A stretch of 60,011 nucleotides of DNA from a virus (Duplodnaviria > Caudoviricetes), in the IMG/VR virus record IMGVR_UViG_3300027806_000047, positions 1 to 60,011 of that record; one strand, given 5' to 3'. Positions within the stretch are counted from its first letter, which is position 1. The number at the start of each line of letters is the position of its first letter. Positions 1-60,011 of this stretch are shown here, piece after piece. Below the pieces are notes generated by a model. That model searched no databases. It was not told where the DNA came from and saw only the letters and a list, made by a program, of their open reading frames with translations. The position numbers were made by a program, and so were the translations under genes.

Positions 1-2
1 CG

Positions 3-314
3 AAGATCAGGGAGCTTCAGGATCAGATCGAACGTCTTGAAGACTGGAAGGAATCAGCCTTGGCGGTTGAACGCGAATGGAACGCGAACGCCATAGCGAC
101 AATGCTTGGCGGCAAGTTGGGCGAGTCTCAGCGCACGGTGATCCAGCGTGAGGTTCCTAAGCTACTGGAACGCATCAAGCGGCTGGAGGAGGCGGGAAAC
201 AAAATGGCGGGCAGGCTGTACGATGGATGGCCGGACCTGGATGGCGACGAAGTCATTGCGGACATGGACGCATTGATCGAGGGCTGGAACGAAGCCAAGG
301 AGGACAAGCCGTGA
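3..314 (+). CDS. small coiled-coil hypothetical protein (5' truncated)
   Basis: Frame is open from the window edge (KIRELQDQIERLEDWKE...). Contains ERIKRLE. Its stop overlaps the next GTG start. Confidence 0.7.
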   Translation, partial: KIRELQDQIERLEDWKESALAVEREWNANAIATMLGGKLGESQRTVIQREVPKLLERIKRLEEAGNKMAGRLYDGWPDLDGDEVIADMDALIEGWNEAKEDKP

Positions 315-517
315 GCCTCGAAGAACGAATCCTAAACATCGCTGAAGGACCGAACTGGTACGACTCCCGCGAACTCCGCGCAATTGCTCTGGACGTCCGT
401 AAGATGGAGGAACGCATCAAGCGGTTGGAGCGTGAGGTGGAACTGCTGAGGTTCTACGGAAACAAGGACTGCACCGCCCAAGCCGATGAGGTGCTAAAGA
501 AGGAGGCCAAGCCGTGA
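311..517 (+). CDS. small hypothetical protein
   Basis: GTG start after AGGAGG, with GTGA overlap at both ends. Shares ERIKRLE and a xKP end with the previous gene. Confidence 0.7.
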   Translation: MSLEERILNIAEGPNWYDSRELRAIALDVRKMEERIKRLEREVELLRFYGNKDCTAQADEVLKKEAKP

Positions 518-720
518 CGAAGCTCGACTGGATTACAATATGGGCTGTCCTCGCCGTCGTGGTCGTTGTGATCATCACCTCGACCCGTTATCGGGTTCAG
601 CAGCGAGCCCACCGTCTCGCCCGTGAGATGATGCAACGCGAAGCCGTCTTCGCCGGCCACGCCGAATGGCGATGCGGAACGAACGGTGAACCCGCATTCC
701 ACTGGAAGGACTGCCCATGA
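514..720 (+). CDS. small membrane protein
   Basis: N-terminal hydrophobic stretch WITIWAVLAVVVVVIIT, SD AGGAGG, coupled start. Confidence 0.65.
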   Translation: MTKLDWITIWAVLAVVVVVIITSTRYRVQQRAHRLAREMMQREAVFAGHAEWRCGTNGEPAFHWKDCP

Positions 721-890
721 AAACACCCGCCCAACGCATCGCCCAAGTCCTGTCCGCCGGCATCGACGGCCCTCCCATGAGCCGAGGGGACGTCGCCGGA
801 GCCTACCGGGCCGCCAAGGCCTACCAGTTCAAGGACGCCCCGTCGTTCTTTACCCGCAAGCCACGCAACCCACGCAAGGGCAGCCGATGA
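717..890 (+). CDS. 57-aa hypothetical protein (not in ORF track)
   Basis: MKTPAQRIAQVLSAGIDG...RKGSR. ATGA overlaps at both ends exactly fill the gap. Confidence 0.6.
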   Translation: MKTPAQRIAQVLSAGIDGPPMSRGDVAGAYRAAKAYQFKDAPSFFTRKPRNPRKGSR

Positions 891-1084
891 ACGACGAAGA
901 CTACGAGAGCCCCGAGGAGGCCCTCAAGGCGGCTCGCGAGGAGATCGCCCACCTCAGGAAGGCCCTGGCAGGCACTCAGCAATGGGTCGGCCGCCTGCTC
1001 TATCACTGCAAGAAGAACAACCTGCCCGTGACCGCCGTCGACTTGCTCGGCGACGAGGGCTGGCTGACACGTCCCAAGCCATGA
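887..1084 (+). CDS. hypothetical protein
   Basis: MNDEDYESPEEALKAAREE..., ATGA overlaps. Confidence 0.65.
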   Translation: MNDEDYESPEEALKAAREEIAHLRKALAGTQQWVGRLLYHCKKNNLPVTAVDLLGDEGWLTRPKP

Positions 1085-1407
1085 GCGAGACCGTCGTGAA
1101 CTACACCGTGCCGCCCACGCACTTCCCGAAGCGGTGCTTGCGCTGCGGATCTGATCTCGAGTGGATGTGCGACGGCTCCCTGGGCCACGTCGGCAGGAAG
1201 GCACCACAGAGCGATTGGGCCGTGTGCCTGGAGCGGCAACTGGTCAACGTGAAGGCGCAGGCCGAGGAGCTACGCAAGCGAGCCAACCAGGAGGCCGAGT
1301 ACTTTGCCGCAGCCATGGCGTTCATCGAAGACTCGGGCCTCCGGCTAGACTCCGCGACCTTGATCGCCTACGTCCACACCGTCAGGGCCCGCAACGAAGG
1401 TCACTGA
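1081..1407 (+). CDS. hypothetical protein with CxxC and coiled coil
   Basis: MSETVVNY...CLRCG...C...C, coupled start. Confidence 0.6.
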   Translation: MSETVVNYTVPPTHFPKRCLRCGSDLEWMCDGSLGHVGRKAPQSDWAVCLERQLVNVKAQAEELRKRANQEAEYFAAAMAFIEDSGLRLDSATLIAYVHTVRARNEGH

Positions 1408-1431
1408 GCGTACCCACAGAGTCCTCCTGAT

Positions 1432-1460
1432 TTGACTTCGGCGCCCGGGACAGGGATAAC
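1432..1460 (+). promoter_or_regulatory. possible sigma70-like promoter for the + strand tail module
   Basis: TTGACT-N17-GATAAC upstream of AGGAGG and ATG 1490. The -10 element is weak. Confidence 0.35.
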
Positions 1461-1489
1461 CCCGGGCAGGTCAGACAGGAGGATTTTCT

Positions 1490-1846
1490 ATGGTTACGGC
1501 AATCGAACGCACCTACAAGGCCCGCCGGGGCGACAAGTGGGAAGGGGAGACCTTCCGGTTCATCACCGAGAACGGGGCGGCCTTTTGGGCCAGCCCTGTG
1601 GTGTCCTCACAACTTCGGCCGACCAAGAACGGGCCCGTCGTCCACACCTTCACGATCACGCCGGCCGTCACGACGGAGGGCAGCAACGGTGTCCTGACGT
1701 GCTCGATCGACCTCTCGCCTGCGGACGCGGCCAAGCTGAACCCGGGCACCTACGTGGGCGACATCGAGGTCAGTTCGACCCTCTGCCCCAAGTCCACCTT
1801 CATCACCTTCACCTTGGAGATCGTCAACGACGTGACCCGCGCCTGA
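1490..1846 (+). CDS. small tail-associated protein (BppU-N-like beta sandwich)
   Basis: RGD...IDLSPADAAKLNPGTYVGDIEV...VNDVTR pattern typical of small proteins preceding fibres. Strong SD. Confidence 0.55.
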   Translation: MVTAIERTYKARRGDKWEGETFRFITENGAAFWASPVVSSQLRPTKNGPVVHTFTITPAVTTEGSNGVLTCSIDLSPADAAKLNPGTYVGDIEVSSTLCPKSTFITFTLEIVNDVTRA

Positions 1847-1853
1847 TCCTGCC

Positions 1854-4541
1854 ATGCCCTCCTCAGACATCATCATCCAGGTTGTGCAGCAGTCGGCGAC
1901 GACTGTGCCCATCCAGATCATCGCGGGCGCTCCAGGACGAGCCGCGACCGTCAACATCGGCAGCACGGTCACGGGCGCACCCGGGTCCAACGCCTCGGTC
2001 ACCAACATTGGCACGTCCTCCGACGCCATATTCAATTTCGTCATCCCGAGGGGGGCCGACGGCCTGCCGGCCACCGTCTCGATCGGGACCACGACCACGG
2101 GAGCGCCCGGTTCCAGCGCCAGCGTCACCAATTCAGGCACTGGGGCCGCGGCCATCCTGAACTTCACGATCCCGAGGGGAGCAACGGGCGACCCCGGCAG
2201 TCCTGGGCAGGCGGCCACCATCTCGATCGGGACCACGACCACGGGAGCGCCCGGTTCCAACGCATCGGTGACCAACTCGGGCACGTCTTCCGATGCCGTG
2301 TTCAATTTCGTCATCCCGCGGGGCGCTGCCGGCGACCCTGGGCAGGCGGCCACCATCTCGATCGGCACTACCACGACGGGCGCACCGGGCACCAACGCCT
2401 CCGTCACCAATGGCGGAACGTCTTCGGCGGCCATCCTGAACTTCACGATCCCCCGAGGCTTGCAGGGAGACGCGGCCACCGTCTCGATCGGGACCACGAC
2501 CACGGGCGCGGCCGGGACCGATGCGTCGGTGACCAACTCGGGGACGTCGTCCGCGGCCATCCTGAACTTCACGATCCCCCGAGGCGTGCAGGGAGACGCG
2601 GCCACCGTCTCGATCGGGACCACGACCACGGGCGCGGCCGGGACCGATGCGTCGGTGACCAACTCGGGGACGTCGTCCGCGGCCATCCTGAACTTCACGA
2701 TCCCGAGGGGAGCGAAGGGCGACACTGGCGACCCTGGAACTCCTGCCACCGTTTCGATCGGAACGACCACCACGGGCGCATCTGGGTCCAATGCCAGCGT
2801 CAGCAACTCGGGCACGGCGTCTGCGGCCATCCTGAATTTCACTATCCCGAGAGGCCTGCAAGGCGACCCAGGGACACCCGGCGCGGCGGCCACCGTCTCG
2901 ATTGGAACCACGACCACGGGCGCGGCGGGGTCGAGTGCAAGCGTGACCAACAGCGGCACGTCATCGGCTGCGGTGCTGAACTTCGTCATCCCCCAAGGAG
3001 CGGCTGGCCCTGCGGGCACTGACGGCGTGGGCTTCAAGACCTACCAGACGCTGCTGACCAACTTTTCTACCAACCAGGAGGCGACCATCACCGGCCTGCC
3101 GCTGGCTGGCAACAAGTGGGGCGTCAGCGTCGTGGAGGAGTGGGATTCTGGCCCGGGTGACTCGAGCTACTCGAGCGTGGCGGCGCTGCTCCTGATGAAC
3201 GGGACCAACGGCAGCACGACCTTTACTGACTCTGGCCCTGGCGGGCTGACCTTCACGGCCAGCAACAGCCCGACGATCAGCACGTCTCAGAGCAAGTACG
3301 GGGGCGCGAGCGGTCTCTTCAACGGCAGCAACCAAGCCCTGCTGTCCACGGCGGCTGCTTCGGCTTGGGCGTTCCTCCACAACGGCACAGCGTTTACGGT
3401 CGAGGCCTGGTTTTACACGGGTTCCACCGCGTACCAGGCTCTCGTCTCTACGTACTCAAGCTCGTCCACATCGGGAATCAACATTGGGATCAACGACACA
3501 AACGCACGGGACGTCGCAGTCGAGATCGGCCGCAGCGTGGGCGGGTCTGTGTTGCGGGCGCAGTCGGCCGGAGGCGTCTGGGCGCTCAACACATGGAATC
3601 ATGTCGCGGTGGTGCTGAACCCCGCAAACAGCACCCTCAGGGTCTACCTAAACGGAGTCCAGGTTGCATCGGTCGGATCTGCTTCGTTCGCTTTCAGCTC
3701 GGCAAATCCGACCTACACGCTGGCTGTGGCGAGGTATCAGGGAGCCACTCCTGGCGGGTACTTTTCAGGGTACCTAGACGACCTCCGCATCACCAATGGC
3801 GTGGCCAGGTACACGGCTGCCTTCACGGCGCCAACCGAGCAGTTGCCGTCGGTACCCCCGCAGGTTGAGACCAAGTACGTAGGCCAGATCGGCGGACTCA
3901 ACGACACCGACGTCGACTACGGCATCGAGAAGCTGTCGGATACCTCGCTGAAGATCCGGAAGATGTCGGCCACCGGCAACCCGGTCGGGGGCGGGGCGCT
4001 CGGCTCCACGGTCAATCGAGTCTATGTCAACATCCAGGACTTCGGGGCTACCGCAGCGTCCCAGGTCCCTGCGGGCGGCACGACCGGACAGGTGCTGACG
4101 AAGGTCAACAACACGGACTACAACGTCGTCTGGGCTACGCCGAGCGCTGGAGGATCGGTCGCCTGGGCGGACATCACGGGCAAGCCGTCGACGTTCCCTC
4201 CGGACACGCATCTCCACGGCATCAGCGACGTGACGGGTCTCCAGGGGGCCCTCGATGCAAAGGCCCCTCTTGCCAGCCCCACCTTCACGGGCACGGTCTC
4301 GGGCATTACGAAGTCGATGGTCGGTCTGGGCAACGTGGACAACACGTCCGACGCCAGCAAGCCGATCTCAAGCGCCACGCAGACAGCCCTCGACGGGAAG
4401 GCAGCTACCAGCCACACCCACGCCATCGCCGACGTGACGGGCCTCCAGACGGCCCTGGACGGCAAACAGAAAACCATCACCAGCGGCACCGCGGCACCCA
4501 GCGGCGGAGTCGATGGCGACTTCTATTTCCAATACACATGA
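1854..4541 (+). CDS. tail fibre with 8 tandem repeats, LamG/ConA-like lectin domain and phage-tail repeats
   Basis: 8x ATVSIGTTTTGAxGxxASVTNSGTSSAAILNFTIPRG with Gly-X-Y linkers. FTVEAWF...WNHVAVV...YLNG...GYLDDLRIT (LamG). HxHxIxDVTGLQxALDxK twice. Confidence 0.85.
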   Translation: MPSSDIIIQVVQQSATTVPIQIIAGAPGRAATVNIGSTVTGAPGSNASVTNIGTSSDAIFNFVIPRGADGLPATVSIGTTTTGAPGSSASVTNSGTGAAAILNFTIPRGATGDPGSPGQAATISIGTTTTGAPGSNASVTNSGTSSDAVFNFVIPRGAAGDPGQAATISIGTTTTGAPGTNASVTNGGTSSAAILNFTIPRGLQGDAATVSIGTTTTGAAGTDASVTNSGTSSAAILNFTIPRGVQGDAATVSIGTTTTGAAGTDASVTNSGTSSAAILNFTIPRGAKGDTGDPGTPATVSIGTTTTGASGSNASVSNSGTASAAILNFTIPRGLQGDPGTPGAAATVSIGTTTTGAAGSSASVTNSGTSSAAVLNFVIPQGAAGPAGTDGVGFKTYQTLLTNFSTNQEATITGLPLAGNKWGVSVVEEWDSGPGDSSYSSVAALLLMNGTNGSTTFTDSGPGGLTFTASNSPTISTSQSKYGGASGLFNGSNQALLSTAAASAWAFLHNGTAFTVEAWFYTGSTAYQALVSTYSSSSTSGINIGINDTNARDVAVEIGRSVGGSVLRAQSAGGVWALNTWNHVAVVLNPANSTLRVYLNGVQVASVGSASFAFSSANPTYTLAVARYQGATPGGYFSGYLDDLRITNGVARYTAAFTAPTEQLPSVPPQVETKYVGQIGGLNDTDVDYGIEKLSDTSLKIRKMSATGNPVGGGALGSTVNRVYVNIQDFGATAASQVPAGGTTGQVLTKVNNTDYNVVWATPSAGGSVAWADITGKPSTFPPDTHLHGISDVTGLQGALDAKAPLASPTFTGTVSGITKSMVGLGNVDNTSDASKPISSATQTALDGKAATSHTHAIADVTGLQTALDGKQKTITSGTAAPSGGVDGDFYFQYT
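1941..3000 (+). repeat. coding tandem repeat, 8 units of 126-144 nt
   Basis: Units 5 and 6 (about 2461-2704) form an almost exact 126-nt tandem duplication. Confidence 0.9.
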
Positions 4542-4708
4542 CGATCCTGGCGGGACAAGACGTGGCGGAGAACACCAACTACAAGACCTCGGTCGGAGGT
4601 GAGTTCAACCCAACGGACCTGGTTCCATGTCAGCGAAAGGACGAAGAAGCATCTGGAACCTGTGCGTTCCTAGCCCTATCAATCCAAGGACATGAAGGCG
4701 GCAATTGA
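4538..4708 (+). CDS. possible 56-aa hypothetical protein
   Basis: ATGA overlap with the fibre stop. MTILAGQDVAENTNYKTSVGGEFNPTDL... fills the gap. Confidence 0.35.
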   Translation: MTILAGQDVAENTNYKTSVGGEFNPTDLVPCQRKDEEASGTCAFLALSIQGHEGGN

Positions 4709-6830
4709 GCAGGTATTCAACGGGTCCCTCGCCCAGGTGGCGCTGGGCGGAGCGTATGACCCCACCAAGATCAACCGGGGCAAGCACACCGGCCAGTTCA
4801 ACCTTGGTTCGGGCGAAACTGACAAGTTCATCGGGCCGAGCCCTGCCGGTGTTGCGAACCTCGCGGAGTCCTCGCTGGCCATCCCGAGTCAGTTTGTGCA
4901 TCCGGTGAAGATTTCCGACGATTTGTTCTGGATTTTCGGGTCTGACGTGGCAACCGCTGCGGCCACCCGGCGCGTGCAGCTTTGGACGTGGGTGCCATCG
5001 ACGAACACCTACACCTTCATCGGCGCGATCACCTGCACGTTCCCCACCGCTACCGTTCACACGGTCCGTGGCCTTCGAGCGATCCTCGAGAACTACACGA
5101 CGGGAACGGCCGGTGTTTCCGGAACCGCGGTCACCGGCTCCGGAACGGCCTGGAACACGGGTCTCTCAGTCGGGTCGCGCATCGGCTTCGGATCGACTGA
5201 CCCGACGCAGATCACGACCTGGTATCAAATCAGCGCCATTGGGTCGGACACATCGATCACGTTGACGGCGTCGGCGGGAACGATCGCTGCGGGCACTCCG
5301 TACGTGATCCAAGACCTGATGATCGTTCAGGCCACGACCAACGCCACCGCTACGAACGGAGGGTTGTTCGTGACCAAGGGCTTGCAGTGGGCGGACTTCC
5401 AGAACCCGGCAACGGCGATTCCGGCGGCGACCACCATCGACAAGATCAAGGCCACCTACTGGCTCAAGGACGCTGCAACGATCACCAACGACGTGATCGG
5501 CGGGTGTGCGTTGGGCGACCGGGATAGCTGGACGCAGCAGTACGTCTACAGCACTGAGGGCGCAGCGACATCTCTGGTGCTGTACCGCTACAACATCCGC
5601 GCCCCCCTGACTCTCACGGCGGGCGCACACACCCTCACGGGCACCGACATCGTCATCACGGGGGCCCAAGCGGTCACTGGCAACATCTCCCAAGCAAACA
5701 ACGGCCGCGTTGCCACCTTGCAGCACGGCCCCGGTTCCGGTGTTCCGTCGCTCTACCTGTTCACGGCCACCCGCATTTTGCGCGTGCCGCTGGCCAACAT
5801 CACCAGCGGCACCACGACCTTTGTCGCCGACCAAATGTCCGAGGTTCCGCCGGGCGGCACGAACACCAGCGTTGCCACAGCCGGCTTCACTTCGATGGAC
5901 GTGGCCGGTTCCCTGGACAAACTGGTCATCACGGGCGCGGCAAGCACTGGCACCGTCTATGTCACCGACTACTACACCGGGGGCCAGCAGATCGATCGTC
6001 GCGCTGGGTGTCTGACGCCGCAACTGCCGTCTGCACTTCGTGACACCGACAGTCCGATCTTCCCGCACAACATCGCTGCCAACGTGCCCTTCATCTGGGT
6101 GGAGGATGGCTGGTTGTTCTGGGTCTATTCCCAGGCCGCCACCGCCAACCTGAACTCCCTGACGGTCTACCCGCTGGCGGCAGACTTGGAGTTTCAGGCC
6201 GAAACTGACAACCGAATCATCTGTCCGAAGATCAACCTGGGTGCCACTCCGGCCAAGTTCTACCGGGCGCTGGTGGCGTGCGCCGAGAACTTGGGAGACA
6301 GCACGATGGGCGTCACGCCCGACATGTACCAAGTGCAGTATCGCACCGCGGGCATCGACGACAACTCAGGAGCCTGGACGACGGTGCCGCAGACGGGGGA
6401 CCTGTCCGGCGTGTCGGCTGCGGCCGAAATCCAGTTCGCGTTCCGGTTCAGGACGGCCGGCGTGATCCTATTGCCGGCCCGTATCCTGTCGCTGGCGCTG
6501 ATCTACGAAACCGCCGACGCTCTCCCCAGCCAGTACCGCTGGAACTTCGGAGACTTCAACGCGACCAACGGAACCTTCGCCTGGATCCAGACGGCGCTTT
6601 TCGGCAGCACTCTTGGAGCCCACACCATCAACGTCTATCGGGCGGACACCAACGCTCTGGTTTTGTCCCAGGCGTCAACCGGAACCACCAACGGCACCTT
6701 CGAGTACTGGAACGGCTCGGCCTGGGTTGCCGGCCTCGGGAGCGATGCTCTCAACACTCGCCGCCGGTTCGTTCCGACGGGCTCCCTGCCTGGCGGCGTT
6801 GACCTCTACGCTACCCTCACCGTCGCATGA
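4692..6830 (+). CDS. virion structural/tail protein
   Basis: 712 aa, Thr/Gly/Ala-rich, beta-strand character, includes VSGTAVTGSGTAW...YQISAIGSDTSITLT. Lies in the fibre module. Confidence 0.65.
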   Translation: MKAAIEQVFNGSLAQVALGGAYDPTKINRGKHTGQFNLGSGETDKFIGPSPAGVANLAESSLAIPSQFVHPVKISDDLFWIFGSDVATAAATRRVQLWTWVPSTNTYTFIGAITCTFPTATVHTVRGLRAILENYTTGTAGVSGTAVTGSGTAWNTGLSVGSRIGFGSTDPTQITTWYQISAIGSDTSITLTASAGTIAAGTPYVIQDLMIVQATTNATATNGGLFVTKGLQWADFQNPATAIPAATTIDKIKATYWLKDAATITNDVIGGCALGDRDSWTQQYVYSTEGAATSLVLYRYNIRAPLTLTAGAHTLTGTDIVITGAQAVTGNISQANNGRVATLQHGPGSGVPSLYLFTATRILRVPLANITSGTTTFVADQMSEVPPGGTNTSVATAGFTSMDVAGSLDKLVITGAASTGTVYVTDYYTGGQQIDRRAGCLTPQLPSALRDTDSPIFPHNIAANVPFIWVEDGWLFWVYSQAATANLNSLTVYPLAADLEFQAETDNRIICPKINLGATPAKFYRALVACAENLGDSTMGVTPDMYQVQYRTAGIDDNSGAWTTVPQTGDLSGVSAAAEIQFAFRFRTAGVILLPARILSLALIYETADALPSQYRWNFGDFNATNGTFAWIQTALFGSTLGAHTINVYRADTNALVLSQASTGTTNGTFEYWNGSAWVAGLGSDALNTRRRFVPTGSLPGGVDLYATLTVA

Positions 6831-7129
6831 GTCTTTTTGCAGGAGGTGGATCGGCCCAACTGGTCCGGGACGTTGGAACGTCCAATGCCGTGCAAGGATT
6901 CCGTGTGTCCGGTGCGCTGCATGGGGCTCGCCGCTCCACCTCTCTGCCGACGACCGTGCTCTTCCAGGCCGGCGACGCGGCGGCCCAGGTCACCCGGGCG
7001 ATCGTCGTCACGGCGCAGCTTTTCCTCAAGGTGTCGGGCTCCTACCGCTCCGGCACCCTCTGGCAGCGCATCGCAGGCACTTGGCGTTCGGGGCAACTGT
7101 GGCAGAGGGTGGCCGGCACTTGGCGCTGA
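6827..7129 (+). CDS. small tail-associated protein
   Basis: C-terminal triple repeat L(F/W)xx(V/I)xG(S/T)(Y/W)R, coupled start. Confidence 0.55.
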   Translation: MSLFAGGGSAQLVRDVGTSNAVQGFRVSGALHGARRSTSLPTTVLFQAGDAAAQVTRAIVVTAQLFLKVSGSYRSGTLWQRIAGTWRSGQLWQRVAGTWR

Positions 7130-7173
7130 TTTCGTTGGAAGAGGCGGCGGGCGTAGCCTAAAGGTTGTGGGCG

Positions 7174-7371
7174 ATGCCTGAGTGCCTCCACCCACGACCG
7201 ACCTGCCTGAGCATCTACGCCGGGCGGGGGATCGAGTGGTGCCCCGACTGCGGGGCCTTTCGGCGCGTCCTGTTCCTGAGCGCCCGCGAGGGCATGGGGA
7301 TGCGTCAGGACGTGTGGGTCTTGCCCCAGCATCTCGACCCAGACCTGACCCAATCCGAACTGCACGACTGA
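7174..7371 (+). CDS. small Zn-ribbon-like protein
   Basis: CxH...WCPDCG, TGATG overlap with the next gene. Confidence 0.5.
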   Translation: MPECLHPRPTCLSIYAGRGIEWCPDCGAFRRVLFLSAREGMGMRQDVWVLPQHLDPDLTQSELHD

Positions 7372-8051
7372 TGCCCGAGCATCCTCCGCACCTACAGCAC
7401 CTGGCCGCAGCCGAGACGGCCTGGAACTGGGCCGCCATGTTCACGGCCTACGCCAACGGCTCCAAGCTCGAGGAGATCAGTCAGATCTTCTCCTGCCCGA
7501 TGCCGGTGCTCCGCCGGGCCGCAACGACTCAGGACTGGGCGAGCATGTCCGCCCAACTGGTGGCGCCCCAGGCCCGCGAACTGCCCGACGTCACCGAGTC
7601 CAGGATGCGCCGCCTGGAGGCCAACCGGGCGAAGAACTTCGAGCTGGCGGACATCCTGCGGGAGAAGCTGCTGAGAGACTTCCAAGCCTTACGGGACGGC
7701 ACCCTCAAGGTCGAGCGAGCCGTAGCGTACAAGGGGGAGGTCCACCACACCGAGGTCGAGCCGGGCCCCCAAGACATGGTCGCCTTGGCCAATGCGGCCA
7801 AGAGCGTCGCAGAGATGACCTACCGCGCATTGGGCGACGTGGCGGCCGAGGACCGGCAGGTGACCAACGGGAAGAACGGCGACGCAGCAAGCATCACCGT
7901 GATCCTGCCTACCGTGGTCCACACGTCCGCTCCGAAGGAGGATCGGCCCGTCCAGGTCGTCGACCTCCGGCCGGCCACTTTCCCCACCTCGCAGCGGCAG
8001 ACGAAGTCGATCTCCGAGGCCTCCGTCATCGACACGCCCACGACCCCATGA
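7371..8051 (+). CDS. probable terminase small subunit
   Basis: N-terminal HTH-like segment (AYANGSKLEEISQIFSCPMPVLRRAATTQDW), central helices, C-terminal ASITVILP strand. Inferred from architecture only. Confidence 0.5.
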   Translation: MPEHPPHLQHLAAAETAWNWAAMFTAYANGSKLEEISQIFSCPMPVLRRAATTQDWASMSAQLVAPQARELPDVTESRMRRLEANRAKNFELADILREKLLRDFQALRDGTLKVERAVAYKGEVHHTEVEPGPQDMVALANAAKSVAEMTYRALGDVAAEDRQVTNGKNGDAASITVILPTVVHTSAPKEDRPVQVVDLRPATFPTSQRQTKSISEASVIDTPTTP

Positions 8052-8365
8052 TCGACACCCGACAACTGCCCGTCGAATACCCCCACATCCGCGAGGACCT
8101 GGTGGAGATGGCCGGCGACGAGAACCTGATCTTCCTCGACGGCTTCGACCACTGCATCACCGGACTGTGCTCCATCCACGGTGAAGTGCCCCGCGTGGCC
8201 TACAGCACCGAGGCAATCATCGAGACCCTCCAGAAGCGCGACGGCATGCCCTACGAAGAGGCGACCGAGTTTTTTGACTTCAACATCGGCGGCCTGCACT
8301 GCGGCCCCTACACACCTGCCCTGGTGCTCTCCGCGCCGGGGGTTGAGATTACCGTAAAACGATGA
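8048..8365 (+). CDS. conserved phage hypothetical protein
   Basis: DGFDHCITG...VAYS...DGMPYEEATEFFDFNIGG..GPYTP pattern familiar from aquatic phages. Confidence 0.7.
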   Translation: MIDTRQLPVEYPHIREDLVEMAGDENLIFLDGFDHCITGLCSIHGEVPRVAYSTEAIIETLQKRDGMPYEEATEFFDFNIGGLHCGPYTPALVLSAPGVEITVKR

Positions 8366-9069
8366 GAGTTCGACCCATCAGCATCACCCAAGCCCTGCCC
8401 GGAGCGATCCCAGGTCACCCGTCCGACGTTTCGCCGGAGGCCCTGATCGTCTACAAGGCCCGCGTCTCGAGCCCCGAGAACCAGGTCAAGCACCTCAACG
8501 GCCCGCGGCTCCTGGCATTCTGCATCCGACACAAGCACTGGAGTCCGTTCGAGATGGTGGACCTGACGATGGAGATCGAGACGTCCAGGGCGATTGCCGC
8601 TCAGATCCTCCGGCACCGCTCGTTCAGCTTCCAGGAGTTCAGCCAGCGGTACAGCGCCGTGGCCAAGCTGGGAGACTTGGTGGAGCCCGTGGAGATGCGG
8701 GAGACGCACGTCGACGGGAACCGGCAGGGAAGCGGGGGTAACATCGGCAGCCGGCCCATCCCCCACGCATCCTATTCAGTCGACGAGATCGCCGACTCGG
8801 CCGTCCGACACGCCGAGCAGGCGTACCGGGAGCTGCTGTCGGCTGGCGTGGCCCCGGAGTGCGCCCGGATGGTGCTGCCTTTGGCGACGAGGACCCGACT
8901 CTACATGAAGGGGTCGGTCCGCTCCTGGATCCACTACTTCCAAGTCCGGTGCGACGGCCACGCCCAGAAAGAGCACCGCCAAGTCGCCGAGGCAATCCGG
9001 ATGGAGTTCAACCTGCTGTTCCCGACGATAGCCCTGGCGCTCGCCCCGGCAGAACCCACCCAGCCTTGA
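8362..9069 (+). CDS. thyX: flavin-dependent thymidylate synthase
   Basis: HWSPFE, RHRSFSFQEFSQRY signature, ARMVLP, AQKEH. Confidence 0.95.
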   Translation: MRVRPISITQALPGAIPGHPSDVSPEALIVYKARVSSPENQVKHLNGPRLLAFCIRHKHWSPFEMVDLTMEIETSRAIAAQILRHRSFSFQEFSQRYSAVAKLGDLVEPVEMRETHVDGNRQGSGGNIGSRPIPHASYSVDEIADSAVRHAEQAYRELLSAGVAPECARMVLPLATRTRLYMKGSVRSWIHYFQVRCDGHAQKEHRQVAEAIRMEFNLLFPTIALALAPAEPTQP

Positions 9070-9598
9070 CGTTGCCGGCGACGGTCCATGCCGCCGACCT
9101 CTGGACTCGGAACCCCAGTTGCGAAGGGCTGATCGGGCGGTGCTCGCCGGCCTGGATCTCCCAAGACTCGGACCCCGGCAGGTCCCCGACCACCAGCACC
9201 GCCCTTCGCACTCGAGTCAGCGTGTCCAGGAGGAGCCGCCGAGCCTCTGAGGATGGCAGGTGCTGGATGACGTCCTTCACCAGGGCGACGTCGAAGATCT
9301 CTCCGGCCGGCAGGTCACGCACCTCACCAGACAGCAGCCGGAGGCATCTGGGAAGCCGCTGGCGGGCTTTCTCAAGCGCGACGGGTGAAAGCTCCACTCC
9401 GGTGTACTCGGCGCACCACGGGGCAATCACGGCGGCCAGGCGGCCGTCCCCGCACCCGACATCCAAGAAGGAATCGCCGGGCTGAATCTGGCCCCGGACC
9501 CACTCGAGGCACGGGGCTGCCGCCTGGGGGTCGCTGCCGGGGCCCGAGCCCCCGCCCCAAGTGTCGTCAAGGTAGATCCGATCGAAGGCGTCCTTCAT
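9008..9598 (-). CDS. class I SAM-dependent methyltransferase
   Basis: FDRIY...WGGGSGPGS, FLDVGCGDG, KDVIQHL. This type often accompanies glycosyltransferases. Confidence 0.85.
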   Translation of the reverse strand: MKDAFDRIYLDDTWGGGSGPGSDPQAAAPCLEWVRGQIQPGDSFLDVGCGDGRLAAVIAPWCAEYTGVELSPVALEKARQRLPRCLRLLSGEVRDLPAGEIFDVALVKDVIQHLPSSEARRLLLDTLTRVRRAVLVVGDLPGSESWEIQAGEHRPISPSQLGFRVQRSAAWTVAGNVKAGWVLPGRAPGLSSGTAG

Positions 9599-9613
9599 GG
9601 GCTTAGGATACAC

Positions 9614-9645
9614 AAAAGCCCCGGCACCTTTCTAGGCGCCGGGGC
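9614..9645 (-). terminator. intrinsic terminator
   Basis: GCCCCGGCGCC/GGTGCCGGGGC stem followed by TTTT on the - strand. Confidence 0.6.
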
Positions 9646-9656
9646 ACCAAAGGGTG

Positions 9657-10262
9657 TCAGGTGGTGCTCTTGGTCACTTCGTCGTCGGACGGCCAGGCGG
9701 TCCCCTCGGCCTTGGCCCAAAACGCCTTCGCAATCTCCTCGTTGTCTCCAGCCAGGCGCAGGTACTCGGCCTTCCGCTCGGCCCGGACGCGGGCGTTGTA
9801 GGCCTCCTGCCGGATCGCCCCGTAGAGTTCTAGGCAAAGATCGCGGACCTCGTTGAACTTGGCGTCGTCCTGGGCGTACTCCTCGAACTTGGCCGCCTTT
9901 GATTCGGCCGGATCGACGCCGATCCACACGGTCTCCACCGTCACCTCGGGCCGGCCGATCTTGAGGCTCTCGTTGTTGTAGTTGACCTTCTCGATTTTGA
10001 CCAATCCGTCCAGGGCGGCCTGAGCCTTGGCCTCGTCGAGCCACCCGAAATCAGAGGTGTACCAGCCCTGCCGCAGGCGGAAAACCTTGATGGCTTCGGC
10101 GGGCTTCTGGTAGCCGCGCCACTCGCTGCGCCGGAGCGCCTCCGACAGGGTGATGGGCGGCTTGATGCCACGCTCTAGGGCCTCGAGGCGGATCGAGTCG
10201 TTGAGTTCTTCGTTGGTGAGGTTCAGGACCTCACTGCGGGTCAGTTGTGGGAATGGTTTCAT
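9657..10262 (-). CDS. hypothetical protein
   Basis: 201-aa ORF with normal globular composition, last gene of a 3-gene operon. Confidence 0.75.
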   Translation of the reverse strand: MKPFPQLTRSEVLNLTNEELNDSIRLEALERGIKPPITLSEALRRSEWRGYQKPAEAIKVFRLRQGWYTSDFGWLDEAKAQAALDGLVKIEKVNYNNESLKIGRPEVTVETVWIGVDPAESKAAKFEEYAQDDAKFNEVRDLCLELYGAIRQEAYNARVRAERKAEYLRLAGDNEEIAKAFWAKAEGTAWPSDDEVTKSTT

Positions 10263-10265
10263 GGT

Positions 10266-10466
10266 TCAGGCGTTCAAAAGGTCGTGGACCTCATCCTTCA
10301 GCTCCTGGACTTCCTGCTGGAGGTCCTTGATCTCCTTGGTCTTCTCGCCGAGAGACCTGTCGATGTCCTGAAGGATTCTCTCCAGGTCGTCTTTTATGTC
10401 GGGGTGGCGCTCAGTAATCAGCTCGATCGTGCGGCGATCACTGCGGTCTAGGTGTGGCAGGTTCAT
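10266..10466 (-). CDS. coiled-coil hypothetical protein
   Basis: MNLPHLDRS...KDLQQEVQELKDEV, TGATG overlap. Confidence 0.7.
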   Translation of the reverse strand: MNLPHLDRSDRRTIELITERHPDIKDDLERILQDIDRSLGEKTKEIKDLQQEVQELKDEVHDLLNA

Positions 10467-10684
10467 CAGTGCTTGGTGTAATGCTCGACCCCCCGTGCCG
10501 CCGCCACGGACCCGGCGAGAATCTCCTCGCGGCGGTTCCAAGCGGTGGCCATCTCGATGGCGAGGTTGTTGGCCTCCACCTCGGTCTCACCCCGCACGGT
10601 CGCGACGACGCGGCAGCGGACGGTGACCAAGTGGGCGACCCATTCGCCATTCTGAGGCACGGAGAATTGAGGAAGTAATTGCAT
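10466..10684 (-). CDS. hypothetical protein
   Basis: MQLLPQFSVP...ATAWNRR, first gene after a promoter. Confidence 0.6.
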   Translation of the reverse strand: MQLLPQFSVPQNGEWVAHLVTVRCRVVATVRGETEVEANNLAIEMATAWNRREEILAGSVAAARGVEHYTKH

Positions 10685-10694
10685 GGCGGGGCAG

Positions 10695-10738
10695 ACCATG
10701 CCCTGACACCAAGGTCGTGTCAACGAAGTTTCGGTGAC
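10695..10738 (-). promoter_or_regulatory. sigma70-type promoter with upstream GTCACCGAAA element
   Basis: TTGACA-N17-CATGGT-N10-ATG. TGACAC-N7-GTGTCA inverted repeat overlaps the -35. Confidence 0.55.
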
Positions 10739-10783
10739 TGCCTCGACTAGAACCCGGGCGGGGCTTCGCTACGATCCAGCGGC

Positions 10784-11536
10784 ATGGTCACGCCGCACTT
10801 GCACTTCATCTGGGGATTCAAGGAGGGCGACACGTTCGGCCTGATCGAGCGCATCGCAATTCAGTCGGCCTGCTGCCACCACCCGACGTGGCCCGCAACG
10901 CTCTGGACGCGGCGCATCCCAACGGGGAGTCACTGGGAGAAGTTGAAGGCCGCGGTGCCCTGGCTGAGGACTATGCCGGCGCCGCGGATCGACACGTTCA
11001 ACGGGCGGCCGGTTCCGAAGTACCAGCACAAGGCCGACGCCCTGCGATACAGCCTGCTGTACAGCTTGGGCGGGGTCTACATGGACCTGGACACGATCAC
11101 CCTGGCACCGATCCCGAAGGAGTGGCTGGAGAAGCCCTACACGATCGGCCTGGAGTACCATGCCGACGGGTCTCCGATCGGCTTGTGCAATGCAGTCTAC
11201 ATGTGCGCCCCGTTCTCGCGGTTCGGCTGGCGTGTCCTGAGCGAGTTTCAGGCGTTCGACCCAGCCGTCCACGCTTACGCGGAGTTCGGGGTCTACAGAC
11301 CGCTAAAGTGGGCCCTGGAAATGGCGCACGACGTCCACATCGTGAAGGGCCCCTTGCTGGGGCCCATGCACTGGGACATCGCGGCCTACTGGGAACGGGA
11401 GGAGCCGCTACGTGACGTCGTGATCGCCCACCTGTGGAGGACCAACCACAGCGACCCGGTGCTGCGGAAGCTGACCGAGGAAGACCTGCGGCACGGGCGG
11501 TTTGCCTACGCTCAGGCCGCCAAGCGGTACGTCTAG
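10784..11536 (+). CDS. GT32-like (DxD sugar-binding) glycosyltransferase
   Basis: HFIW...HKADALRYSLLYSLGGVYMDLD...LCNAV. Confidence 0.9.
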   Translation: MVTPHLHFIWGFKEGDTFGLIERIAIQSACCHHPTWPATLWTRRIPTGSHWEKLKAAVPWLRTMPAPRIDTFNGRPVPKYQHKADALRYSLLYSLGGVYMDLDTITLAPIPKEWLEKPYTIGLEYHADGSPIGLCNAVYMCAPFSRFGWRVLSEFQAFDPAVHAYAEFGVYRPLKWALEMAHDVHIVKGPLLGPMHWDIAAYWEREEPLRDVVIAHLWRTNHSDPVLRKLTEEDLRHGRFAYAQAAKRYV

Positions 11537-11685
11537 TTGCAGCAGTCTTTGACGCCGCCCTGGGGCACGGTCTTGGGCTTGGTAGCCGCCTCGTTCTCGG
11601 CCTCGGCCCTCCGCCGGGGCTGGGGCTGAGTCGGGGCTTCCGCCCAAGCCTTGGGGGCACTGCACGACTGGCCGGACGGGCGCAT
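11533..11685 (-). CDS. possible 50-aa hypothetical protein
   Basis: MRPSGQSCSAPKAW...GGVKDCCN. Its stop overlaps the GT32 stop. Confidence 0.35.
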   Translation of the reverse strand: MRPSGQSCSAPKAWAEAPTQPQPRRRAEAENEAATKPKTVPQGGVKDCCN

Positions 11686-11860
11686 GTCTAGGAAGGATGC
11701 CAAGTTGCTCACCGGGCGACGCTACGCCTTCGGCCGGGTCAGGACCAGTAATTTACAGCGACGGTTTTCGGCCTTCTAAGTAGTCGAAGTTTCGTCGACG
11801 GCCGGGCGTCGGTCGGAGTAGACTGCGACATGAACGTGGCGACCAACCGCCTGTCAAATC

Positions 11861-12391
11861 ATGCAAACCGTAATTGAACCAACCCTGTGCCGTGACTGCG
11901 GCAAAAACCCTGTCCCAGGTAAGGCCCGCTACTGCGCTTCCTGCCGTCGCCAAAAGGTCCGAGACGCCTCTGTGCGTTTCCGGGCCGGCATCACCATGGC
12001 CCCCGGAGAGGAAAGCGTTGGCCGCACCCTGGCCCAGTGCAGCCTCCGGGAGGTGGCGTCGAAGTTCCAGGTGTCCGTCCAGCGGATCCAACAGATTGAG
12101 CGCCTGGCTCTCCTGAAGCTGCGACGGGGCATCCTGCCGTTTTTGAAAGAGCACAACCCCGTCGCCTTCGAGAGGTACCAGGGCCGGGAGACCGACGCCC
12201 AACGGTGGGCGGCGCGTACCGGCGTCCGGCGGCAGCTTTCGGCCAAACAGGCCCAGATCGTGGCCCAGCTTCGCAAGCTGGCCGACACCTACGAGGAATC
12301 CGGCCAGGTCACGACGGCGCGGGCGATCCGCTACGAGGTCGAGGACCTCACGTTTCGGCTAGAACAGGTATTTGAAAAGAGGGACAACTAA
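11861..12391 (+). CDS. Zn-ribbon plus sigma70 region-4-like HTH protein
   Basis: CRDC...YCASC, then SLREVASKFQVSVQRIQQIERLALLKLR. Confidence 0.8.
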   Translation: MQTVIEPTLCRDCGKNPVPGKARYCASCRRQKVRDASVRFRAGITMAPGEESVGRTLAQCSLREVASKFQVSVQRIQQIERLALLKLRRGILPFLKEHNPVAFERYQGRETDAQRWAARTGVRRQLSAKQAQIVAQLRKLADTYEESGQVTTARAIRYEVEDLTFRLEQVFEKRDN

Positions 12392-12394
12392 ATT

Positions 12395-13174
12395 ATGGAA
12401 CTCCTCGAGAGAGTCAAAGGCTGGCTCAGTCGCCGCCGCCGCCGCCCGCCGGCACTCCCAGCCCCCGCGGCGCCAGCCAACAAGTGCGTGATCTTGGTGC
12501 CGGTGTCGCACCACATCGAGCCGGCGTGTGACGAGGCCCTTCGGGAGCTGGAGCGCCGTGGGTACACCGTGTGGCGTCGCTGGGGCTACTCGGCGATCGA
12601 CCAGGGCCGGTGCCTCATGGCCCAGCAAGCCCTGGACGCCGGCTTCGAGGAGCTGTTCTGGATCGATGCGGACGTGGCCTTTTGGCCCGGTGACGTGGAG
12701 AAGGTGCGCTCGCTCGGCAAGAGCGTGGTCGCCGCGGCCTACCCGGTGAAGGGCTGGCCGACGATGACGATCGAGCCGATGGACAAGAAGTCCCCGATCT
12801 TCTTCGGACCCTACACCGAGCCCATCGAGCTGCGGTACGCCGCCACAGGCTTCCTCTACACCCACTCCAGGGTCTACCGGCGCATCCAGCTTCTCCAGGC
12901 ATTGGAGCCGGTGCTCATCTGGGGGCAGCACAAGGCGGTCCCGTGGTTTTACCCGATCCTGATGGGGGGCGAGTACCTCGGCGAGGACTTCGCCTTTTGC
13001 CACCGGGCCCGGGAGGCCGGCTTCCAGATCCTCCTGGACCCGTCCATCCGACTGGCCCACATCGGCCGGTACTCGTATTCCTGGGAGTTCGCCTCCCGGG
13101 GTGTTCGCACGGAGCCGACTGACTGGATCTACCACCCACCCATCCGCACCCGTGAGACTGCCGGTTGTCAATGA
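12395..13174 (+). CDS. GT-A fold (GT2-like) glycosyltransferase
   Basis: IDQGRCL...LFWIDADV...ATGFL...GEDFAFCHRAREAGFQILLDPSIRLAHIG. Confidence 0.85.
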   Translation: MELLERVKGWLSRRRRRPPALPAPAAPANKCVILVPVSHHIEPACDEALRELERRGYTVWRRWGYSAIDQGRCLMAQQALDAGFEELFWIDADVAFWPGDVEKVRSLGKSVVAAAYPVKGWPTMTIEPMDKKSPIFFGPYTEPIELRYAATGFLYTHSRVYRRIQLLQALEPVLIWGQHKAVPWFYPILMGGEYLGEDFAFCHRAREAGFQILLDPSIRLAHIGRYSYSWEFASRGVRTEPTDWIYHPPIRTRETAGCQ

Positions 13175-13712
13175 TCAGGGCCGGGTCCGCTGGGCGGTCA
13201 TCCCGGATGACTGTGCTGGCGCACTCGACTATCCCGTGCCGCTGCGCGACATCGTTCGGCGGAGGGCCGAGATCGTGGTGGCCGTGTTCTCAGCCACCCA
13301 CGGGGTCCAGCAGGCCTTCGCGTACATCCGAAACGCCTTCCGGATTCAGAAGTGCGACCTGGTGGCTATCCTGGCGACGGGCGTGACCAGGCCGGCCCAG
13401 CTCGAGGCGCTCGAACTAGCTTTTGCTGCCGCGGTAGGTCGGGTCCGACTGATCCCACAGAACCAACGCGGTGGCCGACCCAAGAAACATGAACGTACTG
13501 AAGCCAGTGCCGGGACTCCGACAGGAGGACTTGGTGAAGATGACACGACAACAGCGGTGGAAACTCCGGAGGTACACTCAGGGGATGTGTGTGAGCTGCG
13601 GCAAGATCCCGAGGTGCGAACAGAGTCGCACCCTGTGTGCGGAGTGTTTGGCGATCCAGCGGGAGAGGATGCGCCAACGGACGGGAGCCAGCCGACGCAA
13701 TCTCAGAAGTAG
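13152..13712 (+). CDS. hypothetical protein (start and 3' part uncertain)
   Basis: Fills the gap and contains RGGRPKK. The 3' end overlaps the next gene in another frame. Confidence 0.35.
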   Translation: MRLPVVNDQGRVRWAVIPDDCAGALDYPVPLRDIVRRRAEIVVAVFSATHGVQQAFAYIRNAFRIQKCDLVAILATGVTRPAQLEALELAFAAAVGRVRLIPQNQRGGRPKKHERTEASAGTPTGGLGEDDTTTAVETPEVHSGDVCELRQDPEVRTESHPVCGVFGDPAGEDAPTDGSQPTQSQK

Positions 13713-13866
13713 GTCTTATGACGCGGATAAAGTCGTTGCTCGCTTCACTGCTGCGCCTGCTCGGCGTGGGAAGAAGGTCAAGGGTAAGGTCACCCGGAGG
13801 TCCAAGTTCCGAGCCCAGGCTAAGGGCAAAGCCCGTCCGGCCGGTCCGCATGAACCCACCGCGTGA
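13489..13866 (+). CDS. basic Zn-finger protein
   Basis: GMCVSCGK...TLCAECL, Arg/Lys-rich tail. Confidence 0.65.
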   Translation: MNVLKPVPGLRQEDLVKMTRQQRWKLRRYTQGMCVSCGKIPRCEQSRTLCAECLAIQRERMRQRTGASRRNLRSRSYDADKVVARFTAAPARRGKKVKGKVTRRSKFRAQAKGKARPAGPHEPTA

Positions 13867-13878
13867 CGTCAAGGAGTT

Positions 13879-14103
13879 GTGAGGGGAGGCAAACGCCCAG
13901 GAGCGGGCAGGCCGCGGGGACCCAGAAAGGTCTCCGTGCGACTAATGGTGCTGCCTGAGACGTTCCGCACCATCGACCTCCTCGCGTTTGCCCGAAGCCA
14001 ATCCCGCGGCGAGATCGTCGACCAACTGGCCCGCCGGGCAGTCCGGAAAAAACCTAGCACCTCTCCCAGCAGCCCCCTTTTGAAGGCCGCGTCCGTGAAA
14101 TAG
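13879..14103 (+). CDS. ribbon-helix-helix-like DNA-binding protein
   Basis: RGGKRPGAGRP hook plus VSVRLMV strand and two helices (SRGEIVDQL). SD AAGGAG. Confidence 0.65.
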   Translation: MRGGKRPGAGRPRGPRKVSVRLMVLPETFRTIDLLAFARSQSRGEIVDQLARRAVRKKPSTSPSSPLLKAASVK

Positions 14104-14155
14104 GAGAGTCGACTTTTCTGCGTAAATACTTGGGGTTCGGAGCAAGTACTTCGAC

Positions 14156-14201
14156 GTCCCATAAAATATGGTTGCACGGGACACGTGGCGCCGGCTATCG
14201 T
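14156..14201 (+). promoter_or_regulatory. sigma70-type promoter of the replication operon
   Basis: GTCCCATAAAA...TTGCAC-N18-TATCGT-N9-ATG in an AT-richer intergenic region. Confidence 0.5.
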
Positions 14202-14210
14202 CTCTGCACC

Positions 14211-14558
14211 ATGCAACGCTTCACGCTACTCCTTGTGGCGCAAGCCCTTACGGCTTCCGCCCTCTCCGCCAAGCTCCCCCAGGCCGAGGCCGACCGCATC
14301 GTCGACGCGATCTACCGGGTCGAGGGTGGGGCCAAGGCCAAAGTCCCCTTCGGCATTCTCTCCGTCCGCGTCTCTTCCTTGGAAGAGGCTCGCCGGGTCT
14401 GCTACAGGACCGTCCAGAACAACCACGACCGCTGGGTGCGATCGGGCCGCCGGGGCGAGTACCTGGACTTTCTGGCAGACCGCTACTGCCCGCCCTCGGA
14501 CGACCCGAAGGGCAATCGGAATTGGAAGAAGAACGTCCGCACTTTTCTGTCAAAGTAA
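14211..14558 (+). CDS. secreted lysozyme-fold protein (putative muralytic enzyme)
   Basis: Signal peptide MQRFTLLLVAQALTASALSA, AIYRVEGG (putative catalytic Glu), RYCP..DP.GN.NW..NV. Confidence 0.55.
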   Translation: MQRFTLLLVAQALTASALSAKLPQAEADRIVDAIYRVEGGAKAKVPFGILSVRVSSLEEARRVCYRTVQNNHDRWVRSGRRGEYLDFLADRYCPPSDDPKGNRNWKKNVRTFLSK

Positions 14559-14565
14559 CCTAAAT

Positions 14566-15900
14566 ATGGAAACACAAGACATCACCCCCGCCACGACGGC
14601 GGCCCTGAACGTGGCGAAGGTGGCAGCGGTGCTCCCGCCGGATCACGGGGCTCGCGCCCACCATAAGTTCTCCATGTCCAAGCTGAACTACCTCGACCCA
14701 TCGGTGGGCGGCTGCCGCGGGTACAAGGGCCGCGAGGGCACCAGCCAGGCGGCCGAGGACGGCACCGAGCTGCATGAGAAGTCCGAGGAGGTCCTGCGGG
14801 AATACCTCCGGGCGGCCCGCCCCTCGGTAAGCCTCGCCCAGTTCGCTGCCGGCCGACGGGACTGGGACGACGACTCCAACGTGCTCCTGCACCAGTGCTT
14901 CGTGTTCCTGGACGAGCATGCCCTTCGGAGGGGGTCCAGGATCTACATTGAGCTGAAGGCCCGGGTGAAGCGCAACGACGGCTCGGAGATCAACTACGGG
15001 CACCTCGACCTGTTCGTCGTCCACGCTGACGGGACGGCCATGCTCATCGACTGGAAGTTCGGGTACGCGCCGGTCCTTCCGGCCGATCGGAACCGCCAGG
15101 GACTCGGGTACGCTGCTGCCATGTTCCAGCAGTTCCCGGGCGTGAAGTCGATTGAGGTTATCTTCGTCCAGCCCCGCCTCCGCTGGGTGACCCGGCACAC
15201 CTACTACCGCGAGCAGGCGTCCGAGATGGCCTTCAGGGTCGATCAGATCGTCAAGGGCGCGATCCTGGTCCAGGGCGAGTCCATGCAGAATCCCCTCATC
15301 AAGGACCTGCTCAACCCGGGCAGTGCCTGTGAGTACTGCTCCCGGATCGGCACCTGCCCAGGCTACCTCGAAGCCTACGTGACCGCGGTGCAGCGGATGG
15401 GGGCCCTCCCGTCCCTTCCCACGACCTTCAATTTGGACGCGATCGACAGCCCTGAAAAGGCAGCCATCGCCCGCGCCTGGGTCGATTTCCTGGACGCCGC
15501 CGCGGGCCCCATCAAGGAGCGGGCCCAGGAGATCGCTCTCAACAACGGCGGCCAGATTGAGGCCGTTCTCCCGGATGGCCAAGTCGTCCGGTACGAGATG
15601 AAGTCCCGCGGCGTGAACCGCGAACTGGGCAGCGCGGTGGAGATCGCCGAGTGCCTGAAAGACATCGTCATGCCCACCCAACTCCTGGGTGCGGCAAAGC
15701 TGGGTCTCGAAAAGACCTTAGAAGTCGCAGCGCCGGCTCTGCTTGAGGTCAATCCCGAGGTCGGTACAAAGAAGGGCGCTCGCGAAGCAATTCTCTCCTT
15801 GCTCGAGGCTCACGGTCTGGTGACCAAGCCCGACGGCAAGGTTGAGTTCCTGAAAAGAACCAAAGTCCCACAAACCAACAACACCAAGAACATCGAATAA
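14566..15900 (+). CDS. DUF2800/Cas4-like PD-(D/E)xK exonuclease
   Basis: HHKFSMS...C..., AAEDGTELHE, GHLD, IDWKFG, NRQ..GYA, VQPR, PGSACEYC...CP. Confidence 0.85.
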   Translation: METQDITPATTAALNVAKVAAVLPPDHGARAHHKFSMSKLNYLDPSVGGCRGYKGREGTSQAAEDGTELHEKSEEVLREYLRAARPSVSLAQFAAGRRDWDDDSNVLLHQCFVFLDEHALRRGSRIYIELKARVKRNDGSEINYGHLDLFVVHADGTAMLIDWKFGYAPVLPADRNRQGLGYAAAMFQQFPGVKSIEVIFVQPRLRWVTRHTYYREQASEMAFRVDQIVKGAILVQGESMQNPLIKDLLNPGSACEYCSRIGTCPGYLEAYVTAVQRMGALPSLPTTFNLDAIDSPEKAAIARAWVDFLDAAAGPIKERAQEIALNNGGQIEAVLPDGQVVRYEMKSRGVNRELGSAVEIAECLKDIVMPTQLLGAAKLGLEKTLEVAAPALLEVNPEVGTKKGAREAILSLLEAHGLVTKPDGKVEFLKRTKVPQTNNTKNIE

Positions 15901-15902
15901 AT

Positions 15903-16814
15903 ATGGCAGCAACCCGTAAATTGCGTAGCGTCAACGACAACACCGTGACCGAGGAGGTCGTCCCCGAGAACGTCCAGCATTCGTCTGAGCCCTTGCCGGC
16001 CGGCGTGATCGAGGGCGGGGCTCCGCAGGGCACCGAGACCACCAACGCCGTCGCCACCCGCACCACCAGGGCCCTTGCCCCGATGTCCGCTTCCTCCGGC
16101 ATCGTCGGTGAGTGGGACTCGAGCGACGTGAAGTTCCCCGCCCTGAAGATCGTTCAGGGCTCTGGCCAACTGAGCCAGCAGTTCAACTCCGGCACCCTCA
16201 TCCTGGGCGATGAGGAGCTGCTCCCGCCGCCGGACCTCAAGAACCCGAAGCCGGAGCATACCTTCCGCTTCGTCCCCGTCACCCTGGAGAAGCAGTTCCG
16301 GGAGAACCTGAGCCAGGAAGAGGCCGCCAGCGGCGCGATGCCCCGCGTGGTCAACAGCCTGGCCGAAGTGGAGGCCCTCGGCGGCACCACGCAGTGGATC
16401 GGCGACCAGAAGCCCTCCTGGGGCCCGAGCGCCCGGATCCTCCTGCTGGTGGAGCGCCCCGAGAACCTCCCGGGCAGCGGCACCGATCACCCGGGCTTCG
16501 TCCTGGAGCTGGGCGGTAAGCTGTACGCCCCGGCCGTGTACTACGCCGCCGGGACAAGCTGGACCAACTTCGCCAAGCCGCTTTTCAATGCGGCCCTGAC
16601 CTCGCTGATGATCCCCGAGCGCGATGAGGCCGGGAACATCGTGAAGACGCCGACGGGCGTGATCCGCCGGCAGCCGTACCTGCCCAAGTCCTTCTGGGCC
16701 TGGCGTACCGTCAAGAAGGCGGCCGGCGACTACGTCGTGTTCGCGCCCGAAGTCCGCCTCCACAAGGAAGAGACCGGCGATGAGCTGCGCCAGTTCGTCG
16801 AGTCCCTTCGCTGA
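15903..16814 (+). CDS. putative ssDNA-binding/annealing protein
   Basis: Lies between the exonuclease and the primase. DVKFPALKIVQGSGQLS motif. Followed by a terminator. Confidence 0.5.
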   Translation: MAATRKLRSVNDNTVTEEVVPENVQHSSEPLPAGVIEGGAPQGTETTNAVATRTTRALAPMSASSGIVGEWDSSDVKFPALKIVQGSGQLSQQFNSGTLILGDEELLPPPDLKNPKPEHTFRFVPVTLEKQFRENLSQEEAASGAMPRVVNSLAEVEALGGTTQWIGDQKPSWGPSARILLLVERPENLPGSGTDHPGFVLELGGKLYAPAVYYAAGTSWTNFAKPLFNAALTSLMIPERDEAGNIVKTPTGVIRRQPYLPKSFWAWRTVKKAAGDYVVFAPEVRLHKEETGDELRQFVESLR

Positions 16815-16834
16815 TCCGTCCGTCACCTAAACCT

Positions 16835-16870
16835 GGGGGCCAGGTGCCTGGTTCATCTGGCCCCCTTTTC
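16835..16870 (+). terminator. intrinsic terminator
   Basis: GGGGGCCAGGTG/CATCTGGCCCCC stem plus TTTTC. Confidence 0.7.
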
Positions 16871-16880
16871 TTCGCTTTCT

Positions 16881-18992
16881 ATGGAGTTTTTTGGGTTCCG
16901 GGATCTCCGGTCGTCCGAGGCCACTGAGGTGGCCCCGTGGAATTGGCGGCCGACCGCCGTCCAGAGGCAGCACGTCGCGAACGCTCCGAAGTCGAGCCGA
17001 AACCAGGCGATGGCGAAGCAGGGATGGCTCGTCTACACGCCGGTCCGGGGCACCGTTCCGACGGCCTACGTGGAGCCCTCGAACCCGGCCGCGGGGGTCC
17101 GCGGCATGGTGCTCGACTACGATGTGACCCTCATCAAACCGCACCTGGAGAAGGCACTGGCCAAGGTCCCAGACGACCTGATGCCGCAATTCGTCGAGCA
17201 GACCCTGTCCGGGCACTTCCGGCTGGTGTGGATCTTCGACCGAGACGTGCCGATCTGCGACCCGGCTCAGATCGAGATGATCTGGAGGTCCCTGGCCGAC
17301 CGCATCAACCCCTACGAGCTGCACCCAGGCCTCGACAGTGCCTCGTTCCGCCCGTACCAGCGGTGGACCTCCGGGGACGCTTGGCTGGCCTATTCCGAGC
17401 ACGACCACGTCCCCGCTGACACCCTCAACGAGATCCTGTGGGAGGTCGGGAAGAAGTTTCGCCAGGACACCAAGTCCGACCTGGACCTGAAGAAGGTCGG
17501 GGAGGCGCTCCTGGCCAAGTTCCCGGGGTGCTGGGAAGGCGAGTTCGTCGTCGGGTCTCGAGGGAAACGGTTCTGGGACTCGACGGCCGACAACCCGATG
17601 GGGTGCATGCTGAAGCCGGACGGATTCCTGTGCTTCACCGGACCGAAGCCCGTCGTGAAGTGGGAGGACCTCCTGGGCGAGGAGTGGTGCCGGAAGGCGC
17701 GGGAGGATCGGCTGGCCGACGCGACCTCGAACATCTACTTCGACGGGCGCACCTACTGGCACTTGGTAGGGTCCAACGTCTGGCACAAGCGGAGCCGCGA
17801 GGACACGATTCTGGAGCTGACCGACCGAGGGTTCGACAACCGGGTGACCAAGGGGAAGTCCGTCTCCGACTGCGGCAGGCTGCTCAACATGATCCAGCAG
17901 GCCAACCGGGTGGACGCCGCCCTGTCCCTGGTGAACTACCCGCCCGGCCTCGTCACGATCCGCCGGCAGCGCCTGCTGAACACAACGCGAGTCCAGGCGA
18001 TGAAGCCTGCCGAAGGCCCGGCGACGACCGAAGACTTCCCGTGGCTGTGGGAGTTCCTCCAGGGCCACTTTGCGGCCCCCGAGAACCGCCCCCTCGACCA
18101 TTTCCTGGCCTGGCTGAAGCGGGCCTACGTGGCCCTCCTGGAGCGCCAGCGCCTCATGGGTCAGGCCCTGTTCCTGTGCGGGCCCCGGCAAAACGGCAAG
18201 ACCCTCCTGGCGACCCGGATCATCGCCCCGATGCTGGGCGAAGGGTACGCTGATCCGTTCGAGTACCTTACCGGGCGCACCACCTTCAACTCGGAGCTGT
18301 TCGAGAACTTCCTCTGGTGCCTGAACGACGCCGACAGCCCCCGCGAGGGTGAGCGGGGCAGCGTCCTTTCCAAGATCAAGGACACCGTCGTGAACCCGTC
18401 GCACCAGTACCACCAGAAGTTCGGCGACCGCGCCCAGGTGGATTGGCAGGGCCGCCTGTTGGTGACCCTGAACGACGACCCGGGCTCCGTCGCCCTCCTG
18501 CCCGAGGTCAATTCTAACACGGCCGACAAGCTCTGCTTCTTCGCCTCGAGGAACTACGCGAAGGCCTGGCCCTCGAACCGCGAGATCGAGTCCACCCTCG
18601 AGAAGGAGCTGCCCAAGTTCTGCCGGTGGCTGCTCAACTGGCAGGAGCCCAAAGACGTCCTGGAGTCCTCCCGCGTCGGTGTGAAGTCCTACTTCGACCC
18701 GCACGTCTTGGAGACGAGCCGCCGCCAGGGGTACGCTTACAACTTCCGTGAGTTGCTGGTGAATTGGGTCCGCGCATCGTGGGCCCCGGAGGAGGCCGAG
18801 AAGAGCCTCACGCCCACCGAGCTGATGGCCCACCTGACGAGCTGCGAGCCCGTCGCGGCCCTCGCCCGAGACTGGAAGGTGCCGATGGTTGCCCGGGCCC
18901 TCACGACCCTCGCCCGGGACGGCAATTCCGGCATCACCTACAACGACGGCCCCGACCGCTCGTTCACCCTTCACCGCCACCAACTCGCCTAA
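16881..18992 (+). CDS. primase-polymerase/SF3 helicase fusion (DUF5906-like)
   Basis: N-terminal VLDYD and TLSGHFRLVW, C-terminal Walker A GPRQNGKT, TTFNSELF, LVTLN. Confidence 0.8.
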   Translation: MEFFGFRDLRSSEATEVAPWNWRPTAVQRQHVANAPKSSRNQAMAKQGWLVYTPVRGTVPTAYVEPSNPAAGVRGMVLDYDVTLIKPHLEKALAKVPDDLMPQFVEQTLSGHFRLVWIFDRDVPICDPAQIEMIWRSLADRINPYELHPGLDSASFRPYQRWTSGDAWLAYSEHDHVPADTLNEILWEVGKKFRQDTKSDLDLKKVGEALLAKFPGCWEGEFVVGSRGKRFWDSTADNPMGCMLKPDGFLCFTGPKPVVKWEDLLGEEWCRKAREDRLADATSNIYFDGRTYWHLVGSNVWHKRSREDTILELTDRGFDNRVTKGKSVSDCGRLLNMIQQANRVDAALSLVNYPPGLVTIRRQRLLNTTRVQAMKPAEGPATTEDFPWLWEFLQGHFAAPENRPLDHFLAWLKRAYVALLERQRLMGQALFLCGPRQNGKTLLATRIIAPMLGEGYADPFEYLTGRTTFNSELFENFLWCLNDADSPREGERGSVLSKIKDTVVNPSHQYHQKFGDRAQVDWQGRLLVTLNDDPGSVALLPEVNSNTADKLCFFASRNYAKAWPSNREIESTLEKELPKFCRWLLNWQEPKDVLESSRVGVKSYFDPHVLETSRRQGYAYNFRELLVNWVRASWAPEEAEKSLTPTELMAHLTSCEPVAALARDWKVPMVARALTTLARDGNSGITYNDGPDRSFTLHRHQLA

Positions 18993-18997
18993 TCACC

Positions 18998-20845
18998 ATG
19001 CAAGACATCGTTGTGGACTTCGAGTCCTACTACTCCAAGAAGCAGGACATCAGCGCCGGCACCGTCGGCGTCGTGAACTACGTGCGCGACTCCTACGCCT
19101 ACATGGTGTCGGTCGTCGGGCCCGGCATCGAGTTCATCGGCACCGTCGAAGAGGCCCAGCGGCGATTCCCCGACTCGTTCTGGGAAGATCCCGGCAACCG
19201 CTTCTGGGCCGCCAACGCCAACTTCGACCAGCTCTGGGTCCAGCGGTATTGGCCCGACGCCAAGCGCATGAAGCCCTGGCACTGCATCCTCGACCGCGGG
19301 GCCACCGAGCAGCTTCCACAGAGCCTCTCCGGCATCGCCCGCGCCCTGTGGGGCAAGAAGGTGGACAAGTCGATCCGCGACTGGATGGACGGCAAGCACT
19401 ACAAGGACATCACCCCGGAGCAGCAGCAGGAGGTGCTCAACTACTGTCTCGAGGACGCGAAGGAGGAGCAGCACGTCCTGAAGTCCCTGCCGGAGCCCAC
19501 CAGCATCGAGCAGCAGATTGCGATGCACACCCGCATGGTCAACCTCCGGGGCGTCCGCATCGACGCTGGTCGCCTGAAGCAAGACCGCGAGGAGCTGTTG
19601 AAGCACCAGCACGACGCCTTCATGCGGATCCCCTGGCACAACGACGAGGCTCCGCTGTCGCACCTGGCCCTGTCGGCTTGGGCGACCGAGCAGGGCATTC
19701 CCGTGCCGGCTTCCCTGGCGAAAGACGACGAAGAGTGTGCGAGCCTGGTGGGAGCCCATCCGAAGCTCGGGGACGTGGTCGGAGCGATGCGGCAGTACCG
19801 GAAGGCGAACACCCTGATCCGGAAGATCGAGTCGGTCGAGGGGCGCATCACCGAGGATGGGACGATGGCCCTGGAGCTGATGTATTGCGGGGCCCGCCAC
19901 ACCCGGCGCTGGTCCTCCCGCGGCGTGAACGTGCAAAACCTCGACCGGGAGCCCTACTGGCTGACTCCCGACGGCAAGCCCGCCGAGGGCGCCTGGGACG
20001 TCTGGCCCCGGCGCTGGCTGATCCCCAGGGAGGGCAAGACCTTCCTGATCCTGGACTACGCCCAGATCGAGCCCCGGTGCCTCAACTGGCTGGTCGGCAA
20101 CGACGAGCTGCTCAACCTCATCCGCTCCGGGTTCGGCATCTACGAGGCCTACGCCCGGGTCTCCGGTCAATGGGGCGATCCGGCCCCGCTCAAGAAGGCC
20201 AACCCCGGCCTCTACAAGTCGGTGAAGGCCCAGGTGCTCGGCCTGGGGTACGGGATGGGTGCGGGACGGTACAAGGAGACGGCCGCAAAGGACGGCATCG
20301 TGCTGACCGACGAGGAAGCCAAGGCCACCGTGGACACCTGGCGCAAGCTGAACCCGAAGATCATCGAGTTCTGGCGGCAGATGGACGAGACGGTCAAGGC
20401 CGCGACGATGGATCGGGCGAAGCTGTTGGAGGTCGTAATGCCGACCGGCGACAAGCTGAGGCACTTCGGTGTCCGCCACTTCTCCAAGCCCATCACCGAC
20501 CCGGACACGGGCGAGGTCACCACAAAGCGCGGGTACGAGTCGTTCACCACCAAGGGCGACTTCACGCCGATGTCGAAGCAGCCCAATCTGTGGGGCGGCA
20601 CGCTGGCGGAAAACGTCACCCAGCGGATGGCGCGGGACGTCCTGGCCGAGGCCGTGATCCGACTGGAGAACGCGGGCCTTCCGGTGGTTTTCCACGCCCA
20701 CGACGAAGTCATCCTGGAGGTGGACATCGCCTCGAAGGAGGAGGCCAAGAGAGCCGCGGAGCAGATCCTTGGCGTAGCCCCGGCCTGGGCCCCGGACCTC
20801 CCCCTGGGCGTCGAGGGAGACTTCGCTGACACCTACGTCAAATGA
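18998..20845 (+). CDS. polA: family A DNA polymerase with 3'-5' exonuclease
   Basis: ExoI VDFESY, motif A DYAQIEPR, motif B KAQVLGLGYG, ENVTQRMARD, motif C HAHDE. Confidence 0.93.
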   Translation: MQDIVVDFESYYSKKQDISAGTVGVVNYVRDSYAYMVSVVGPGIEFIGTVEEAQRRFPDSFWEDPGNRFWAANANFDQLWVQRYWPDAKRMKPWHCILDRGATEQLPQSLSGIARALWGKKVDKSIRDWMDGKHYKDITPEQQQEVLNYCLEDAKEEQHVLKSLPEPTSIEQQIAMHTRMVNLRGVRIDAGRLKQDREELLKHQHDAFMRIPWHNDEAPLSHLALSAWATEQGIPVPASLAKDDEECASLVGAHPKLGDVVGAMRQYRKANTLIRKIESVEGRITEDGTMALELMYCGARHTRRWSSRGVNVQNLDREPYWLTPDGKPAEGAWDVWPRRWLIPREGKTFLILDYAQIEPRCLNWLVGNDELLNLIRSGFGIYEAYARVSGQWGDPAPLKKANPGLYKSVKAQVLGLGYGMGAGRYKETAAKDGIVLTDEEAKATVDTWRKLNPKIIEFWRQMDETVKAATMDRAKLLEVVMPTGDKLRHFGVRHFSKPITDPDTGEVTTKRGYESFTTKGDFTPMSKQPNLWGGTLAENVTQRMARDVLAEAVIRLENAGLPVVFHAHDEVILEVDIASKEEAKRAAEQILGVAPAWAPDLPLGVEGDFADTYVK

Positions 20846-21165
20846 GCACCACACCACGATCAGACCTCCGGCGAGAGATCGCCGACCTCGTCCGTCTCGG
20901 CGGACCCACCGTCGAGGCCTACCTCGACTACGCCAAGCGGTACGCTGGCCTGGCGTTCGACCACGCCCAGTCCTGTGCGTCCACGACATGGCCCCGCGAG
21001 CACGTCTGGGGAGTCCGTCTTCTGGCCGTCTTGAAGCTCCAGGAGGAGACGCCGGAGCGGCTCGAACAGAAGATCCAGGCGATTCACCTGAAGGCGAAGG
21101 TGAGCCACGTCATCCCTTGTCGCCACAGCATGTCCCTCTACGTTTTCGGGCCGGACGACCAATGA
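20842..21165 (+). CDS. hypothetical protein
   Basis: ATGA overlaps on both sides. Confidence 0.65.
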   Translation: MSTTPRSDLRREIADLVRLGGPTVEAYLDYAKRYAGLAFDHAQSCASTTWPREHVWGVRLLAVLKLQEETPERLEQKIQAIHLKAKVSHVIPCRHSMSLYVFGPDDQ

Positions 21166-21674
21166 AGATCATCGGACTCAGCGGGCGGAAACGCTCCGGC
21201 AAGGACACCGTCTACTCGATCATCCAGGAAGAAGCCGCGCACCGGCAACCCCACCGCGTGGCGTTCGCCGACCCGTTGAAGGAAGAGGTCTCGGCCCTCC
21301 TGAACGTGCCCGTCGCGGACCTGGAGGCCGACAAGGCACGGTTCCGCGGGATCCTGCAATGGTGGGGCACCGAGTGGCGTCGAGGGCAGAACCCCAACTA
21401 CTGGATCGACCTCACCCGGGCACGGATCCGCGCCTTGCGGGGGTCCACGGGCATGGTCGTCGTCACCGACGTGCGGTTTCCCAACGAGGCCGAGCTGATT
21501 GAGAGCATGGGGGGCACCGTCGTCAGGATCTCCCGACCCGAGGCCGACACTGTGGTAGACCCCCACTCGTCGGAGGTCGTGATGGACAGCTACCCGTTCC
21601 GGCACGTCATCCGGAACACGGGAACGCTCGACGAGCTTCGTCAGGCTGTGCGCTCGTTTTTGCTTCTCGCCTGA
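21162..21674 (+). CDS. deoxynucleoside monophosphate kinase
   Basis: IIGLSGRKRSGKDT, AFADPLK, RGILQWWGTE, VVTDVRFPNE. Confidence 0.9.
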   Translation: MKIIGLSGRKRSGKDTVYSIIQEEAAHRQPHRVAFADPLKEEVSALLNVPVADLEADKARFRGILQWWGTEWRRGQNPNYWIDLTRARIRALRGSTGMVVVTDVRFPNEAELIESMGGTVVRISRPEADTVVDPHSSEVVMDSYPFRHVIRNTGTLDELRQAVRSFLLLA

Positions 21675-21722
21675 CCGGCCTCCCATACCCTTGGGGCACC
21701 ATGCGACAGAAGGTTGTCGCCA

Positions 21723-22289
21723 ATGAAGCCCCCTTCCCTCGCCGTCCTTGGCATCGATCCAGGGCTGTCTGGTGCTGCCGTGCTCTACTCGCCGGTCACC
21801 AACGAGGTGATTGCTCGGCGGGACTTCAAGAGCCTGCGTGACGTCGCCTGCGCTGTCCGTGAACTCGGCGGCCAGGCGACGTTTGCCGTTTTGGAGTTCG
21901 TCTCCGCAAGGTCCGGGCAGGGCGTGACCTCGATGTTCCACTTCGGTCAGGCCGACGGGTGTGCGATTGGAGCCCTGGAGTCCATCGACCTGCCCTGGAT
22001 CGACGTCGTGCCGGTCGTTTGGCAGCGGTGGGTGCGGGAGTACCTGGGACTGCCTCCCGATGCGCCATTCGGGGCCTGTGAAGCGGCGTTGCAGGCTTTC
22101 AGCCCCGACCACCACTACCTCTTCAAGCGGTCGAAAGATCACAACACGGCCGACGCCTGTTTCCTGGCCCTGTACGGAGCCGTCCACGCTGACCTCCGCC
22201 TGAAAGCATCAGGGGGAGACAGCCAGTATCGCCGTCTCCCCCCGTTGAAAGAGCTGCTCCAGATGCAGGAGCAGCGCCGGTACGCCTAG
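21723..22289 (+). CDS. RuvC-like Holliday junction resolvase
   Basis: LGIDPGLSGA, LE.V.ARSGQGVTSMFHFG, V.P..W, ADACFLA. Confidence 0.85.
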   Translation: MKPPSLAVLGIDPGLSGAAVLYSPVTNEVIARRDFKSLRDVACAVRELGGQATFAVLEFVSARSGQGVTSMFHFGQADGCAIGALESIDLPWIDVVPVVWQRWVREYLGLPPDAPFGACEAALQAFSPDHHYLFKRSKDHNTADACFLALYGAVHADLRLKASGGDSQYRRLPPLKELLQMQEQRRYA

Positions 22290-24151
22290 ACGGCCGACAG
22301 TTCGCCGTCGTTCAGGGTGTCCAGGTGGGCCAGTTTCTCCTCGACCATCCGCGCCACCCGCTCCTCGACGGTGCCCGCCGCGAACACGATGCGCTGAAGG
22401 GACTTCGTCTTGCCGCCGGCACGGTGGACGCGGCCGAGGGCCTGCCGGAGGTCGATCGCGCTCCAGGTGGGCGAGATCAGCGCCATCCTCGGGTGGTTGC
22501 CGTTGAGGTCGTGCAAGGAGACGCCGACGCCGCCGGCCTTGATGTTGGCCACGATCACGCGAGCCTTGTCGGACTGGAAGGCGTCGATGGCCGCCTGACG
22601 CTCCTCGGGGGTCTGCTTGCCGTGGATCTGGACGACCGTGTTCTCCTTGCCCAGGTGCTCGCTGACGGCGTTCAGGCTCTCGTCGAAATTGACGAAGATC
22701 GCCACGCTCATGCCCTGCTCGATGGCGTCCTCGGCCATCTGGATCAGCGCCGGGATCTTGGCAAGCTCTGACGTCTGGCGAGCCCGGAGCAGCTTGGTCA
22801 GGTGGTGCTCAGGGTCGTGGAGCTTCTTGTCCGCGATCGCCGCCAATGCTTCGGCGACATCCTCGAACGCTCGGTTGATCAGCTCGGGCTTCGCCACGGT
22901 CACCAGTTCGGTCGCCACCTGGGTCTCGGGGAAGGCGTCGCCCAGGTCAGCCACGCGCACCCGGACGCCCTTCTTCGGGAAGATCTGGGCGTGGAGCGCC
23001 TGGAGGTGCTTGGTGTTGCCGTCGAACTCGTACCCGCCCCAGCGGTTGGCGAAGCACCCGTACTGCTCCACCCAGGCCCAGAAGCCCTTGTACCCGTGCA
23101 GGCCCAGAATGTAGCCCAGCGCCTTCATCTGGAGAGGGTTCGATGCAGCCGTGGCCGAGAGGGCAATGGTGGGGATGTTTTGGCGCTTTCCGCCGACCAC
23201 CAAGTGATGGTTCTGCGTCTTATGAGACTTGGCCCGGTGGACCTCGTCGAAGATGAGCCCATCGATGTCCTTGGCCCAGACAAAGGACTTCTTGGCGGGC
23301 GAGTCCCACTTGCCCAGGGGTGTGTTGCCGGTGCGAACCTTGTCCCAGTTGACCGCCCGGATGGTCACGCCGAGGTGCTTCGCCGCCCGCTCCCAGGAGG
23401 GCAGCACGGTCAGGGGAGCGACCACCACCGGAGAGATCCCGAGTTCGCGGAAGGCAGCCAGGGAGGTGTAGGTCTTGCCGGTGCCCACGTCCGAGGCATC
23501 GAGGGCGGCACCGAAGGACCGGATCGAAGCCACCAGGCCTTGAACGCTGGGGCCTTGGTAGGGCAGCAGGCCTTCCGGCCGAGCCAGGGGCTGGATGGAG
23601 TAGGGGACCTCGGCCGGCTTCGGGCGGGCCTCCACCTCGGCCTTCTCCCACCGACTCACCTGCCAGCCGTTGTACTGGCGGACGCTGTAGCCCTTGGCCA
23701 TCAGGTCGACCTTGGACCGTTTCCAGACGGTCCAGAAGGGGTGTCCTTGGGGGATCGGCGCGGACCAGACGTTGAAGGTACCCTTGGCAAGGGCGACCTG
23801 CTTCGGCCCCGTCCACTTGAGGCCCCAGCCTTCCTGGGTCTCAAAGGCGGCGACCTTGGCGCGGTCCCTAGCCTCCACGACGTCGGCGATGACGCGGGAG
23901 GACTGCTCGTCCTCAGTGAACTCGGGGATGTCGAGGTGGGCGAGCTGGGTGCGGCGGTAGGTCTGGAGCATCCGCCACGCGGCCTTGATCTGGCCGGAGG
24001 ACCACTGACCTACCTGATGGGCGAGGCTGTGGCCCAGACCTTGGTCTCGGCCGTTCCACCCGATTCCGTTGTCTTCGGCACAGCGGTCCTGGTTGCGTTG
24101 CGTGAGGAGTTGGACGCCAGCTTCGAGCTTGGCGATCAGGTCAGCGTTCAT
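22286..24151 (-). CDS. SNF2-like SF2 helicase
   Basis: DVGTGKT, IFDEVH, LSAT, QIHG, AGGVGVSL, QALGRVHRAG. Extra N-terminal domain. Confidence 0.9.
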   Translation of the reverse strand: MNADLIAKLEAGVQLLTQRNQDRCAEDNGIGWNGRDQGLGHSLAHQVGQWSSGQIKAAWRMLQTYRRTQLAHLDIPEFTEDEQSSRVIADVVEARDRAKVAAFETQEGWGLKWTGPKQVALAKGTFNVWSAPIPQGHPFWTVWKRSKVDLMAKGYSVRQYNGWQVSRWEKAEVEARPKPAEVPYSIQPLARPEGLLPYQGPSVQGLVASIRSFGAALDASDVGTGKTYTSLAAFRELGISPVVVAPLTVLPSWERAAKHLGVTIRAVNWDKVRTGNTPLGKWDSPAKKSFVWAKDIDGLIFDEVHRAKSHKTQNHHLVVGGKRQNIPTIALSATAASNPLQMKALGYILGLHGYKGFWAWVEQYGCFANRWGGYEFDGNTKHLQALHAQIFPKKGVRVRVADLGDAFPETQVATELVTVAKPELINRAFEDVAEALAAIADKKLHDPEHHLTKLLRARQTSELAKIPALIQMAEDAIEQGMSVAIFVNFDESLNAVSEHLGKENTVVQIHGKQTPEERQAAIDAFQSDKARVIVANIKAGGVGVSLHDLNGNHPRMALISPTWSAIDLRQALGRVHRAGGKTKSLQRIVFAAGTVEERVARMVEEKLAHLDTLNDGELSAV

Positions 24152-24161
24152 GTCGGACGCT

Positions 24162-24211
24162 TCAATAGCTGAAGCCGACGGACGTGTCCACAATTTTTAG
24201 GTGACGGACGT
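24162..24211 (-). promoter_or_regulatory. internal promoter for the helicase with GTCACCTAAA element
   Basis: GTCACCTAAAAATTG-TGGACA-N17-TATTGA-N10-ATG, same spacing as the promoter at 10695-10738. Confidence 0.45.
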
Positions 24212-24957
24212 CACCGGGTCATCTTCCGCACCAGCTCCTGGATGTCGGTGTCCTGAGACACCATCTGGTGCCGTCGCAATAGGTCCAGGACGACGGTCTT
24301 TGCCTTGTCGTCGAGGTCGGCGCGGTCCACGGCTTCCTTGAAAGCCTCGCCGCCCTTCACGACCTGCTCCAAGGCCCGCTTCACCGTGGCGGAGCCCACT
24401 CGGCCGGCCGCGGAGAGTCCGGAGACACCCAGGCCGACGACGGGATAGATGGCCCCGACGATCCGCAGGGCCGTCCAGAGCAGGAAGAGGAACAGCAGGA
24501 TCAGGCCGACCCAGAGGAAGTAGGGGATGCGGATCAGGCCCGTGCCCTCGATCTTCTTGCCGACCAAGGGCTCGACATCCCTTCGGTGCTCCGCTAGGGC
24601 CCGGTCCAGCTTGGCCTCAAGGAAGCCGAGCCGCAGGGCCATTTCCGCGCCGCTGTTCTCCCAGGGACTGAGCGGGGCCCCGAGGGAGTACCGCAGGCCG
24701 TGAGCAGCGTCCCGGGCGTCGGTGAGGGGCTCCAGGACGTTGGTGGAGGCGTTGACTCGAAGGGCCTGATCACGGCCCTGGTCGATCTTCTTGGCGACGA
24801 AGTCGGCGGCCTGCTTCTCGGCCTCGACCTGCCGGTCACTCTTCGTCGGAACTGGCTGGACTCGCTTTTGGCCCAGCTCCACGGGCTTCGGGACCAGGCA
24901 CCCTGCGACGGCCAAAGAGAGTGCCGCCAGCAGCACGATAATCTTGCCAGTCTGCAT
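24211..24957 (-). CDS. lipoprotein with a second TM segment (unimolecular spanin-like)
   Basis: Lipobox LAVAG-C, helical periplasmic part, TM YFLWVGLILLFLFLLW. Follows the holin. Confidence 0.55.
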   Translation of the reverse strand: MQTGKIIVLLAALSLAVAGCLVPKPVELGQKRVQPVPTKSDRQVEAEKQAADFVAKKIDQGRDQALRVNASTNVLEPLTDARDAAHGLRYSLGAPLSPWENSGAEMALRLGFLEAKLDRALAEHRRDVEPLVGKKIEGTGLIRIPYFLWVGLILLFLFLLWTALRIVGAIYPVVGLGVSGLSAAGRVGSATVKRALEQVVKGGEAFKEAVDRADLDDKAKTVVLDLLRRHQMVSQDTDIQELVRKMTR

Positions 24958-25129
24958 AGGCTTTGAGGATGCGGAGAAGTACGTGGACCACCATGAGGAC
25001 CACCAGGATGAGTTGAAAGGCCTTCATGGCGGCGTCGTAGGCCGATACCCCGTTGACGAAGGCCAGGATCGCCCCGCCCACGCCCGTGGTCGCTGCGGCA
25101 TCCTTCAGATCATGTGCGATCCGGTCCAT
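24836..25129 (-). CDS. putative holin
   Basis: 97 aa with two hydrophobic segments and a charged C-tail. Confidence 0.55.
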   Translation of the reverse strand: MDRIAHDLKDAAATTGVGGAILAFVNGVSAYDAAMKAFQLILVVLMVVHVLLRILKAYADWQDYRAAGGTLFGRRRVPGPEARGAGPKASPASSDEE

Positions 25130-25173
25130 GGGGGTAGTGTGAACAGCGCCGCGCATGGTGGGCAAGGGATGCT

Positions 25174-25374
25174 TTACTCCGGCTTCTGGTCGCTCTCAGA
25201 AGGAGCCGCGAACCCAGCGGCTTTCGCTCGCCGGTACTTCAGCCGCTCTTCCGGGGTAAGCGGGGCACCCGACCTCATCTTCAGCTCCGCGTAAGCGGCG
25301 AACGACTGCAGAGCGTCCTCCTCTGGAGTCGTGTCCGGAGGGTCTTTGGAGAAGTCGGCGGGAAAGGCGCTCAT
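25174..25374 (-). CDS. hypothetical protein
   Basis: ATGA-coupled to the giant protein stop. Confidence 0.6.
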   Translation of the reverse strand: MSAFPADFSKDPPDTTPEEDALQSFAAYAELKMRSGAPLTPEERLKYRRAKAAGFAAPSESDQKPE

Positions 25375-28300
25375 GGCTTCAGTGTAAATCGCTTGAGGGT
25401 GCTGCCGTCCAGGCCCTCAGTGTAGTACTGCTTGGCCCGTACCTGCGCCAGCACCGCGTCCGGCGTGATGTCAGAATGTTGGAGCAGATCGTGAGTCAAA
25501 TCCAGACTGGAGTGTCCGACCGCCTCGTTCTTGATCGCGTTCCACCCCAACGTCGGCGATCCGCCGACGTTGGGGTGGTTGCCCAGCAGGTTTTTGATGT
25601 CCTGGGACCGATCGATGGCCGCCTGGAGTACCGTTTCCATCCCCTCGTAAAACGCGAGGGAGAAAGTAGGATCGGCGTTTTCGATCGGCCCATAACCGCC
25701 GTAGATGCTTGCGACATCCTCGGGGGTGCCGGTGCTGGTGTACTTGAAGTAGTCCTGCGGGGCCTTGCCGAACTGCCCCATGAAGAACTCGACGAACTTC
25801 CAGCGGTCCATGATCAGACCAGGGATGCCGAAGGTGAGGCCAACGAACCGCTGGACCTTGTTTTTGATGCCGACCGATCCGCGGTTGAGGGACCAGAAGC
25901 GGCGCCCCATCTCGCGGGAGGAGGGCGTGGCGTAAACGTCGGAGACTTTGTCCCAAGCCCCGTTCCACCGGGACAGCATCAAATAGAACGAATTGGCGTT
26001 CGAGGTCGCCGAATTGCCGAGCAGGTTGCCCGGCTGCGCGGTCGCCTTGTAGGCCCGAGAAACGATGGCGTTCCAGGCATCCTGAGTGAAGTCGGGGCCG
26101 AGGGTTCCGTCGATGGACTTCTGGATGTGCTCCAAGACCTCCGGTTGAGAAACTAGCCGAAGCCACGACGCCTCCTGGTGGATGGGGGCAAGGCGGCGAG
26201 ACAGCACCCCCCACAGGTGGTGCATCGCAGCCACCATGGGCGGAGGAGCCACGAACTGCGATGCGCCTTGGACGCGGGCCTGTATCGCCTGCCGCATCGC
26301 CACGGTGCTGTCCAAGCCGGACATGGCTGCCGCAAGGGTGCCGGCAGCGGTCTTCGGGCCGTGGTAAGCTCCAGTAACCAGGGCGACGTACTGTTGCGGG
26401 TTGTTGAGGAGCAACTCAGCCCCCGGCGGCGGCATCAGCACGTTGCCGGAGACGCCCGCCGTACGCATGAACTCGACGTATCCTGCGGGGTCGACAAACC
26501 GCGTCGGGTCGTTCCGCACCCGGTCGACAGCGGCGTCCAACCGCCCAAAAAACACCTTCTGCAGCTCGGTCTGGTTTTTGGCTCCAGCCAAAGAGTTCTT
26601 TGGCAGACTCTTGGCCAGCGTCGGCATCGTGTAGGAGACCAGCGGGACCAAGTCTTGCTTGCTTTGCGAAAGCTCCTTGAGCTTGGCGCGAAGGGCTTTC
26701 TTCTCTTCCTTCGTAGCAGCCGCGGCCATCGCAGTATTCACCTCCGCCATCTCGTCGGCGATGGCGGACATGCCCATTTTTTCCGCTTTCACGGTCGCCC
26801 CAGGGACCCGGACCAAGTACTTCGGGTCCGGGGTGACCGCAGGGCTGAAACGAATGTCTTCCTTTGCTTGGTCGAACCGCTGCGACAGCGGGATGACGTT
26901 GCCGGCGTCGTCGCGGGTGATGGGGTCGGCGGATTTGATCTGGGTTGGGTCGAAGGCAACGTATTCTGTACCTCCTTTGAATCCAGGCGCATCCTGAGTC
27001 CTAATAATAGCCCCATCAAACCCATCTTGCTTTGCCTTCATTCTGAACAGTCTCGCCTTCGCTACGGTATCCAATGCGGACTGCTCTCTTTCTGAGAGTT
27101 CAATCGGGTTTTCAATGCGCAGGAAATACGGAGCAGTGTTTCCGTATTGAGACGCGGTTTCTTCTGAATCAGAGAAGAATGAACCAAGTGCTGACGATTC
27201 GTGCCTTGATGTCTTCTCTCCGGCGCGAACGTTGAACACCGTCGGCTTTGCTCCACCATGCCACACCGGCCCAACCGTGTACCCCGCCTTTACCGCCGCC
27301 TCATCGACCATCCGCTGCGCGGCAGCCGTGTCGCCCTTCTGCACCGCCGAGAGGTAGGCGGCGTCCTGCTCCGGAGTGATCTTCGGGCTGAAGAGGAGGT
27401 CCTTCTCGGTCGAGAGGCGCTCGACGGTGGCGACGCGGTTCGCGTTGTCAGTGTAGGTCTCGACCGCGAGGCCCGCCTGCCTGAGAGCGTCCACGACCTC
27501 AGGCGAGGTGGACTCCGGCACCACGGCGGCCCGGAACTCGTTCAGGGTCACGGCGCGTTGCGGCTTCGCCTCGAAGTACTCCGTCGGGGCGGTGGCCAGC
27601 TTCGTCGCGAAGTCCCGGACCGCCTTCACCAGGCTGTCTGGGACACGCTTGAACCCTGCCGCCGATAGGAGGGCTCCGGTCGTGGCAGGGCGCTTGGCGG
27701 CCTTGCCGACGGCCTCGGACAGGCGGTCAAGGCGCTCGAACGCGCCCGCCTCCGGGTTGAAGTACTGGAGCCTGTCCGACAGCTCCGAGAACTCCCGCGA
27801 CTGGGCGTCCTTGAACGCCCGCATGCTTTCGCTGTCGGTTAGCGAGCCCCTCTCAGAGCGCACGGCTTCCAAGCTGGGAAGCGCCTTGGCCGAGTCGGAG
27901 CGGGCCTTACCGAGCGAGTAGGTCATGCCCCTCTCGCGAGCCCGGGGGTCGCCCGACATCTCCTCGACCAGGGTGTCGAGAGCGTAGGGCTTCTTGGTGC
28001 GGCCGGAGAGCAGCTTCTGGTCGGTCTCGAAGGTGTCGGCAACCAGACCGTCCACCCACTGCTCGAACTCGGCCTTGAGAGGTGTGAGCTGCTCGCGGAT
28101 CCAGTCCTGGATGCCGTACCTGTCGATTTCCTGCTCGTTCTTCGCGACGGTGGCCAGATCGTCCACGATGTCGCTGATGTAGCGAAACGGGAACGGAGTG
28201 CCTCGGGCACCGTAGGACTTTTCCATGAGCCCGTTCAGGCGCTGCTTTTGCTCCTCGGTGATGCCTTCCAGATCGCTCATCCGCCCCGCGACCGCCAGGT

Positions 28301-31300
28301 CCCGGACGGCGTCTCCGGCGGCAATGCCTTCTGGCGTTTGGAGGAAGTCGTAGAGGTCGCTGGAATGCTGCGACAGCACTGCCAGGCTCGGGTCTGCGAG
28401 CTGCTCCCGACTCAGGGAGCGGTTCCGAAGGTTGGGGTCCTTCATCAGGCGCGGCACCTCGATACCCCTCTGGGTGAGGAAGGCGGCCTGCACGTCCGGG
28501 GCGCCGGCCAGCTTGCGACGTGTCTCCAGCACGTTGTTCTCCCCCTTCTCGACCACCATGTCGTAGGCGCGTTCGCCTGGGGCGAGGTCGCTCCATGTCT
28601 GGAAACCCTTCGGGAGGAGTTCCTTCATCCGCTTCGAGAGCCTGTCCCGTGCTCCGCGCTTCACGGCCTGGAAAGGGCGCGGCTGGCGCGGAGAGTACAC
28701 GTCCGCGTTGTAGACCTTGTTGCGGGGATCCGCCTGGGGGTCGATGGCCGACTTGTCCGCGATGAGCGTGATGTCGCCGAAGCCCGTGAAGGCCGTGTCC
28801 TTCTTGGTGATGCCGAGGCTGGGCACTGGGATGCCGCCGAGCTTCAAGGCAGCGCGGATGCCTTCCTCGGTGGTGTTGTGCAGGGCCACCAGGTTCCGAT
28901 CGACCTTCGGGCTGAAGCGGATGTCTTCCTTTGCTTGGTCGAACCGCTGCGACAGCGGGATGACGTTTCCGGCGTCGTCGCGGGTGATGGGATCGGCCAA
29001 CTTGATTCGATCGGGGTCGAGCACGGCATAGGAATCGATCCCCTCCCGCTCCTGGAGCTTGAAGACTCTGAACCCTTGGCTGATCAGCTCCGCTCCAGCG
29101 TCGGCCGCCGGGTAGTCAAAGATCTCCCAAGTGAGATCTTTCTTGGGGTCGAACCGCGGCGACTTTCGGGCCGGATCCAGCTCCTGCATTTCACGGAACA
29201 GGTCCTCGTCTGCCGCCCATCCTCCAGCCTCATTGAACGCCCGGACCAGCTCCTTGTACTGCGGAGATTCTGGATCGGACAAATCGGCCACCTTGTCATC
29301 AGCTCTGAGGTAGAACGATCTCAGGTTGGACCCATAGCCCCGAGCGTACTCCTTGTCGGCGGTGAAGTACGAAGCCCCAGCCCTGCCGGGCTCAAACTCG
29401 GTGAACTCGTCGCCGGTCCCGTGCCATAGAGGGCCCAGCGTGTACCCCGCCGCCTTCGCCGCCTCATCCACCATCCGCTGCGCTGCCTGGGTGTCGCCCT
29501 TCTGCACCGCGTCGAGGTAGGCGGCGTCCTGCTCCGGAGTGATCTGCGGGCTGAACCGCTCCTGTCCCTTGGTGCTGATGGACTGGGCCATCTCAGGGGT
29601 GATGGAGACCTTCCAGAATGGGGTCTTCGCTTCTCCAGAGGACTTCACCTTGTAGCCCGCGCCCGCGTCGGGAGGTGCGACGTCCAACTCCGCCTTCTCG
29701 ACCTTCCCTCCCCACTGCTTGACGTACTTCTGGACCTCGTTGGGGAGGATCTTGTCGTAGAAGCCGCGCATGCCCTCTCCGCCAACCTTGAGATCAACCC
29801 CGCCCAAGGAACGGCGGGTGCCGAAAGCCGGTTGCGCGAGAAGTTTCTCCGCAGCCTCCTTGCCGATGTACTCTGGCAACTGCTCGGGTGATACGCCCGT
29901 TTGCTCAATGACCGTCTTGCCGTTGAGGTCGTAGGCTTTCAGGTTCGTGCCGGAATAGTGGATCTCGGAGATCCGCTTGCTCAGGTCAAACCGAGTCGCC
30001 TGGGTGTCGCCGGTAGTCCAGCCGACCCACCCCTGCCCGTTGGCCACCGCTTCCCGAAGAGCCCGTTTGAACATCTGAAGGCCCCAGTCCTTACGGAACG
30101 GCGCGTCAGGGACTCCGGTCTGGCCCCCGGTCTTTGAATTGATGTCGGACGACAGCGTGGTGATCTCGTCCTGCTGTGCTGGCGTCCGGTCTTTGGCGGG
30201 AATCTTGAGCAGCTCATCGAGGCGAGACTGCATCTGCTCCTTTGTTTGAGCGTACCCTTTCTGACGGCCCTCTTGATGGCGGTCGCTCTGGACCTCTTCG
30301 ATGAACAGGCCCGGCCGCCCGTCAGCATCGACACGGTCCTTGAGTCGCATGTGCGCCACGTAGTTAGAGGTGTCGAAATGGCGAGACTTGTAGCTCCCGC
30401 GCTCCCGATCGAACACGGCCCCCCTGTTGAGAGATTCCAAGGCACCTGCCACGGCCTCTTGTTCGGTGTTGAACAGGCCGTCAAGGCGGCTGTGGTTGAA
30501 CCCGACCTTGAAGCCGGACTTGTCGGACACCCAATACCCCTCCTTCGTCCCCGACTTCTGGAGCTTTGGCTGATACCCGGGAGGCAGTTCAGTCAGTTTC
30601 TTCTCCGGCATCGCCAGCACGACTTCGCGATAGTCCTCACCACCCGGCAAAGTGTAGTCGGCGTATTGAGAGTAGCCCGTATCGTCACGTTCCGAGCTGA
30701 AAACCTCTTGGCGCAACGGAACGCGGTTCTTCTGGAGTGCCTGCATCAGGGCCTCCTTGGGGACCTTGCCACCGTTCTGCGCGGCGAGCTGGTCGATGAC
30801 CTCGTCGGCCTTCGTCCACTTCATCTCCTCGGCCTTGACGCCGCGGTTCCGGAGCACTGCCTTCAACTGGGCGGCCGGCATCGAAGCACCCTTCATCTCG
30901 TCGCCGATGACCTGCTCCAGCTTCGAGTAGAAGCCCTTCTCCGGGCTCTGGGCGACGCCGGGGCTGAACAGGAGCTTCTCCCCAGCGTTGCGAACGACCT
31001 GGTCCTCGGAAGCCTCTCGGGGCGGGGTCTCGAACAGCCTCGGGGGCCGCATCATCGCATCGCGAAGTCCGCCGAATCCGGGGATGAACGCATCGTCCAA
31101 GATGCCGTCCCTGACCAGTTGCTCGAACATCACCGCGTCCGACTCGAACGACCCATACGCCACTGCCGATGAGGCTCCGTTGGCGATGGCGAACTTGCGG
31201 ACTTCCTCGGCGAACTTCTTGGAGTCGATGTTCGGGGAGATCTCGCCAACCGCTTTGATGTACTTGCGAGGATCCAGAAAGAGGATCATCCGAGACGGGT

Positions 31301-34300
31301 TGTTGGGGTTGGCAAACGCTGCCCCCACGCGAGCCAGCGCCGACGGCCCAACGATTTCAGCGTCCCAGATTGGCTTGTTGAGCCACTTGTCGGGGCCCGG
31401 CGCGGGCACCTGCACTCGATCCACGCTGCCGAAGCTCGTAATGATGTGGTGGTCGGTGTGGTTGGTAACGACGTGGCCCAAGAAGCGCAGCGTCGCGAGC
31501 GGGGAGCTTCGGAATCCAACCCACGACAGAATCGACTTCGTTGCCCGGACGTCCGGCTCGGAGGGGGTAGAGATGCCGGAAGGATGGTTGTGGGTCCAGA
31601 ATAGGCTGTCCGCACCGGACGCGACCGCCATCTTCGAGAGTTGGTCGATGTCTAAACCTTTCGTCAGCATGTGGACCGCGTCCGGCTGACGGACCGTCGT
31701 GTTCGCGACGGCCACCACTTTGCCTTCCTTCACGAACACCCACCGCATCGCCTCGAAGGCCGGGTTCCGGAACAGCGCGGCGACGGCGTGGCGGTCCTGG
31801 GCGGTCGCGGCCGACATCCCGATCGGGTTTACGGGACCGCGCTTCAGTAGGCGCTTGATGCGGCTGGCAGTGATCGAGAACGTGGTCGGCGCGTCCTTCG
31901 GTTGGCGAGGTGCTCGCGGGGCGGGCGAGGGCTTCTCAGGGGCCAGCGCCTCCTCCGTTCCGAGCTGATCCACGGCCTTGTTGAAGTTCAGCTCGAGCTG
32001 CTCGGGCGGGACCACCTGCGGGCTCAGGTTCCGGACCTGCTTGCTGTAGTCGGGCTTCTGGTAACCCGTCACGTCGCTCGGCTCGACGGTCTGGAGACGG
32101 TCGGCGCGGTAGGAGCGCACGATGCCCTGACGGTCCTTGCCCTTGGCCTGGGGCCGCAGCGGGTTCAGCGCCTCGAAGGTGCGATTGCCGCCCACCAGGA
32201 AGACGTTGATGACGTTCCGCTTCATCTCGCCGATGCCGTCCGACCCCGGTCGGCCCTCAGCGTGGTTCTTCAGGTAGGTCTGGACGTCGGCCTTGAAGGT
32301 GCTCAGGTCGCCGTTCCACAGCTCAAGACTTAGGGGACCCTTTCGGCCTGCCCAGTCGGAGGCCTTCCGGTCCAGAGCCGTCAGGCTGTAGTTCTGCACC
32401 AGGAGGTTGCCCTGCTTGTCGACCTTGAACGCGAAGGGGATGAAGTCCTTGTACTGGGCTTCCATCGCGCCCAGGGACTCGCGGACGCTCGCGGCCCAGC
32501 CGTCGCCCGTGCCGATCTGCTGATACCAGCCGGCCATCGTCTCGTTGTTCGCGATCGCCTGCTCGACGCGGCGGAGCATGTTCTTGGTGCCCTCGCCGAA
32601 GCTGCGGGCCGTCGCGTAGAACTGCTCGCCCAGTCGGGTGCCGGTCTTCTCGGTCAGCCCCGACGGGCCTTGGCGGACGCCGACGTTGCTCGCCTGCGGG
32701 TTGGCGTTTCCGGAGGGCGGGACGTCCGGGAACAGCGTCAGCACTTCCTTTCGGCGGTTCCGGACGCGGGCCCGGACGACCGGGACGGGCGTCTCGCGGG
32801 TCTGGCCGTTCACGACATCGACAAAGTCGTTGCCCTGAGTGCCGTCGGCTCGGGTCTCGGTCGGGAGGGCAGGGTGGTTGCCGGCCTGCTCGGGCCGGAG
32901 CCTCACGCCGGGCTCCTTCTGCATGTCCACGGCCGGCCGGAACTCCGAGGCCGCCTGGAACTGCTGTCGCACCAAGTCGAGGGTGGCCGGATCCTTGAGC
33001 ACTTTCCGCACGTCAGCATCCCGGAAGAACGACTGCGTGTCGGTGCGCCCTAAGACGACGGGAAGCGCCTCGTTCAGGTTCACTCCGCGGAGACCGTTGG
33101 CCATCGCCTCGGAGAACAGTTCGCCGACGATGAAGGCGTCGTCCTGCGGGATCGTGCGCCCGAGGGCCTGCTGGTAGTCCTGGCGAGCGCGGGCCATGCC
33201 GTCGGGACCGAGAGCCTGCCGGAAGTGCTGGATGATTGCCGGATTCGAGGCGGCGACCGACGCCATGAGGGCATGGCCGATCTCATGGAGCTGCCGGCCG
33301 GCGGCATCTACAGCCTCCAGGTTGACGGCGACGCGCCCTGTGGACTCGTCAAAGTAGGCCGCCGCGTTCGGATCCTTCGACGACTTTGCGAACTGGGCCG
33401 CATCCATCAGGTCGACCTTCAGGTCCTGACGTCCGGCCAGCATTCCCTGGAACGTCTGCTCCAGGATGACCGACGAGTGCATCAGTTCATCCGGGGTGGA
33501 CGCAACGACCAAGGGGTCCGCACCCGCTTGGATCGACTCGGAGGCCTTCCGCATCGAGTCGTAGGCGAAAGCCAGAGCCTTCCGCTCACGCGACATCCGG
33601 CGGAGCGCCGGGAGGGTGCCCGCGCCGCCGAGCAGGCCGCCGACGCCCGCTTCGCCGCCGATCTCCTCGCCCGACTTGCTGGTGTCTAGGCCGGTGAGCA
33701 GTGCGTCGGTGGCCGCGCCCTCGACGACGCCCTTGCCGAGGTCGCTGCCGACCCGCAGGCCCGTCTCGACCATCTGGCCGGCCTTCAGCTTGCCGACGAC
33801 GTTGGCCGTCACACCCCGGACAAGCCACTGGGGCGCGTTCGGGTCCTTGGCGATCTGCCGCCAGACGGGGATCGAGGAGTCCCAGTCCGCGTCCGCGATG
33901 GTGCGGAGCGCCGTGCCGGCCCGGGAGGCATTCTCCGACCACCGAGCAGCCTTTCGGATCGCTTCGGGCACCTGGGAACCGGCGAGGGCCCCCAAGGGAC
34001 CACTCGACGCGCCTGCGACGGCGCTGGCGGCACTCAGGGTGCCTTCGTATTTGTCCGCAAGCTCGCCAACCTTGCCGGCGGCCCTCTCCACCAGCTTTCC
34101 GCCGGTCTCGGCAGCCCGGCCGGCGGCCCCAATGCCCCGCTGGAATGCCCCCGGGCCCGCCTGAGCAGCTTCTGCGGCTTTCTTCGCAAACAGCGACTGG
34201 GCCCGCTTCGACTCCGAAGGCGGGGTCAATTGGATCGAGGGCGTCTGGAGGGGCGGGGCAGTCTCGTCGCTGCGCTGAACGGCCTCTTCCCAGGCCTTGC

Positions 34301-35201
34301 GGTTGTTCTCGGCGATGCGGGCGGCGCTGCCTTTGGCCTGTTGGGCCTTCGCAATCGTCGCTGCCTTGCCGCCCATCTCCAGAATGGGGGTGCCCAGCTT
34401 CTTGGTGATCCCGGGGGCTACCTTTTCGCCAATGCGAGTGCCGAGCCTGACCGCTCGGGATTGGAGAAGACCCGGGTCGGCCACCATCGACGCCAGCTCG
34501 GTGGTCTGGGCAAGGTCCTTCGGTGGGGTAACCGCCTTACCGAGCTTTTCGGCAATGGTGGTGTCTCCGCCTGTGGCCAAGTCAGCAACAGACGTGACCA
34601 CCTCCCCGAGCAGAGAACGATCTCCCTTCTGTAAGGCCTCGCGATCCGCCGCCTGCGCCGCGTCGCGGGCTTGAGCTTCGCGAATGACCGCAGCAGCCTG
34701 CCGGGGAAACACCTGAAGCATGGACAGCGTCCGGTCCATGCTGGGGCCCGCAAACTGCCAAGCGTTTTCGACCGCCCGGTCCACCGTGGGCAGGAACCCC
34801 TCTTCCGCGACTGCTCGACGCAAGACTCGGTAAGGGTCGAGTACCTGAGACTCGAACACATCCTTACCAAGTTGCCCAAGGTCGGCCGCACCGCGGAGAA
34901 CCGCTTCACCAGCCACCCTCGACGCATCCGTACCGGGAAGGTCGGGTTTGAGGTCCGGCGGAGCTGTCATCCGTCCGGCCAGCTCGCCAGCCGCGCCCGA
35001 GACTTGGCCCGCGAAGTCCGAAATGCCCTGCACGGCCCCCCGGGCATACGCCATCGGGTTTAGGCGGGATTTTACGGCCTCAGTACGGGCCTCGACGGCC
35101 TGCTGCGTCTCCAGCTCCTCCGGACTGACCACAGGAGCGTCGGCGATGAAGGGCTTGGAGCCGGCGGTCTTGATAGCAGGGTAGTTGGCGATGAAGGGCA
35201 T
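25371..35201 (-). CDS. giant polyvalent internal virion/ejection protein (3276 aa)
   Basis: Last gene of the ejection cluster. HEIGH zincin, HNHPSG..PS..D JAB/RadC, EEVQSD domain, two WHG ART-like domains, YFEAKP domain, HhH-like C-terminus. Confidence 0.85.
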   Translation of the reverse strand: MPFIANYPAIKTAGSKPFIADAPVVSPEELETQQAVEARTEAVKSRLNPMAYARGAVQGISDFAGQVSGAAGELAGRMTAPPDLKPDLPGTDASRVAGEAVLRGAADLGQLGKDVFESQVLDPYRVLRRAVAEEGFLPTVDRAVENAWQFAGPSMDRTLSMLQVFPRQAAAVIREAQARDAAQAADREALQKGDRSLLGEVVTSVADLATGGDTTIAEKLGKAVTPPKDLAQTTELASMVADPGLLQSRAVRLGTRIGEKVAPGITKKLGTPILEMGGKAATIAKAQQAKGSAARIAENNRKAWEEAVQRSDETAPPLQTPSIQLTPPSESKRAQSLFAKKAAEAAQAGPGAFQRGIGAAGRAAETGGKLVERAAGKVGELADKYEGTLSAASAVAGASSGPLGALAGSQVPEAIRKAARWSENASRAGTALRTIADADWDSSIPVWRQIAKDPNAPQWLVRGVTANVVGKLKAGQMVETGLRVGSDLGKGVVEGAATDALLTGLDTSKSGEEIGGEAGVGGLLGGAGTLPALRRMSRERKALAFAYDSMRKASESIQAGADPLVVASTPDELMHSSVILEQTFQGMLAGRQDLKVDLMDAAQFAKSSKDPNAAAYFDESTGRVAVNLEAVDAAGRQLHEIGHALMASVAASNPAIIQHFRQALGPDGMARARQDYQQALGRTIPQDDAFIVGELFSEAMANGLRGVNLNEALPVVLGRTDTQSFFRDADVRKVLKDPATLDLVRQQFQAASEFRPAVDMQKEPGVRLRPEQAGNHPALPTETRADGTQGNDFVDVVNGQTRETPVPVVRARVRNRRKEVLTLFPDVPPSGNANPQASNVGVRQGPSGLTEKTGTRLGEQFYATARSFGEGTKNMLRRVEQAIANNETMAGWYQQIGTGDGWAASVRESLGAMEAQYKDFIPFAFKVDKQGNLLVQNYSLTALDRKASDWAGRKGPLSLELWNGDLSTFKADVQTYLKNHAEGRPGSDGIGEMKRNVINVFLVGGNRTFEALNPLRPQAKGKDRQGIVRSYRADRLQTVEPSDVTGYQKPDYSKQVRNLSPQVVPPEQLELNFNKAVDQLGTEEALAPEKPSPAPRAPRQPKDAPTTFSITASRIKRLLKRGPVNPIGMSAATAQDRHAVAALFRNPAFEAMRWVFVKEGKVVAVANTTVRQPDAVHMLTKGLDIDQLSKMAVASGADSLFWTHNHPSGISTPSEPDVRATKSILSWVGFRSSPLATLRFLGHVVTNHTDHHIITSFGSVDRVQVPAPGPDKWLNKPIWDAEIVGPSALARVGAAFANPNNPSRMILFLDPRKYIKAVGEISPNIDSKKFAEEVRKFAIANGASSAVAYGSFESDAVMFEQLVRDGILDDAFIPGFGGLRDAMMRPPRLFETPPREASEDQVVRNAGEKLLFSPGVAQSPEKGFYSKLEQVIGDEMKGASMPAAQLKAVLRNRGVKAEEMKWTKADEVIDQLAAQNGGKVPKEALMQALQKNRVPLRQEVFSSERDDTGYSQYADYTLPGGEDYREVVLAMPEKKLTELPPGYQPKLQKSGTKEGYWVSDKSGFKVGFNHSRLDGLFNTEQEAVAGALESLNRGAVFDRERGSYKSRHFDTSNYVAHMRLKDRVDADGRPGLFIEEVQSDRHQEGRQKGYAQTKEQMQSRLDELLKIPAKDRTPAQQDEITTLSSDINSKTGGQTGVPDAPFRKDWGLQMFKRALREAVANGQGWVGWTTGDTQATRFDLSKRISEIHYSGTNLKAYDLNGKTVIEQTGVSPEQLPEYIGKEAAEKLLAQPAFGTRRSLGGVDLKVGGEGMRGFYDKILPNEVQKYVKQWGGKVEKAELDVAPPDAGAGYKVKSSGEAKTPFWKVSITPEMAQSISTKGQERFSPQITPEQDAAYLDAVQKGDTQAAQRMVDEAAKAAGYTLGPLWHGTGDEFTEFEPGRAGASYFTADKEYARGYGSNLRSFYLRADDKVADLSDPESPQYKELVRAFNEAGGWAADEDLFREMQELDPARKSPRFDPKKDLTWEIFDYPAADAGAELISQGFRVFKLQEREGIDSYAVLDPDRIKLADPITRDDAGNVIPLSQRFDQAKEDIRFSPKVDRNLVALHNTTEEGIRAALKLGGIPVPSLGITKKDTAFTGFGDITLIADKSAIDPQADPRNKVYNADVYSPRQPRPFQAVKRGARDRLSKRMKELLPKGFQTWSDLAPGERAYDMVVEKGENNVLETRRKLAGAPDVQAAFLTQRGIEVPRLMKDPNLRNRSLSREQLADPSLAVLSQHSSDLYDFLQTPEGIAAGDAVRDLAVAGRMSDLEGITEEQKQRLNGLMEKSYGARGTPFPFRYISDIVDDLATVAKNEQEIDRYGIQDWIREQLTPLKAEFEQWVDGLVADTFETDQKLLSGRTKKPYALDTLVEEMSGDPRARERGMTYSLGKARSDSAKALPSLEAVRSERGSLTDSESMRAFKDAQSREFSELSDRLQYFNPEAGAFERLDRLSEAVGKAAKRPATTGALLSAAGFKRVPDSLVKAVRDFATKLATAPTEYFEAKPQRAVTLNEFRAAVVPESTSPEVVDALRQAGLAVETYTDNANRVATVERLSTEKDLLFSPKITPEQDAAYLSAVQKGDTAAAQRMVDEAAVKAGYTVGPVWHGGAKPTVFNVRAGEKTSRHESSALGSFFSDSEETASQYGNTAPYFLRIENPIELSEREQSALDTVAKARLFRMKAKQDGFDGAIIRTQDAPGFKGGTEYVAFDPTQIKSADPITRDDAGNVIPLSQRFDQAKEDIRFSPAVTPDPKYLVRVPGATVKAEKMGMSAIADEMAEVNTAMAAAATKEEKKALRAKLKELSQSKQDLVPLVSYTMPTLAKSLPKNSLAGAKNQTELQKVFFGRLDAAVDRVRNDPTRFVDPAGYVEFMRTAGVSGNVLMPPPGAELLLNNPQQYVALVTGAYHGPKTAAGTLAAAMSGLDSTVAMRQAIQARVQGASQFVAPPPMVAAMHHLWGVLSRRLAPIHQEASWLRLVSQPEVLEHIQKSIDGTLGPDFTQDAWNAIVSRAYKATAQPGNLLGNSATSNANSFYLMLSRWNGAWDKVSDVYATPSSREMGRRFWSLNRGSVGIKNKVQRFVGLTFGIPGLIMDRWKFVEFFMGQFGKAPQDYFKYTSTGTPEDVASIYGGYGPIENADPTFSLAFYEGMETVLQAAIDRSQDIKNLLGNHPNVGGSPTLGWNAIKNEAVGHSSLDLTHDLLQHSDITPDAVLAQVRAKQYYTEGLDGSTLKRFTLKP
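26842..28997 (-). repeat. dispersed direct repeat pair (26842-26930 and 28909-28997)
   Basis: Both copies encode ADPITRDDAGNVIPLSQRFDQAKEDIRFSP with near-identical DNA. Confidence 0.9.
27278..29555 (-). repeat. dispersed direct repeat pair (27278-27392 and 29441-29555)
   Basis: Both copies encode FSPxITPEQDAAYLxAVQKGDTxAAQRMVDEAAxxAGYT. Confidence 0.9.
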
Positions 35202-35204
35202 GGC

Positions 35205-36386
35205 TTATGGCTTGCGTTTGACCTCCCCCGAATCATCAAGGAACAGGGTTCCGGATGGCAGGGCGTTGAACTCGGCTTCTGATCGGACCCGTTCTACTCC
35301 GGGCGGCAGCGAAGGCCCCCCGGCCGGGGCCTCGAGGCCGAGGTCGACGGCTCGAGTGTTGAGGTCGTTCACCAGGCGATCGATCGCGTTCTTGGCGACC
35401 GTGTCGTCCGCGGTCATGCCGAGCGGCACCATGAACTTCTTGGTCGCGTTGACTTCGCCCTCACGCGCCACGCTGCCGGGGTCCAAGACCTTGGCCATGC
35501 TGATCGCCAGCAGGTAGGGGTTCTGCTCCAAAAGGGCCGCGTCTTGGGCGTTTCCAAACCGGCTTTCCCAGGTCCCGCTCCGGTCAATCGCGTCCTTCAG
35601 CTCCTGGGCGTACCGGCGGGCGGCCTTCAGGTTTTGGAGCGTGACGGTCTTGTCCGAAATCTTGGTCGCCGACTCCGGCTGGTTGTATGGAGACAACTTC
35701 ACCTCGTTCGACTTCGGGTCGATCGTCCGGATGAACTGCCCTTGTCCCCCGCTGGGGAGCGGAAGATCCACGATCTGCGGCTCGGTCACCGGATAGGTGC
35801 GCTCAAAAGTAGGGCCGGTCGGCCCCACCGAGCCAATGCGCCAGCCCGGAGTTGCCGCAGGGGCCGCAGGGGCCGCAGGGGCCGCAGGCACTCCTCCAGG
35901 AGCGGCGGGGGCCATTACGTCCGGGGCCGGCCCGCTGACAGGAGGAATGCCTCCGGCCGCAGCGTCCGGCCGGCCCAGAAACATTTCGTAATAGTTCGGC
36001 TTCAGCTCCTCGGCTTTCCCGTCTTCGCTGATCAGGAACCGTTTCCCTCCGATGTCCCTGACGACCGGCTCCCCTGGGATGCGCTCGAAGGTAAAGTCCG
36101 TTCCGCCGAACTCGTTCCGAGTGCCCGTCTTGGCCCGCATGCCTGCGGGCACCTGCGGGGGCTGAAGGCTCTTGTCGATCGCGCCTTTCTTGATGCCGAG
36201 AAGCTCAAGGTCGAGCTTGTGTCGAGCAGCGTCGCGGGCGGCCCGCTCCCGCTCGATGTCGAGCCGGTCCTTCTCGTAGCCCATCCGCTGCTCCTCGAGC
36301 TGCTGCCGGCGCTTGCGCTCCTTCGACTCCGCGAGCATGCCCATGCCCTGCTGGAACGCCTGAAATCCGCTGGTCCAATCGCTCAT
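35205..36386 (-). CDS. putative ejection/internal virion protein
   Basis: Position, N-terminal amphipathic plus coiled-coil region, C-terminal EFNALPSGTLFLDDSG. Confidence 0.65.
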   Translation of the reverse strand: MSDWTSGFQAFQQGMGMLAESKERKRRQQLEEQRMGYEKDRLDIERERAARDAARHKLDLELLGIKKGAIDKSLQPPQVPAGMRAKTGTRNEFGGTDFTFERIPGEPVVRDIGGKRFLISEDGKAEELKPNYYEMFLGRPDAAAGGIPPVSGPAPDVMAPAAPGGVPAAPAAPAAPAATPGWRIGSVGPTGPTFERTYPVTEPQIVDLPLPSGGQGQFIRTIDPKSNEVKLSPYNQPESATKISDKTVTLQNLKAARRYAQELKDAIDRSGTWESRFGNAQDAALLEQNPYLLAISMAKVLDPGSVAREGEVNATKKFMVPLGMTADDTVAKNAIDRLVNDLNTRAVDLGLEAPAGGPSLPPGVERVRSEAEFNALPSGTLFLDDSGEVKRKP

Positions 36387-36395
36387 GGTTCCTCC

Positions 36396-37151
36396 TTACA
36401 AAAGTCCTGCTGCACTTGCTGCACCTGCCGCGCCGAGACCCTGCAAGATGTAGTCGCCCGCGCCCGGCTTGTAGTACTGGTTGCCATTCATGGCCGGGGG
36501 CTCGCCGCTTGCCAGCGTCTTCACCAGGTTGGCGATGGTGTCGTAGCCCGCGTACTCGAGGCCGGGGATAGCCTGGAGCATCTCCACCGGGCGCGATGCA
36601 GCACTCGAGACGATCTGAGGGGCGGCCATCTGAAGTCCGCGCTCCCGGGCGTAGTTCTCGGCCTGCGTCTGAGCCTCGGTGGCCCCCATTGCAGCCTGGC
36701 GCATCGCCTCCTGCCGACCGATCTGGGCCTCCAGAGCCGCCGCGGTGCCCTCCTGGGCGAGTTGGTTGCCGGTCCCGAAGGTCTGGCCCGCCCGGCTGAA
36801 CTGGGCGCGGGAGGCGTTCTGGGCCGACGCGAGGTTGGCGCGGGCGTCCGCAGCACCTGCCTGGGCGGCCGTGTTGGATGCCGCACGGGTAGCGGCTAGG
36901 CTCCGGTCCAGCAGCGGGCTGCGGAGGTAGTCCCCGCGCATCACACTCCTGCCGAACTGGCCGACAGGAGCCATGGCTCGCGCCCCCGTCCGGGCCGCCG
37001 CGACGGCTTCCTGAGCGCCGGCCCCGGCACGGCCTTGGATGCCTGGCAGGGCATCGAACACGTATTTCCGAAGAGCCTGGCCCCCGCTCTGGCTGTAGAG
37101 CGGGTCCATCTCCTTCGGGTCGGCTTGCTTGGTATCTCCGCAAAATCCCAT
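36396..37151 (-). CDS. putative ejection (pilot-like) protein
   Basis: MGFCG start, Ala/Gln-rich helices, hydrophobic Gly/Ala C-terminus. Confidence 0.65.
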   Translation of the reverse strand: MGFCGDTKQADPKEMDPLYSQSGGQALRKYVFDALPGIQGRAGAGAQEAVAAARTGARAMAPVGQFGRSVMRGDYLRSPLLDRSLAATRAASNTAAQAGAADARANLASAQNASRAQFSRAGQTFGTGNQLAQEGTAAALEAQIGRQEAMRQAAMGATEAQTQAENYARERGLQMAAPQIVSSAASRPVEMLQAIPGLEYAGYDTIANLVKTLASGEPPAMNGNQYYKPGAGDYILQGLGAAGAASAAGLL

Positions 37152-37166
37152 AGATCCTCCTGTGTG

Positions 37167-37421
37167 CTATCCCAGCCGGGTCCAAGGACCCGGCTTCGGT
37201 TTCTCGTCCGACAAGTACCCCACCCAGATCCCCCGATCCGGGTCCGAGAAGATCGTATCTTTCGGGGGCCGATTGACCAGCGGGTTCCAGCCCCGGTAGT
37301 CGACAGCATACGGGTTGAGCTTCGGCGCGGGCGGCGCAGGCGCAGCCGGCGTCGGGGCGGGCGGCGTCGGGGCGGGCATTCCCCCGGCCGGGCGCGGTCG
37401 TCGACTTCCAAAGCATCCCAT
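37167..37421 (-). CDS. 84-aa Pro-rich protein starting MGCFG
   Basis: ATG 2 nt after the previous stop, fills the operon gap. Confidence 0.55.
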   Translation of the reverse strand: MGCFGSRRPRPAGGMPAPTPPAPTPAAPAPPAPKLNPYAVDYRGWNPLVNRPPKDTIFSDPDRGIWVGYLSDEKPKPGPWTRLG

Positions 37422-37423
37422 GG

Positions 37424-37762
37424 TCAGAAATCGTAAGAGAACAGCGGCTTCCTGGGCGGGACGGGCAAGAGCATCGGTGCCTTCCACGATTTCCCAACCG
37501 GCTCGGCGCTCGAAGGACTTCGGAAGCCCTGGTTGAAGGCGCCGATGAACGGAGACGCCATACCCTTCAACGATTTTGCTCCGGCCCCTAGAAGCTGGAA
37601 AGGAGCTTTCACGACGTTGTTGATGGCGTCCTGGGCGGTGAGCGCGGGGCCAGACAAGGCCGTGGGTTCCGCCAACTGGGAGAAACGCTCCCGGTCACGT
37701 ATCCGACGGGCGAGGTCCATGCTCCCGCCAAAGCTCTGAAATCCGCTGCTCCAGTCGTCCAT
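37424..37762 (-). CDS. small putative virion protein starting MDDWSSGFQSF
   Basis: SD AAGGAG. N-terminus shared with 35205-36386. Confidence 0.6.
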   Translation of the reverse strand: MDDWSSGFQSFGGSMDLARRIRDRERFSQLAEPTALSGPALTAQDAINNVVKAPFQLLGAGAKSLKGMASPFIGAFNQGFRSPSSAEPVGKSWKAPMLLPVPPRKPLFSYDF

Positions 37763-37814
37763 AAAGTACTCCTTGTTGGGACCCTATGTTGAGGGAGCCG
37801 GAATCGTCCAGACC

Positions 37815-38243
37815 TTAGTCCCAGCAGTACTCGCGATGCTTCTCGGACATCGCGTTCATGTGGGCCGGTCCCCCGCAGAGGTAGGCGACCTGGAAGAAGA
37901 AGTTCTGGTAGCCGCTCTTGATCACCTCGGCGGCCATCTGGTCCTTGATGTCGCTCCGCTTCCTCCAGGCCTCGCTGTCGATCCACTCCATCACGCCCGT
38001 GCGGAAGGTGCCCAACAGCACGTCCCGGTTCGCCTGGAAGAATGGGTTGGCCGAGACGGCCTCGGTGAAGACCACCAGGGTGAGTCCGACCGTGCGGGCG
38101 TCCACCTCCTGATCTCGATCCACCAGGTCATCGATGACGTGGAGGAACTGGTACACCGCCCAGCAGGCGTGAAAGGCGTTCTGGTCTCCACAGCACACCT
38201 CGGTAAAGATCGTGTCGATCTTCTGCTTGTGATCGGGACTCAT
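37815..38243 (-). CDS. isoprenoid-synthase-like (DDxxD) helical protein
   Basis: FLHVIDDLVDRD resembles the first Asp-rich motif of trans-prenyltransferases. All-helical, 142 aa. Confidence 0.55.
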   Translation of the reverse strand: MSPDHKQKIDTIFTEVCCGDQNAFHACWAVYQFLHVIDDLVDRDQEVDARTVGLTLVVFTEAVSANPFFQANRDVLLGTFRTGVMEWIDSEAWRKRSDIKDQMAAEVIKSGYQNFFFQVAYLCGGPAHMNAMSEKHREYCWD

Positions 38244-38443
38244 CCTACGCTTTTACCGTCGAGCTGGGTCTGAAGCTCCCGGACACACTCGGCCAGGTTG
38301 CGGATCGTCTGTTCCACCTCTCGGGTGTACGCAGCCATCGCAGTTTTCTCATCCTCGGACAAGCGAGAGATGGGCGGCCACCGGACTGCGGGCGCTACGA
38401 TGGAGTTTCCGACCTTCTTGATGAGCTTGATCGTGGTGGGCAT
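38240..38443 (-). CDS. small coiled-coil protein
   Basis: Coupled at both ends, YTREVEQTIRNLAECVRELQ. Confidence 0.65.
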   Translation of the reverse strand: MPTTIKLIKKVGNSIVAPAVRWPPISRLSEDEKTAMAAYTREVEQTIRNLAECVRELQTQLDGKSVG

Positions 38444-40587
38444 CAGTAGGCTCCTCCCTTGCGGGCGGTGATGTGGTAGCCGGAAACGCCCCAGTTGGCT
38501 CCGACGCTCTCCGAAGAGAACCGCACTCGAATGTACCGACCGCTGACGGTGGCGTTGACCTTGGTGGGCTCCGACCCGGCCGACGAGACGAGCAGGTTCT
38601 GGGGCACCGACCAACGGATGGGGCTGTTGAGGTTGTCCCTCGCGCCGATGGTCACTTGGAGAGTGGCGTCGCTCGGGACATTCTCCTTGCCGTTCAGGAC
38701 GATGTACACGGTGTCCACGTACTTCCAGATGGTGGGGTCACCGAAATCGAAGTCCGGCGTCTCGGCGGAGCTGGGAATCGGGTCCGGGTTGCAGTCGTCC
38801 CGGGAGGAGCGCGACCAGACCCGGCCGTGGACCAAGAGGCGGGGCACTGTCTTGTCCGGATCCTCCCCTCGGACCACGCTGCCGGCATCCCCGCCGATGG
38901 CCACCAGCGTGTATTCGCGCTCGGCGACGTCCACGTACTCGTACCACCGCTTGGCAATCCCGTTGCACTTTTCCGACGGGTCGAGCGAACTCCAAGTCGG
39001 CGCCAACTCCCAGTCGACGCGACCCAGGGCCGTTATGCCGTTGAGGTCGTCGGGGTATCGGTCGATGACCACCGAGTCCTCGGCGTAGTTCCAGATGTAG
39101 ACCTTGGTGACACCACTTGGTGTCGGGTAGGTGAACCACACTTCGCTGTCGCGCCGATTATGGTGGGCGACGATCTCGTCGGCTCGGGCCCAGTCCACCT
39201 CGTCTCGGAACTTCTCCCAGTGCTGCTGGGCGATCGCCCGGAGATTCTGCCCGCCTCCGTAGAGGTACATCCCTTTGTTACCGATAAAGGCGATCTCGCG
39301 GTCGCCTGCGCGGCACCAGGAATAACGGCCGATCGGCCCCTCGTCGATGATCTCGGGCCGGATGAAAAACGTCCCGGCCGCCTGCCCGACGCTTTGGATC
39401 GACTGGATGGACCGCTTCTTCAGGATGTAGGCGAACTCCGCCAACGTGACGACAGCGAAGATCTCGCCGTTGATCGCCGCGCCGACGTTGAGCACCTCGC
39501 CCGACTCGTTGGCGTTGACGGTCTCCACGGCGGACCCAGAGGGGATCTTTGCGCCGACGGCAGTGCCCCCGGTAAACCCGAGAGGAGTCAGCACCAGAGA
39601 AGACACGACGGTCACCTCGGCCTCCGGTGGGATGATCACGCTGCTGGTGCCGGTGTTTTCGACCTCGACCCAGTTCTGGAAGGACACCCGTGACCCGACC
39701 GAAAATACCTGGCCGGTGATTCGGTCGCCGATGCCGAGGCGCTCCACGGTGACCGAAAACGAAGGGGCCTGCTTGACCCGGTACAGGTCCTGGCCGGGGT
39801 TTTCGGTCGGGCCAATGGACAGGACGTCACCCGCAAACATCTCCGTGGGAACAGAGCCAAAGGGCAAGACGAGGGTGGCTCCGATTTCCGGGATCGGCGG
39901 GCTCGCCGCGGAGGTCTGGTAGGCGTAGTTCGCATTCCGGCTCCGGGCGGTGACTTTCAGGGCCGTCACCGCGCCGTTGACCTTGAGGCGGGCCCCCGTG
40001 GTCCAGTTGACGTAGGTATCGTAGCGCCCCAGGTAGATGCGCTTGGTCTGGCCCGCCTCGACGGACTGGGACCGTTTGATGGCGTTGGTGCGCTGCACCG
40101 ACTCCAGGGCCACGTCGGACACGCGGAAGTAGTCGTAGGCGATCTTCTTGAGGTCGCTCTCGTAGCTGACGATGCGGGCGAACTGGCCGGTCACGAACTC
40201 ACCCGCCAAGCCCGTGACGTAGGCGTGGGCCGTGGTGGACCCAGCCGGGGTCATCGTGAAGTCCGACTCAAGGCTTGCCGTCCCGAAGGCCGCCGTGACT
40301 CCGACGGGGATCCAATTGGAAAAATCCCCGCGCCCGCTCCACTTCAGCAGAGCCCCGCGCCAGAGCATGACGTGGTCGTCGAACACCTCGACGCCGTCGT
40401 AGCCGTTGGCGTCGGGAAGCCCTGGGATCGGACGGGCCTGCCCAGTGCCCGGCCAGAAGAGCGGCTGGACCGACGGCGTGGCGAACAGGACGCGGTCGAT
40501 GTAGTCGGCCGCGTACCAACGTGCGGTGCGGGCGGTCGAAGCCCCCGAGTAGATCGAGTCGAGAATGCCAGAAAACTGCAACGCCAT
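38443..40587 (-). CDS. tail nozzle/stabilisation protein (P22 gp10 or T7 gp12-like), C-terminal part
   Basis: LKWSGRGDFSNW, AFIGNKGMYLY, EVWFTYP..IWNY, SGRYIRVRF. Propeller-like pattern and position. Confidence 0.75.
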   Translation of the reverse strand: MALQFSGILDSIYSGASTARTARWYAADYIDRVLFATPSVQPLFWPGTGQARPIPGLPDANGYDGVEVFDDHVMLWRGALLKWSGRGDFSNWIPVGVTAAFGTASLESDFTMTPAGSTTAHAYVTGLAGEFVTGQFARIVSYESDLKKIAYDYFRVSDVALESVQRTNAIKRSQSVEAGQTKRIYLGRYDTYVNWTTGARLKVNGAVTALKVTARSRNANYAYQTSAASPPIPEIGATLVLPFGSVPTEMFAGDVLSIGPTENPGQDLYRVKQAPSFSVTVERLGIGDRITGQVFSVGSRVSFQNWVEVENTGTSSVIIPPEAEVTVVSSLVLTPLGFTGGTAVGAKIPSGSAVETVNANESGEVLNVGAAINGEIFAVVTLAEFAYILKKRSIQSIQSVGQAAGTFFIRPEIIDEGPIGRYSWCRAGDREIAFIGNKGMYLYGGGQNLRAIAQQHWEKFRDEVDWARADEIVAHHNRRDSEVWFTYPTPSGVTKVYIWNYAEDSVVIDRYPDDLNGITALGRVDWELAPTWSSLDPSEKCNGIAKRWYEYVDVAEREYTLVAIGGDAGSVVRGEDPDKTVPRLLVHGRVWSRSSRDDCNPDPIPSSAETPDFDFGDPTIWKYVDTVYIVLNGKENVPSDATLQVTIGARDNLNSPIRWSVPQNLLVSSAGSEPTKVNATVSGRYIRVRFSSESVGANWGVSGYHITARKGGAY

Positions 40588-40625
40588 GTGGTCCTCCTAT
40601 TGGATCGACGCTATCGGGGCCGCAG

Positions 40626-41381
40626 TCACCCGGCAAGGATTGCCCTGTTGAACAGGTCCGGATCCATTCGTTGGAGCCGGCGCCGTACCCGTCCGACGCA
40701 TTCCTCGCTGTGCTTACAGTGCATGAGGTGGCAGTAGCCCAAAGCCTCCGCCTCGAGCGGGTTGGTGTGGTTGAAGAGCGTGGTGACCCTCTTGCCACAG
40801 TCGCGGGCGTGGCGGGCGAGCCACGCCTGCTCGTAGACAGTCATCGCGACAGGGTCGAAAGCCTCCACCTCGCGGATCGCCTCCAAGCCCTTGGTCGCGT
40901 AGTCGCACAGGAACTCCACATCGTGACCTCCGATGATCCCGACGTTGTAGCAGTCCCAGGCGTGGTCCGGAGTCGTCAGCCGAGCCCGGTGCTGCGACGG
41001 AGTGACGTCCAGGCTCCAGTCGTAGAGGGGCCGGGGCTCGAAACTCTGCGCGAACACCGGGGCCGCAACGACGTGCTCCGGAAGAGCCTTGAAGAGAAAG
41101 ACGTCCTGGTCGATGTGGATGAAAGGCTCCTGCTGGATCGAGTATGCCTTCATCTTGCCCGCCGCCCACGCCTTTGGCGTCACGTCGAAGCCCTCCAGGT
41201 CGGTACGTACCGACGTGAAGGGAAGCTGCATCCGCTCGAAGAGCCGCGCCCCCTGATCGTCGGTGACCATCTCGATCTGATCGTAATGCTGCCGGGCCAG
41301 AAGCACCGACACGGCCAAGATGACCCGATGGTCGACCGACATGAACCTCGGGGCCGACCAGTGGCTGTAGACGACTCTCAT
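40626..41381 (-). CDS. DUF6734-like putative glycosyltransferase
   Basis: VYSHWS...VTDDQG...WAAGKMKAYSIQQEPFIHIDQDVFL...YNVGIIGG...EQ. TGATG-coupled. Confidence 0.7.
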   Translation of the reverse strand: MRVVYSHWSAPRFMSVDHRVILAVSVLLARQHYDQIEMVTDDQGARLFERMQLPFTSVRTDLEGFDVTPKAWAAGKMKAYSIQQEPFIHIDQDVFLFKALPEHVVAAPVFAQSFEPRPLYDWSLDVTPSQHRARLTTPDHAWDCYNVGIIGGHDVEFLCDYATKGLEAIREVEAFDPVAMTVYEQAWLARHARDCGKRVTTLFNHTNPLEAEALGYCHLMHCKHSEECVGRVRRRLQRMDPDLFNRAILAG

Positions 41382-43576
41382 CAGATCAGGGATGTCCCGA
41401 CCCCGGAGCCCGACGAGCACAGCCCGATGCAGACGTTGCTGCGGAGCGCGACGAAGGTGGGCAGCAGGTTGTCCGCACCGACCACCGGGTAGAGAACGCT
41501 CGGGCAGTTGGGCCAGGAGTAGATGATCGACCGCATCACCTCGGGGTCGAACGGCAGCCCTGGGAAATGGCTGGCCAAAAGCTGTTCCAGGTCGAGCACC
41601 ACGACAACCACGGTCGTGCCGGCGAGCTTGGCCGCCGTGAAGGACTCGCTGGTCTTGTTCGCGATGCAGGTAAGTTGACTCGGCGCTGTCGGGCACTGTG
41701 AAAAATCACGGACGTACCCAAACTTCTGGTATGCGAGACCGTCCGTAAAGACGACCATCAACCTCGGCTTACCAGGAATTGAGCCCGCTTCCAACGCCTC
41801 TTGAGCTATATCGACTCCATCAGCTATGTGCGTCAAACCGAAGGGCTGTAGAGCTTCGACAATAGTGCGCGGATACGTCAGGTCACTCGTCAGCGGGTGG
41901 TGCAACAACGCTCCGCTCGAGAACGACACCGTCAGCACCCGATCGGTGCTCTTGCAGGTGTCCAGAAACAGGTTCACGGCCTGCTTGAGGCGAGTCATCC
42001 GCGGACCGTTGGGCGGGTTGGTGTATGCCATTGATCCCGAGGTATCGAGCACCAGGGCGATCTCATGGCCAAGGTCGTTGCAGTCCACCAGCACGGTCAC
42101 CAGGGCTGATGCCGTCATGCCCTGATACGTCGCTTGGATGGTTGCTGTACCCGGGCTGTGGCCCCGCACGACGCCCTGTTGCGTAGTCGTGGCGACTGCC
42201 GTGTCCAGGCTCGTCCAAGTGCTGGAGTTGGTGACATCCAGCTTGGCGCCGTCGAGGAACGTCGCAAGCGCCTGGAATGGGAAGTCGACTCCTTTCGGCA
42301 ACGTCACGCTGGCCGGACGTACTTCTAAGGACATCGCCTGCCGTTGCACCGTGGTGTAGCAGACCGACAACGGCCTCTCAGTAGTCCGCGTGACGGTGTC
42401 GATCTCGACCCCGGCCTTGGTGAAAGCCTTCGCCACCAGGACCGTCGACGAGACGTCGAACCGGACGGCCCCGTAGTCGGAATTGTATCGAACCTGGGAC
42501 CCCGTGACCGGCGTCGGGACGAAGTTCCTCAAGTCCTTGCCGCCCCAGCCCGTGATGATGTGCAGCACTCCGTCGGTGCGGTGGATCCGCTCGTACAGGT
42601 GCGAGTGCCCGGTGATCAGCACGTCGGCTCCCCACTCGCCGAGAGGCCAGTTCATAACCGAGTATCCCGGGTAGTAGTCCACCCCGCTGGTCTGGGGCGG
42701 GTGGTGCCAGACGACGACGCGCCACGGGCAGTCCGAAGCCGCGAGCTGGGCTTGGAGCCACAGGGCCTGCGGGCCTGTCGAGGACAGGTCGGCGTTACCG
42801 ACGCCCGGATCCGCGCCCGTGCCCAACACCGCACTGCCCCCCGGTCCGGCGGCGCTCGGCCCGTAGCCGTAGGAGTCGACGAAGAAGAACTGCACCGGGC
42901 CCCTCTTGACGGTGTAGTACCGCTCGTTGCCTGGCAGGGCAAAGAAACTCAGGAACTCGGCCAGCGGGCCGTCGGTGTAGTCGTGGTTCCCGAGGGCCGG
43001 GAAGAACCTGTTGTCGGCGGGGCCTTTGCCATACGGGCCGTCGTAGCCGCCGAGTGCCCACCAGTAGTGCTTGGCCACTTGGGTGTCGTAGCGGCTGTCC
43101 AACTCGGTGGTGCCTCCGTCCGGGTACACCAGGTCGCCAGCGTGGACGACGATCTCCGGATCCCACCCTTGGACCAGCTTGGCTACCCCGGCCGTGTTCG
43201 GCCCGACGGTACCGCTGTCGGCCACGGCGGCGAAGCGGACCGAACAGTCCGCCGGGCAGACCAAGGCGCGGGCTCGCTTCTTCATCGTCCAGAGCTGGCC
43301 GTCGGTGCCTACGATGGGCAGGCGCTCGACCTCCACGTCGGACGACGTGAGGTTGGGCTGGTGGATCAGGTTGGCCTCGCCGTCGAGCTGGTTCTTGGGC
43401 AGGTGGACCCGCTCGTAGCCCGGAGCCGCCTGCAGCTCGCCCTTCTCGGCGCGGACGTTCTCGGCGACCGTCAGGAACTGCGATTTTCCATCGTCCTCGA
43501 GGTCGGTAGGAAGTCGAGTGATCAGGCCCTTGCTCGGGCCGTCGACACGGAGTTGGGTGCCGTTGGATCTACGCAT
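41381..43576 (-). CDS. fusion: nozzle-N-like segment, metallophosphoesterase, Ig-like (Big_2), vWA
   Basis: DSG, GDLVY, GNHD, HHP, GHSH. DVTNSSTWTSLDTAVA..G...G.ATIQATY. LDTSGSM...T...VFTDG. Confidence 0.85.
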   Translation of the reverse strand: MRRSNGTQLRVDGPSKGLITRLPTDLEDDGKSQFLTVAENVRAEKGELQAAPGYERVHLPKNQLDGEANLIHQPNLTSSDVEVERLPIVGTDGQLWTMKKRARALVCPADCSVRFAAVADSGTVGPNTAGVAKLVQGWDPEIVVHAGDLVYPDGGTTELDSRYDTQVAKHYWWALGGYDGPYGKGPADNRFFPALGNHDYTDGPLAEFLSFFALPGNERYYTVKRGPVQFFFVDSYGYGPSAAGPGGSAVLGTGADPGVGNADLSSTGPQALWLQAQLAASDCPWRVVVWHHPPQTSGVDYYPGYSVMNWPLGEWGADVLITGHSHLYERIHRTDGVLHIITGWGGKDLRNFVPTPVTGSQVRYNSDYGAVRFDVSSTVLVAKAFTKAGVEIDTVTRTTERPLSVCYTTVQRQAMSLEVRPASVTLPKGVDFPFQALATFLDGAKLDVTNSSTWTSLDTAVATTTQQGVVRGHSPGTATIQATYQGMTASALVTVLVDCNDLGHEIALVLDTSGSMAYTNPPNGPRMTRLKQAVNLFLDTCKSTDRVLTVSFSSGALLHHPLTSDLTYPRTIVEALQPFGLTHIADGVDIAQEALEAGSIPGKPRLMVVFTDGLAYQKFGYVRDFSQCPTAPSQLTCIANKTSESFTAAKLAGTTVVVVVLDLEQLLASHFPGLPFDPEVMRSIIYSWPNCPSVLYPVVGADNLLPTFVALRSNVCIGLCSSGSGVGTSLI

Positions 43577-44387
43577 ACCATTCCAGGAGTACCATGCCGG
43601 GAGTGCCCAGCGCATTGACGGCCCCGCCAAAGCCAAACGGTCGGTACGGGGGTCGCTTGAAGTTGTAGATGTTCCGCTTGTCGAGGTACACGCCAGAGCC
43701 TCCAAGGATGTTGTTGGTGTACCCTTCGGAAGTCACGTAGCGCACGTAGTCCATCGTGCTGAAGGCGCTCGGTGCGTCCGGCTGTCCGACGAGCACCCGA
43801 TACTGCTCCCCTGGCACGACGGAAAAGGAGATCCAGGAAACTCGGGCGTTTTCCCCTGCGGCCGAGGCCGATCCCTTTAGCCCTCCGCCGACGCATACCA
43901 CCTGGATGCGCGTGACGTTCTTTGGCGCGAAGAATCGGTACTCCCGGACCAGCGGGAGGATGAAGGAATCAGCCTTCAGCAGCTTGCCGACGGGCCACTG
44001 TGAATTGTTCGCCGCGGGGTCTCGGATGAGCCCCGTCTCCGATTCTTGAATCGACCCGTCGCTGGCGTAGACCGCCCGGAAGATCCGAGGGGCGTAGATC
44101 TTGGCGTCCTTGCCGCCCTTCACGACGAACCCCCTCGCGTCCACGGTGACCTCGCGGTAGAAGTCCGGCGCACTGTCCGGCTTGTCCGGGTGCTCCACCA
44201 GCGCCGCCTGGGGGACGACGCTGTCCTTGAAGTCCCCCGACTCGAGGTCCATCACCGCGCCGAGGAAACTCTTCAGCCGGGAGCGGATGAAGCGGATCTC
44301 GGTTGCCAAGTTAGGCTTCGAGGGGTGCCTGACGAAGTCCGCCTCCGTCGGCTTCGATGCGTTGAAATCTGCGCCGAGGTTCGCCAT
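43569..44387 (-). CDS. short tail fibre-like protein (Gly-rich domain)
   Basis: YREVTVDARGFV, F.AP..VTRIQVVCVGGG, G.VLLEW. Confidence 0.65.
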   Translation of the reverse strand: MANLGADFNASKPTEADFVRHPSKPNLATEIRFIRSRLKSFLGAVMDLESGDFKDSVVPQAALVEHPDKPDSAPDFYREVTVDARGFVVKGGKDAKIYAPRIFRAVYASDGSIQESETGLIRDPAANNSQWPVGKLLKADSFILPLVREYRFFAPKNVTRIQVVCVGGGLKGSASAAGENARVSWISFSVVPGEQYRVLVGQPDAPSAFSTMDYVRYVTSEGYTNNILGGSGVYLDKRNIYNFKRPPYRPFGFGGAVNALGTPGMVLLEWYA

Positions 44388-44388
44388 A

Positions 44389-45318
44389 TCACAGGACCCA
44401 TTCGAGGATCACGACACCATCCCCTCCCGGCCCGTTGCGGCCGCCGTCGCCAGCCGCCAACGCCGCCGCACCAGAGAGTCCGGCCAGGTTTTCTCCGCCT
44501 GCAGTGCCCGAAGACCGTAGGATCAGCAGGGTGTTTTCCGTCCCCTCGCCAGCGATCGTCGCACCTCCGCCAGAAGACACGCCGGCCAGTCCCGCCCCCG
44601 CGTCGGCAAATACGGCGGGACTCAGTAGGACCCGGCTCGGGCACCCGTCACCGTTGTCGGAAGAGCTGTTAGAGATAGGGCTGCCTGCTCCGACGATGAT
44701 CGTGAGGGCCTGGTCGCCGGATCCATCGAGAGGGAAGCTCGCCTGCACCATCTCGCCGCCGCCACCTCCGTGCCATCCGGACCCGTGCGTGTACGAGCCT
44801 CCCCCGCCTCCGACGATCGTCGCCTTGACTCTCCGGACACCCTTCGGCGGCTTGAAGGAGAACTCCGAGTAATTGCCCGTGAGGGCGTAGGCTTCGGGAG
44901 AGAACGGAGCACCGGATCCAGTGTACCCGCCGCTGCTCAGGTAGATCGAGTCGAACGACGTGCCGGTGCCCTCCTGGACTCCGGTCTCGGTGTCGATCGA
45001 GTAGCCGCCCCCGTAGTAGAACGCCGCCACGTAGTACTTGGCGGCCTGCTGCTCGCCCTCGTTGGCCCCCTCGGTGACCAGACCCTTGGAGTTGACCTTC
45101 ACCTTGTTGTAGGTGCCGGCGACGAGGCCCGGCATGTCTTGCAGCGAGGCGTGGCGCACCACGCGGTCGCGGAGGGCGCCGGTCTCGAGATTGAACAGCG
45201 TCATGGCGAACCGCTGGACGCGAGCCTTGAGGTCGCGGATCCAGCTCGCGCCGAACTTCACACTATCCGTGTCCTCCGGTTGGAGGGGGTCGAAATCGTC
45301 TCCCAGGTATCCTGCCAT
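44389..45318 (-). CDS. short tail fibre-like protein (Gly-rich domain), paralog of neighbour
   Basis: AGTYNKVKVNSKGLVT, F.PPKGVRRVKATIVGGGG, GGDGVVILEW. Confidence 0.7.
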   Translation of the reverse strand: MAGYLGDDFDPLQPEDTDSVKFGASWIRDLKARVQRFAMTLFNLETGALRDRVVRHASLQDMPGLVAGTYNKVKVNSKGLVTEGANEGEQQAAKYYVAAFYYGGGYSIDTETGVQEGTGTSFDSIYLSSGGYTGSGAPFSPEAYALTGNYSEFSFKPPKGVRRVKATIVGGGGGSYTHGSGWHGGGGGEMVQASFPLDGSGDQALTIIVGAGSPISNSSSDNGDGCPSRVLLSPAVFADAGAGLAGVSSGGGATIAGEGTENTLLILRSSGTAGGENLAGLSGAAALAAGDGGRNGPGGDGVVILEWVL

Positions 45319-45323
45319 AAATC

Positions 45324-45998
45324 TCAGCCTCCCATGCGGAGCGCACGTCCGCGGTTCTGTCGGCGGTTGTCCGTGAGCACGGCCTCCGACATCTGCGCGG
45401 CGGCCAGGTTCTCAAAGGAGGCCGCCAGCGGGTCGTTGAGGGCCGCAAAAGCGGTCGCCTTCACCTTGCTCTCCACCAGGTCCGGATAGTCCTGGAGGAG
45501 GAAGTTGGTGTCGCTGTCGTTCACCAGGTCCGCCGAGAACCTGAAGTGCGACACCTTGAAGTTGATGTCCTCGTCGGCGATGCCCGCAATGTTGATGGCC
45601 CACCCCGACGACGTGTTTTCGAGGAAGACGGGGAGTCCCGACAGGCGGCCCCGGACGTTGGGCGGGATCGTGGGCACGTTCGCCGCGGCCCGATAGTTGA
45701 TCAGGCTCTCCCGACTGGTGACCTCGCAGGGAAGCTCCGAGTGGGTCGCCGGCAGCGACGGATCCACGACGGTCACGGGCGACAGCTCCGGAGTCAGCTC
45801 CTTGAACTGGCTCCCCAGCAGCGCCGAGGACTGCCCGGCGACGATCGTGATCGGCGACCGCGCCTTCATGGCCGAGAAGTTAGAGGACATCTGGATGCGG
45901 CGGATCGCCCGGTTGATCCAGATGGGATACCAGACGGTCTCCTTGTCGGCCCGGTTCACGTCCTGGGCCAGCATCAGCTTGAGGTCACCGAAGGTCAT
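45324..45998 (-). CDS. head-tail adaptor (tail tubular protein A-like)
   Basis: MTFGDLK...WINRAIRRI...L.NDSDTNFLLQDYPDL. Follows the capsid genes. Confidence 0.75.
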   Translation of the reverse strand: MTFGDLKLMLAQDVNRADKETVWYPIWINRAIRRIQMSSNFSAMKARSPITIVAGQSSALLGSQFKELTPELSPVTVVDPSLPATHSELPCEVTSRESLINYRAAANVPTIPPNVRGRLSGLPVFLENTSSGWAINIAGIADEDINFKVSHFRFSADLVNDSDTNFLLQDYPDLVESKVKATAFAALNDPLAASFENLAAAQMSEAVLTDNRRQNRGRALRMGG

Positions 45999-46045
45999 GG
46001 CGTCGTCCTCCCATGCCGGCAATGTACAGAGGAGGGCTTGACTCT

Positions 46046-46083
46046 AAAGAAAAAACCCGTGCCAGCGTGAGCCAGCACGGGTT
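46046..46083 (-). terminator. intrinsic terminator after the capsid cluster
   Basis: AACCCGTGCTGGC-TCAC-GCTGGCACGGGTT plus TTTTCTTT. Confidence 0.85.
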
Positions 46084-46102
46084 GAACCGTCCTCCTCGGC
46101 GT

Positions 46103-46255
46103 TTACTTGCCGATGGCCTTCGAGTTGGTCTTCGGCGTGTTGACCTTCTCGATCTGCTCGACGGACTTCTTGTTAGGAAGGCCGCCGTGCATCGAGACGT
46201 ACTCGGTCACGCTGTTGACACCCGACTTCTGATCGTACTTGGCAGTCTTGGCCAT
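46103..46255 (-). CDS. 50-aa basic protein (not in ORF track)
   Basis: SD AAGGAG, MAKTAKYDQKSGVNSVTEYVSMHGGLPNKK...AIGK. Confidence 0.65.
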   Translation of the reverse strand: MAKTAKYDQKSGVNSVTEYVSMHGGLPNKKSVEQIEKVNTPKTNSKAIGK

Positions 46256-46282
46256 GTTATCTCCTTGGGGTTGGGGTTGGGG

Positions 46283-56872: not shown

Positions 56873-59800
56873 CAGGCTGCAATGAAGGCTACTCGGACGA
56901 TCACCGAGTCCCAGAGTGAAAGGCCGGAAGGATACTCACAGACGACGCGGCAGCTTCCGGACGCCTGGGCGCCGCTGCGTCGAGGCACTGCCAGGAACAC
57001 GTTGTTGACGTTCTGGCCTGGCGACGGGGCATCCAACTGAGCGGTCCCGGCGACGACGTAGGTGGTGTTGCCGATCGCGTTGGTGAAGTTGACGGTGTAG
57101 TCGCCGGTGCCGTTCTTGGTGACGCTGCTGACATTGAAGTTCGCGTTGAGCGTCGTGGCCGACGGGGGCGTGCCGTCGAAGTGGCACCAGGCCACGACGC
57201 GGCCTCCGATCGTCGCCGTCAGGTTGCCGGCCGCCCGGGTGAGCGTAAGGGTGCCAGCCGAGATGCTGACGGCTGTGGTGTCACGGTTTTCGTAATAGCT
57301 CGCCGCCTGTCCGTTGAGCTGCGTCGAGTTGGTGGCGGTGGTCGCCGTCGCCGCATTGCCAGTGCAGGACGACGACGATCCGGCGATGTTCATCGTCTGG
57401 CCACTCAGCATGCCCGCAAGCGTGGCCATCGAGAGAGCCTGCGGGGCTTGGGCCACGGATGCGCTGCTGTTCCCCAGGACGCTCGAGATCGCGACGTTCT
57501 GGATCTTCGCATACGTCACCGCGCCCGCTCCGATCGTGGCCGTGATCGCTGTCGTTCCGGATCCAGAGACGTCCCCCGACAGCGTGATGCTCTGGTTGCC
57601 GGTCAGGTAGCTGACGTTGCTGCCGCCCGTCACGATGCCTTTGGCGTTGACCGTGACGTTGTTGTAGGTGCCAGCGCCGACGCCGCTGTTCGGGATCGCA
57701 GTCGAGAAGTTCGCGTCGTGGATCAGCGTGGCCCACGCGCCCCAGCCGGCGTCGATGCCGGCGCGAAGGCGGAGCACCGGGTTGGACGTGCTGTTGGCGG
57801 CGGAAGCCGAGAACAGAAGCTGGTAGTTCGGGTCGCCCTGGCTGACAGCCGTGCCGTCCCAGGGCGCGATCGTGATCAAGCCTCCGTAGTTGCCGCCCAT
57901 TGACGCGAAGGACGTGCTCTTGAACTCGAAGCTGATCTGCTTGACGTAGGTGTTCGGAGCCAGGTTGACCCCACGCCCGCCAGTGCCGCTGATCGTGTTG
58001 GATCCGGTGATGTACGCCGTTGCATCCCAAAGGCCGAGGCGGCTTCCGGATGATGACGCTCCCGCGATGTCGATCGTGTACGTGCCCGAGAGACGCGCCG
58101 ACGGGAGGGTGCCTGCGTTCAGGTTTCCAGCGTTCTGGTAGAAGCTGGCCGCCTGGCCGTTGAGTTGAGCCGCCGAACCGCTGATGTTGATGTTCCAAGT
58201 CCCGCTTGCCCCGGTGCCCGTGAGGGTCGGTGCGTAGGAGTTGTAGTTGGAACTGTTGAGAAACTGCACCCAGGAAGTCCACGTGCCGCTGTACCTTCCG
58301 CGCATCCGCAGGTCGTTGCCCTCGAGGCCGTAAGCGACCGCGAGCTGAGTCACGTTCCCTGTGCCTCCGGTCCCAGCGTACTCGAAGTTGACAGGGTGAT
58401 AGTACTGGCTGGGCCCGAAACCGTTCGTGTCGCTTCCCCGCAACAGCGTGGTGCCGGTGCCTGGCATCGTGTTTGAAACGTGGTTCCAGTCCGTCGTGCC
58501 ACCAGTCCCGAACGTCGCGAACAGCCACTTGGAGAAGGCTGTCGTAGCGATGCTGGTGCTCGAATCGGACTTGGATTGCGTGGTCGAAGAGACGGCGCTT
58601 CCACCGATGCTCAAGGACGCGGCCGTGCCAGATGCTGCGAGGACGTATGAGGTGTAGTTCCCGGCGTGAAGGACTTGGTTGCCGCCTTGCTGAAGCGCAA
58701 CTGCGAAGTTCGCGGCGGTGTTTGAGAGCGTGGCAGTCTTGGTATTTCCGCAGACGATCGTGAACGTCCCCGCCGAGCTTCCGCTCGACTGGAGCATCGT
58801 GTTGAGTGCCGATGCAACAGGTGTTGCCGTACCATCAGTGTCGTATCCGACGCGGATCCAAAATGATTGAGTGCCGGAAGGAGAGTTGACCCGCAGACCC
58901 GTCGAAGTGCCCGTCGAGATTGCAAGCTCTCCGGTCAGCGTCCCACCAGACAGGGGCAAGGCGTAGCTGTTGAAGTTGCCGGCGTGAAGAACCTGCTGGC
59001 CGTTCTGGGTGATGGCCCCAGTCACCGAAAGCGTGCTTTGCAGTGTCGCTGCCCCAACCACCTGAAACCCGCCATTTACAACGGTGTGAGCGCCTCGAAT
59101 GTAGTTCTCGTACTGTGTGCCGGTGTAGTACCCAAAATGAGTACGACCATCTCCTTGGCTCACTCCGTAGGACGCAGTTGAAAACCACGCCTGCCCTGCC
59201 GTGGATGCGGAGGCCCTGATGATGGCTCCTCCTGATTGGAGATCCCCAGAGAACGACGCGCTGGTGCCGGTGACCGCTCCCGCATTGCTCACCGAGAACA
59301 CCTCGGTCCCCGCGTTCACGTCTGAACCGCTCTTTATCGAGAGGCCGAGGGCTGCGATGACCCCGTTGCGCTGCAGTCGCACCTTCCCGACGCCCCCGAT
59401 GGCGGTGTACAGGTGCGCGGATCCGTCAGCACTCGCGCCACCGCTTATGAGGATCGCCGGGTCGGTCGTGGCCGTGACAGCAAGCTGTCCACTGACAAAC
59501 CCACCCGTCAGCGGGAGTGCGTAGCTGGTGTAGTTCTGGTCGGTGAGGCACCTGTTCCAGGTTTGCCAACTCGCAGTTCCCCACCCTCCACGGAACACCA
59601 GATCGTTGCCGGCGTGGCTGATGTAGACCTGCGCCCTGGCGTCGCTCCCGCTCCCGAAGTTGACCAAGGTCCCGTACTTGTACGCGGCGTTGGTCGGAAA
59701 GTTAGAACTCCCCGTGCCGGTCGGGATGTTGAAGTTTTCCTGGAAGATCGAGTTGACCGTCTGCGCCGTGTTCCCGAACACGTTCCAATCGTTGTAGCCA

Positions 59801-60009
59801 GGATGACCAGCAGCGCGGAGGTAGGTGTTGTTGAGGTAGGAAGTGTAGTTCCCGGCGTGGATGATGGGGTTGTCGTTGATGTTGAACCGACCGCTCGAGT
59901 AGAAGTCGATGTTCGCCCAGTCGATCTGGTTTATCGTCGAGCCCCCAACGAACAGCGAAGCACCGTTGTTCGATCCCGGCCTCAGATATGACGTGACCCT
60001 CCCGAACTC
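56872..60009 (-). CDS. long modular tail fibre (5' truncated)
   Basis: Frame is open to the window edge. Repeated VLHAGNYxSY linkers. C-terminal AWCHFDG...FNVSSVTKNGTGDYTVNF domain. Confidence 0.85.
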   Translation of the reverse strand, partial: EFGRVTSYLRPGSNNGASLFVGGSTINQIDWANIDFYSSGRFNINDNPIIHAGNYTSYLNNTYLRAAGHPGYNDWNVFGNTAQTVNSIFQENFNIPTGTGSSNFPTNAAYKYGTLVNFGSGSDARAQVYISHAGNDLVFRGGWGTASWQTWNRCLTDQNYTSYALPLTGGFVSGQLAVTATTDPAILISGGASADGSAHLYTAIGGVGKVRLQRNGVIAALGLSIKSGSDVNAGTEVFSVSNAGAVTGTSASFSGDLQSGGAIIRASASTAGQAWFSTASYGVSQGDGRTHFGYYTGTQYENYIRGAHTVVNGGFQVVGAATLQSTLSVTGAITQNGQQVLHAGNFNSYALPLSGGTLTGELAISTGTSTGLRVNSPSGTQSFWIRVGYDTDGTATPVASALNTMLQSSGSSAGTFTIVCGNTKTATLSNTAANFAVALQQGGNQVLHAGNYTSYVLAASGTAASLSIGGSAVSSTTQSKSDSSTSIATTAFSKWLFATFGTGGTTDWNHVSNTMPGTGTTLLRGSDTNGFGPSQYYHPVNFEYAGTGGTGNVTQLAVAYGLEGNDLRMRGRYSGTWTSWVQFLNSSNYNSYAPTLTGTGASGTWNINISGSAAQLNGQAASFYQNAGNLNAGTLPSARLSGTYTIDIAGASSSGSRLGLWDATAYITGSNTISGTGGRGVNLAPNTYVKQISFEFKSTSFASMGGNYGGLITIAPWDGTAVSQGDPNYQLLFSASAANSTSNPVLRLRAGIDAGWGAWATLIHDANFSTAIPNSGVGAGTYNNVTVNAKGIVTGGSNVSYLTGNQSITLSGDVSGSGTTAITATIGAGAVTYAKIQNVAISSVLGNSSASVAQAPQALSMATLAGMLSGQTMNIAGSSSSCTGNAATATTATNSTQLNGQAASYYENRDTTAVSISAGTLTLTRAAGNLTATIGGRVVAWCHFDGTPPSATTLNANFNVSSVTKNGTGDYTVNFTNAIGNTTYVVAGTAQLDAPSPGQNVNNVFLAVPRRSGAQASGSCRVVCEYPSGLSLWDSVIVRVAFIAA

Positions 60010-60011
60010 AA

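Follow-up and report, generated by a model that had tools for sequence, protein, structure and literature searches.

A short F/L-S-P motif at the module borders of a giant phage protein with a predicted zincin-like anchor

Results

The giant gene and its phage

The window analyzed here, 60,011 bp in length, is the whole record of an uncultured SU10-like podophage that is ~91% complete. Its portal, major capsid and adaptor proteins match PF23899 (9e-18), PF17236 (2e-28) and PF24175 (1e-9), respectively, as in SU10-like podophages. A single minus-strand ORF (25371-35201) encodes a polyvalent virion-module protein of 3,276 aa (P0001), which takes up 16% of the record. This gene closes the structural block: the genes for portal, capsid, adaptor and tail come before it, and TerL and the portal, capsid and adaptor genes of SU10 type are among its neighbours. 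A sequence-only reading that preceded this analysis had placed the end of the protein at 33440; the ORF is 1.76 kb longer. Its description of the protein as a string of beads was borne out: a RadC-like JAB domain, a module that we call M3, two ART-PolyVal copies, PBECR5 and a C-terminal domain follow one another (Table 1). With RadC, two ART-PolyVal copies and PBECR5 in a single phage ORF of 3,276 aa, the protein belongs to the polyvalent proteins as defined by Iyer et al. (2017). Delivery together with the DNA at the outset of invasion, inside the virion in the case of phages, is a further trait of that class; for the giant protein it is a prediction, with the place of the gene at the end of the structural block as its context.

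The first 1,058 aa constitute a conserved anchor that was found in 356 clusters (50% identity) and is matched by none of the Pfam or PHROG models. The HExxH segment, the N-terminus, M3 and the C-terminal domain likewise received no name from Pfam or PHROGs. PDB sequence searches with M3 and the C-terminal domain returned only matches with E > 0.2, and an Atlas search with M3 gave no usable match; M3 is widespread, yet without a known relative. Among cultured phages, megablast with the giant gene found no match, tblastn with aa 588-3276 found just eight weak module matches, and tblastn with the anchor against 50,697 records found no relative at E ≤ 0.01. The anchor family with its 356 clusters is absent from the cultured phages searched, from Pfam and from PHROGs. 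A related-locus search with the single anchor protein found none, and one with an alignment (A1) found one viral, two metagenome and one genome locus; the DNA-level tests below therefore rest on few loci.

Table 1. Features of the giant protein, listed from the N-terminus
Feature	Position	Strand	Remarks
N-terminal region, aa 1-554; mostly helical, Ala/Gly-rich	33540..35201	-	matches no family; kept in close relatives; low-confidence model
Zincin-like metallopeptidase domain (predicted), aa 555-760	32922..33539	-	three strands, then a helix with HExxH (634-652) and one with the Glu (688-703)
HEIGH, aa 639-643 (H639, E640, H643)	33273..33287	-	H639 and E640 invariant in both homolog alignments (92 and 56 sequences)
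E694 in GELFSE, candidate third zinc ligand	33120..33122	-	invariant
Region with a WYL/Sm-like beta-barrel (predicted), aa 810-1058; terminal DYSKQVRN	32028..32774	-	best-conserved part of the anchor; W892-Y893 conserved
Joint 1, N-LSP-QV, aa 1059	32019..32027	-	native C-terminal tail of the anchor
RadC-like JAB module, aa 1062-1411 (HNHPSG)	30969..32018	-	Pfam
Joint 2, EKLL-FSP-GV, aa 1412	30960..30968	-	
Module M3, aa 1415-1882; terminal ITPEM...GQER-F	29556..30959	-	module most widely shared among homologs
Joint 3, GQER-FSP-QI, aa 1883	29547..29555	-	
ART-PolyVal copy 1, aa 1886-2095	28917..29546	-	Pfam
Joint 4, EDIR-FSP-KV, aa 2096	28908..28916	-	PBECR5 profile match begins 3 residues on
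PBECR5 predicted RNase with ~350-aa extension (phrog_22978), aa 2099-2603	27393..28907	-	
Joint 5, KDLL-FSP-KI, aa 2604	27384..27392	-	
ART-PolyVal copy 2, aa 2607-2784	26850..27383	-	N- and C-terminal arms as in copy 1, core different
Joint 6, EDIR-FSP-AV, aa 2785	26841..26849	-	
Unnamed C-terminal domain, aa 2788-3276	25374..26840	-	always C-terminal where present (P0002, P0003, P0009, P0013, P0016)

The joint motif

The six [FL]SP junctions pointed out by the sequence-only reading all lie in frame in the one ORF, and they are the only [FL]SP tripeptides among its 3,276 residues (one LSP and five FSP, against 0.43 FSP expected from residue shuffles). The TTCAGCCC that five of them had been said to share is present in frame, and the sixth carries CTGAGCCC. 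The residue that precedes the aromatic residue of the joint is R, L, N or Q. Since the joints at aa 1883 and 2604 and those at aa 2096 and 2785 belong to the near-identical ends of the two ART-PolyVal copies, the six sites count as about four independent ones. A single YSP occurs at aa 2169, inside the PBECR5 domain. Homology borders and Pfam envelopes suggest that the motif is exposed at joints 2-6; there is little linker at joint 4, because the PBECR5 match begins so soon after FSP.

All six joint serines use AGC, a codon that accounts for 23% of the Ser codons in the giant gene, and the joints in the window have 8 nt in common. Homologous joints read TTG AGC CCC, TTT AGT CCA, TTA AGC CCG and TTT AGC CCC in locus L001, TTC AGT CCG in L002 and CTG AGT CCT in L003, with variable third codon positions and a Ser codon that is invariably AGY. 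Because these relatives retain F/L-S-P despite changing all three third positions, the peptide rather than the DNA is indicated as the target of selection, and this comparison of codons shows the joint motif to be a short linear element selected at the protein level. That the motif is primarily a DNA repeat was rejected, as only 8 nt are in common and the codons differ in relatives. The proposal that the joint is a microhomology for domain shuffling is weak on the same grounds where a primary role is concerned, and plausible as a by-product.

The motif coincides with the borders of exchangeable modules

Homology breakpoints support the claim that FSP lies at module borders. First, 112 of 253 internal BLAST breakpoints (HSP ends from 60 homologs) lie no more than 10 aa from one of the six sites, where 3.9% would be expected. 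Family-wide, 12,051 of 66,242 HSP ends lie near φSP (φ, hydrophobic or aromatic residue) versus 2,389 expected, while the ratios of control motifs are 1.1-1.9, and the region downstream of the anchor alone gives 3,152 of 15,471 versus 809 expected; these enrichment ratios overstate the significance, because related sequences are non-independent samples. Second, modules have been gained and lost precisely at the motif: in P0002 and P0003, with 99% identical flanks, a 262-aa ART module is inserted exactly between NLSP and QVVP, and P0003 is without PBECR5 and the second ART copy, the gap running precisely from FSP to FSP. Third, three ART variants differ in their cores but have near-identical arms of ~40 and ~30 aa, and the order of the modules is permuted among homologs. 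At last, homologs that consist of the anchor only terminate 4-20 aa past the first motif. Taken together, these alignments show that the motif marks the borders of exchangeable modules throughout the family.

The same observations would fit a motif that is mainly a recombination joint, a repeat copied with each cassette added at the anchor tail, kept because exchanges in frame take place there, and devoid of any role in the protein. The exact indels between nearly identical flanks, the ART arms shared around different cores and the permuted module order all agree with such an origin, as do the longer joints repeated in some proteins (TSELPKREE, NQSERI, SGEARP), and the AGY codon at all junction serines is compatible with joints that share one origin. 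We nevertheless consider it improbable that the motif is mainly such a joint, given the mere 8 nt shared in the window, the retention of F/L-S-P through changes at all three third positions, and the equal conservation of the tail where a gene encodes the anchor alone and has no cassettes.

A predicted zincin-like domain and WYL-like barrel in the anchor

The sequence-only reading had also given the protein its own HExxH peptidase. HEIGH lies where it had been reported, with AAAYFDE upstream and ELFSE downstream, and alignments and a structural model support a conserved zincin-like domain; what did not follow is recognition by Pfam. Of 140 full-length anchors, 136 carry HExxH or HExxxH and 20-21 have the HExxxH spacing, and H643 is at least 90% conserved next to the invariant H639, E640 and E694 (92-sequence and 56-sequence alignments). 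A first model of aa 1-1062 built from 13 sequences (pLDDT 51.5, Foldseek uninformative) was superseded by a 56-sequence model of aa 555-1075 (pLDDT 89.8), which has the layout of a gluzincin: strands at aa 595-599, 615-618 and 623-627, helices at aa 634-652 and 688-703, and a downstream Glu. In VIA-align, residues 1-205 of this model matched the catalytic domain of anthrax lethal factor (Z 8.6 over 156 aa), PPEP-3 and PPEP-2 (Z 7.7 and 7.5), M13 peptidases (Z ~6) and the C-terminal domain of ArdC (Z 6.0), values that the tool rates as middling; a Z of 8-9 is in the range that it describes as common for unmatched models. Foldseek against the PDB gave nothing at E ≤ 0.001 (best E 0.024), and its weak top rows were mostly zincins. 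No peptidase family appeared among the Pfam and PHROG matches, even at E ≤ 5 with the isolated HExxH segment. Overall, aa 555-760 resemble a conserved zincin-like domain of the gluzincin type (HExxH...E), for which peptidase activity is predicted.

The part of the anchor that follows this domain resembles a WYL-like barrel in the model. VIA-align placed it against WYL domains with Z 8.7-6.3 over 81-96 residues, W892-Y893 being within the aligned range; the matches comprise CapW (Z 8.7), BrxR (8.4), PafBC (7.9) and DriD (6.5). Small barrels are a common fold.

The anchor ends in a tail with the consensus DYxKxxxN-φ-S-P, and among 105 cluster representatives 101 keep the N and 97 keep the P (as N-φ-x-P). 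The tail is not clearly disordered, because its pLDDT is ~70 at aa 1055-1064 before falling to 56 and 46. Anchor-only homologs have no cargo and keep both HExxH and the N-φ-x-P tail; the two therefore have a role besides freeing cargo. This retention, like the intermediate model confidence, is in keeping with an uncleaved tail or docking element that the cargo modules copy and through which every bead is held or handled alike, for instance in capsid packing or in threading through the tail. The partner could be, for example, the anchor's own groove or barrel, the portal/core or a host factor, and the zincin would target the host or the cell envelope and not the joints. Other proteins that bear such peptidase domains, namely the N4 virion RNA polymerase, ArdC and TraC1, are described as packaged or transferred uncleaved (PMC5512222), and the ejection proteins of other podophages are described as bearing envelope-degrading hydrolase domains, including an M23 metallopeptidase (PMC12002296). 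Yet docking has no known partner, a uniform motif of four to six residues over unrelated folds suits an enzyme site at least equally well, and the other proteins of the phage (37 ORFs scanned) have the motif as scattered single copies only; on balance docking seems rather unlikely.

Joint flavour partly follows the tail of the anchor

At the cargo joints, the last residues of the anchor tail recur in the form [R/L]-F-S-P-x-[V/I]. Among homologs, the motif differs between lineages and partly agrees within one protein, where its flavour switches at several joints together: SGE[AV] occurs four times in P0009, QSER six times in P0018 and FMPAG four times in P0155, anchor tail included, and P0187 has FSPGG. 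For 42 SP-type anchors, 64 of 189 sites downstream had the same residue after φSP as the anchor itself, versus 24.4 by permutation, a level reached in 0 of 5,000 permutations. Downstream of the anchor in 44 proteins with a non-SP tail, φSP was found 67 times versus 21.4 expected and the protein's own dipeptide 45 times versus 20.8, so that covariation is only partial, φSP being more enriched than the own motif. The permutation test of motif by module covered 11 proteins and 17 pairs, some of the regex matches being false.

Prohead proteases of large phages trim packaged proteins at short motifs. The joints might similarly be cut by another protease, either a phage maturation enzyme or a host enzyme, leaving the HExxH domain with a different task; cleavage by prohead proteases as described in PMC5694885 and PMC10052503 would be the precedent. 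We regard this as very unlikely, because the joint motif tracks the flavour of the anchor's own tail, no prohead protease was recognised in the genome, and the motif is missing from the capsid, portal and candidate scaffold proteins; a prohead-protease site as such was rejected for the last two reasons.

Self-cleavage was considered as well. Nup98/PIDD-like autoproteolytic sites carry a motif of the H-F-S type. A Ser nucleophile of this kind was rejected for the joints, where no His precedes the aromatic residue and Ser is replaced by M, L, A, R or Q in other lineages.

Discussion

Possible processing at the joints

The anchor, which comprises a helical N-terminus, a predicted gluzincin-type HExxH...E domain, a WYL-like barrel and the N-φ-S-P tail, is followed by six cargo modules (RadC-JAB, M3, ART, PBECR5 RNase, ART and the C-terminal domain). 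The sequence-only reading had proposed that the protein is injected and cleaved at the FSP linkers into effectors. We infer that the motif is the site at which the anchor's own zincin recognises and cuts the protein, and that individual modules would thereby be set free as effectors once the protein is packaged or delivered. The residue right after the cut of a zincin is usually a hydrophobic one; the cut would therefore probably fall directly before the aromatic residue, between x and F of x-F-S-P. As a probable side effect, the repeated joint and the conserved ART arms would permit the in-frame gain, loss and swap of modules. Cleavage by the own zincin is the best reading of the joints, and we put its chances just short of even. 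A predicted complex of anchor aa 555-1057 with a 40-aa joint-2 peptide scored 0.00, which we count neither for nor against binding.

A more far-reaching version is tentative and somewhat doubtful: such proteins may be true phage polyproteins with a cleavage grammar, in which a lethal-factor-like zincin cuts every [Q/N/R]-[F/Y/L]-S-P joint and the flavour of the joints co-evolves with the anchor tail. In that case, sequence alone would be enough to predict which processed effectors any such phage has. As pure speculation, the WYL-like barrel may gate the protease through DNA sensing, and a cut before F, Y or L would give the effectors a bacterial N-end-rule start, which would make early effectors short-lived.

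Polyvalent proteins are regarded as the earliest weapons that a phage or plasmid carries into the cell. Their cutting, and the sites of it, have been a matter of proposal since 2017, and a motif at every module border together with a protease-bearing anchor makes that proposal experimentally testable. If cutting occurs, metagenomic sequence would suffice to read the borders and the released effector set in hundreds of uncultured phages. Such a joint would at the same time supply a natural rule for effector gain and loss in these proteins.

Comparison with known systems

The giant protein can be compared with four known systems as follows. First, the polyvalent proteins of Iyer et al. (2017, PMC5512222) are likewise very large and combine ART-PolyVal, PBECR5, RadC and unnamed domains with a zincin-like HExxH...E domain. 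The release of domains by an embedded peptidase, and the analogy with viral polyproteins, were already proposed there by Iyer, Burroughs, Anand, de Souza and Aravind (PMC5512222), whose main text names no joint motif or cleavage site. The proposal of zincin processing dates from 2017, and the joint motif appears to be new. Unlike those polyvalent proteins, the anchor described here (zincin, WYL-like barrel and N-φ-x-P tail) is without a Pfam or PHROG match.

Second, polymorphic toxins such as CdiA and Rhs resemble the giant protein in having a conserved N-terminal carrier, variable C-terminal cargo exchanged through recombination and a short conserved peptide at the border. The border motifs of these toxins are VENN and PxxxxDPxGL. 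Their C-terminal diversity is described as arising by recombination with cassettes (PMC3482391). In contrast to the toxins, the modules here stand in series, each closed by the motif, and a virion-module protein of a phage, equipped with a zincin-like domain, serves as the carrier.

Third, among solved structures aa 555-759 most resemble M34-type gluzincins, i.e., the catalytic domain of lethal factor and the Pro-Pro endopeptidases, with which they have HExxH...E in common at a sequence identity of 12-16%. The active site of PPEPs is described as reading six substrate residues, from P3 to P3', a span similar to that of the conserved joint (PMC12828418).

Fourth are the sensors with zincin or WYL domains that act in DNA-damage and defence circuits of bacteria. 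The predicted zincin fold of the anchor is matched by PprI/IrrE (Z 6.1 for PprI) and by CapP (Z 4.3), which is paired with CapW, and the barrel of the anchor is likened over ~90 aligned residues to the WYL domains of CapW, BrxR, PafBC and DriD. In the PDB matches, the WYL domain is found on transcription factors and not on the protease chain, whereas the anchor would hold both in one chain.

The joint motifs mark module borders

The 60,011-bp window, itself one whole virus record (~91% complete), carries a structural gene block, tail genes included, on the minus strand, and the giant protein is encoded by the final gene of this block. The sequence-only reading had placed it at 25371..33440, which takes in only the last 2,690 codons of the full ORF. 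Since a RadC-like JAB domain, two ART-PolyVal copies and PBECR5, a predicted RNase module, are combined in one ORF, it is a polyvalent protein as Iyer et al. 2017 (PMC5512222) use the term. All six motifs, here called joints, lie where that reading had seen them (LSP at aa 1059; FSP at aa 1412, 1883, 2096, 2604 and 2785), and there is no other [FL]SP tripeptide in the protein. FSP occurs five times versus 0.43 expected from shuffles; two site pairs belong to duplicated ART modules with near-identical ends, leaving about four independent sites. Among the other 36 ORFs scanned, ten carry one or two scattered copies each, and the capsid, portal and scaffold candidate have none. At the level of listings and abstracts, we found no description of the joint motif in the literature on polyvalent proteins or ejection-protein processing, and in the main text of Iyer et al. 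2017 (PMC5512222) 'linker', 'boundar' and 'shuffl' are absent and 'junction' refers to Holliday junctions only.

Features of the phage record and of the giant protein
Feature	Window position	Residues (aa)	Strand	Basis or remark
TerL	52413-54029		minus	structural block
SU10-type portal	49536-51620		minus	structural block
Major capsid protein	46593-47903		minus	structural block
Adaptor	45324-46022		minus	structural block
Giant ORF	25371-35201		minus	3,276 aa
WYL-like barrel	32028-32774			anchor
RadC-like JAB domain		1184-1226	minus	Pfam
Module M3	29556-30959	1415-1882	minus	common to most of 60 homologs
ART-PolyVal, two copies	28917-29546 and 26850-27383	within 1884-2099 and 2605-2788	minus	Pfam
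PBECR5		2101-2253	minus	Pfam
C-terminal domain	25374-26840		minus	489 aa; without known family
Tail-region protein and adjoining DUF6734 ORF	41381-43705 / 40626-41696			
Two glycosyltransferases, ThyX, dNMP kinase	54101-55702, 10784-11536, 8362-9069, 20988-21674			

The motifs mark the borders of modules. When the giant protein was compared by BLAST with 60 homologs, 112 of the 253 internal alignment ends lay within 10 aa of a motif (3.9% expected), and module order differed between homologs, with residues 1-1063 always N-terminal. Module gain and loss, which the sequence-only reading had proposed as a check, fell exactly at the motif: the homologs P0002 and P0003, whose flanks are 99% identical to the giant protein, have one further ART module of 262 aa, closed by DIRFSP and sitting exactly between NLSP and QVVP, and P0003 is without PBECR5 and the second ART copy, the gap running exactly from FSP to FSP. 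Across all 203 collected proteins, 12,051 of 66,242 alignment ends lay near φSP (φ, hydrophobic or aromatic) versus 2,389 expected (5.05-fold; 1.1-1.9 for five control motifs), and 3,152 of 15,471 versus 809 with the anchor end excluded (ratio 3.9; controls 0.9-1.7), counts that take in related sequences and do not represent independent events. Breakpoints without the motif also exist, about ten ends clustering near aa 1500-1510 within M3.

Searches of Pfam, PDB sequences and the Atlas gave no match for M3, whose sole hit is a partial one to a PHROG labelled endolysin over aa 1603-1762. The C-terminal domain is always last in homologs carrying it (P0009, P0013 and P0016 among them, at 53-61% identity), an indication that its role depends on position. 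Three ART-PolyVal variants (both copies of the giant protein and P0002 aa 2177-2448) have near-identical arms (N-terminal ~40 aa, C-terminal ~30 aa) around unrelated cores, a pattern that looks like cassette exchange within a module, distinct from the joints.

Elsewhere in the record, calcineurin-like phosphoesterase, Big_2 and VWA domains occur together in a tail-region protein; its ORF and the adjoining one overlap by ~300 nt as listed, so one start is probably miscalled. The two glycosyltransferases, one of them with its gene flanked by TerL and a large tail-fibre-like gene, together with ThyX and the dNMP kinase may be signs of DNA modification or of a glycosylated virion.

The joints are linked to the anchor tail

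The conserved N-terminal part, or anchor, belongs to a family of 356 clusters at E <= 0.001 (full HMMER scan, query aa 540-1062), and tblastn gave no anchor match in any of 50,697 cultured-phage records. A 4-kb contig labelled Verrucomicrobium sp. MAG also encodes it (L005:1048-4017; 99% identity over aa 1-1004), which either hints at the host or reflects a phage contig placed in a bacterial bin. The match stops near residue 1000-1200 in most homologs, and many proteins also terminate there, with C-termini such as NFSPER, NFSPDLPQ, NLLPDAPIQ, NLMPAPQ and NYAPTR; what serves here as the first joint is therefore a conserved protein's native C-terminal tail, to which the modules have been added. 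In the tails of 105 cluster representatives, position -1 is N in 101, φ is L in 54, F in 22, Y in 8, R in 7 and M in 5, +1 is S in 67 and M in 14, and +2 is P in 97. Downstream joints favour aromatics before SP (F 135 versus 19.8 expected, Y 53 versus 16.4; L at expectation), preceded by Q, N or R (enriched 4.3-, 2.6- and 2.2-fold).

Furthermore, the joints vary partly in concert. Identical module tails are followed by different residues across proteins (after the M3 tail GQxx-F come SP, SG, RP, MP, QS, QP, LP, TS and others), and modules of one protein tend to match each other: P0009 has LSGEV, FSGEARP twice and YSGEAKP, P0018 six copies of QSER, P0030 four of TSEL, P0155 four of FMPAG, anchor tail among them, P0187 FSPGG and P0113 six of QFSP. 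With one SP-type anchor taken from each cluster (42 in all), 64 of 189 downstream sites had the same residue after φSP as the anchor itself, versus 24.4 permuted (reached in 0 of 5,000 rounds), and site pairs within one protein agreed in 108 of 437 cases versus 49.0. A module-by-module permutation gave 9 of 17 versus 2.1, in 11 proteins only. In 44 anchors of non-SP type, φSP (67 versus 21.4 expected) was more enriched downstream than the own dipeptide (45 versus 20.8), which argues against a simple own-motif rule.

The joint is kept as a peptide

The motif is under protein-level selection. Five of the six sites read TTCAGCCC, and AGC, 23% of the Ser codons in the giant gene, encodes all six joint serines. 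Joint codons at a related locus, L001, are TTG AGC CCC, TTT AGT CCA, TTA AGC CCG and TTT AGC CCC, with TTC AGT CCG at L002 and CTG AGT CCT at L003; every third position varies, which means that conservation acts on the peptide. Serine at these joints is always encoded by AGY, as would be expected if the joints share an origin and this lineage never lost the serine. A recombination joint is a less probable alternative to a peptide signal, and the sequence-only reading had offered microhomology; against this, only 8 nt are common to the joints in the window and relatives' codons differ. The joint probably helps in-frame module exchange whichever reading holds.

A predicted zincin and possible cleavage

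Pfam and PHROGs recognised no peptidase in the anchor. Where the N-terminal side is complete (140 anchors), HExxH occurs in 115, HExxxH in 20, HExxE in three, both HExxE and HExxxH in one and no such motif in one; H639, E640 and E694 show no variation in two alignments (92 and 56 sequences). HExxxH (e.g. HEALGH) replaces HExxH in 20-21 anchors (P0013-P0015, P0064-P0079 and others), a spacing shared by dipeptidyl-peptidase III, itself a weak fold match (Z 5.0). Modelling of aa 1-1062 gave low confidence (pLDDT 51.5); the model of aa 555-1075, from 56 sequences, was confident (pLDDT 89.8, pTM 0.85) and contains three strands plus a helix with HExxH and another with the Glu, the layout of the zincin-like domains described in the text of Iyer et al. 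2017 (PMC5512222). Foldseek gave no match at E <= 0.001, its weak top rows being mainly zincins (collagenases G, H and T, lethal factor, PPEP-3). VIA-align against 48,161 chains, which rates such Z values middling, matched model residues 1-205 to the lethal factor catalytic domain (Z 8.6, rmsd 4.2, 156 aa), PPEP-3 (7.7), PPEP-2 (7.5), PprI (6.1), M13 peptidases (~6) and the ArdC C-terminal domain (6.0). BFVD gave nine matches at E <= 0.001, each a large protein from an uncultured phage and several with a polyvalent annotation. Motif conservation, the modelled layout and the middling fold matches support a predicted zincin-like peptidase despite the silence of Pfam and PHROGs.

We infer that the anchor's predicted protease would cut the giant protein at the joints. 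Zincins typically have an S1' pocket suited to a hydrophobic residue, and φ would fit it. The tail N1058-P1061 comes after the last confident helix, with pLDDT falling from ~70 to 56 and 46. Cleavage would account for the recurrence of a single short peptide behind unrelated folds, for its copying of the tail that follows the protease-bearing anchor and for flavour shifting in concert across whole proteins. The text of Iyer et al. 2017 (PMC5512222) proposes peptidase-mediated release, and also describes proteins that carry such peptidase domains and are packaged or transferred yet remain intact, which speaks against cleavage, as do anchor-only proteins that retain both tail and HExxH motif. 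An uncut tail-docking element is another, less probable reading of the joint.

Model residues 256-504 resemble the WYL domains of CapW, BrxR, PafBC and DriD (Z 8.7-6.3, ~90 aa; again middling). This WYL-like barrel, next to a putative zincin weakly matching PprI and CapP, recalls bacterial DNA-sensing protease switches, in this case within a phage virion-module protein.

Follow-up and report, generated by a model that had tools for sequence, protein, structure and literature searches.

A short N-terminal module common to two otherwise unrelated genes in the putative ejection-protein block of an uncultured freshwater podophage

The window analysed here is the record IMGVR_UViG_3300027806_000047, 60,011 nucleotides from an uncultured freshwater podophage whose genome is nearly complete. 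PHROG and Pfam scans identify the portal, capsid and adaptor proteins as SU10-type. A contig of this phage is binned with a Verrucomicrobium MAG, which gives no more than a hint of the host. On the minus strand the genes follow the order TerL, portal, a 411-aa gene for a putative scaffold, capsid protein, adaptor, more virion genes and a 714-aa gene, after which comes a block of five genes. The 714-aa product is a virion structural protein (38443..40587, minus strand; phrog_3287, E 1e-26) and syntenic copies of its gene occur in two related loci, L001 and L070. A 142-aa gene, which we call the DDxxD gene (37815..38243, minus strand; phrog_21390, E 3e-17), lies directly upstream of the first gene of the block and is found in the window, in L001 and in L070. 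The block lies in the structural operon right after the tail/nozzle genes, the position taken by ejection proteins. From the gene order, and from fusions in relatives, we infer that it encodes proteins that travel inside the head and leave it together with the DNA.

The block, all on the minus strand, opens with a 112-aa gene (37424..37762) encoding a lineage-specific small protein. An 84-aa gene (37167..37421) is coupled to it through the arrangement TGA, two bases, ATG, and is followed by an Ala/Gln-rich gene of 251 codons (36396..37151) and by a 393-aa gene (35205..36386). The block closes with the gene for a 3276-aa polyvalent protein (25371..35201), in which Pfam recognises a RadC-like JAB domain, PBECR5 and two ART-PolyVal stretches and which carries a tandem short repeat at the N-terminus. 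The 84-aa protein has no family match in Pfam or PHROG and the 251-aa protein none in Pfam, PHROG or PDB. These two proteins start M-G-C-F-G-S and M-G-F-C-G, respectively; the G-C-F-G type start common to both is a second shared N-terminal motif.

The first-pass annotation had reported that the 393-aa and 112-aa genes share an N-terminal motif and are otherwise unrelated, in an interval (36354..37762) bounded by the motif's end in the former and the start codon of the latter. Both parts of that statement hold. The two minus-strand ORFs are confirmed with the N-termini as quoted, and each has a Shine-Dalgarno sequence just upstream. Over the first 32 or so residues 14 of 32 are identical (44%) in an ungapped alignment that begins at residue 1 of both proteins (BLASTP E 6e-7). 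Past the N-terminus the similarity ends, a profile-profile alignment of the two families covering columns 1-26 only (E 1.3e-5). In the 112-aa gene codons 1-32 occupy 37667..37762 (minus strand), with a core M-D-D-W-x-S-[GS]-F-Q-x-F-G in codons 1-12 and then a basic stretch containing R-x-R-x-R-E-R. The corresponding codons of the 393-aa gene lie at 36291..36386 (minus strand), where the core M-S-D-W-T-S-G-F-Q-A-F-x-Q-G-M also precedes a basic stretch.

The observed local score of 74 was reached by none of 20,000 shuffles, the highest of which scored 49, and the next best among 623 candidate N-termini in the window scores 33. In a tblastn search of the whole 60-kb record, the only match of the 112-aa protein apart from its own gene was to residues 1-33 of the 393-aa protein (E 7.5e-4). 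A candidate third copy, SGFQTF (minus strand, about 52205), was rejected: it falls within a 127-aa ORF and lacks significance (E 1.5).

Beyond the window, a profile of the N-terminus matched eight of 1.84 billion representative proteins at E <= 1e-3: five of 393-type, one of 112-type and two spurious eukaryotic repeat proteins. At that scale of search the module is restricted to the two families, and none of the remaining block proteins has it. A scan of IMG/VR with a degenerate DNA pattern of the motif matched only the L001 contig. Neither protein has a tblastn match in GenBank phages, and across 15 more distant loci no N-terminus common to the 393-type gene and its neighbours rose above the null. 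Population variation was assessed by comparing the contigs of four lake runs with the region. In two of the runs, X7 and X8, the contigs that extend over the motifs (36125/36135-36827 and 37348-37762) show no difference within them, the nearest being at codon 27 of the 112-aa gene; this is a weak result, as contigs drop rare variants. A lookup of RNA data covering the region listed none.

The 112-aa protein has no Pfam or PHROG family match and no usable match in the ESM Atlas, and when IMG/VR was searched for its relatives none of 13 pattern matches was confirmed. Its family is small, just seven clusters among 5.8 billion proteins, each at least 55% identical to the query. Residues M1, D2, D3, W4, S6, F8, Q9, F11 and G12 are invariant in all eight members. 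The AF2 model is of low confidence (pLDDT 57) and places a helix at residues 9-29. Prediction of a complex between this protein and the first 80 residues of the 393-aa protein, run without controls, gave a score of 0.00 where the mark is 0.32, and we read nothing into it.

The 393-aa protein, with 18 homolog clusters, is a mosaic and probably of the internal or ejection type. Prediction divides it into a long N-terminal helix, two beta domains separated by a Pro/Ala-rich linker, and a helical domain; in the AF2 model (pLDDT 72.8) the module is where a single helix spanning residues 3-74 starts. Conservation across the family is highest in residues 1-15 (mean identity 61%) and 237-350 (62%), with 25-48% elsewhere. 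One homolog, P0018, is 93% identical over residues 1-15 and 45% over 181-236, most other segments being at 17-30%; another, P0007, is 75-100% identical over residues 1-137 but only 19% over 237-350. A conserved domain, residues 223-325, recurs in phage proteins with an N-terminal Hydrolase_2 or VanY domain, and such peptidoglycan-degrading domains are present in three of eight distant relatives scanned (Hydrolase_2 in L099 and L111, VanY in L114). The best BFVD match to the model is named 'DNA transfer protein' (E 1.5e-4), with a low TM-score of 0.22. Foldseek against the PDB gave nothing at E <= 0.001 (best E 0.026) and VIA-align only generic long helices or helical bundles (Z <= 8.1). A T4-like L-x-E cleavage site after the motif, seen in the window protein, is not conserved among homologs and was set aside.

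The motif is canonical in 10 of the 18 N-termini of the 393 family and degenerate in the other eight. In 7 of the 17 homologs with an N-terminus it is degenerate and sits behind a five-residue extension, which indicates that the wider family can do without the exact sequence and without a place at the very N-terminus. Position 4 is aromatic throughout (Trp in 11 N-termini, Phe in six and Tyr in one).

Loss of the motif from homologs, or decay of the 112-aa gene as a duplicate free of purifying selection, had been put forward as outcomes that would speak against a function. Neither is what we find. The motif is kept in 8/8 members of the 112 family and 10/18 of the 393 family, and the 112-aa gene has a dN/dS of 0.08-0.13 against its orthologs in L001 and L068. 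For both genes dN/dS is about 0.1, with synonymous sites saturated (pS approximately 0.7 between these genomes), and in codons 1-33 pN is 0.08-0.11 for the 393-aa gene and 0.13-0.22 for the 112-aa gene. In the seven N-termini, from both families, of the window, L001, L068 and L069, residues M1, D3, W4, S6, F8, Q9, F11, R24 and R26 are invariant. The L068 and L069 loci are near-identical, so these seven represent three independent lineages. Taken as sequence evidence, these observations support the shared N-terminus being a functional, selected element and not a decayed duplicate.

The direction of copying can be read from the same comparisons. The 393 family is the broader, its 18 clusters including a distant clade with the degenerate motif, and L070, a 15-kb syntenic locus from that clade, has no 112-aa gene. 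Ortholog pairs are more alike than paralog pairs, which argues against recent gene conversion. In the 393 family the module is ancient; it was copied onto the lineage-specific small gene before the known relatives split, and selection has since maintained the same residues in both genes.

What the module does is a separate matter. The reading that we favour, tentatively, is that an amphipathic interaction module was copied from the older 393 family onto the small protein and gives both the same docking address. The module would fold as an amphipathic helix in which W4, F8, F11 and M/L15 make up the aromatic face and S6, A/S/G10 and G14 or S/N14 the small-residue one; a basic patch that includes the invariant R24 and R26 comes next. 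It would act as an interaction tag, with one docking site serving both proteins during procapsid or pre-ejectosome assembly, and the 112-aa protein would be recruited wherever the 393-aa protein goes. In keeping with this reading, further N-termini of the block carry short conserved motifs too, namely the G-C-F-G type start and the tandem repeat. Such a module may work in the manner of the capsid-targeting sequences at the N-termini of P1 DarB and the T4 internal proteins, or of the N-terminal regions through which P22 gp7 and gp20 bind procapsids.

The myophage T4 has a scaffolding core, and its prohead protease cuts off the capsid targeting sequence. No recognised family of prohead protease was found among 43 distinct ORFs of our phage scanned with Pfam, which, barring a novel protease, makes T4-style processing unlikely here. 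The likeness is in arrangement. For the T4 internal proteins the capsid targeting sequence is described as their only common feature (PMC3012670), and in IPI, IPII and IPIII a short conserved stretch at the extreme N-terminus is the sole similarity between otherwise unrelated proteins that the head carries to the host (PMC3012670, PMC8402733). A short N-terminal consensus on otherwise unrelated proteins is found in both phages, but in ours on just two proteins, which are putatively head-internal, and the comparison is one of arrangement and not of sequence. The T4 sequence is also shorter, about 10 residues against some 30 in the module. A second parallel is P1 DarB, a large internal anti-restriction protein whose first 30 residues are reported to direct DarB and a reporter into the capsid (PMC9024508). 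The context is similar in that the block described here also ends in a giant polyvalent protein. In P1, also a myophage, the signal is described on one protein, unlike here, and again the likeness is in arrangement.

Among podophages, the SU10 ejection proteins are described as gp20-24, whose numbers closely follow those of the nozzle (gp17) and the needle (gp18). The block likewise follows tail genes and has five genes, matching the five SU10 ejection proteins. It also resembles the ejection proteins of podophages (SU10 gp20-24, P22 gp7/gp20/gp16, T7 gp14/gp15/gp16) in its mosaic domains and in cell-wall hydrolase domains that swap among relatives. Neither the 393-aa nor the 112-aa protein has a significant match, in sequence or fold, to any characterised or solved ejection protein (PDB sequence, Foldseek and VIA-align searches). 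For P22, it is reported that N-terminal parts of gp7 and gp20 bind procapsids and mediate incorporation. By the same account the P22 E-proteins each bind at a site of their own, whereas a shared motif would imply a shared site. In the literature searched, supplements excepted, no shared N-terminal motif is described among podophage ejection proteins.

Other explanations compete with a docking address. Following ejection, the helix and basic patch might anchor both proteins at the host membrane, the module then being an envelope-targeting and not an assembly signal. The spacing of hydrophobic residues (4-8-11-15-18), the face of small residues that 6-10-14 form, a hydrophobic moment of 0.29-0.47 over 11-18 residues and the Arg/Lys cluster at residues 19-27 directly after are all consistent with this, and the literature describes ejection proteins as needing to span or anchor in host membranes. 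The mean hydrophobicity is low, however (0.01-0.28), with no hydrophobic stretch of transmembrane length, and in the AF2 model the segment simply opens a 72-residue helix of the coiled-coil kind. We regard membrane anchoring as somewhat unlikely.

Duplicated self-association helices often still pair with one another, and the two modules might do so, the 112-aa protein capping, priming or regulating the oligomer that the 393-aa protein builds through its long helix. A single helix of 72 residues, as predicted, would need partners for stability, and the two genes co-occur in all three loci that have the canonical motif and enough flanking sequence (the window, L001 and L068). Against this, the motif is kept in clades of the 393 family where no 112-type gene was found, which indicates a function independent of the small protein, and mutual binding is in our view unlikely.

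Recombination might simply have copied a gene start, the ribosome-binding region and first codons, leaving two proteins in which only a generic helix start is conserved. The 393 family is indeed mosaic, as P0007 illustrates, and ejection proteins are called mosaically modular in the literature, yet a generic helix start would not keep nine identical residues across saturated synonymous divergence, and the near-identity of the module in P0018, in a protein otherwise so divergent, is unexpected on this explanation. We consider such a leftover improbable.

The first-pass annotation had also raised modification at Trp4. On this proposal Trp4 would be a recognition or modification site acted on by the neighbouring DDxxD protein, in the style of the tryptophan prenylation known from ComQ/ComX. 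The DDxxD gene is directly upstream in 3/3 loci with enough flank, and there are three leads to isoprenoid synthases: SQS_PSY (E 0.048, 13.8 bits against a cut-off of 26), a phytoene synthase in the PDB (E 0.76) and a hexaprenyl synthase small subunit with an Atlas score of 0.78. All three fall below significance and, at 142 residues, the protein is roughly half as long as an isoprenoid synthase fold. An invariant target tryptophan is seen in the 112 family (8/8) but not in the 393 family, where it is present in only 11 of 18 N-termini, with Phe or Tyr at position 4 in the other seven. As to co-occurrence of motif and DDxxD gene, L070 has Phe at position 4 yet retains the gene, and the DDxxD family, with viral clusters of 106-417 members, is far more widespread than the motif. 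The proposal is weakened to the point of being very improbable.

That the shared 5′ coding sequence is itself an RNA or translation-initiation signal is scarcely credible: an identical stretch of 12 nucleotides in both genes, TTT for F8 in 7/7 sequences despite a genome of 65% G+C, identical S6-G7-F8 codons in 4/4 copies of the 393-aa gene (three independent lineages) and a pS of 0.45-0.63 in codons 1-33 of that gene against 0.73-0.76 elsewhere all point that way, but orthologs differ synonymously within the motif at D3, T5, Q9 and F11, the 12-mer is not preserved in the 112-aa orthologs, which have Ser in place of G7, two of 100 shuffles also gave two matches to the 12-mer pattern with one mismatch allowed, and an AT bias in early codons commonly has other causes.

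We return to the docking address. The first-pass annotation had suggested a sorting signal, for capsid targeting or ejection order, and part of this stands: the element is selected and its context fits internal or ejection proteins. What does not stand is a general packaging signal, since only two families, and two of the five block proteins, carry the module. A rather doubtful extension is that the block uses an 'address code' of different N-termini, D-W-x-S-G-F-Q-x-F on two proteins, a G-C-F-G type start on two and the tandem repeat on the polyvalent protein, with each specifying the docking site in the head and hence the order of exit through the tail.

The loading of ejection proteins into the podophage head, and their ordered exit, are poorly understood, and such N-terminal targeting signals as are known belong to the myophages T4 and P1. 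The motif described here is limited to a small clade of uncultured freshwater phages. A portable, conserved tag of about 30 residues would nonetheless be a handle for the docking site, ejection order and cargo loading. If true, the address code would amount to a protease-independent cargo-loading system in an SU10-like podophage, one usable for loading foreign proteins.

The first-pass annotation had noted that the 112-aa protein (37424-37762, minus strand) and the 393-aa protein (35205-36386, minus) begin alike and are otherwise unrelated. Both N-termini are as it read them, and each gene is preceded by a Shine-Dalgarno sequence. Residues 1-32 align without gaps, 14 of the 32 being identical (BLASTP, E 6e-7), and when the whole record is searched with the 112-aa protein, the sole matches are that protein and residues 1-33 of the 393-aa one. 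The common N-terminus scores 74, a value reached by none of 20,000 shuffles (top score 49); the runner-up among 623 candidate N-termini of the window scores 33. Profile-profile comparison of the two families gives an alignment confined to columns 1-26, so the proteins are indeed otherwise unrelated. The sequence M-A-D-S-G-F-Q-T-F inside a 127-aa acidic ORF between terminase and portal (51981-52364, minus) is a chance partial match at an internal position rather than a further copy; a family scan of this ORF gave no match.

The motif is conserved in homologs of both proteins. It is retained as M-D-D-W-x-S-[GS]-F-Q-x-F-G in all eight aligned 112-family members, the copy on the related contig L001 included. 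That family is small: even a profile search of 5.8 billion proteins gives only seven clusters, none below 55% identity to the query. For the 393-aa protein there are 18 homolog clusters, one of which (P0006) begins at the equivalent of residue 15 and is left out of N-terminal counts. Of the remaining 17, nine start with the canonical [SA]-D-W-T-S-G-F, one with A-D-Y-T-D-A-F, and seven carry a degenerate motif after a five-residue extension. When 1.84 billion representative proteins were searched with a profile built from 36 N-terminal columns, eight matched at E ≤ 0.001: five of 393 type, one of 112 type and a pair of eukaryotic repeat proteins, which match by composition. This search revealed no third family with the motif, and neither protein has a relative among GenBank phages. 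The module is restricted to these two families, within a single phage lineage.

Is the smaller gene a decayed duplicate, free of purifying selection? Comparisons among the window and two related loci, L001 and L068, show saturation at synonymous sites (pS 0.70-0.75) and a far lower pN (0.21-0.29); where dS is computable dN/dS is 0.08-0.14 in both genes, not the pattern of decay. The lowest pN falls in codons 1-33 (393 gene, 0.08-0.11; 112 gene, 0.13-0.22), and nine positions (M1, D3, W4, S6, F8, Q9, F11, R24 and R26) are identical in all seven N-termini of the two families. Orthologs are more alike than paralogs at the common N-terminus, which rules out recent gene conversion as its source and indicates an old copy retained by selection. 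What has been copied between the two genes, and is under purifying selection in both, is a discrete N-terminal module some 30 residues long.

The AF2 model of the 393-aa protein (pLDDT 72.8) comprises a helix (residues 3-74), a beta domain, a disordered Pro/Ala-rich linker (138-176), a second beta domain and a helical domain (245-348). The 112-aa protein is modelled less reliably, at low confidence, and shows a helix spanning residues 9-29. Both proteins have hydrophobic residues at 4, 8, 11, 15 and 18 and small residues at 6, 10 and 14, followed by Arg/Lys at about 19-27. The best conserved segments of the 393 family are residues 1-15 and 237-350. Homolog P0018 is 93% identical over residues 1-15, 45% over 181-236 and 17-30% over most other segments, and P0007 is almost unchanged over the first third of the protein and 19% identical over 237-350; the family is therefore a mosaic, with its first 15 residues a discrete unit. 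The C-terminal helical domain is a different one in P0007 and in P0018/P0028 (19-21% identity over 237-350), with retention of the N-terminal third in P0007 and the first 15 residues in P0018, which suggests domain replacement by recombination. The conserved domain at residues 223-325 is also found in many phage proteins of marine and freshwater origin, with an N-terminal Hydrolase_2 in two and VanY in one of eight scanned. Such exchange fits the domain swapping of ejection proteins described in PMC8954989.

The genes lie in a window that is an entire IMG/VR virus record, 60,011 bases long (estimated completeness 91%, G+C 61-68%), with a podophage-type structural operon on the minus strand. 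The order is large terminase (52413-54029), portal (SU10_portal, 49536-51620), a 411-aa protein, capsid protein (SU10_MCP, 46593-47903), adaptor (SU10_adaptor, 45324-46022), two glycine-rich proteins, a 774-aa protein with phosphoesterase, Ig and VWA domains, a DUF6734 protein and a 714-aa virion structural protein (phrog_3287, 38443-40587). A 66-aa ORF and a 142-aa protein (phrog_21390), the 'DDxxD gene' of the first-pass annotation, follow, then a block encoding products of 112, 84, 251, 393 and 3276 aa. The last, a polyvalent protein, carries a RadC-like JAB domain, PBECR5 and two ART-PolyVal stretches.

The 112-, 84-, 251- and 393-type genes are in identical order in the window, L001 and L068; a further locus, L069, has too short an upstream flank to be counted. 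L070, from the distant clade, has 714-type, DDxxD, 84-type, 251-type and 393-type genes, and the 112-type gene is absent from its 15 kb. The 84- and 251-aa proteins share a second N-terminal motif (window 37404-37421 and 37134-37151, both minus; L001:8930-8947 and 9236-9253; L068:473-490 and 746-763; L070:5845-5880 and 6127-6150), which gives the block the tag order A, B, B, A. They begin M-G-C-F-G-S and M-G-F-C-G-D, respectively, in the window, both M-G-C-F-G in L001 and L068, and G-F-C-G and G-V-C-G in L070. A single Gly-flanked Cys is present in all eight, in a motif too short for statistics. The polyvalent protein opens with a short tandem repeat: P-F-I-A-[ND]-x-P twice in the window (35127-35201, minus) and L068 (2716-2790), a related repeat three times in L001 (11285-11460) and an unrelated one, A-K-[YF]-S-F-A-E-L-T, twice in L070 (8091-8180). 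The 112-aa stop and 84-aa start (37419-37426, minus) read TGA, two nucleotides, ATG, lacking a Shine-Dalgarno sequence, which suggests translational coupling; the gap is three bases in L001 and L068, and both spacer bases differ in two lake populations. A 103-base fold-back at the end of L068 (1-219; arms 1-103 and 117-219, 99% complementary), an inverted duplicate of the 112-type gene start, is most likely an assembly artefact.

In contigs from two of four lake runs the 251- and 84-aa genes occur as a variant (36502-37305; 30 differences in one 316-base piece). The pieces that span the bulk of the 393-aa gene (35205-36154) match the window exactly, which points to mosaicism at strain level within the block. 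Half or more of the sampled words from 35205-37762 occur in 16 runs from 15 studies (11 lake water, three freshwater, two 'fungus metagenome'; 2017-2025), two possible source runs being left out; the phage is therefore recurrent in lakes. Positions 1-1041 of the 4,019-base contig L150 code for a product 100% identical to residues 47-393 of the 393-aa protein, and the contig is a fragment of the same phage. Its MAG, titled Verrucomicrobium sp., is a weak host hint because binning can misplace phage contigs.

What might the module do? PMC9509320 places SU10 gp20-24, numbered right after nozzle gp17 and needle gp18, in the virion but not in particles after genome release, and they are therefore ejection proteins. 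The five-gene block, matching them in gene order, is probably their counterpart. We infer that the 112- and 393-aa proteins are both head-internal ejection proteins and that the module confers a common interaction on them. Our first, tentative choice is a common docking address in virion assembly. It is unlikely that the module is a membrane-binding helix, slightly less likely still that the two helices bind each other, and improbable that it is a generic leftover of recombination. The modification site at Trp4 proposed earlier has lost ground and is now very doubtful, because the 18 N-termini of the 393 family (the window protein counted) have Trp (11), Phe (six) or Tyr (one) at position 4, L070 has Phe there and still the DDxxD gene, and the DDxxD family is far more widespread than the motif. 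The DDxxD protein itself (37815-38243, minus) belongs to a widespread viral family (Atlas clusters of 106-417 members) with three independent sub-threshold leads to isoprenoid synthases: SQS_PSY (E 0.048), PDB phytoene synthase (E 0.76) and hexaprenyl synthase small subunit (Atlas score 0.78). A nucleotide-level signal in the common 5′ sequence is the least probable reading of all. The docking address is ranked first because there are precedents in T4, P1 and P22 and the other N-termini of the block also carry conserved short motifs; the module would then direct the 112- and 393-aa proteins to the same place as the virion is assembled.

Follow-up and report, generated by a model that had tools for sequence, protein, structure and literature searches.

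We found that the stretch of viral DNA analyzed here (60,011 nucleotides, hereafter the window) encodes a protein of 142 amino acids that resembles the class I isoprenoid synthases in fold and in its DDxxD motif, and that the gene holds a conserved position behind the tail genes and ahead of the presumed ejection genes in many phage lineages. The presence of the gene co-varies with the N-terminal residues of the neighboring protein. We tentatively suggest, with a probability of about 0.3, that the protein is a minimal class I isoprenoid-fold protein that modifies the N-termini of ejection proteins, most likely by prenyl transfer.

The gene, hereafter the DDxxD gene, lies on the minus strand at 37815..38243, starts with ATG and belongs to phrog_21390, and its product, a minimal isoprenoid-synthase-like domain, has no Pfam family. 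The AF2 model of the product is all-helical with seven helices and a pLDDT of 92.3. Thus the helical protein with the sequence HVIDDLVDRD reported in the preliminary description was borne out by both the list of open reading frames and the model. This Asp-rich motif comprises residues 35-44 (codons at 38112..38141, minus strand) and is located at the C-terminal end of helix 2, which spans residues 21-42. The family to which the protein belongs has 399 representatives at E<=1e-3 (50% clustering) and no Pfam name, and its Atlas clusters are 94-97% viral. In the 129 single-domain members D38 and D42 are present in 100%, D39 in 97% and D44 in 87%, so the motif is near-invariant in the homologs, as the preliminary description requires. 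N66, F68, A120, G124 and G125 are each found in at least 93% of these members, R137 in 88% and H128 in 84%, K109 is also conserved, and the acidic triad, N66, K109, H128 and R137 persist across members sharing less than 30% identity with each other.

Members of the family occur in prophages of Halomonas, Pseudomonas and Stutzerimonas and in the cultured Achromobacter phage CF418P1, under whose name no literature was found. When we searched 50,697 phage records by tblastn with the 142-residue protein and two family members, no match was obtained; with other family members as queries, CF418P1 alone matched. The structure matches in BFVD were uncharacterized phage proteins only, four of them at probability 1.00, and a giant-virus trans-prenyltransferase surfaced only at E 2.6. 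Several relatives are larger than a single domain. Three of them (P0013-P0015) are tandem doublets with two DDxxD-type motifs, one per domain, and six (P0079, P0087, P0116 and three further proteins) are fused to the N-terminal lipocalin domain of CrtC; a search for longer relatives yielded CrtC fusions only (4). In P0102 the domain is fused to a CMAS-type methyltransferase. For three further proteins, the additional domain (C-terminal in the fusions P0086 and P0127, N-terminal in P0132) matched nothing in Pfam or the PDB.

The resemblance to isoprenoid synthases appeared in sequence and in structure comparisons. The sole Pfam match of the protein was SQS_PSY (PF00494) over residues 25-52, at E 0.048 and with 13.8 bits, below the curated 26-bit cut-off; the matched region maps to 38088-38171 and spans the codons of the Asp-rich motif. 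When family profiles were compared with the PDB, one search returned phytoene synthase (5iys, E 0.023) and another MoeN5 (E 0.032, with both MoeN5 Asp-rich motifs aligned) and CrtM; four of the five matches in the latter search were isoprenoid enzymes aligned on the catalytic motif. Alignment of a 127-sequence family profile with 30 SQS_PSY sequences by hhalign gave a score of 30.4, P 8e-4 and a probability of 24%, with a confident core of 20 columns in the Asp-rich helix; in 28 controls, the reversed profiles gave P 0.22 and 0.35 and the best of 26 unrelated alignments gave P 0.058. The corresponding comparison with polyprenyl_synt was not significant (P 0.17), and no search gave a direct sequence match to ComQ. 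No sequence match is significant on its own, which counts against our proposal. In the structure comparisons, Foldseek against the PDB returned polyprenyl synthases with probabilities up to 0.95 and TMq values of 0.52-0.60, but at E of about 1, and neither the monomer nor the tandem model gave anything at E<=0.001. Among the VIA structural matches listed for the monomer model, 50 of 50 were isoprenoid-type enzymes, and the two independent models, monomer and tandem, led to the same structural class. No search yielded an HD-, MazG- or dUTPase-like match, and a non-terpenoid fold, which would have spoken against the preliminary description, is therefore not indicated. From these comparisons, we infer that the protein is homologous to the isoprenoid synthases.

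Detailed comparison with the known enzymes revealed differences as well as similarities. The SQS_PSY enzymes (5iys; CrtM, 8is6) are all-helical like the phage protein, and their aFcRxaDDixD segment aligns with xFxHxxDDLvDrD of the family, while the greedy hhalign alignment pairs VAxLxGG of the family with YCxrVAgvvG of SQS; however, these enzymes have about 280 residues and two Asp-rich motifs, compared with 142 residues, seven helices and one motif here. The first Asp-rich motif (HxxDDLxDxD) is thus present at the C-terminal end of its helix and aligns with those of 5iys, CrtM and MoeN5, but a second metal-binding motif (SARM, a second DxxxD, or NSE/DTE) is absent from the same chain, and the conserved WxDSE at residues 87-91 is not a recognized NSE/DTE motif. 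Known class I enzymes carry two metal-binding motifs in one chain, and the single Asp-rich motif per domain counts against our proposal. MoeN5 (PDB 5b00/5b02) has about 260 residues and acts on a lipid-linked intermediate, and the E-values of its match are not significant. Catalytically inert small subunits (5h9d_D, 3aqb_A, 3qkc_A and 9kp1_A) are among the best structural matches. The small subunits of hexaprenyl and heptaprenyl diphosphate synthases are not known to carry Asp-rich motifs and partner a catalytic large subunit. In contrast to such subunits (3aqb_A, 5h9d_D and 9kp1_A), DDxxD is invariant in the phage family, and no polyprenyl_synt protein (PF00348) was found among 11 window proteins scanned, so the features of this group are not shared.

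The tandem relatives bear on the size of the functional unit. A reading of the doublet as one full-size class I fold was rejected, since only residues 166-309 of the model match; either domain by itself gives a match to the isoprenoid core, and the doublet therefore looks like a fused dimer. Accordingly, the earlier notion of a half-size enzyme fits the existence of natural doublets, but not the doublet model, which forms no single full-size fold. Homodimer prediction scored 0.21 against a mark of 0.42 and weighs neither way.

In the window, the genes downstream of the DDxxD gene lie on the same strand and are closely packed. The upstream neighbor (38443..40587, minus strand) encodes a 714-residue protein assigned to phrog_3287, 'virion structural protein' (1e-26), which is conserved in the loci L002, L008 and L005. 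Since this assignment is all that was found and the protein has no sequence match in the PDB, its earlier labeling as a nozzle was not confirmed. Downstream, all on the minus strand, follow a 112-residue protein (37424..37762, starting MDDWSSGFQSF; no Pfam family; 55% identity to its L002 homolog), a Pro/Ala-rich protein of about 84 residues (37167..37421, starting MGCFGS), a 251-residue protein (36396..37151, starting MGFCGD) and a 393-residue protein (35205..36386, starting MSDWTSGFQAF). The Pro/Ala-rich protein is listed as an open reading frame at 37167-37487 with a GTG start, but the ATG at 37421 is the likely start because the L002 homolog aligns from residue 23 of that frame; the L002 and L260 homologs have 96 residues and start MGCFGSNRNR. 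Next comes a giant polyvalent protein of 3276 residues (25371..35201, minus strand) with RadC-like JAB, a PBECR5 nuclease and two ART-PolyVal stretches, of a kind described in PMC5512222, and it is presumably injected with the DNA. We call the downstream genes ejection genes because of their position and this giant protein with its PBECR5, ART-PolyVal and RadC-JAB regions. The same module of the window also encodes a DUF6734 protein and a metallophosphatase-VWA protein.

The preliminary description had pointed to conserved Trp- or Cys-containing N-termini in the next four genes. The MxDW(S/T)SGF N-termini of the 112- and 393-residue proteins are paralogous, and a 426-residue L002 protein matches the 112-residue protein over 32 residues with 47% identity (E 2e-5). 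The N-terminal motifs indeed recur in two close relatives, but the residues are not kept across lineages. The Trp of MxDW has no counterpart in MAGLDTRGLAxGFAQGF, the homologous motif of distant lineages, and the Cys of the 251-residue protein (MGFCGD) is replaced by Tyr in L008 and L261 (MGFYGG); homologs of this protein start MGCFG, MGFYG, MGFCD, MSFCT, MPFCN, MGGFT or MSFGP.

When we compared gene order in 86 loci, the DDxxD gene in many lineages followed tail genes and preceded both proteins annotated without function and a giant polyvalent protein; locus L002 and CF418P1 showed the same synteny as the window. The gene lies upstream in 34 of 39 loci retrieved through a downstream protein family and in 7 of 7 loci examined for the family of the 251-residue protein, so the link to the ejection-gene cluster suggested for the window holds in other phages. 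In two lineages the directly downstream protein starts MSGGGGD (16 loci) or MTMPDP (7 loci), which is without an aromatic residue or Cys at the N-terminus and counts against the proposed modification. In L005 a UbiE/CMAS-like methyltransferase gene adjoins the DDxxD gene, and a PAPS-reductase-like gene is in the same module. Across 114 neighbor-cluster representatives scanned with Pfam, each enzyme family was confined to one cluster, and no acetyltransferase was among the 25 families listed of 32.

A further comparative signal came from the loci that share a common protein family directly downstream (the +1 protein). In 77 such loci, the slot is occupied by the DDxxD gene or by one of two unrelated small genes, alt1 (about 120 residues) and alt2 (about 135 residues). 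Tyr, Phe, Trp or Cys was present at positions 3-5 of the +1 protein in 27 of 28 loci with the DDxxD gene but in 1 of 49 without it, raw counts drawn from the 80 of 294 relatives of the +1 protein that were kept. About three independent transitions were seen on the tree, all concordant with the co-variation. The +1 proteins beside the DDxxD gene mostly start MGMY or MGLY, and it is Tyr, Phe or Cys next to the N-terminal Gly, not Trp, that goes with the gene. Ten members of alt1 and alt2 had no Pfam match, and the profiles of the two families had no match in the PDB (best E 0.41 and 0.62). The idea that GNAT genes and the DDxxD gene exclude each other at this locus is partly supported: mutually exclusive small genes do share the slot, but the alternatives show no GNAT match in Pfam or PDB profiles.

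Phage P22 offers a positional parallel. Its gene 14, which encodes 151 residues annotated as 'virion stability factor', sits between the needle gene gp26 and the injection proteins gp7/20/16, and is similar to the DDxxD gene in size and slot. We considered it as a homolog and rejected it: the family HMM scored -0.3 bits, hhalign gave P 0.17, and DUF2824, to which P22 gp14 belongs at 6e-53, did not match the 142-residue protein. A GNAT assignment of P22 gp14 also found no support, since beyond DUF2824 its only match was a putative glyoxalase at E 0.008. PMC9728967 and PMC8402733 contain no text on P22 gene 14.

As for dimerization, catalysis, protein substrate and prenyl donor, we infer the following scheme. 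The 142-residue protein would be a phage-specific minimal version of the class I isoprenoid-synthase fold (about 140 residues, seven helices) that retains one squalene/phytoene-synthase-like DDxxD for a Mg2+-diphosphate ligand. It would be produced together with the late structural genes and probably works as a dimer, because some relatives are natural tandem doublets. Its targets may be the very N-terminal ends of the internal (ejection) proteins whose genes follow directly downstream, at an aromatic or Cys residue beside the N-terminal Gly. Most likely it would attach a prenyl group taken from an allylic diphosphate of the host, rendering these proteins membrane-active during DNA delivery. 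The CrtC lipocalin and CMAS fusions and the UbiE/CMAS-like neighbor in L005 provide a lipid or isoprenoid context that favors this proposal. In a bolder version, which we regard as improbable, the slot would be a cassette of interchangeable small enzymes in short-tailed phages, in which an ancestral-looking, dimeric isoprenoid fold of about 140 residues prenylates N-terminal Gly-rich sites adjacent to Tyr, Cys or Phe. The ejection proteins would then be lipid-anchored membrane-penetration proteins, for which picornavirus VP4, which is myristoylated, is an analogue. PMC13290415 describes trans-IDS-like enzymes of the isoprenoid-synthase superfamily (ComQ, PalQ and the P domain of ChrPC) that prenylate ribosomal peptides, and according to it every characterized enzyme of this type targets an internal Trp. 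ComQ-type enzymes thus perform the chemistry proposed here, but they are full-size, and the precursor encoded alongside has a conserved Trp as acceptor, whereas the phage protein has 142 residues and the neighboring Trp is not conserved.

The co-variation, which amounts to about three events, is equally predicted by a chaperone-client pair. The protein could accordingly be a non-catalytic or metal-binding factor for assembly or stability that binds ejection-protein N-termini for procapsid loading or solubility. We consider this reading doubtful but worth weighing, since P22 gene 14 is a positional analogue, three unrelated small families swapping in one slot is expected for interchangeable chaperones, and co-variation with the client N-terminus suits a binding pair. 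N-terminal motifs common to several internal proteins could also be capsid-targeting signals, for which the T4 internal proteins are a precedent. However, the near-invariant acidic triad together with N66, K109, H128 and R137 looks more like an active site or ligand site than like a peptide groove, the methyltransferase and CrtC lipocalin fusions would be odd for a chaperone, and the family bears no relationship to P22 gp14.

Two further readings concern the fold itself. An isoprenoid-fold enzyme or binder might act on a lipid diphosphate instead of proteins, remodeling or exploiting the envelope at entry or late in infection, with undecaprenyl diphosphate, other polyprenyl diphosphates of the host or a different membrane lipid as possible targets. 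In B. subtilis, the SQS-like protein YisP works as a phosphatase on prenyl diphosphates. This reading shares the fold and motif evidence with the prenylation proposal and agrees with the fusions to a CrtC lipocalin (carotenoid hydratase/AttH-like) and a CMAS-type lipid methyltransferase and with the enzyme genes in the module (methyltransferase and PAPS-reductase-like in L005; DUF6734 and metallophosphatase-VWA in the window). But it leaves unexplained both the strict position ahead of the internal-protein genes and the co-variation with neighbor N-terminal residues, and no lipid-pathway partner was conserved across lineages among the 114 neighbor-cluster representatives; it seems to us rather unlikely. 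Less probable again is convergence, with a generic bundle of helices whose DDxxD would hold a metal for some other purpose. Such a protein might hydrolyze a nucleotide or pyrophosphate, or act as a regulator and pair with a host prenyl synthase much as a small subunit does. All sequence matches being below significance and centered on a short Asp-rich helix would fit convergence, as would the inert small subunits among the best structural matches and scores of only 0.78-0.80 for the nearest named Atlas clusters. Against it stand the single structural class in all 50 listed VIA matches from two models, the alignment of four of five PDB profile matches on the catalytic motif, the separation of SQS_PSY from all 28 hhalign controls, and the lack of HD, MazG or dUTPase-like matches; moreover, the small subunits are without the DDxxD that is invariant in the phage family.

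The prenylation proposal bears on how podovirus ejection proteins become membrane-active. We found no lipid modification of podovirus ejection proteins in the literature searched, and the words 'acyl' and 'acetyltransferase' do not occur in the ejection-protein review PMC8954989. If the bolder version is true, the phage virion would have its first protein lipidation system, and no smaller class I prenyltransferase would be known. Whatever the function, an isoprenoid core of 140 residues with an Asp-rich motif and tandem doublets informs the origin of the class I fold, and the slot swapping, coupled as it is to changes in the neighbor N-terminus, offers comparative genomics a new approach to how ejection proteins mature. 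Genetics is feasible because the family occurs in prophages as well as in a cultured phage.

The DDxxD gene (37815-38243, minus strand) encodes a 142-aa protein with HVIDDLVDRD at residues 35-44, and the four genes after it start with MDDWSSGFQSF, MGCFGS, MGFCGD and MSDWTSGFQAF, the start of the MGCFGS protein being set to the ATG at 37421 from its homologue in the related locus L002. The ORF listing and this homologue confirmed the ORF, its motif and the downstream N-terminal motifs as reported in the preliminary description, and the gene lies where that description put it, although the names 'nozzle' and 'ejection genes' for its neighbours are positional labels only.

The window's gene order is fully conserved in L002 (68% identity), and in Achromobacter phage CF418P1 the homologue precedes proteins of 395 and 591 aa, then a giant of 2684 aa and, after it, lysis genes. 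Across 86 loci, the gene comes after tail-fibre or nozzle-like genes and before proteins without a known family; wherever the flank extends far enough, these are succeeded by a giant ORF (1568-2684 aa). The window's 251-aa family was found in 9 loci, and all seven examined carry the DDxxD gene, as do 34 of the 39 loci of another downstream protein family. Prophage copies were present in Halomonas, Vreelandella, Bisbaumannia, Pseudomonas, Aquipseudomonas, Stutzerimonas, Thiobacillus and Amphritea genomes. Members of one family clade (L089-L102) sit as apparent prophages in bacterial chromosomes of these genera other than Aquipseudomonas, which suggests possible hosts for the family at large but none for the window.

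The slot was surveyed through A9, a protein encoded directly downstream of it (the +1 protein) in one large lineage, using the best 80 of its 294 relatives, and the +1 gene was callable in 77 loci. Directly upstream of the +1 gene stood the DDxxD gene in 28 loci, alt1 in 18, alt2 in 18, and another gene or none in 13. Both alt1 (~120 aa; L163:4667-5032, L169:4658-5014, L190:4643-5008) and alt2 (~135 aa; L175:4601-5002, L192:4601-5014, L204:4582-5010) are unrelated to the DDxxD gene and belong to no known family; an hhalign comparison of alt1 with alt2 (P 0.0018) points to a possible distant relationship between the two. With the DDxxD gene, the +1 protein starts with MGMY, MGLY or MGCC, and Y, F, W or C occurs at positions 3-5 in 27 of 28 cases; two starts look mis-called, MQWS, which is among the 27, and MPPS, the one exception. 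Without it, the protein starts with MGT(K/T/S), MGS, MGK, MGGG or MA..., and such a residue occurs in 1 of 49. On a tree of the +1 protein that leaves out its first 12 residues, DDxxD presence switched about three times and the N-terminus switched alongside each time, including an alt1 replacement nested within the main clade (L163, L164, L167; MGTxV) and a separate gain in L210 (MGCCK). The 251-aa family starts with MGCFG, MGFYG, MGFCD, MSFCT, MPFCN, MGGFT or MSFGP (7 loci). Contrary to this pattern, the protein directly downstream starts with MSGGGGD in the prophage clade (16 loci) and with MTMPDP in another clade (7 loci); in both, a small protein further downstream starts with MSYGLLG or MGFGLLG. 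The proposed link to the ejection-gene cluster is well supported, and is sharpened by the slot swap and the N-terminal co-variation.

No Pfam family covers the 142-aa protein; its sole Pfam match was SQS_PSY at residues 25-52 (E 0.048; 13.8 bits, below the cut-off of 26), and in PHROGs it matched phrog_21390 of unknown function (E 3e-17). An exhaustive phmmer search gave 399 representatives with E<=1e-3, of which 103 have E<=1e-10, and the nearest Atlas clusters were 94-97% viral. Among 129 single-domain members, D38 (100%), D39 (97%), D42 (100%) and D44 (87%) are conserved, together with G19, A23, N66, F68, A120, G124 and G125 (each at least 91%), R137 (88%), H128 (84%) and K109 (74%). Since polar residues stay invariant despite overall identity below 30%, the alignment suggests that they mark an active or ligand site.

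The AF2 model is confident (pLDDT 92.3, pTM 0.86) and contains seven helices, and the Asp-rich motif closes helix 21-42. When the model was compared with 48,161 chains using VIA-align, 46 of the 50 matches listed were, by title, trans-prenyl diphosphate synthases, MoeN5, HexPPS/HepPPS/GPPS small subunits or class I terpene synthases; the other four were membrane enzymes, 4od4, 6m31 and 8djm being UbiA-type by title and 8j8j presumably belonging with them. Foldseek gave no match at E<=0.001, and ranked polyprenyl synthases at probability <=0.95 (TMq 0.52-0.60) amid low-TM four-helix-bundle noise. A 12-sequence family profile matched phytoene synthase 5iys (E 0.023) and CrtM (E 1.1). Isoprenoid enzymes made up four of the five matches of a 127-sequence profile, namely MoeN5 (E 0.032 and 0.042), both of whose Asp-rich motifs align to family helix 2, 5iys (E 0.21) and CrtM (E 0.89). 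We also ran hhalign against two sets taken from bacterial genomes, 30 genes for SQS_PSY and 11 for polyprenyl_synt. SQS_PSY scored 30.4 (P 8e-4, probability 24%), compared with P 0.22 for reversed SQS, 0.35 for the reversed family and 0.058 for the best of 26 unrelated alignments, while polyprenyl_synt reached only P 0.17. The confident core with SQS_PSY comprises just 20 columns, the Asp-rich helix; greedy alignment additionally pairs the family's VAxLxGG with YCxrVAgvvG of SQS. The model, structural matches and profile links moderately support the enzyme fold proposed earlier, and we put the probability that the family is homologous to the isoprenoid-synthase superfamily at about 0.6.

The three best phmmer matches (P0013-P0015, 305-314 aa) are tandem doublets that look like fused dimers. 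Each half bears its own Asp-rich motif (one degenerate in P0015), and the domain aligns over about 160-200 residues of full-size isoprenoid enzymes. The single domain is therefore a stripped-down whole core, and not half of one. Natural fusions join it to a CrtC N-terminal lipocalin domain (P0079, P0087 and P0116, E 4e-16 to 7e-12; also P0163-P0165, with which the fusion P0162 is grouped) or to a CMAS-type SAM methyltransferase (P0102). Further fusions carry a partner domain that had no Pfam or PDB match, ~130 aa and C-terminal in P0086 and P0127, ~240 aa and N-terminal in P0132. In one lineage (L005, L003 and also L045), a UbiE/CMAS-like methyltransferase gene immediately precedes the DDxxD gene and a PAPS-reductase-like gene comes two genes after it (L005:9168-9950 and L005:12634-13473), both within the structural module. 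These partners, though lineage-specific, point to lipid or isoprenoid chemistry.

A lipid-directed enzyme, in line with such chemistry, is a serious rival to the proposed prenyltransferase of ejection proteins. So is a chaperone-like assembly factor; in P22 the same slot holds the unrelated gene 14 (151 aa, 'virion stability factor', DUF2824). According to the available part of PMC13290415, ComQ, PalQ and ChrPC are peptide prenyltransferases of the isoprenoid-synthase superfamily, every characterised enzyme of this kind targets Trp, and 'phage' does not occur. Trp is not the conserved feature here, since MAGLDTRGLAxGFAQGF, a distant homologue of the window's MxDW(S/T)SGF motif, has another residue in place of its Trp. 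In the portions of the literature available, we found nothing tying phage ejection proteins to prenylation or other lipidation. Beyond analogy, nothing supports the specific prenylation chemistry or the proposed Trp acceptor.

The window spans an entire IMG/VR virus record (estimated completeness 91%) with 61-68% GC, and no tRNA genes were found in its 60,011 bases. The late module runs on the minus strand from ~54,000 down to 25,371, in the order large terminase, portal, major head protein, virion protein, two Gly-rich paralogues, a 774-aa metallophosphatase/Big_2/VWA protein, a DUF6734 protein, a 714-aa virion structural protein (phrog_3287), the DDxxD gene, four small or mid-size proteins without a known family, and a 3276-aa protein. 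Next to the large terminase gene, 54101-55702 (minus) encodes 533 aa that match glycosyltransferases weakly (PHROG E about 2e-4 to 9e-4), and in the L010-L036 lineage a group-1 glycosyltransferase also appears repeatedly, at the fourth gene position upstream of the DDxxD gene. The adjoining Gly-rich paralogues of the tail region (43569-44387 and 44389-45318, minus) are 26-28% identical to each other via their L002 homologues, and L005 has a Gly_rich_2 domain protein at the matching place. Two enzyme-like genes lie in the tail module, encoding the 774-aa protein with calcineurin-like metallophosphatase, Big_2 and VWA domain matches (41381-43705, minus) and the DUF6734 protein (40626-41696, minus; E 2.6e-38); since they overlap as listed, one of the two probably starts further downstream than its listed position.

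The 3276-aa protein (25371-35201, minus) contains a RadC-like JAB domain, a PBECR5 nuclease and two ART-PolyVal stretches, and is thus a 'polyvalent protein', a kind proposed, in the available part of PMC5512222, to be injected along with DNA; 'prenyl' and 'squalene' have no occurrences in that paper. It is internally duplicated: a segment ending DPITRDDAGNVIPLSQRFDQAKEDIRFSP is present twice, as is the following segment, ITPEQDAAYL.AVQKGDT.AAQRMVDEAA.KAGYT.GP.WHG, and the copies correspond to the two ART-PolyVal stretches.
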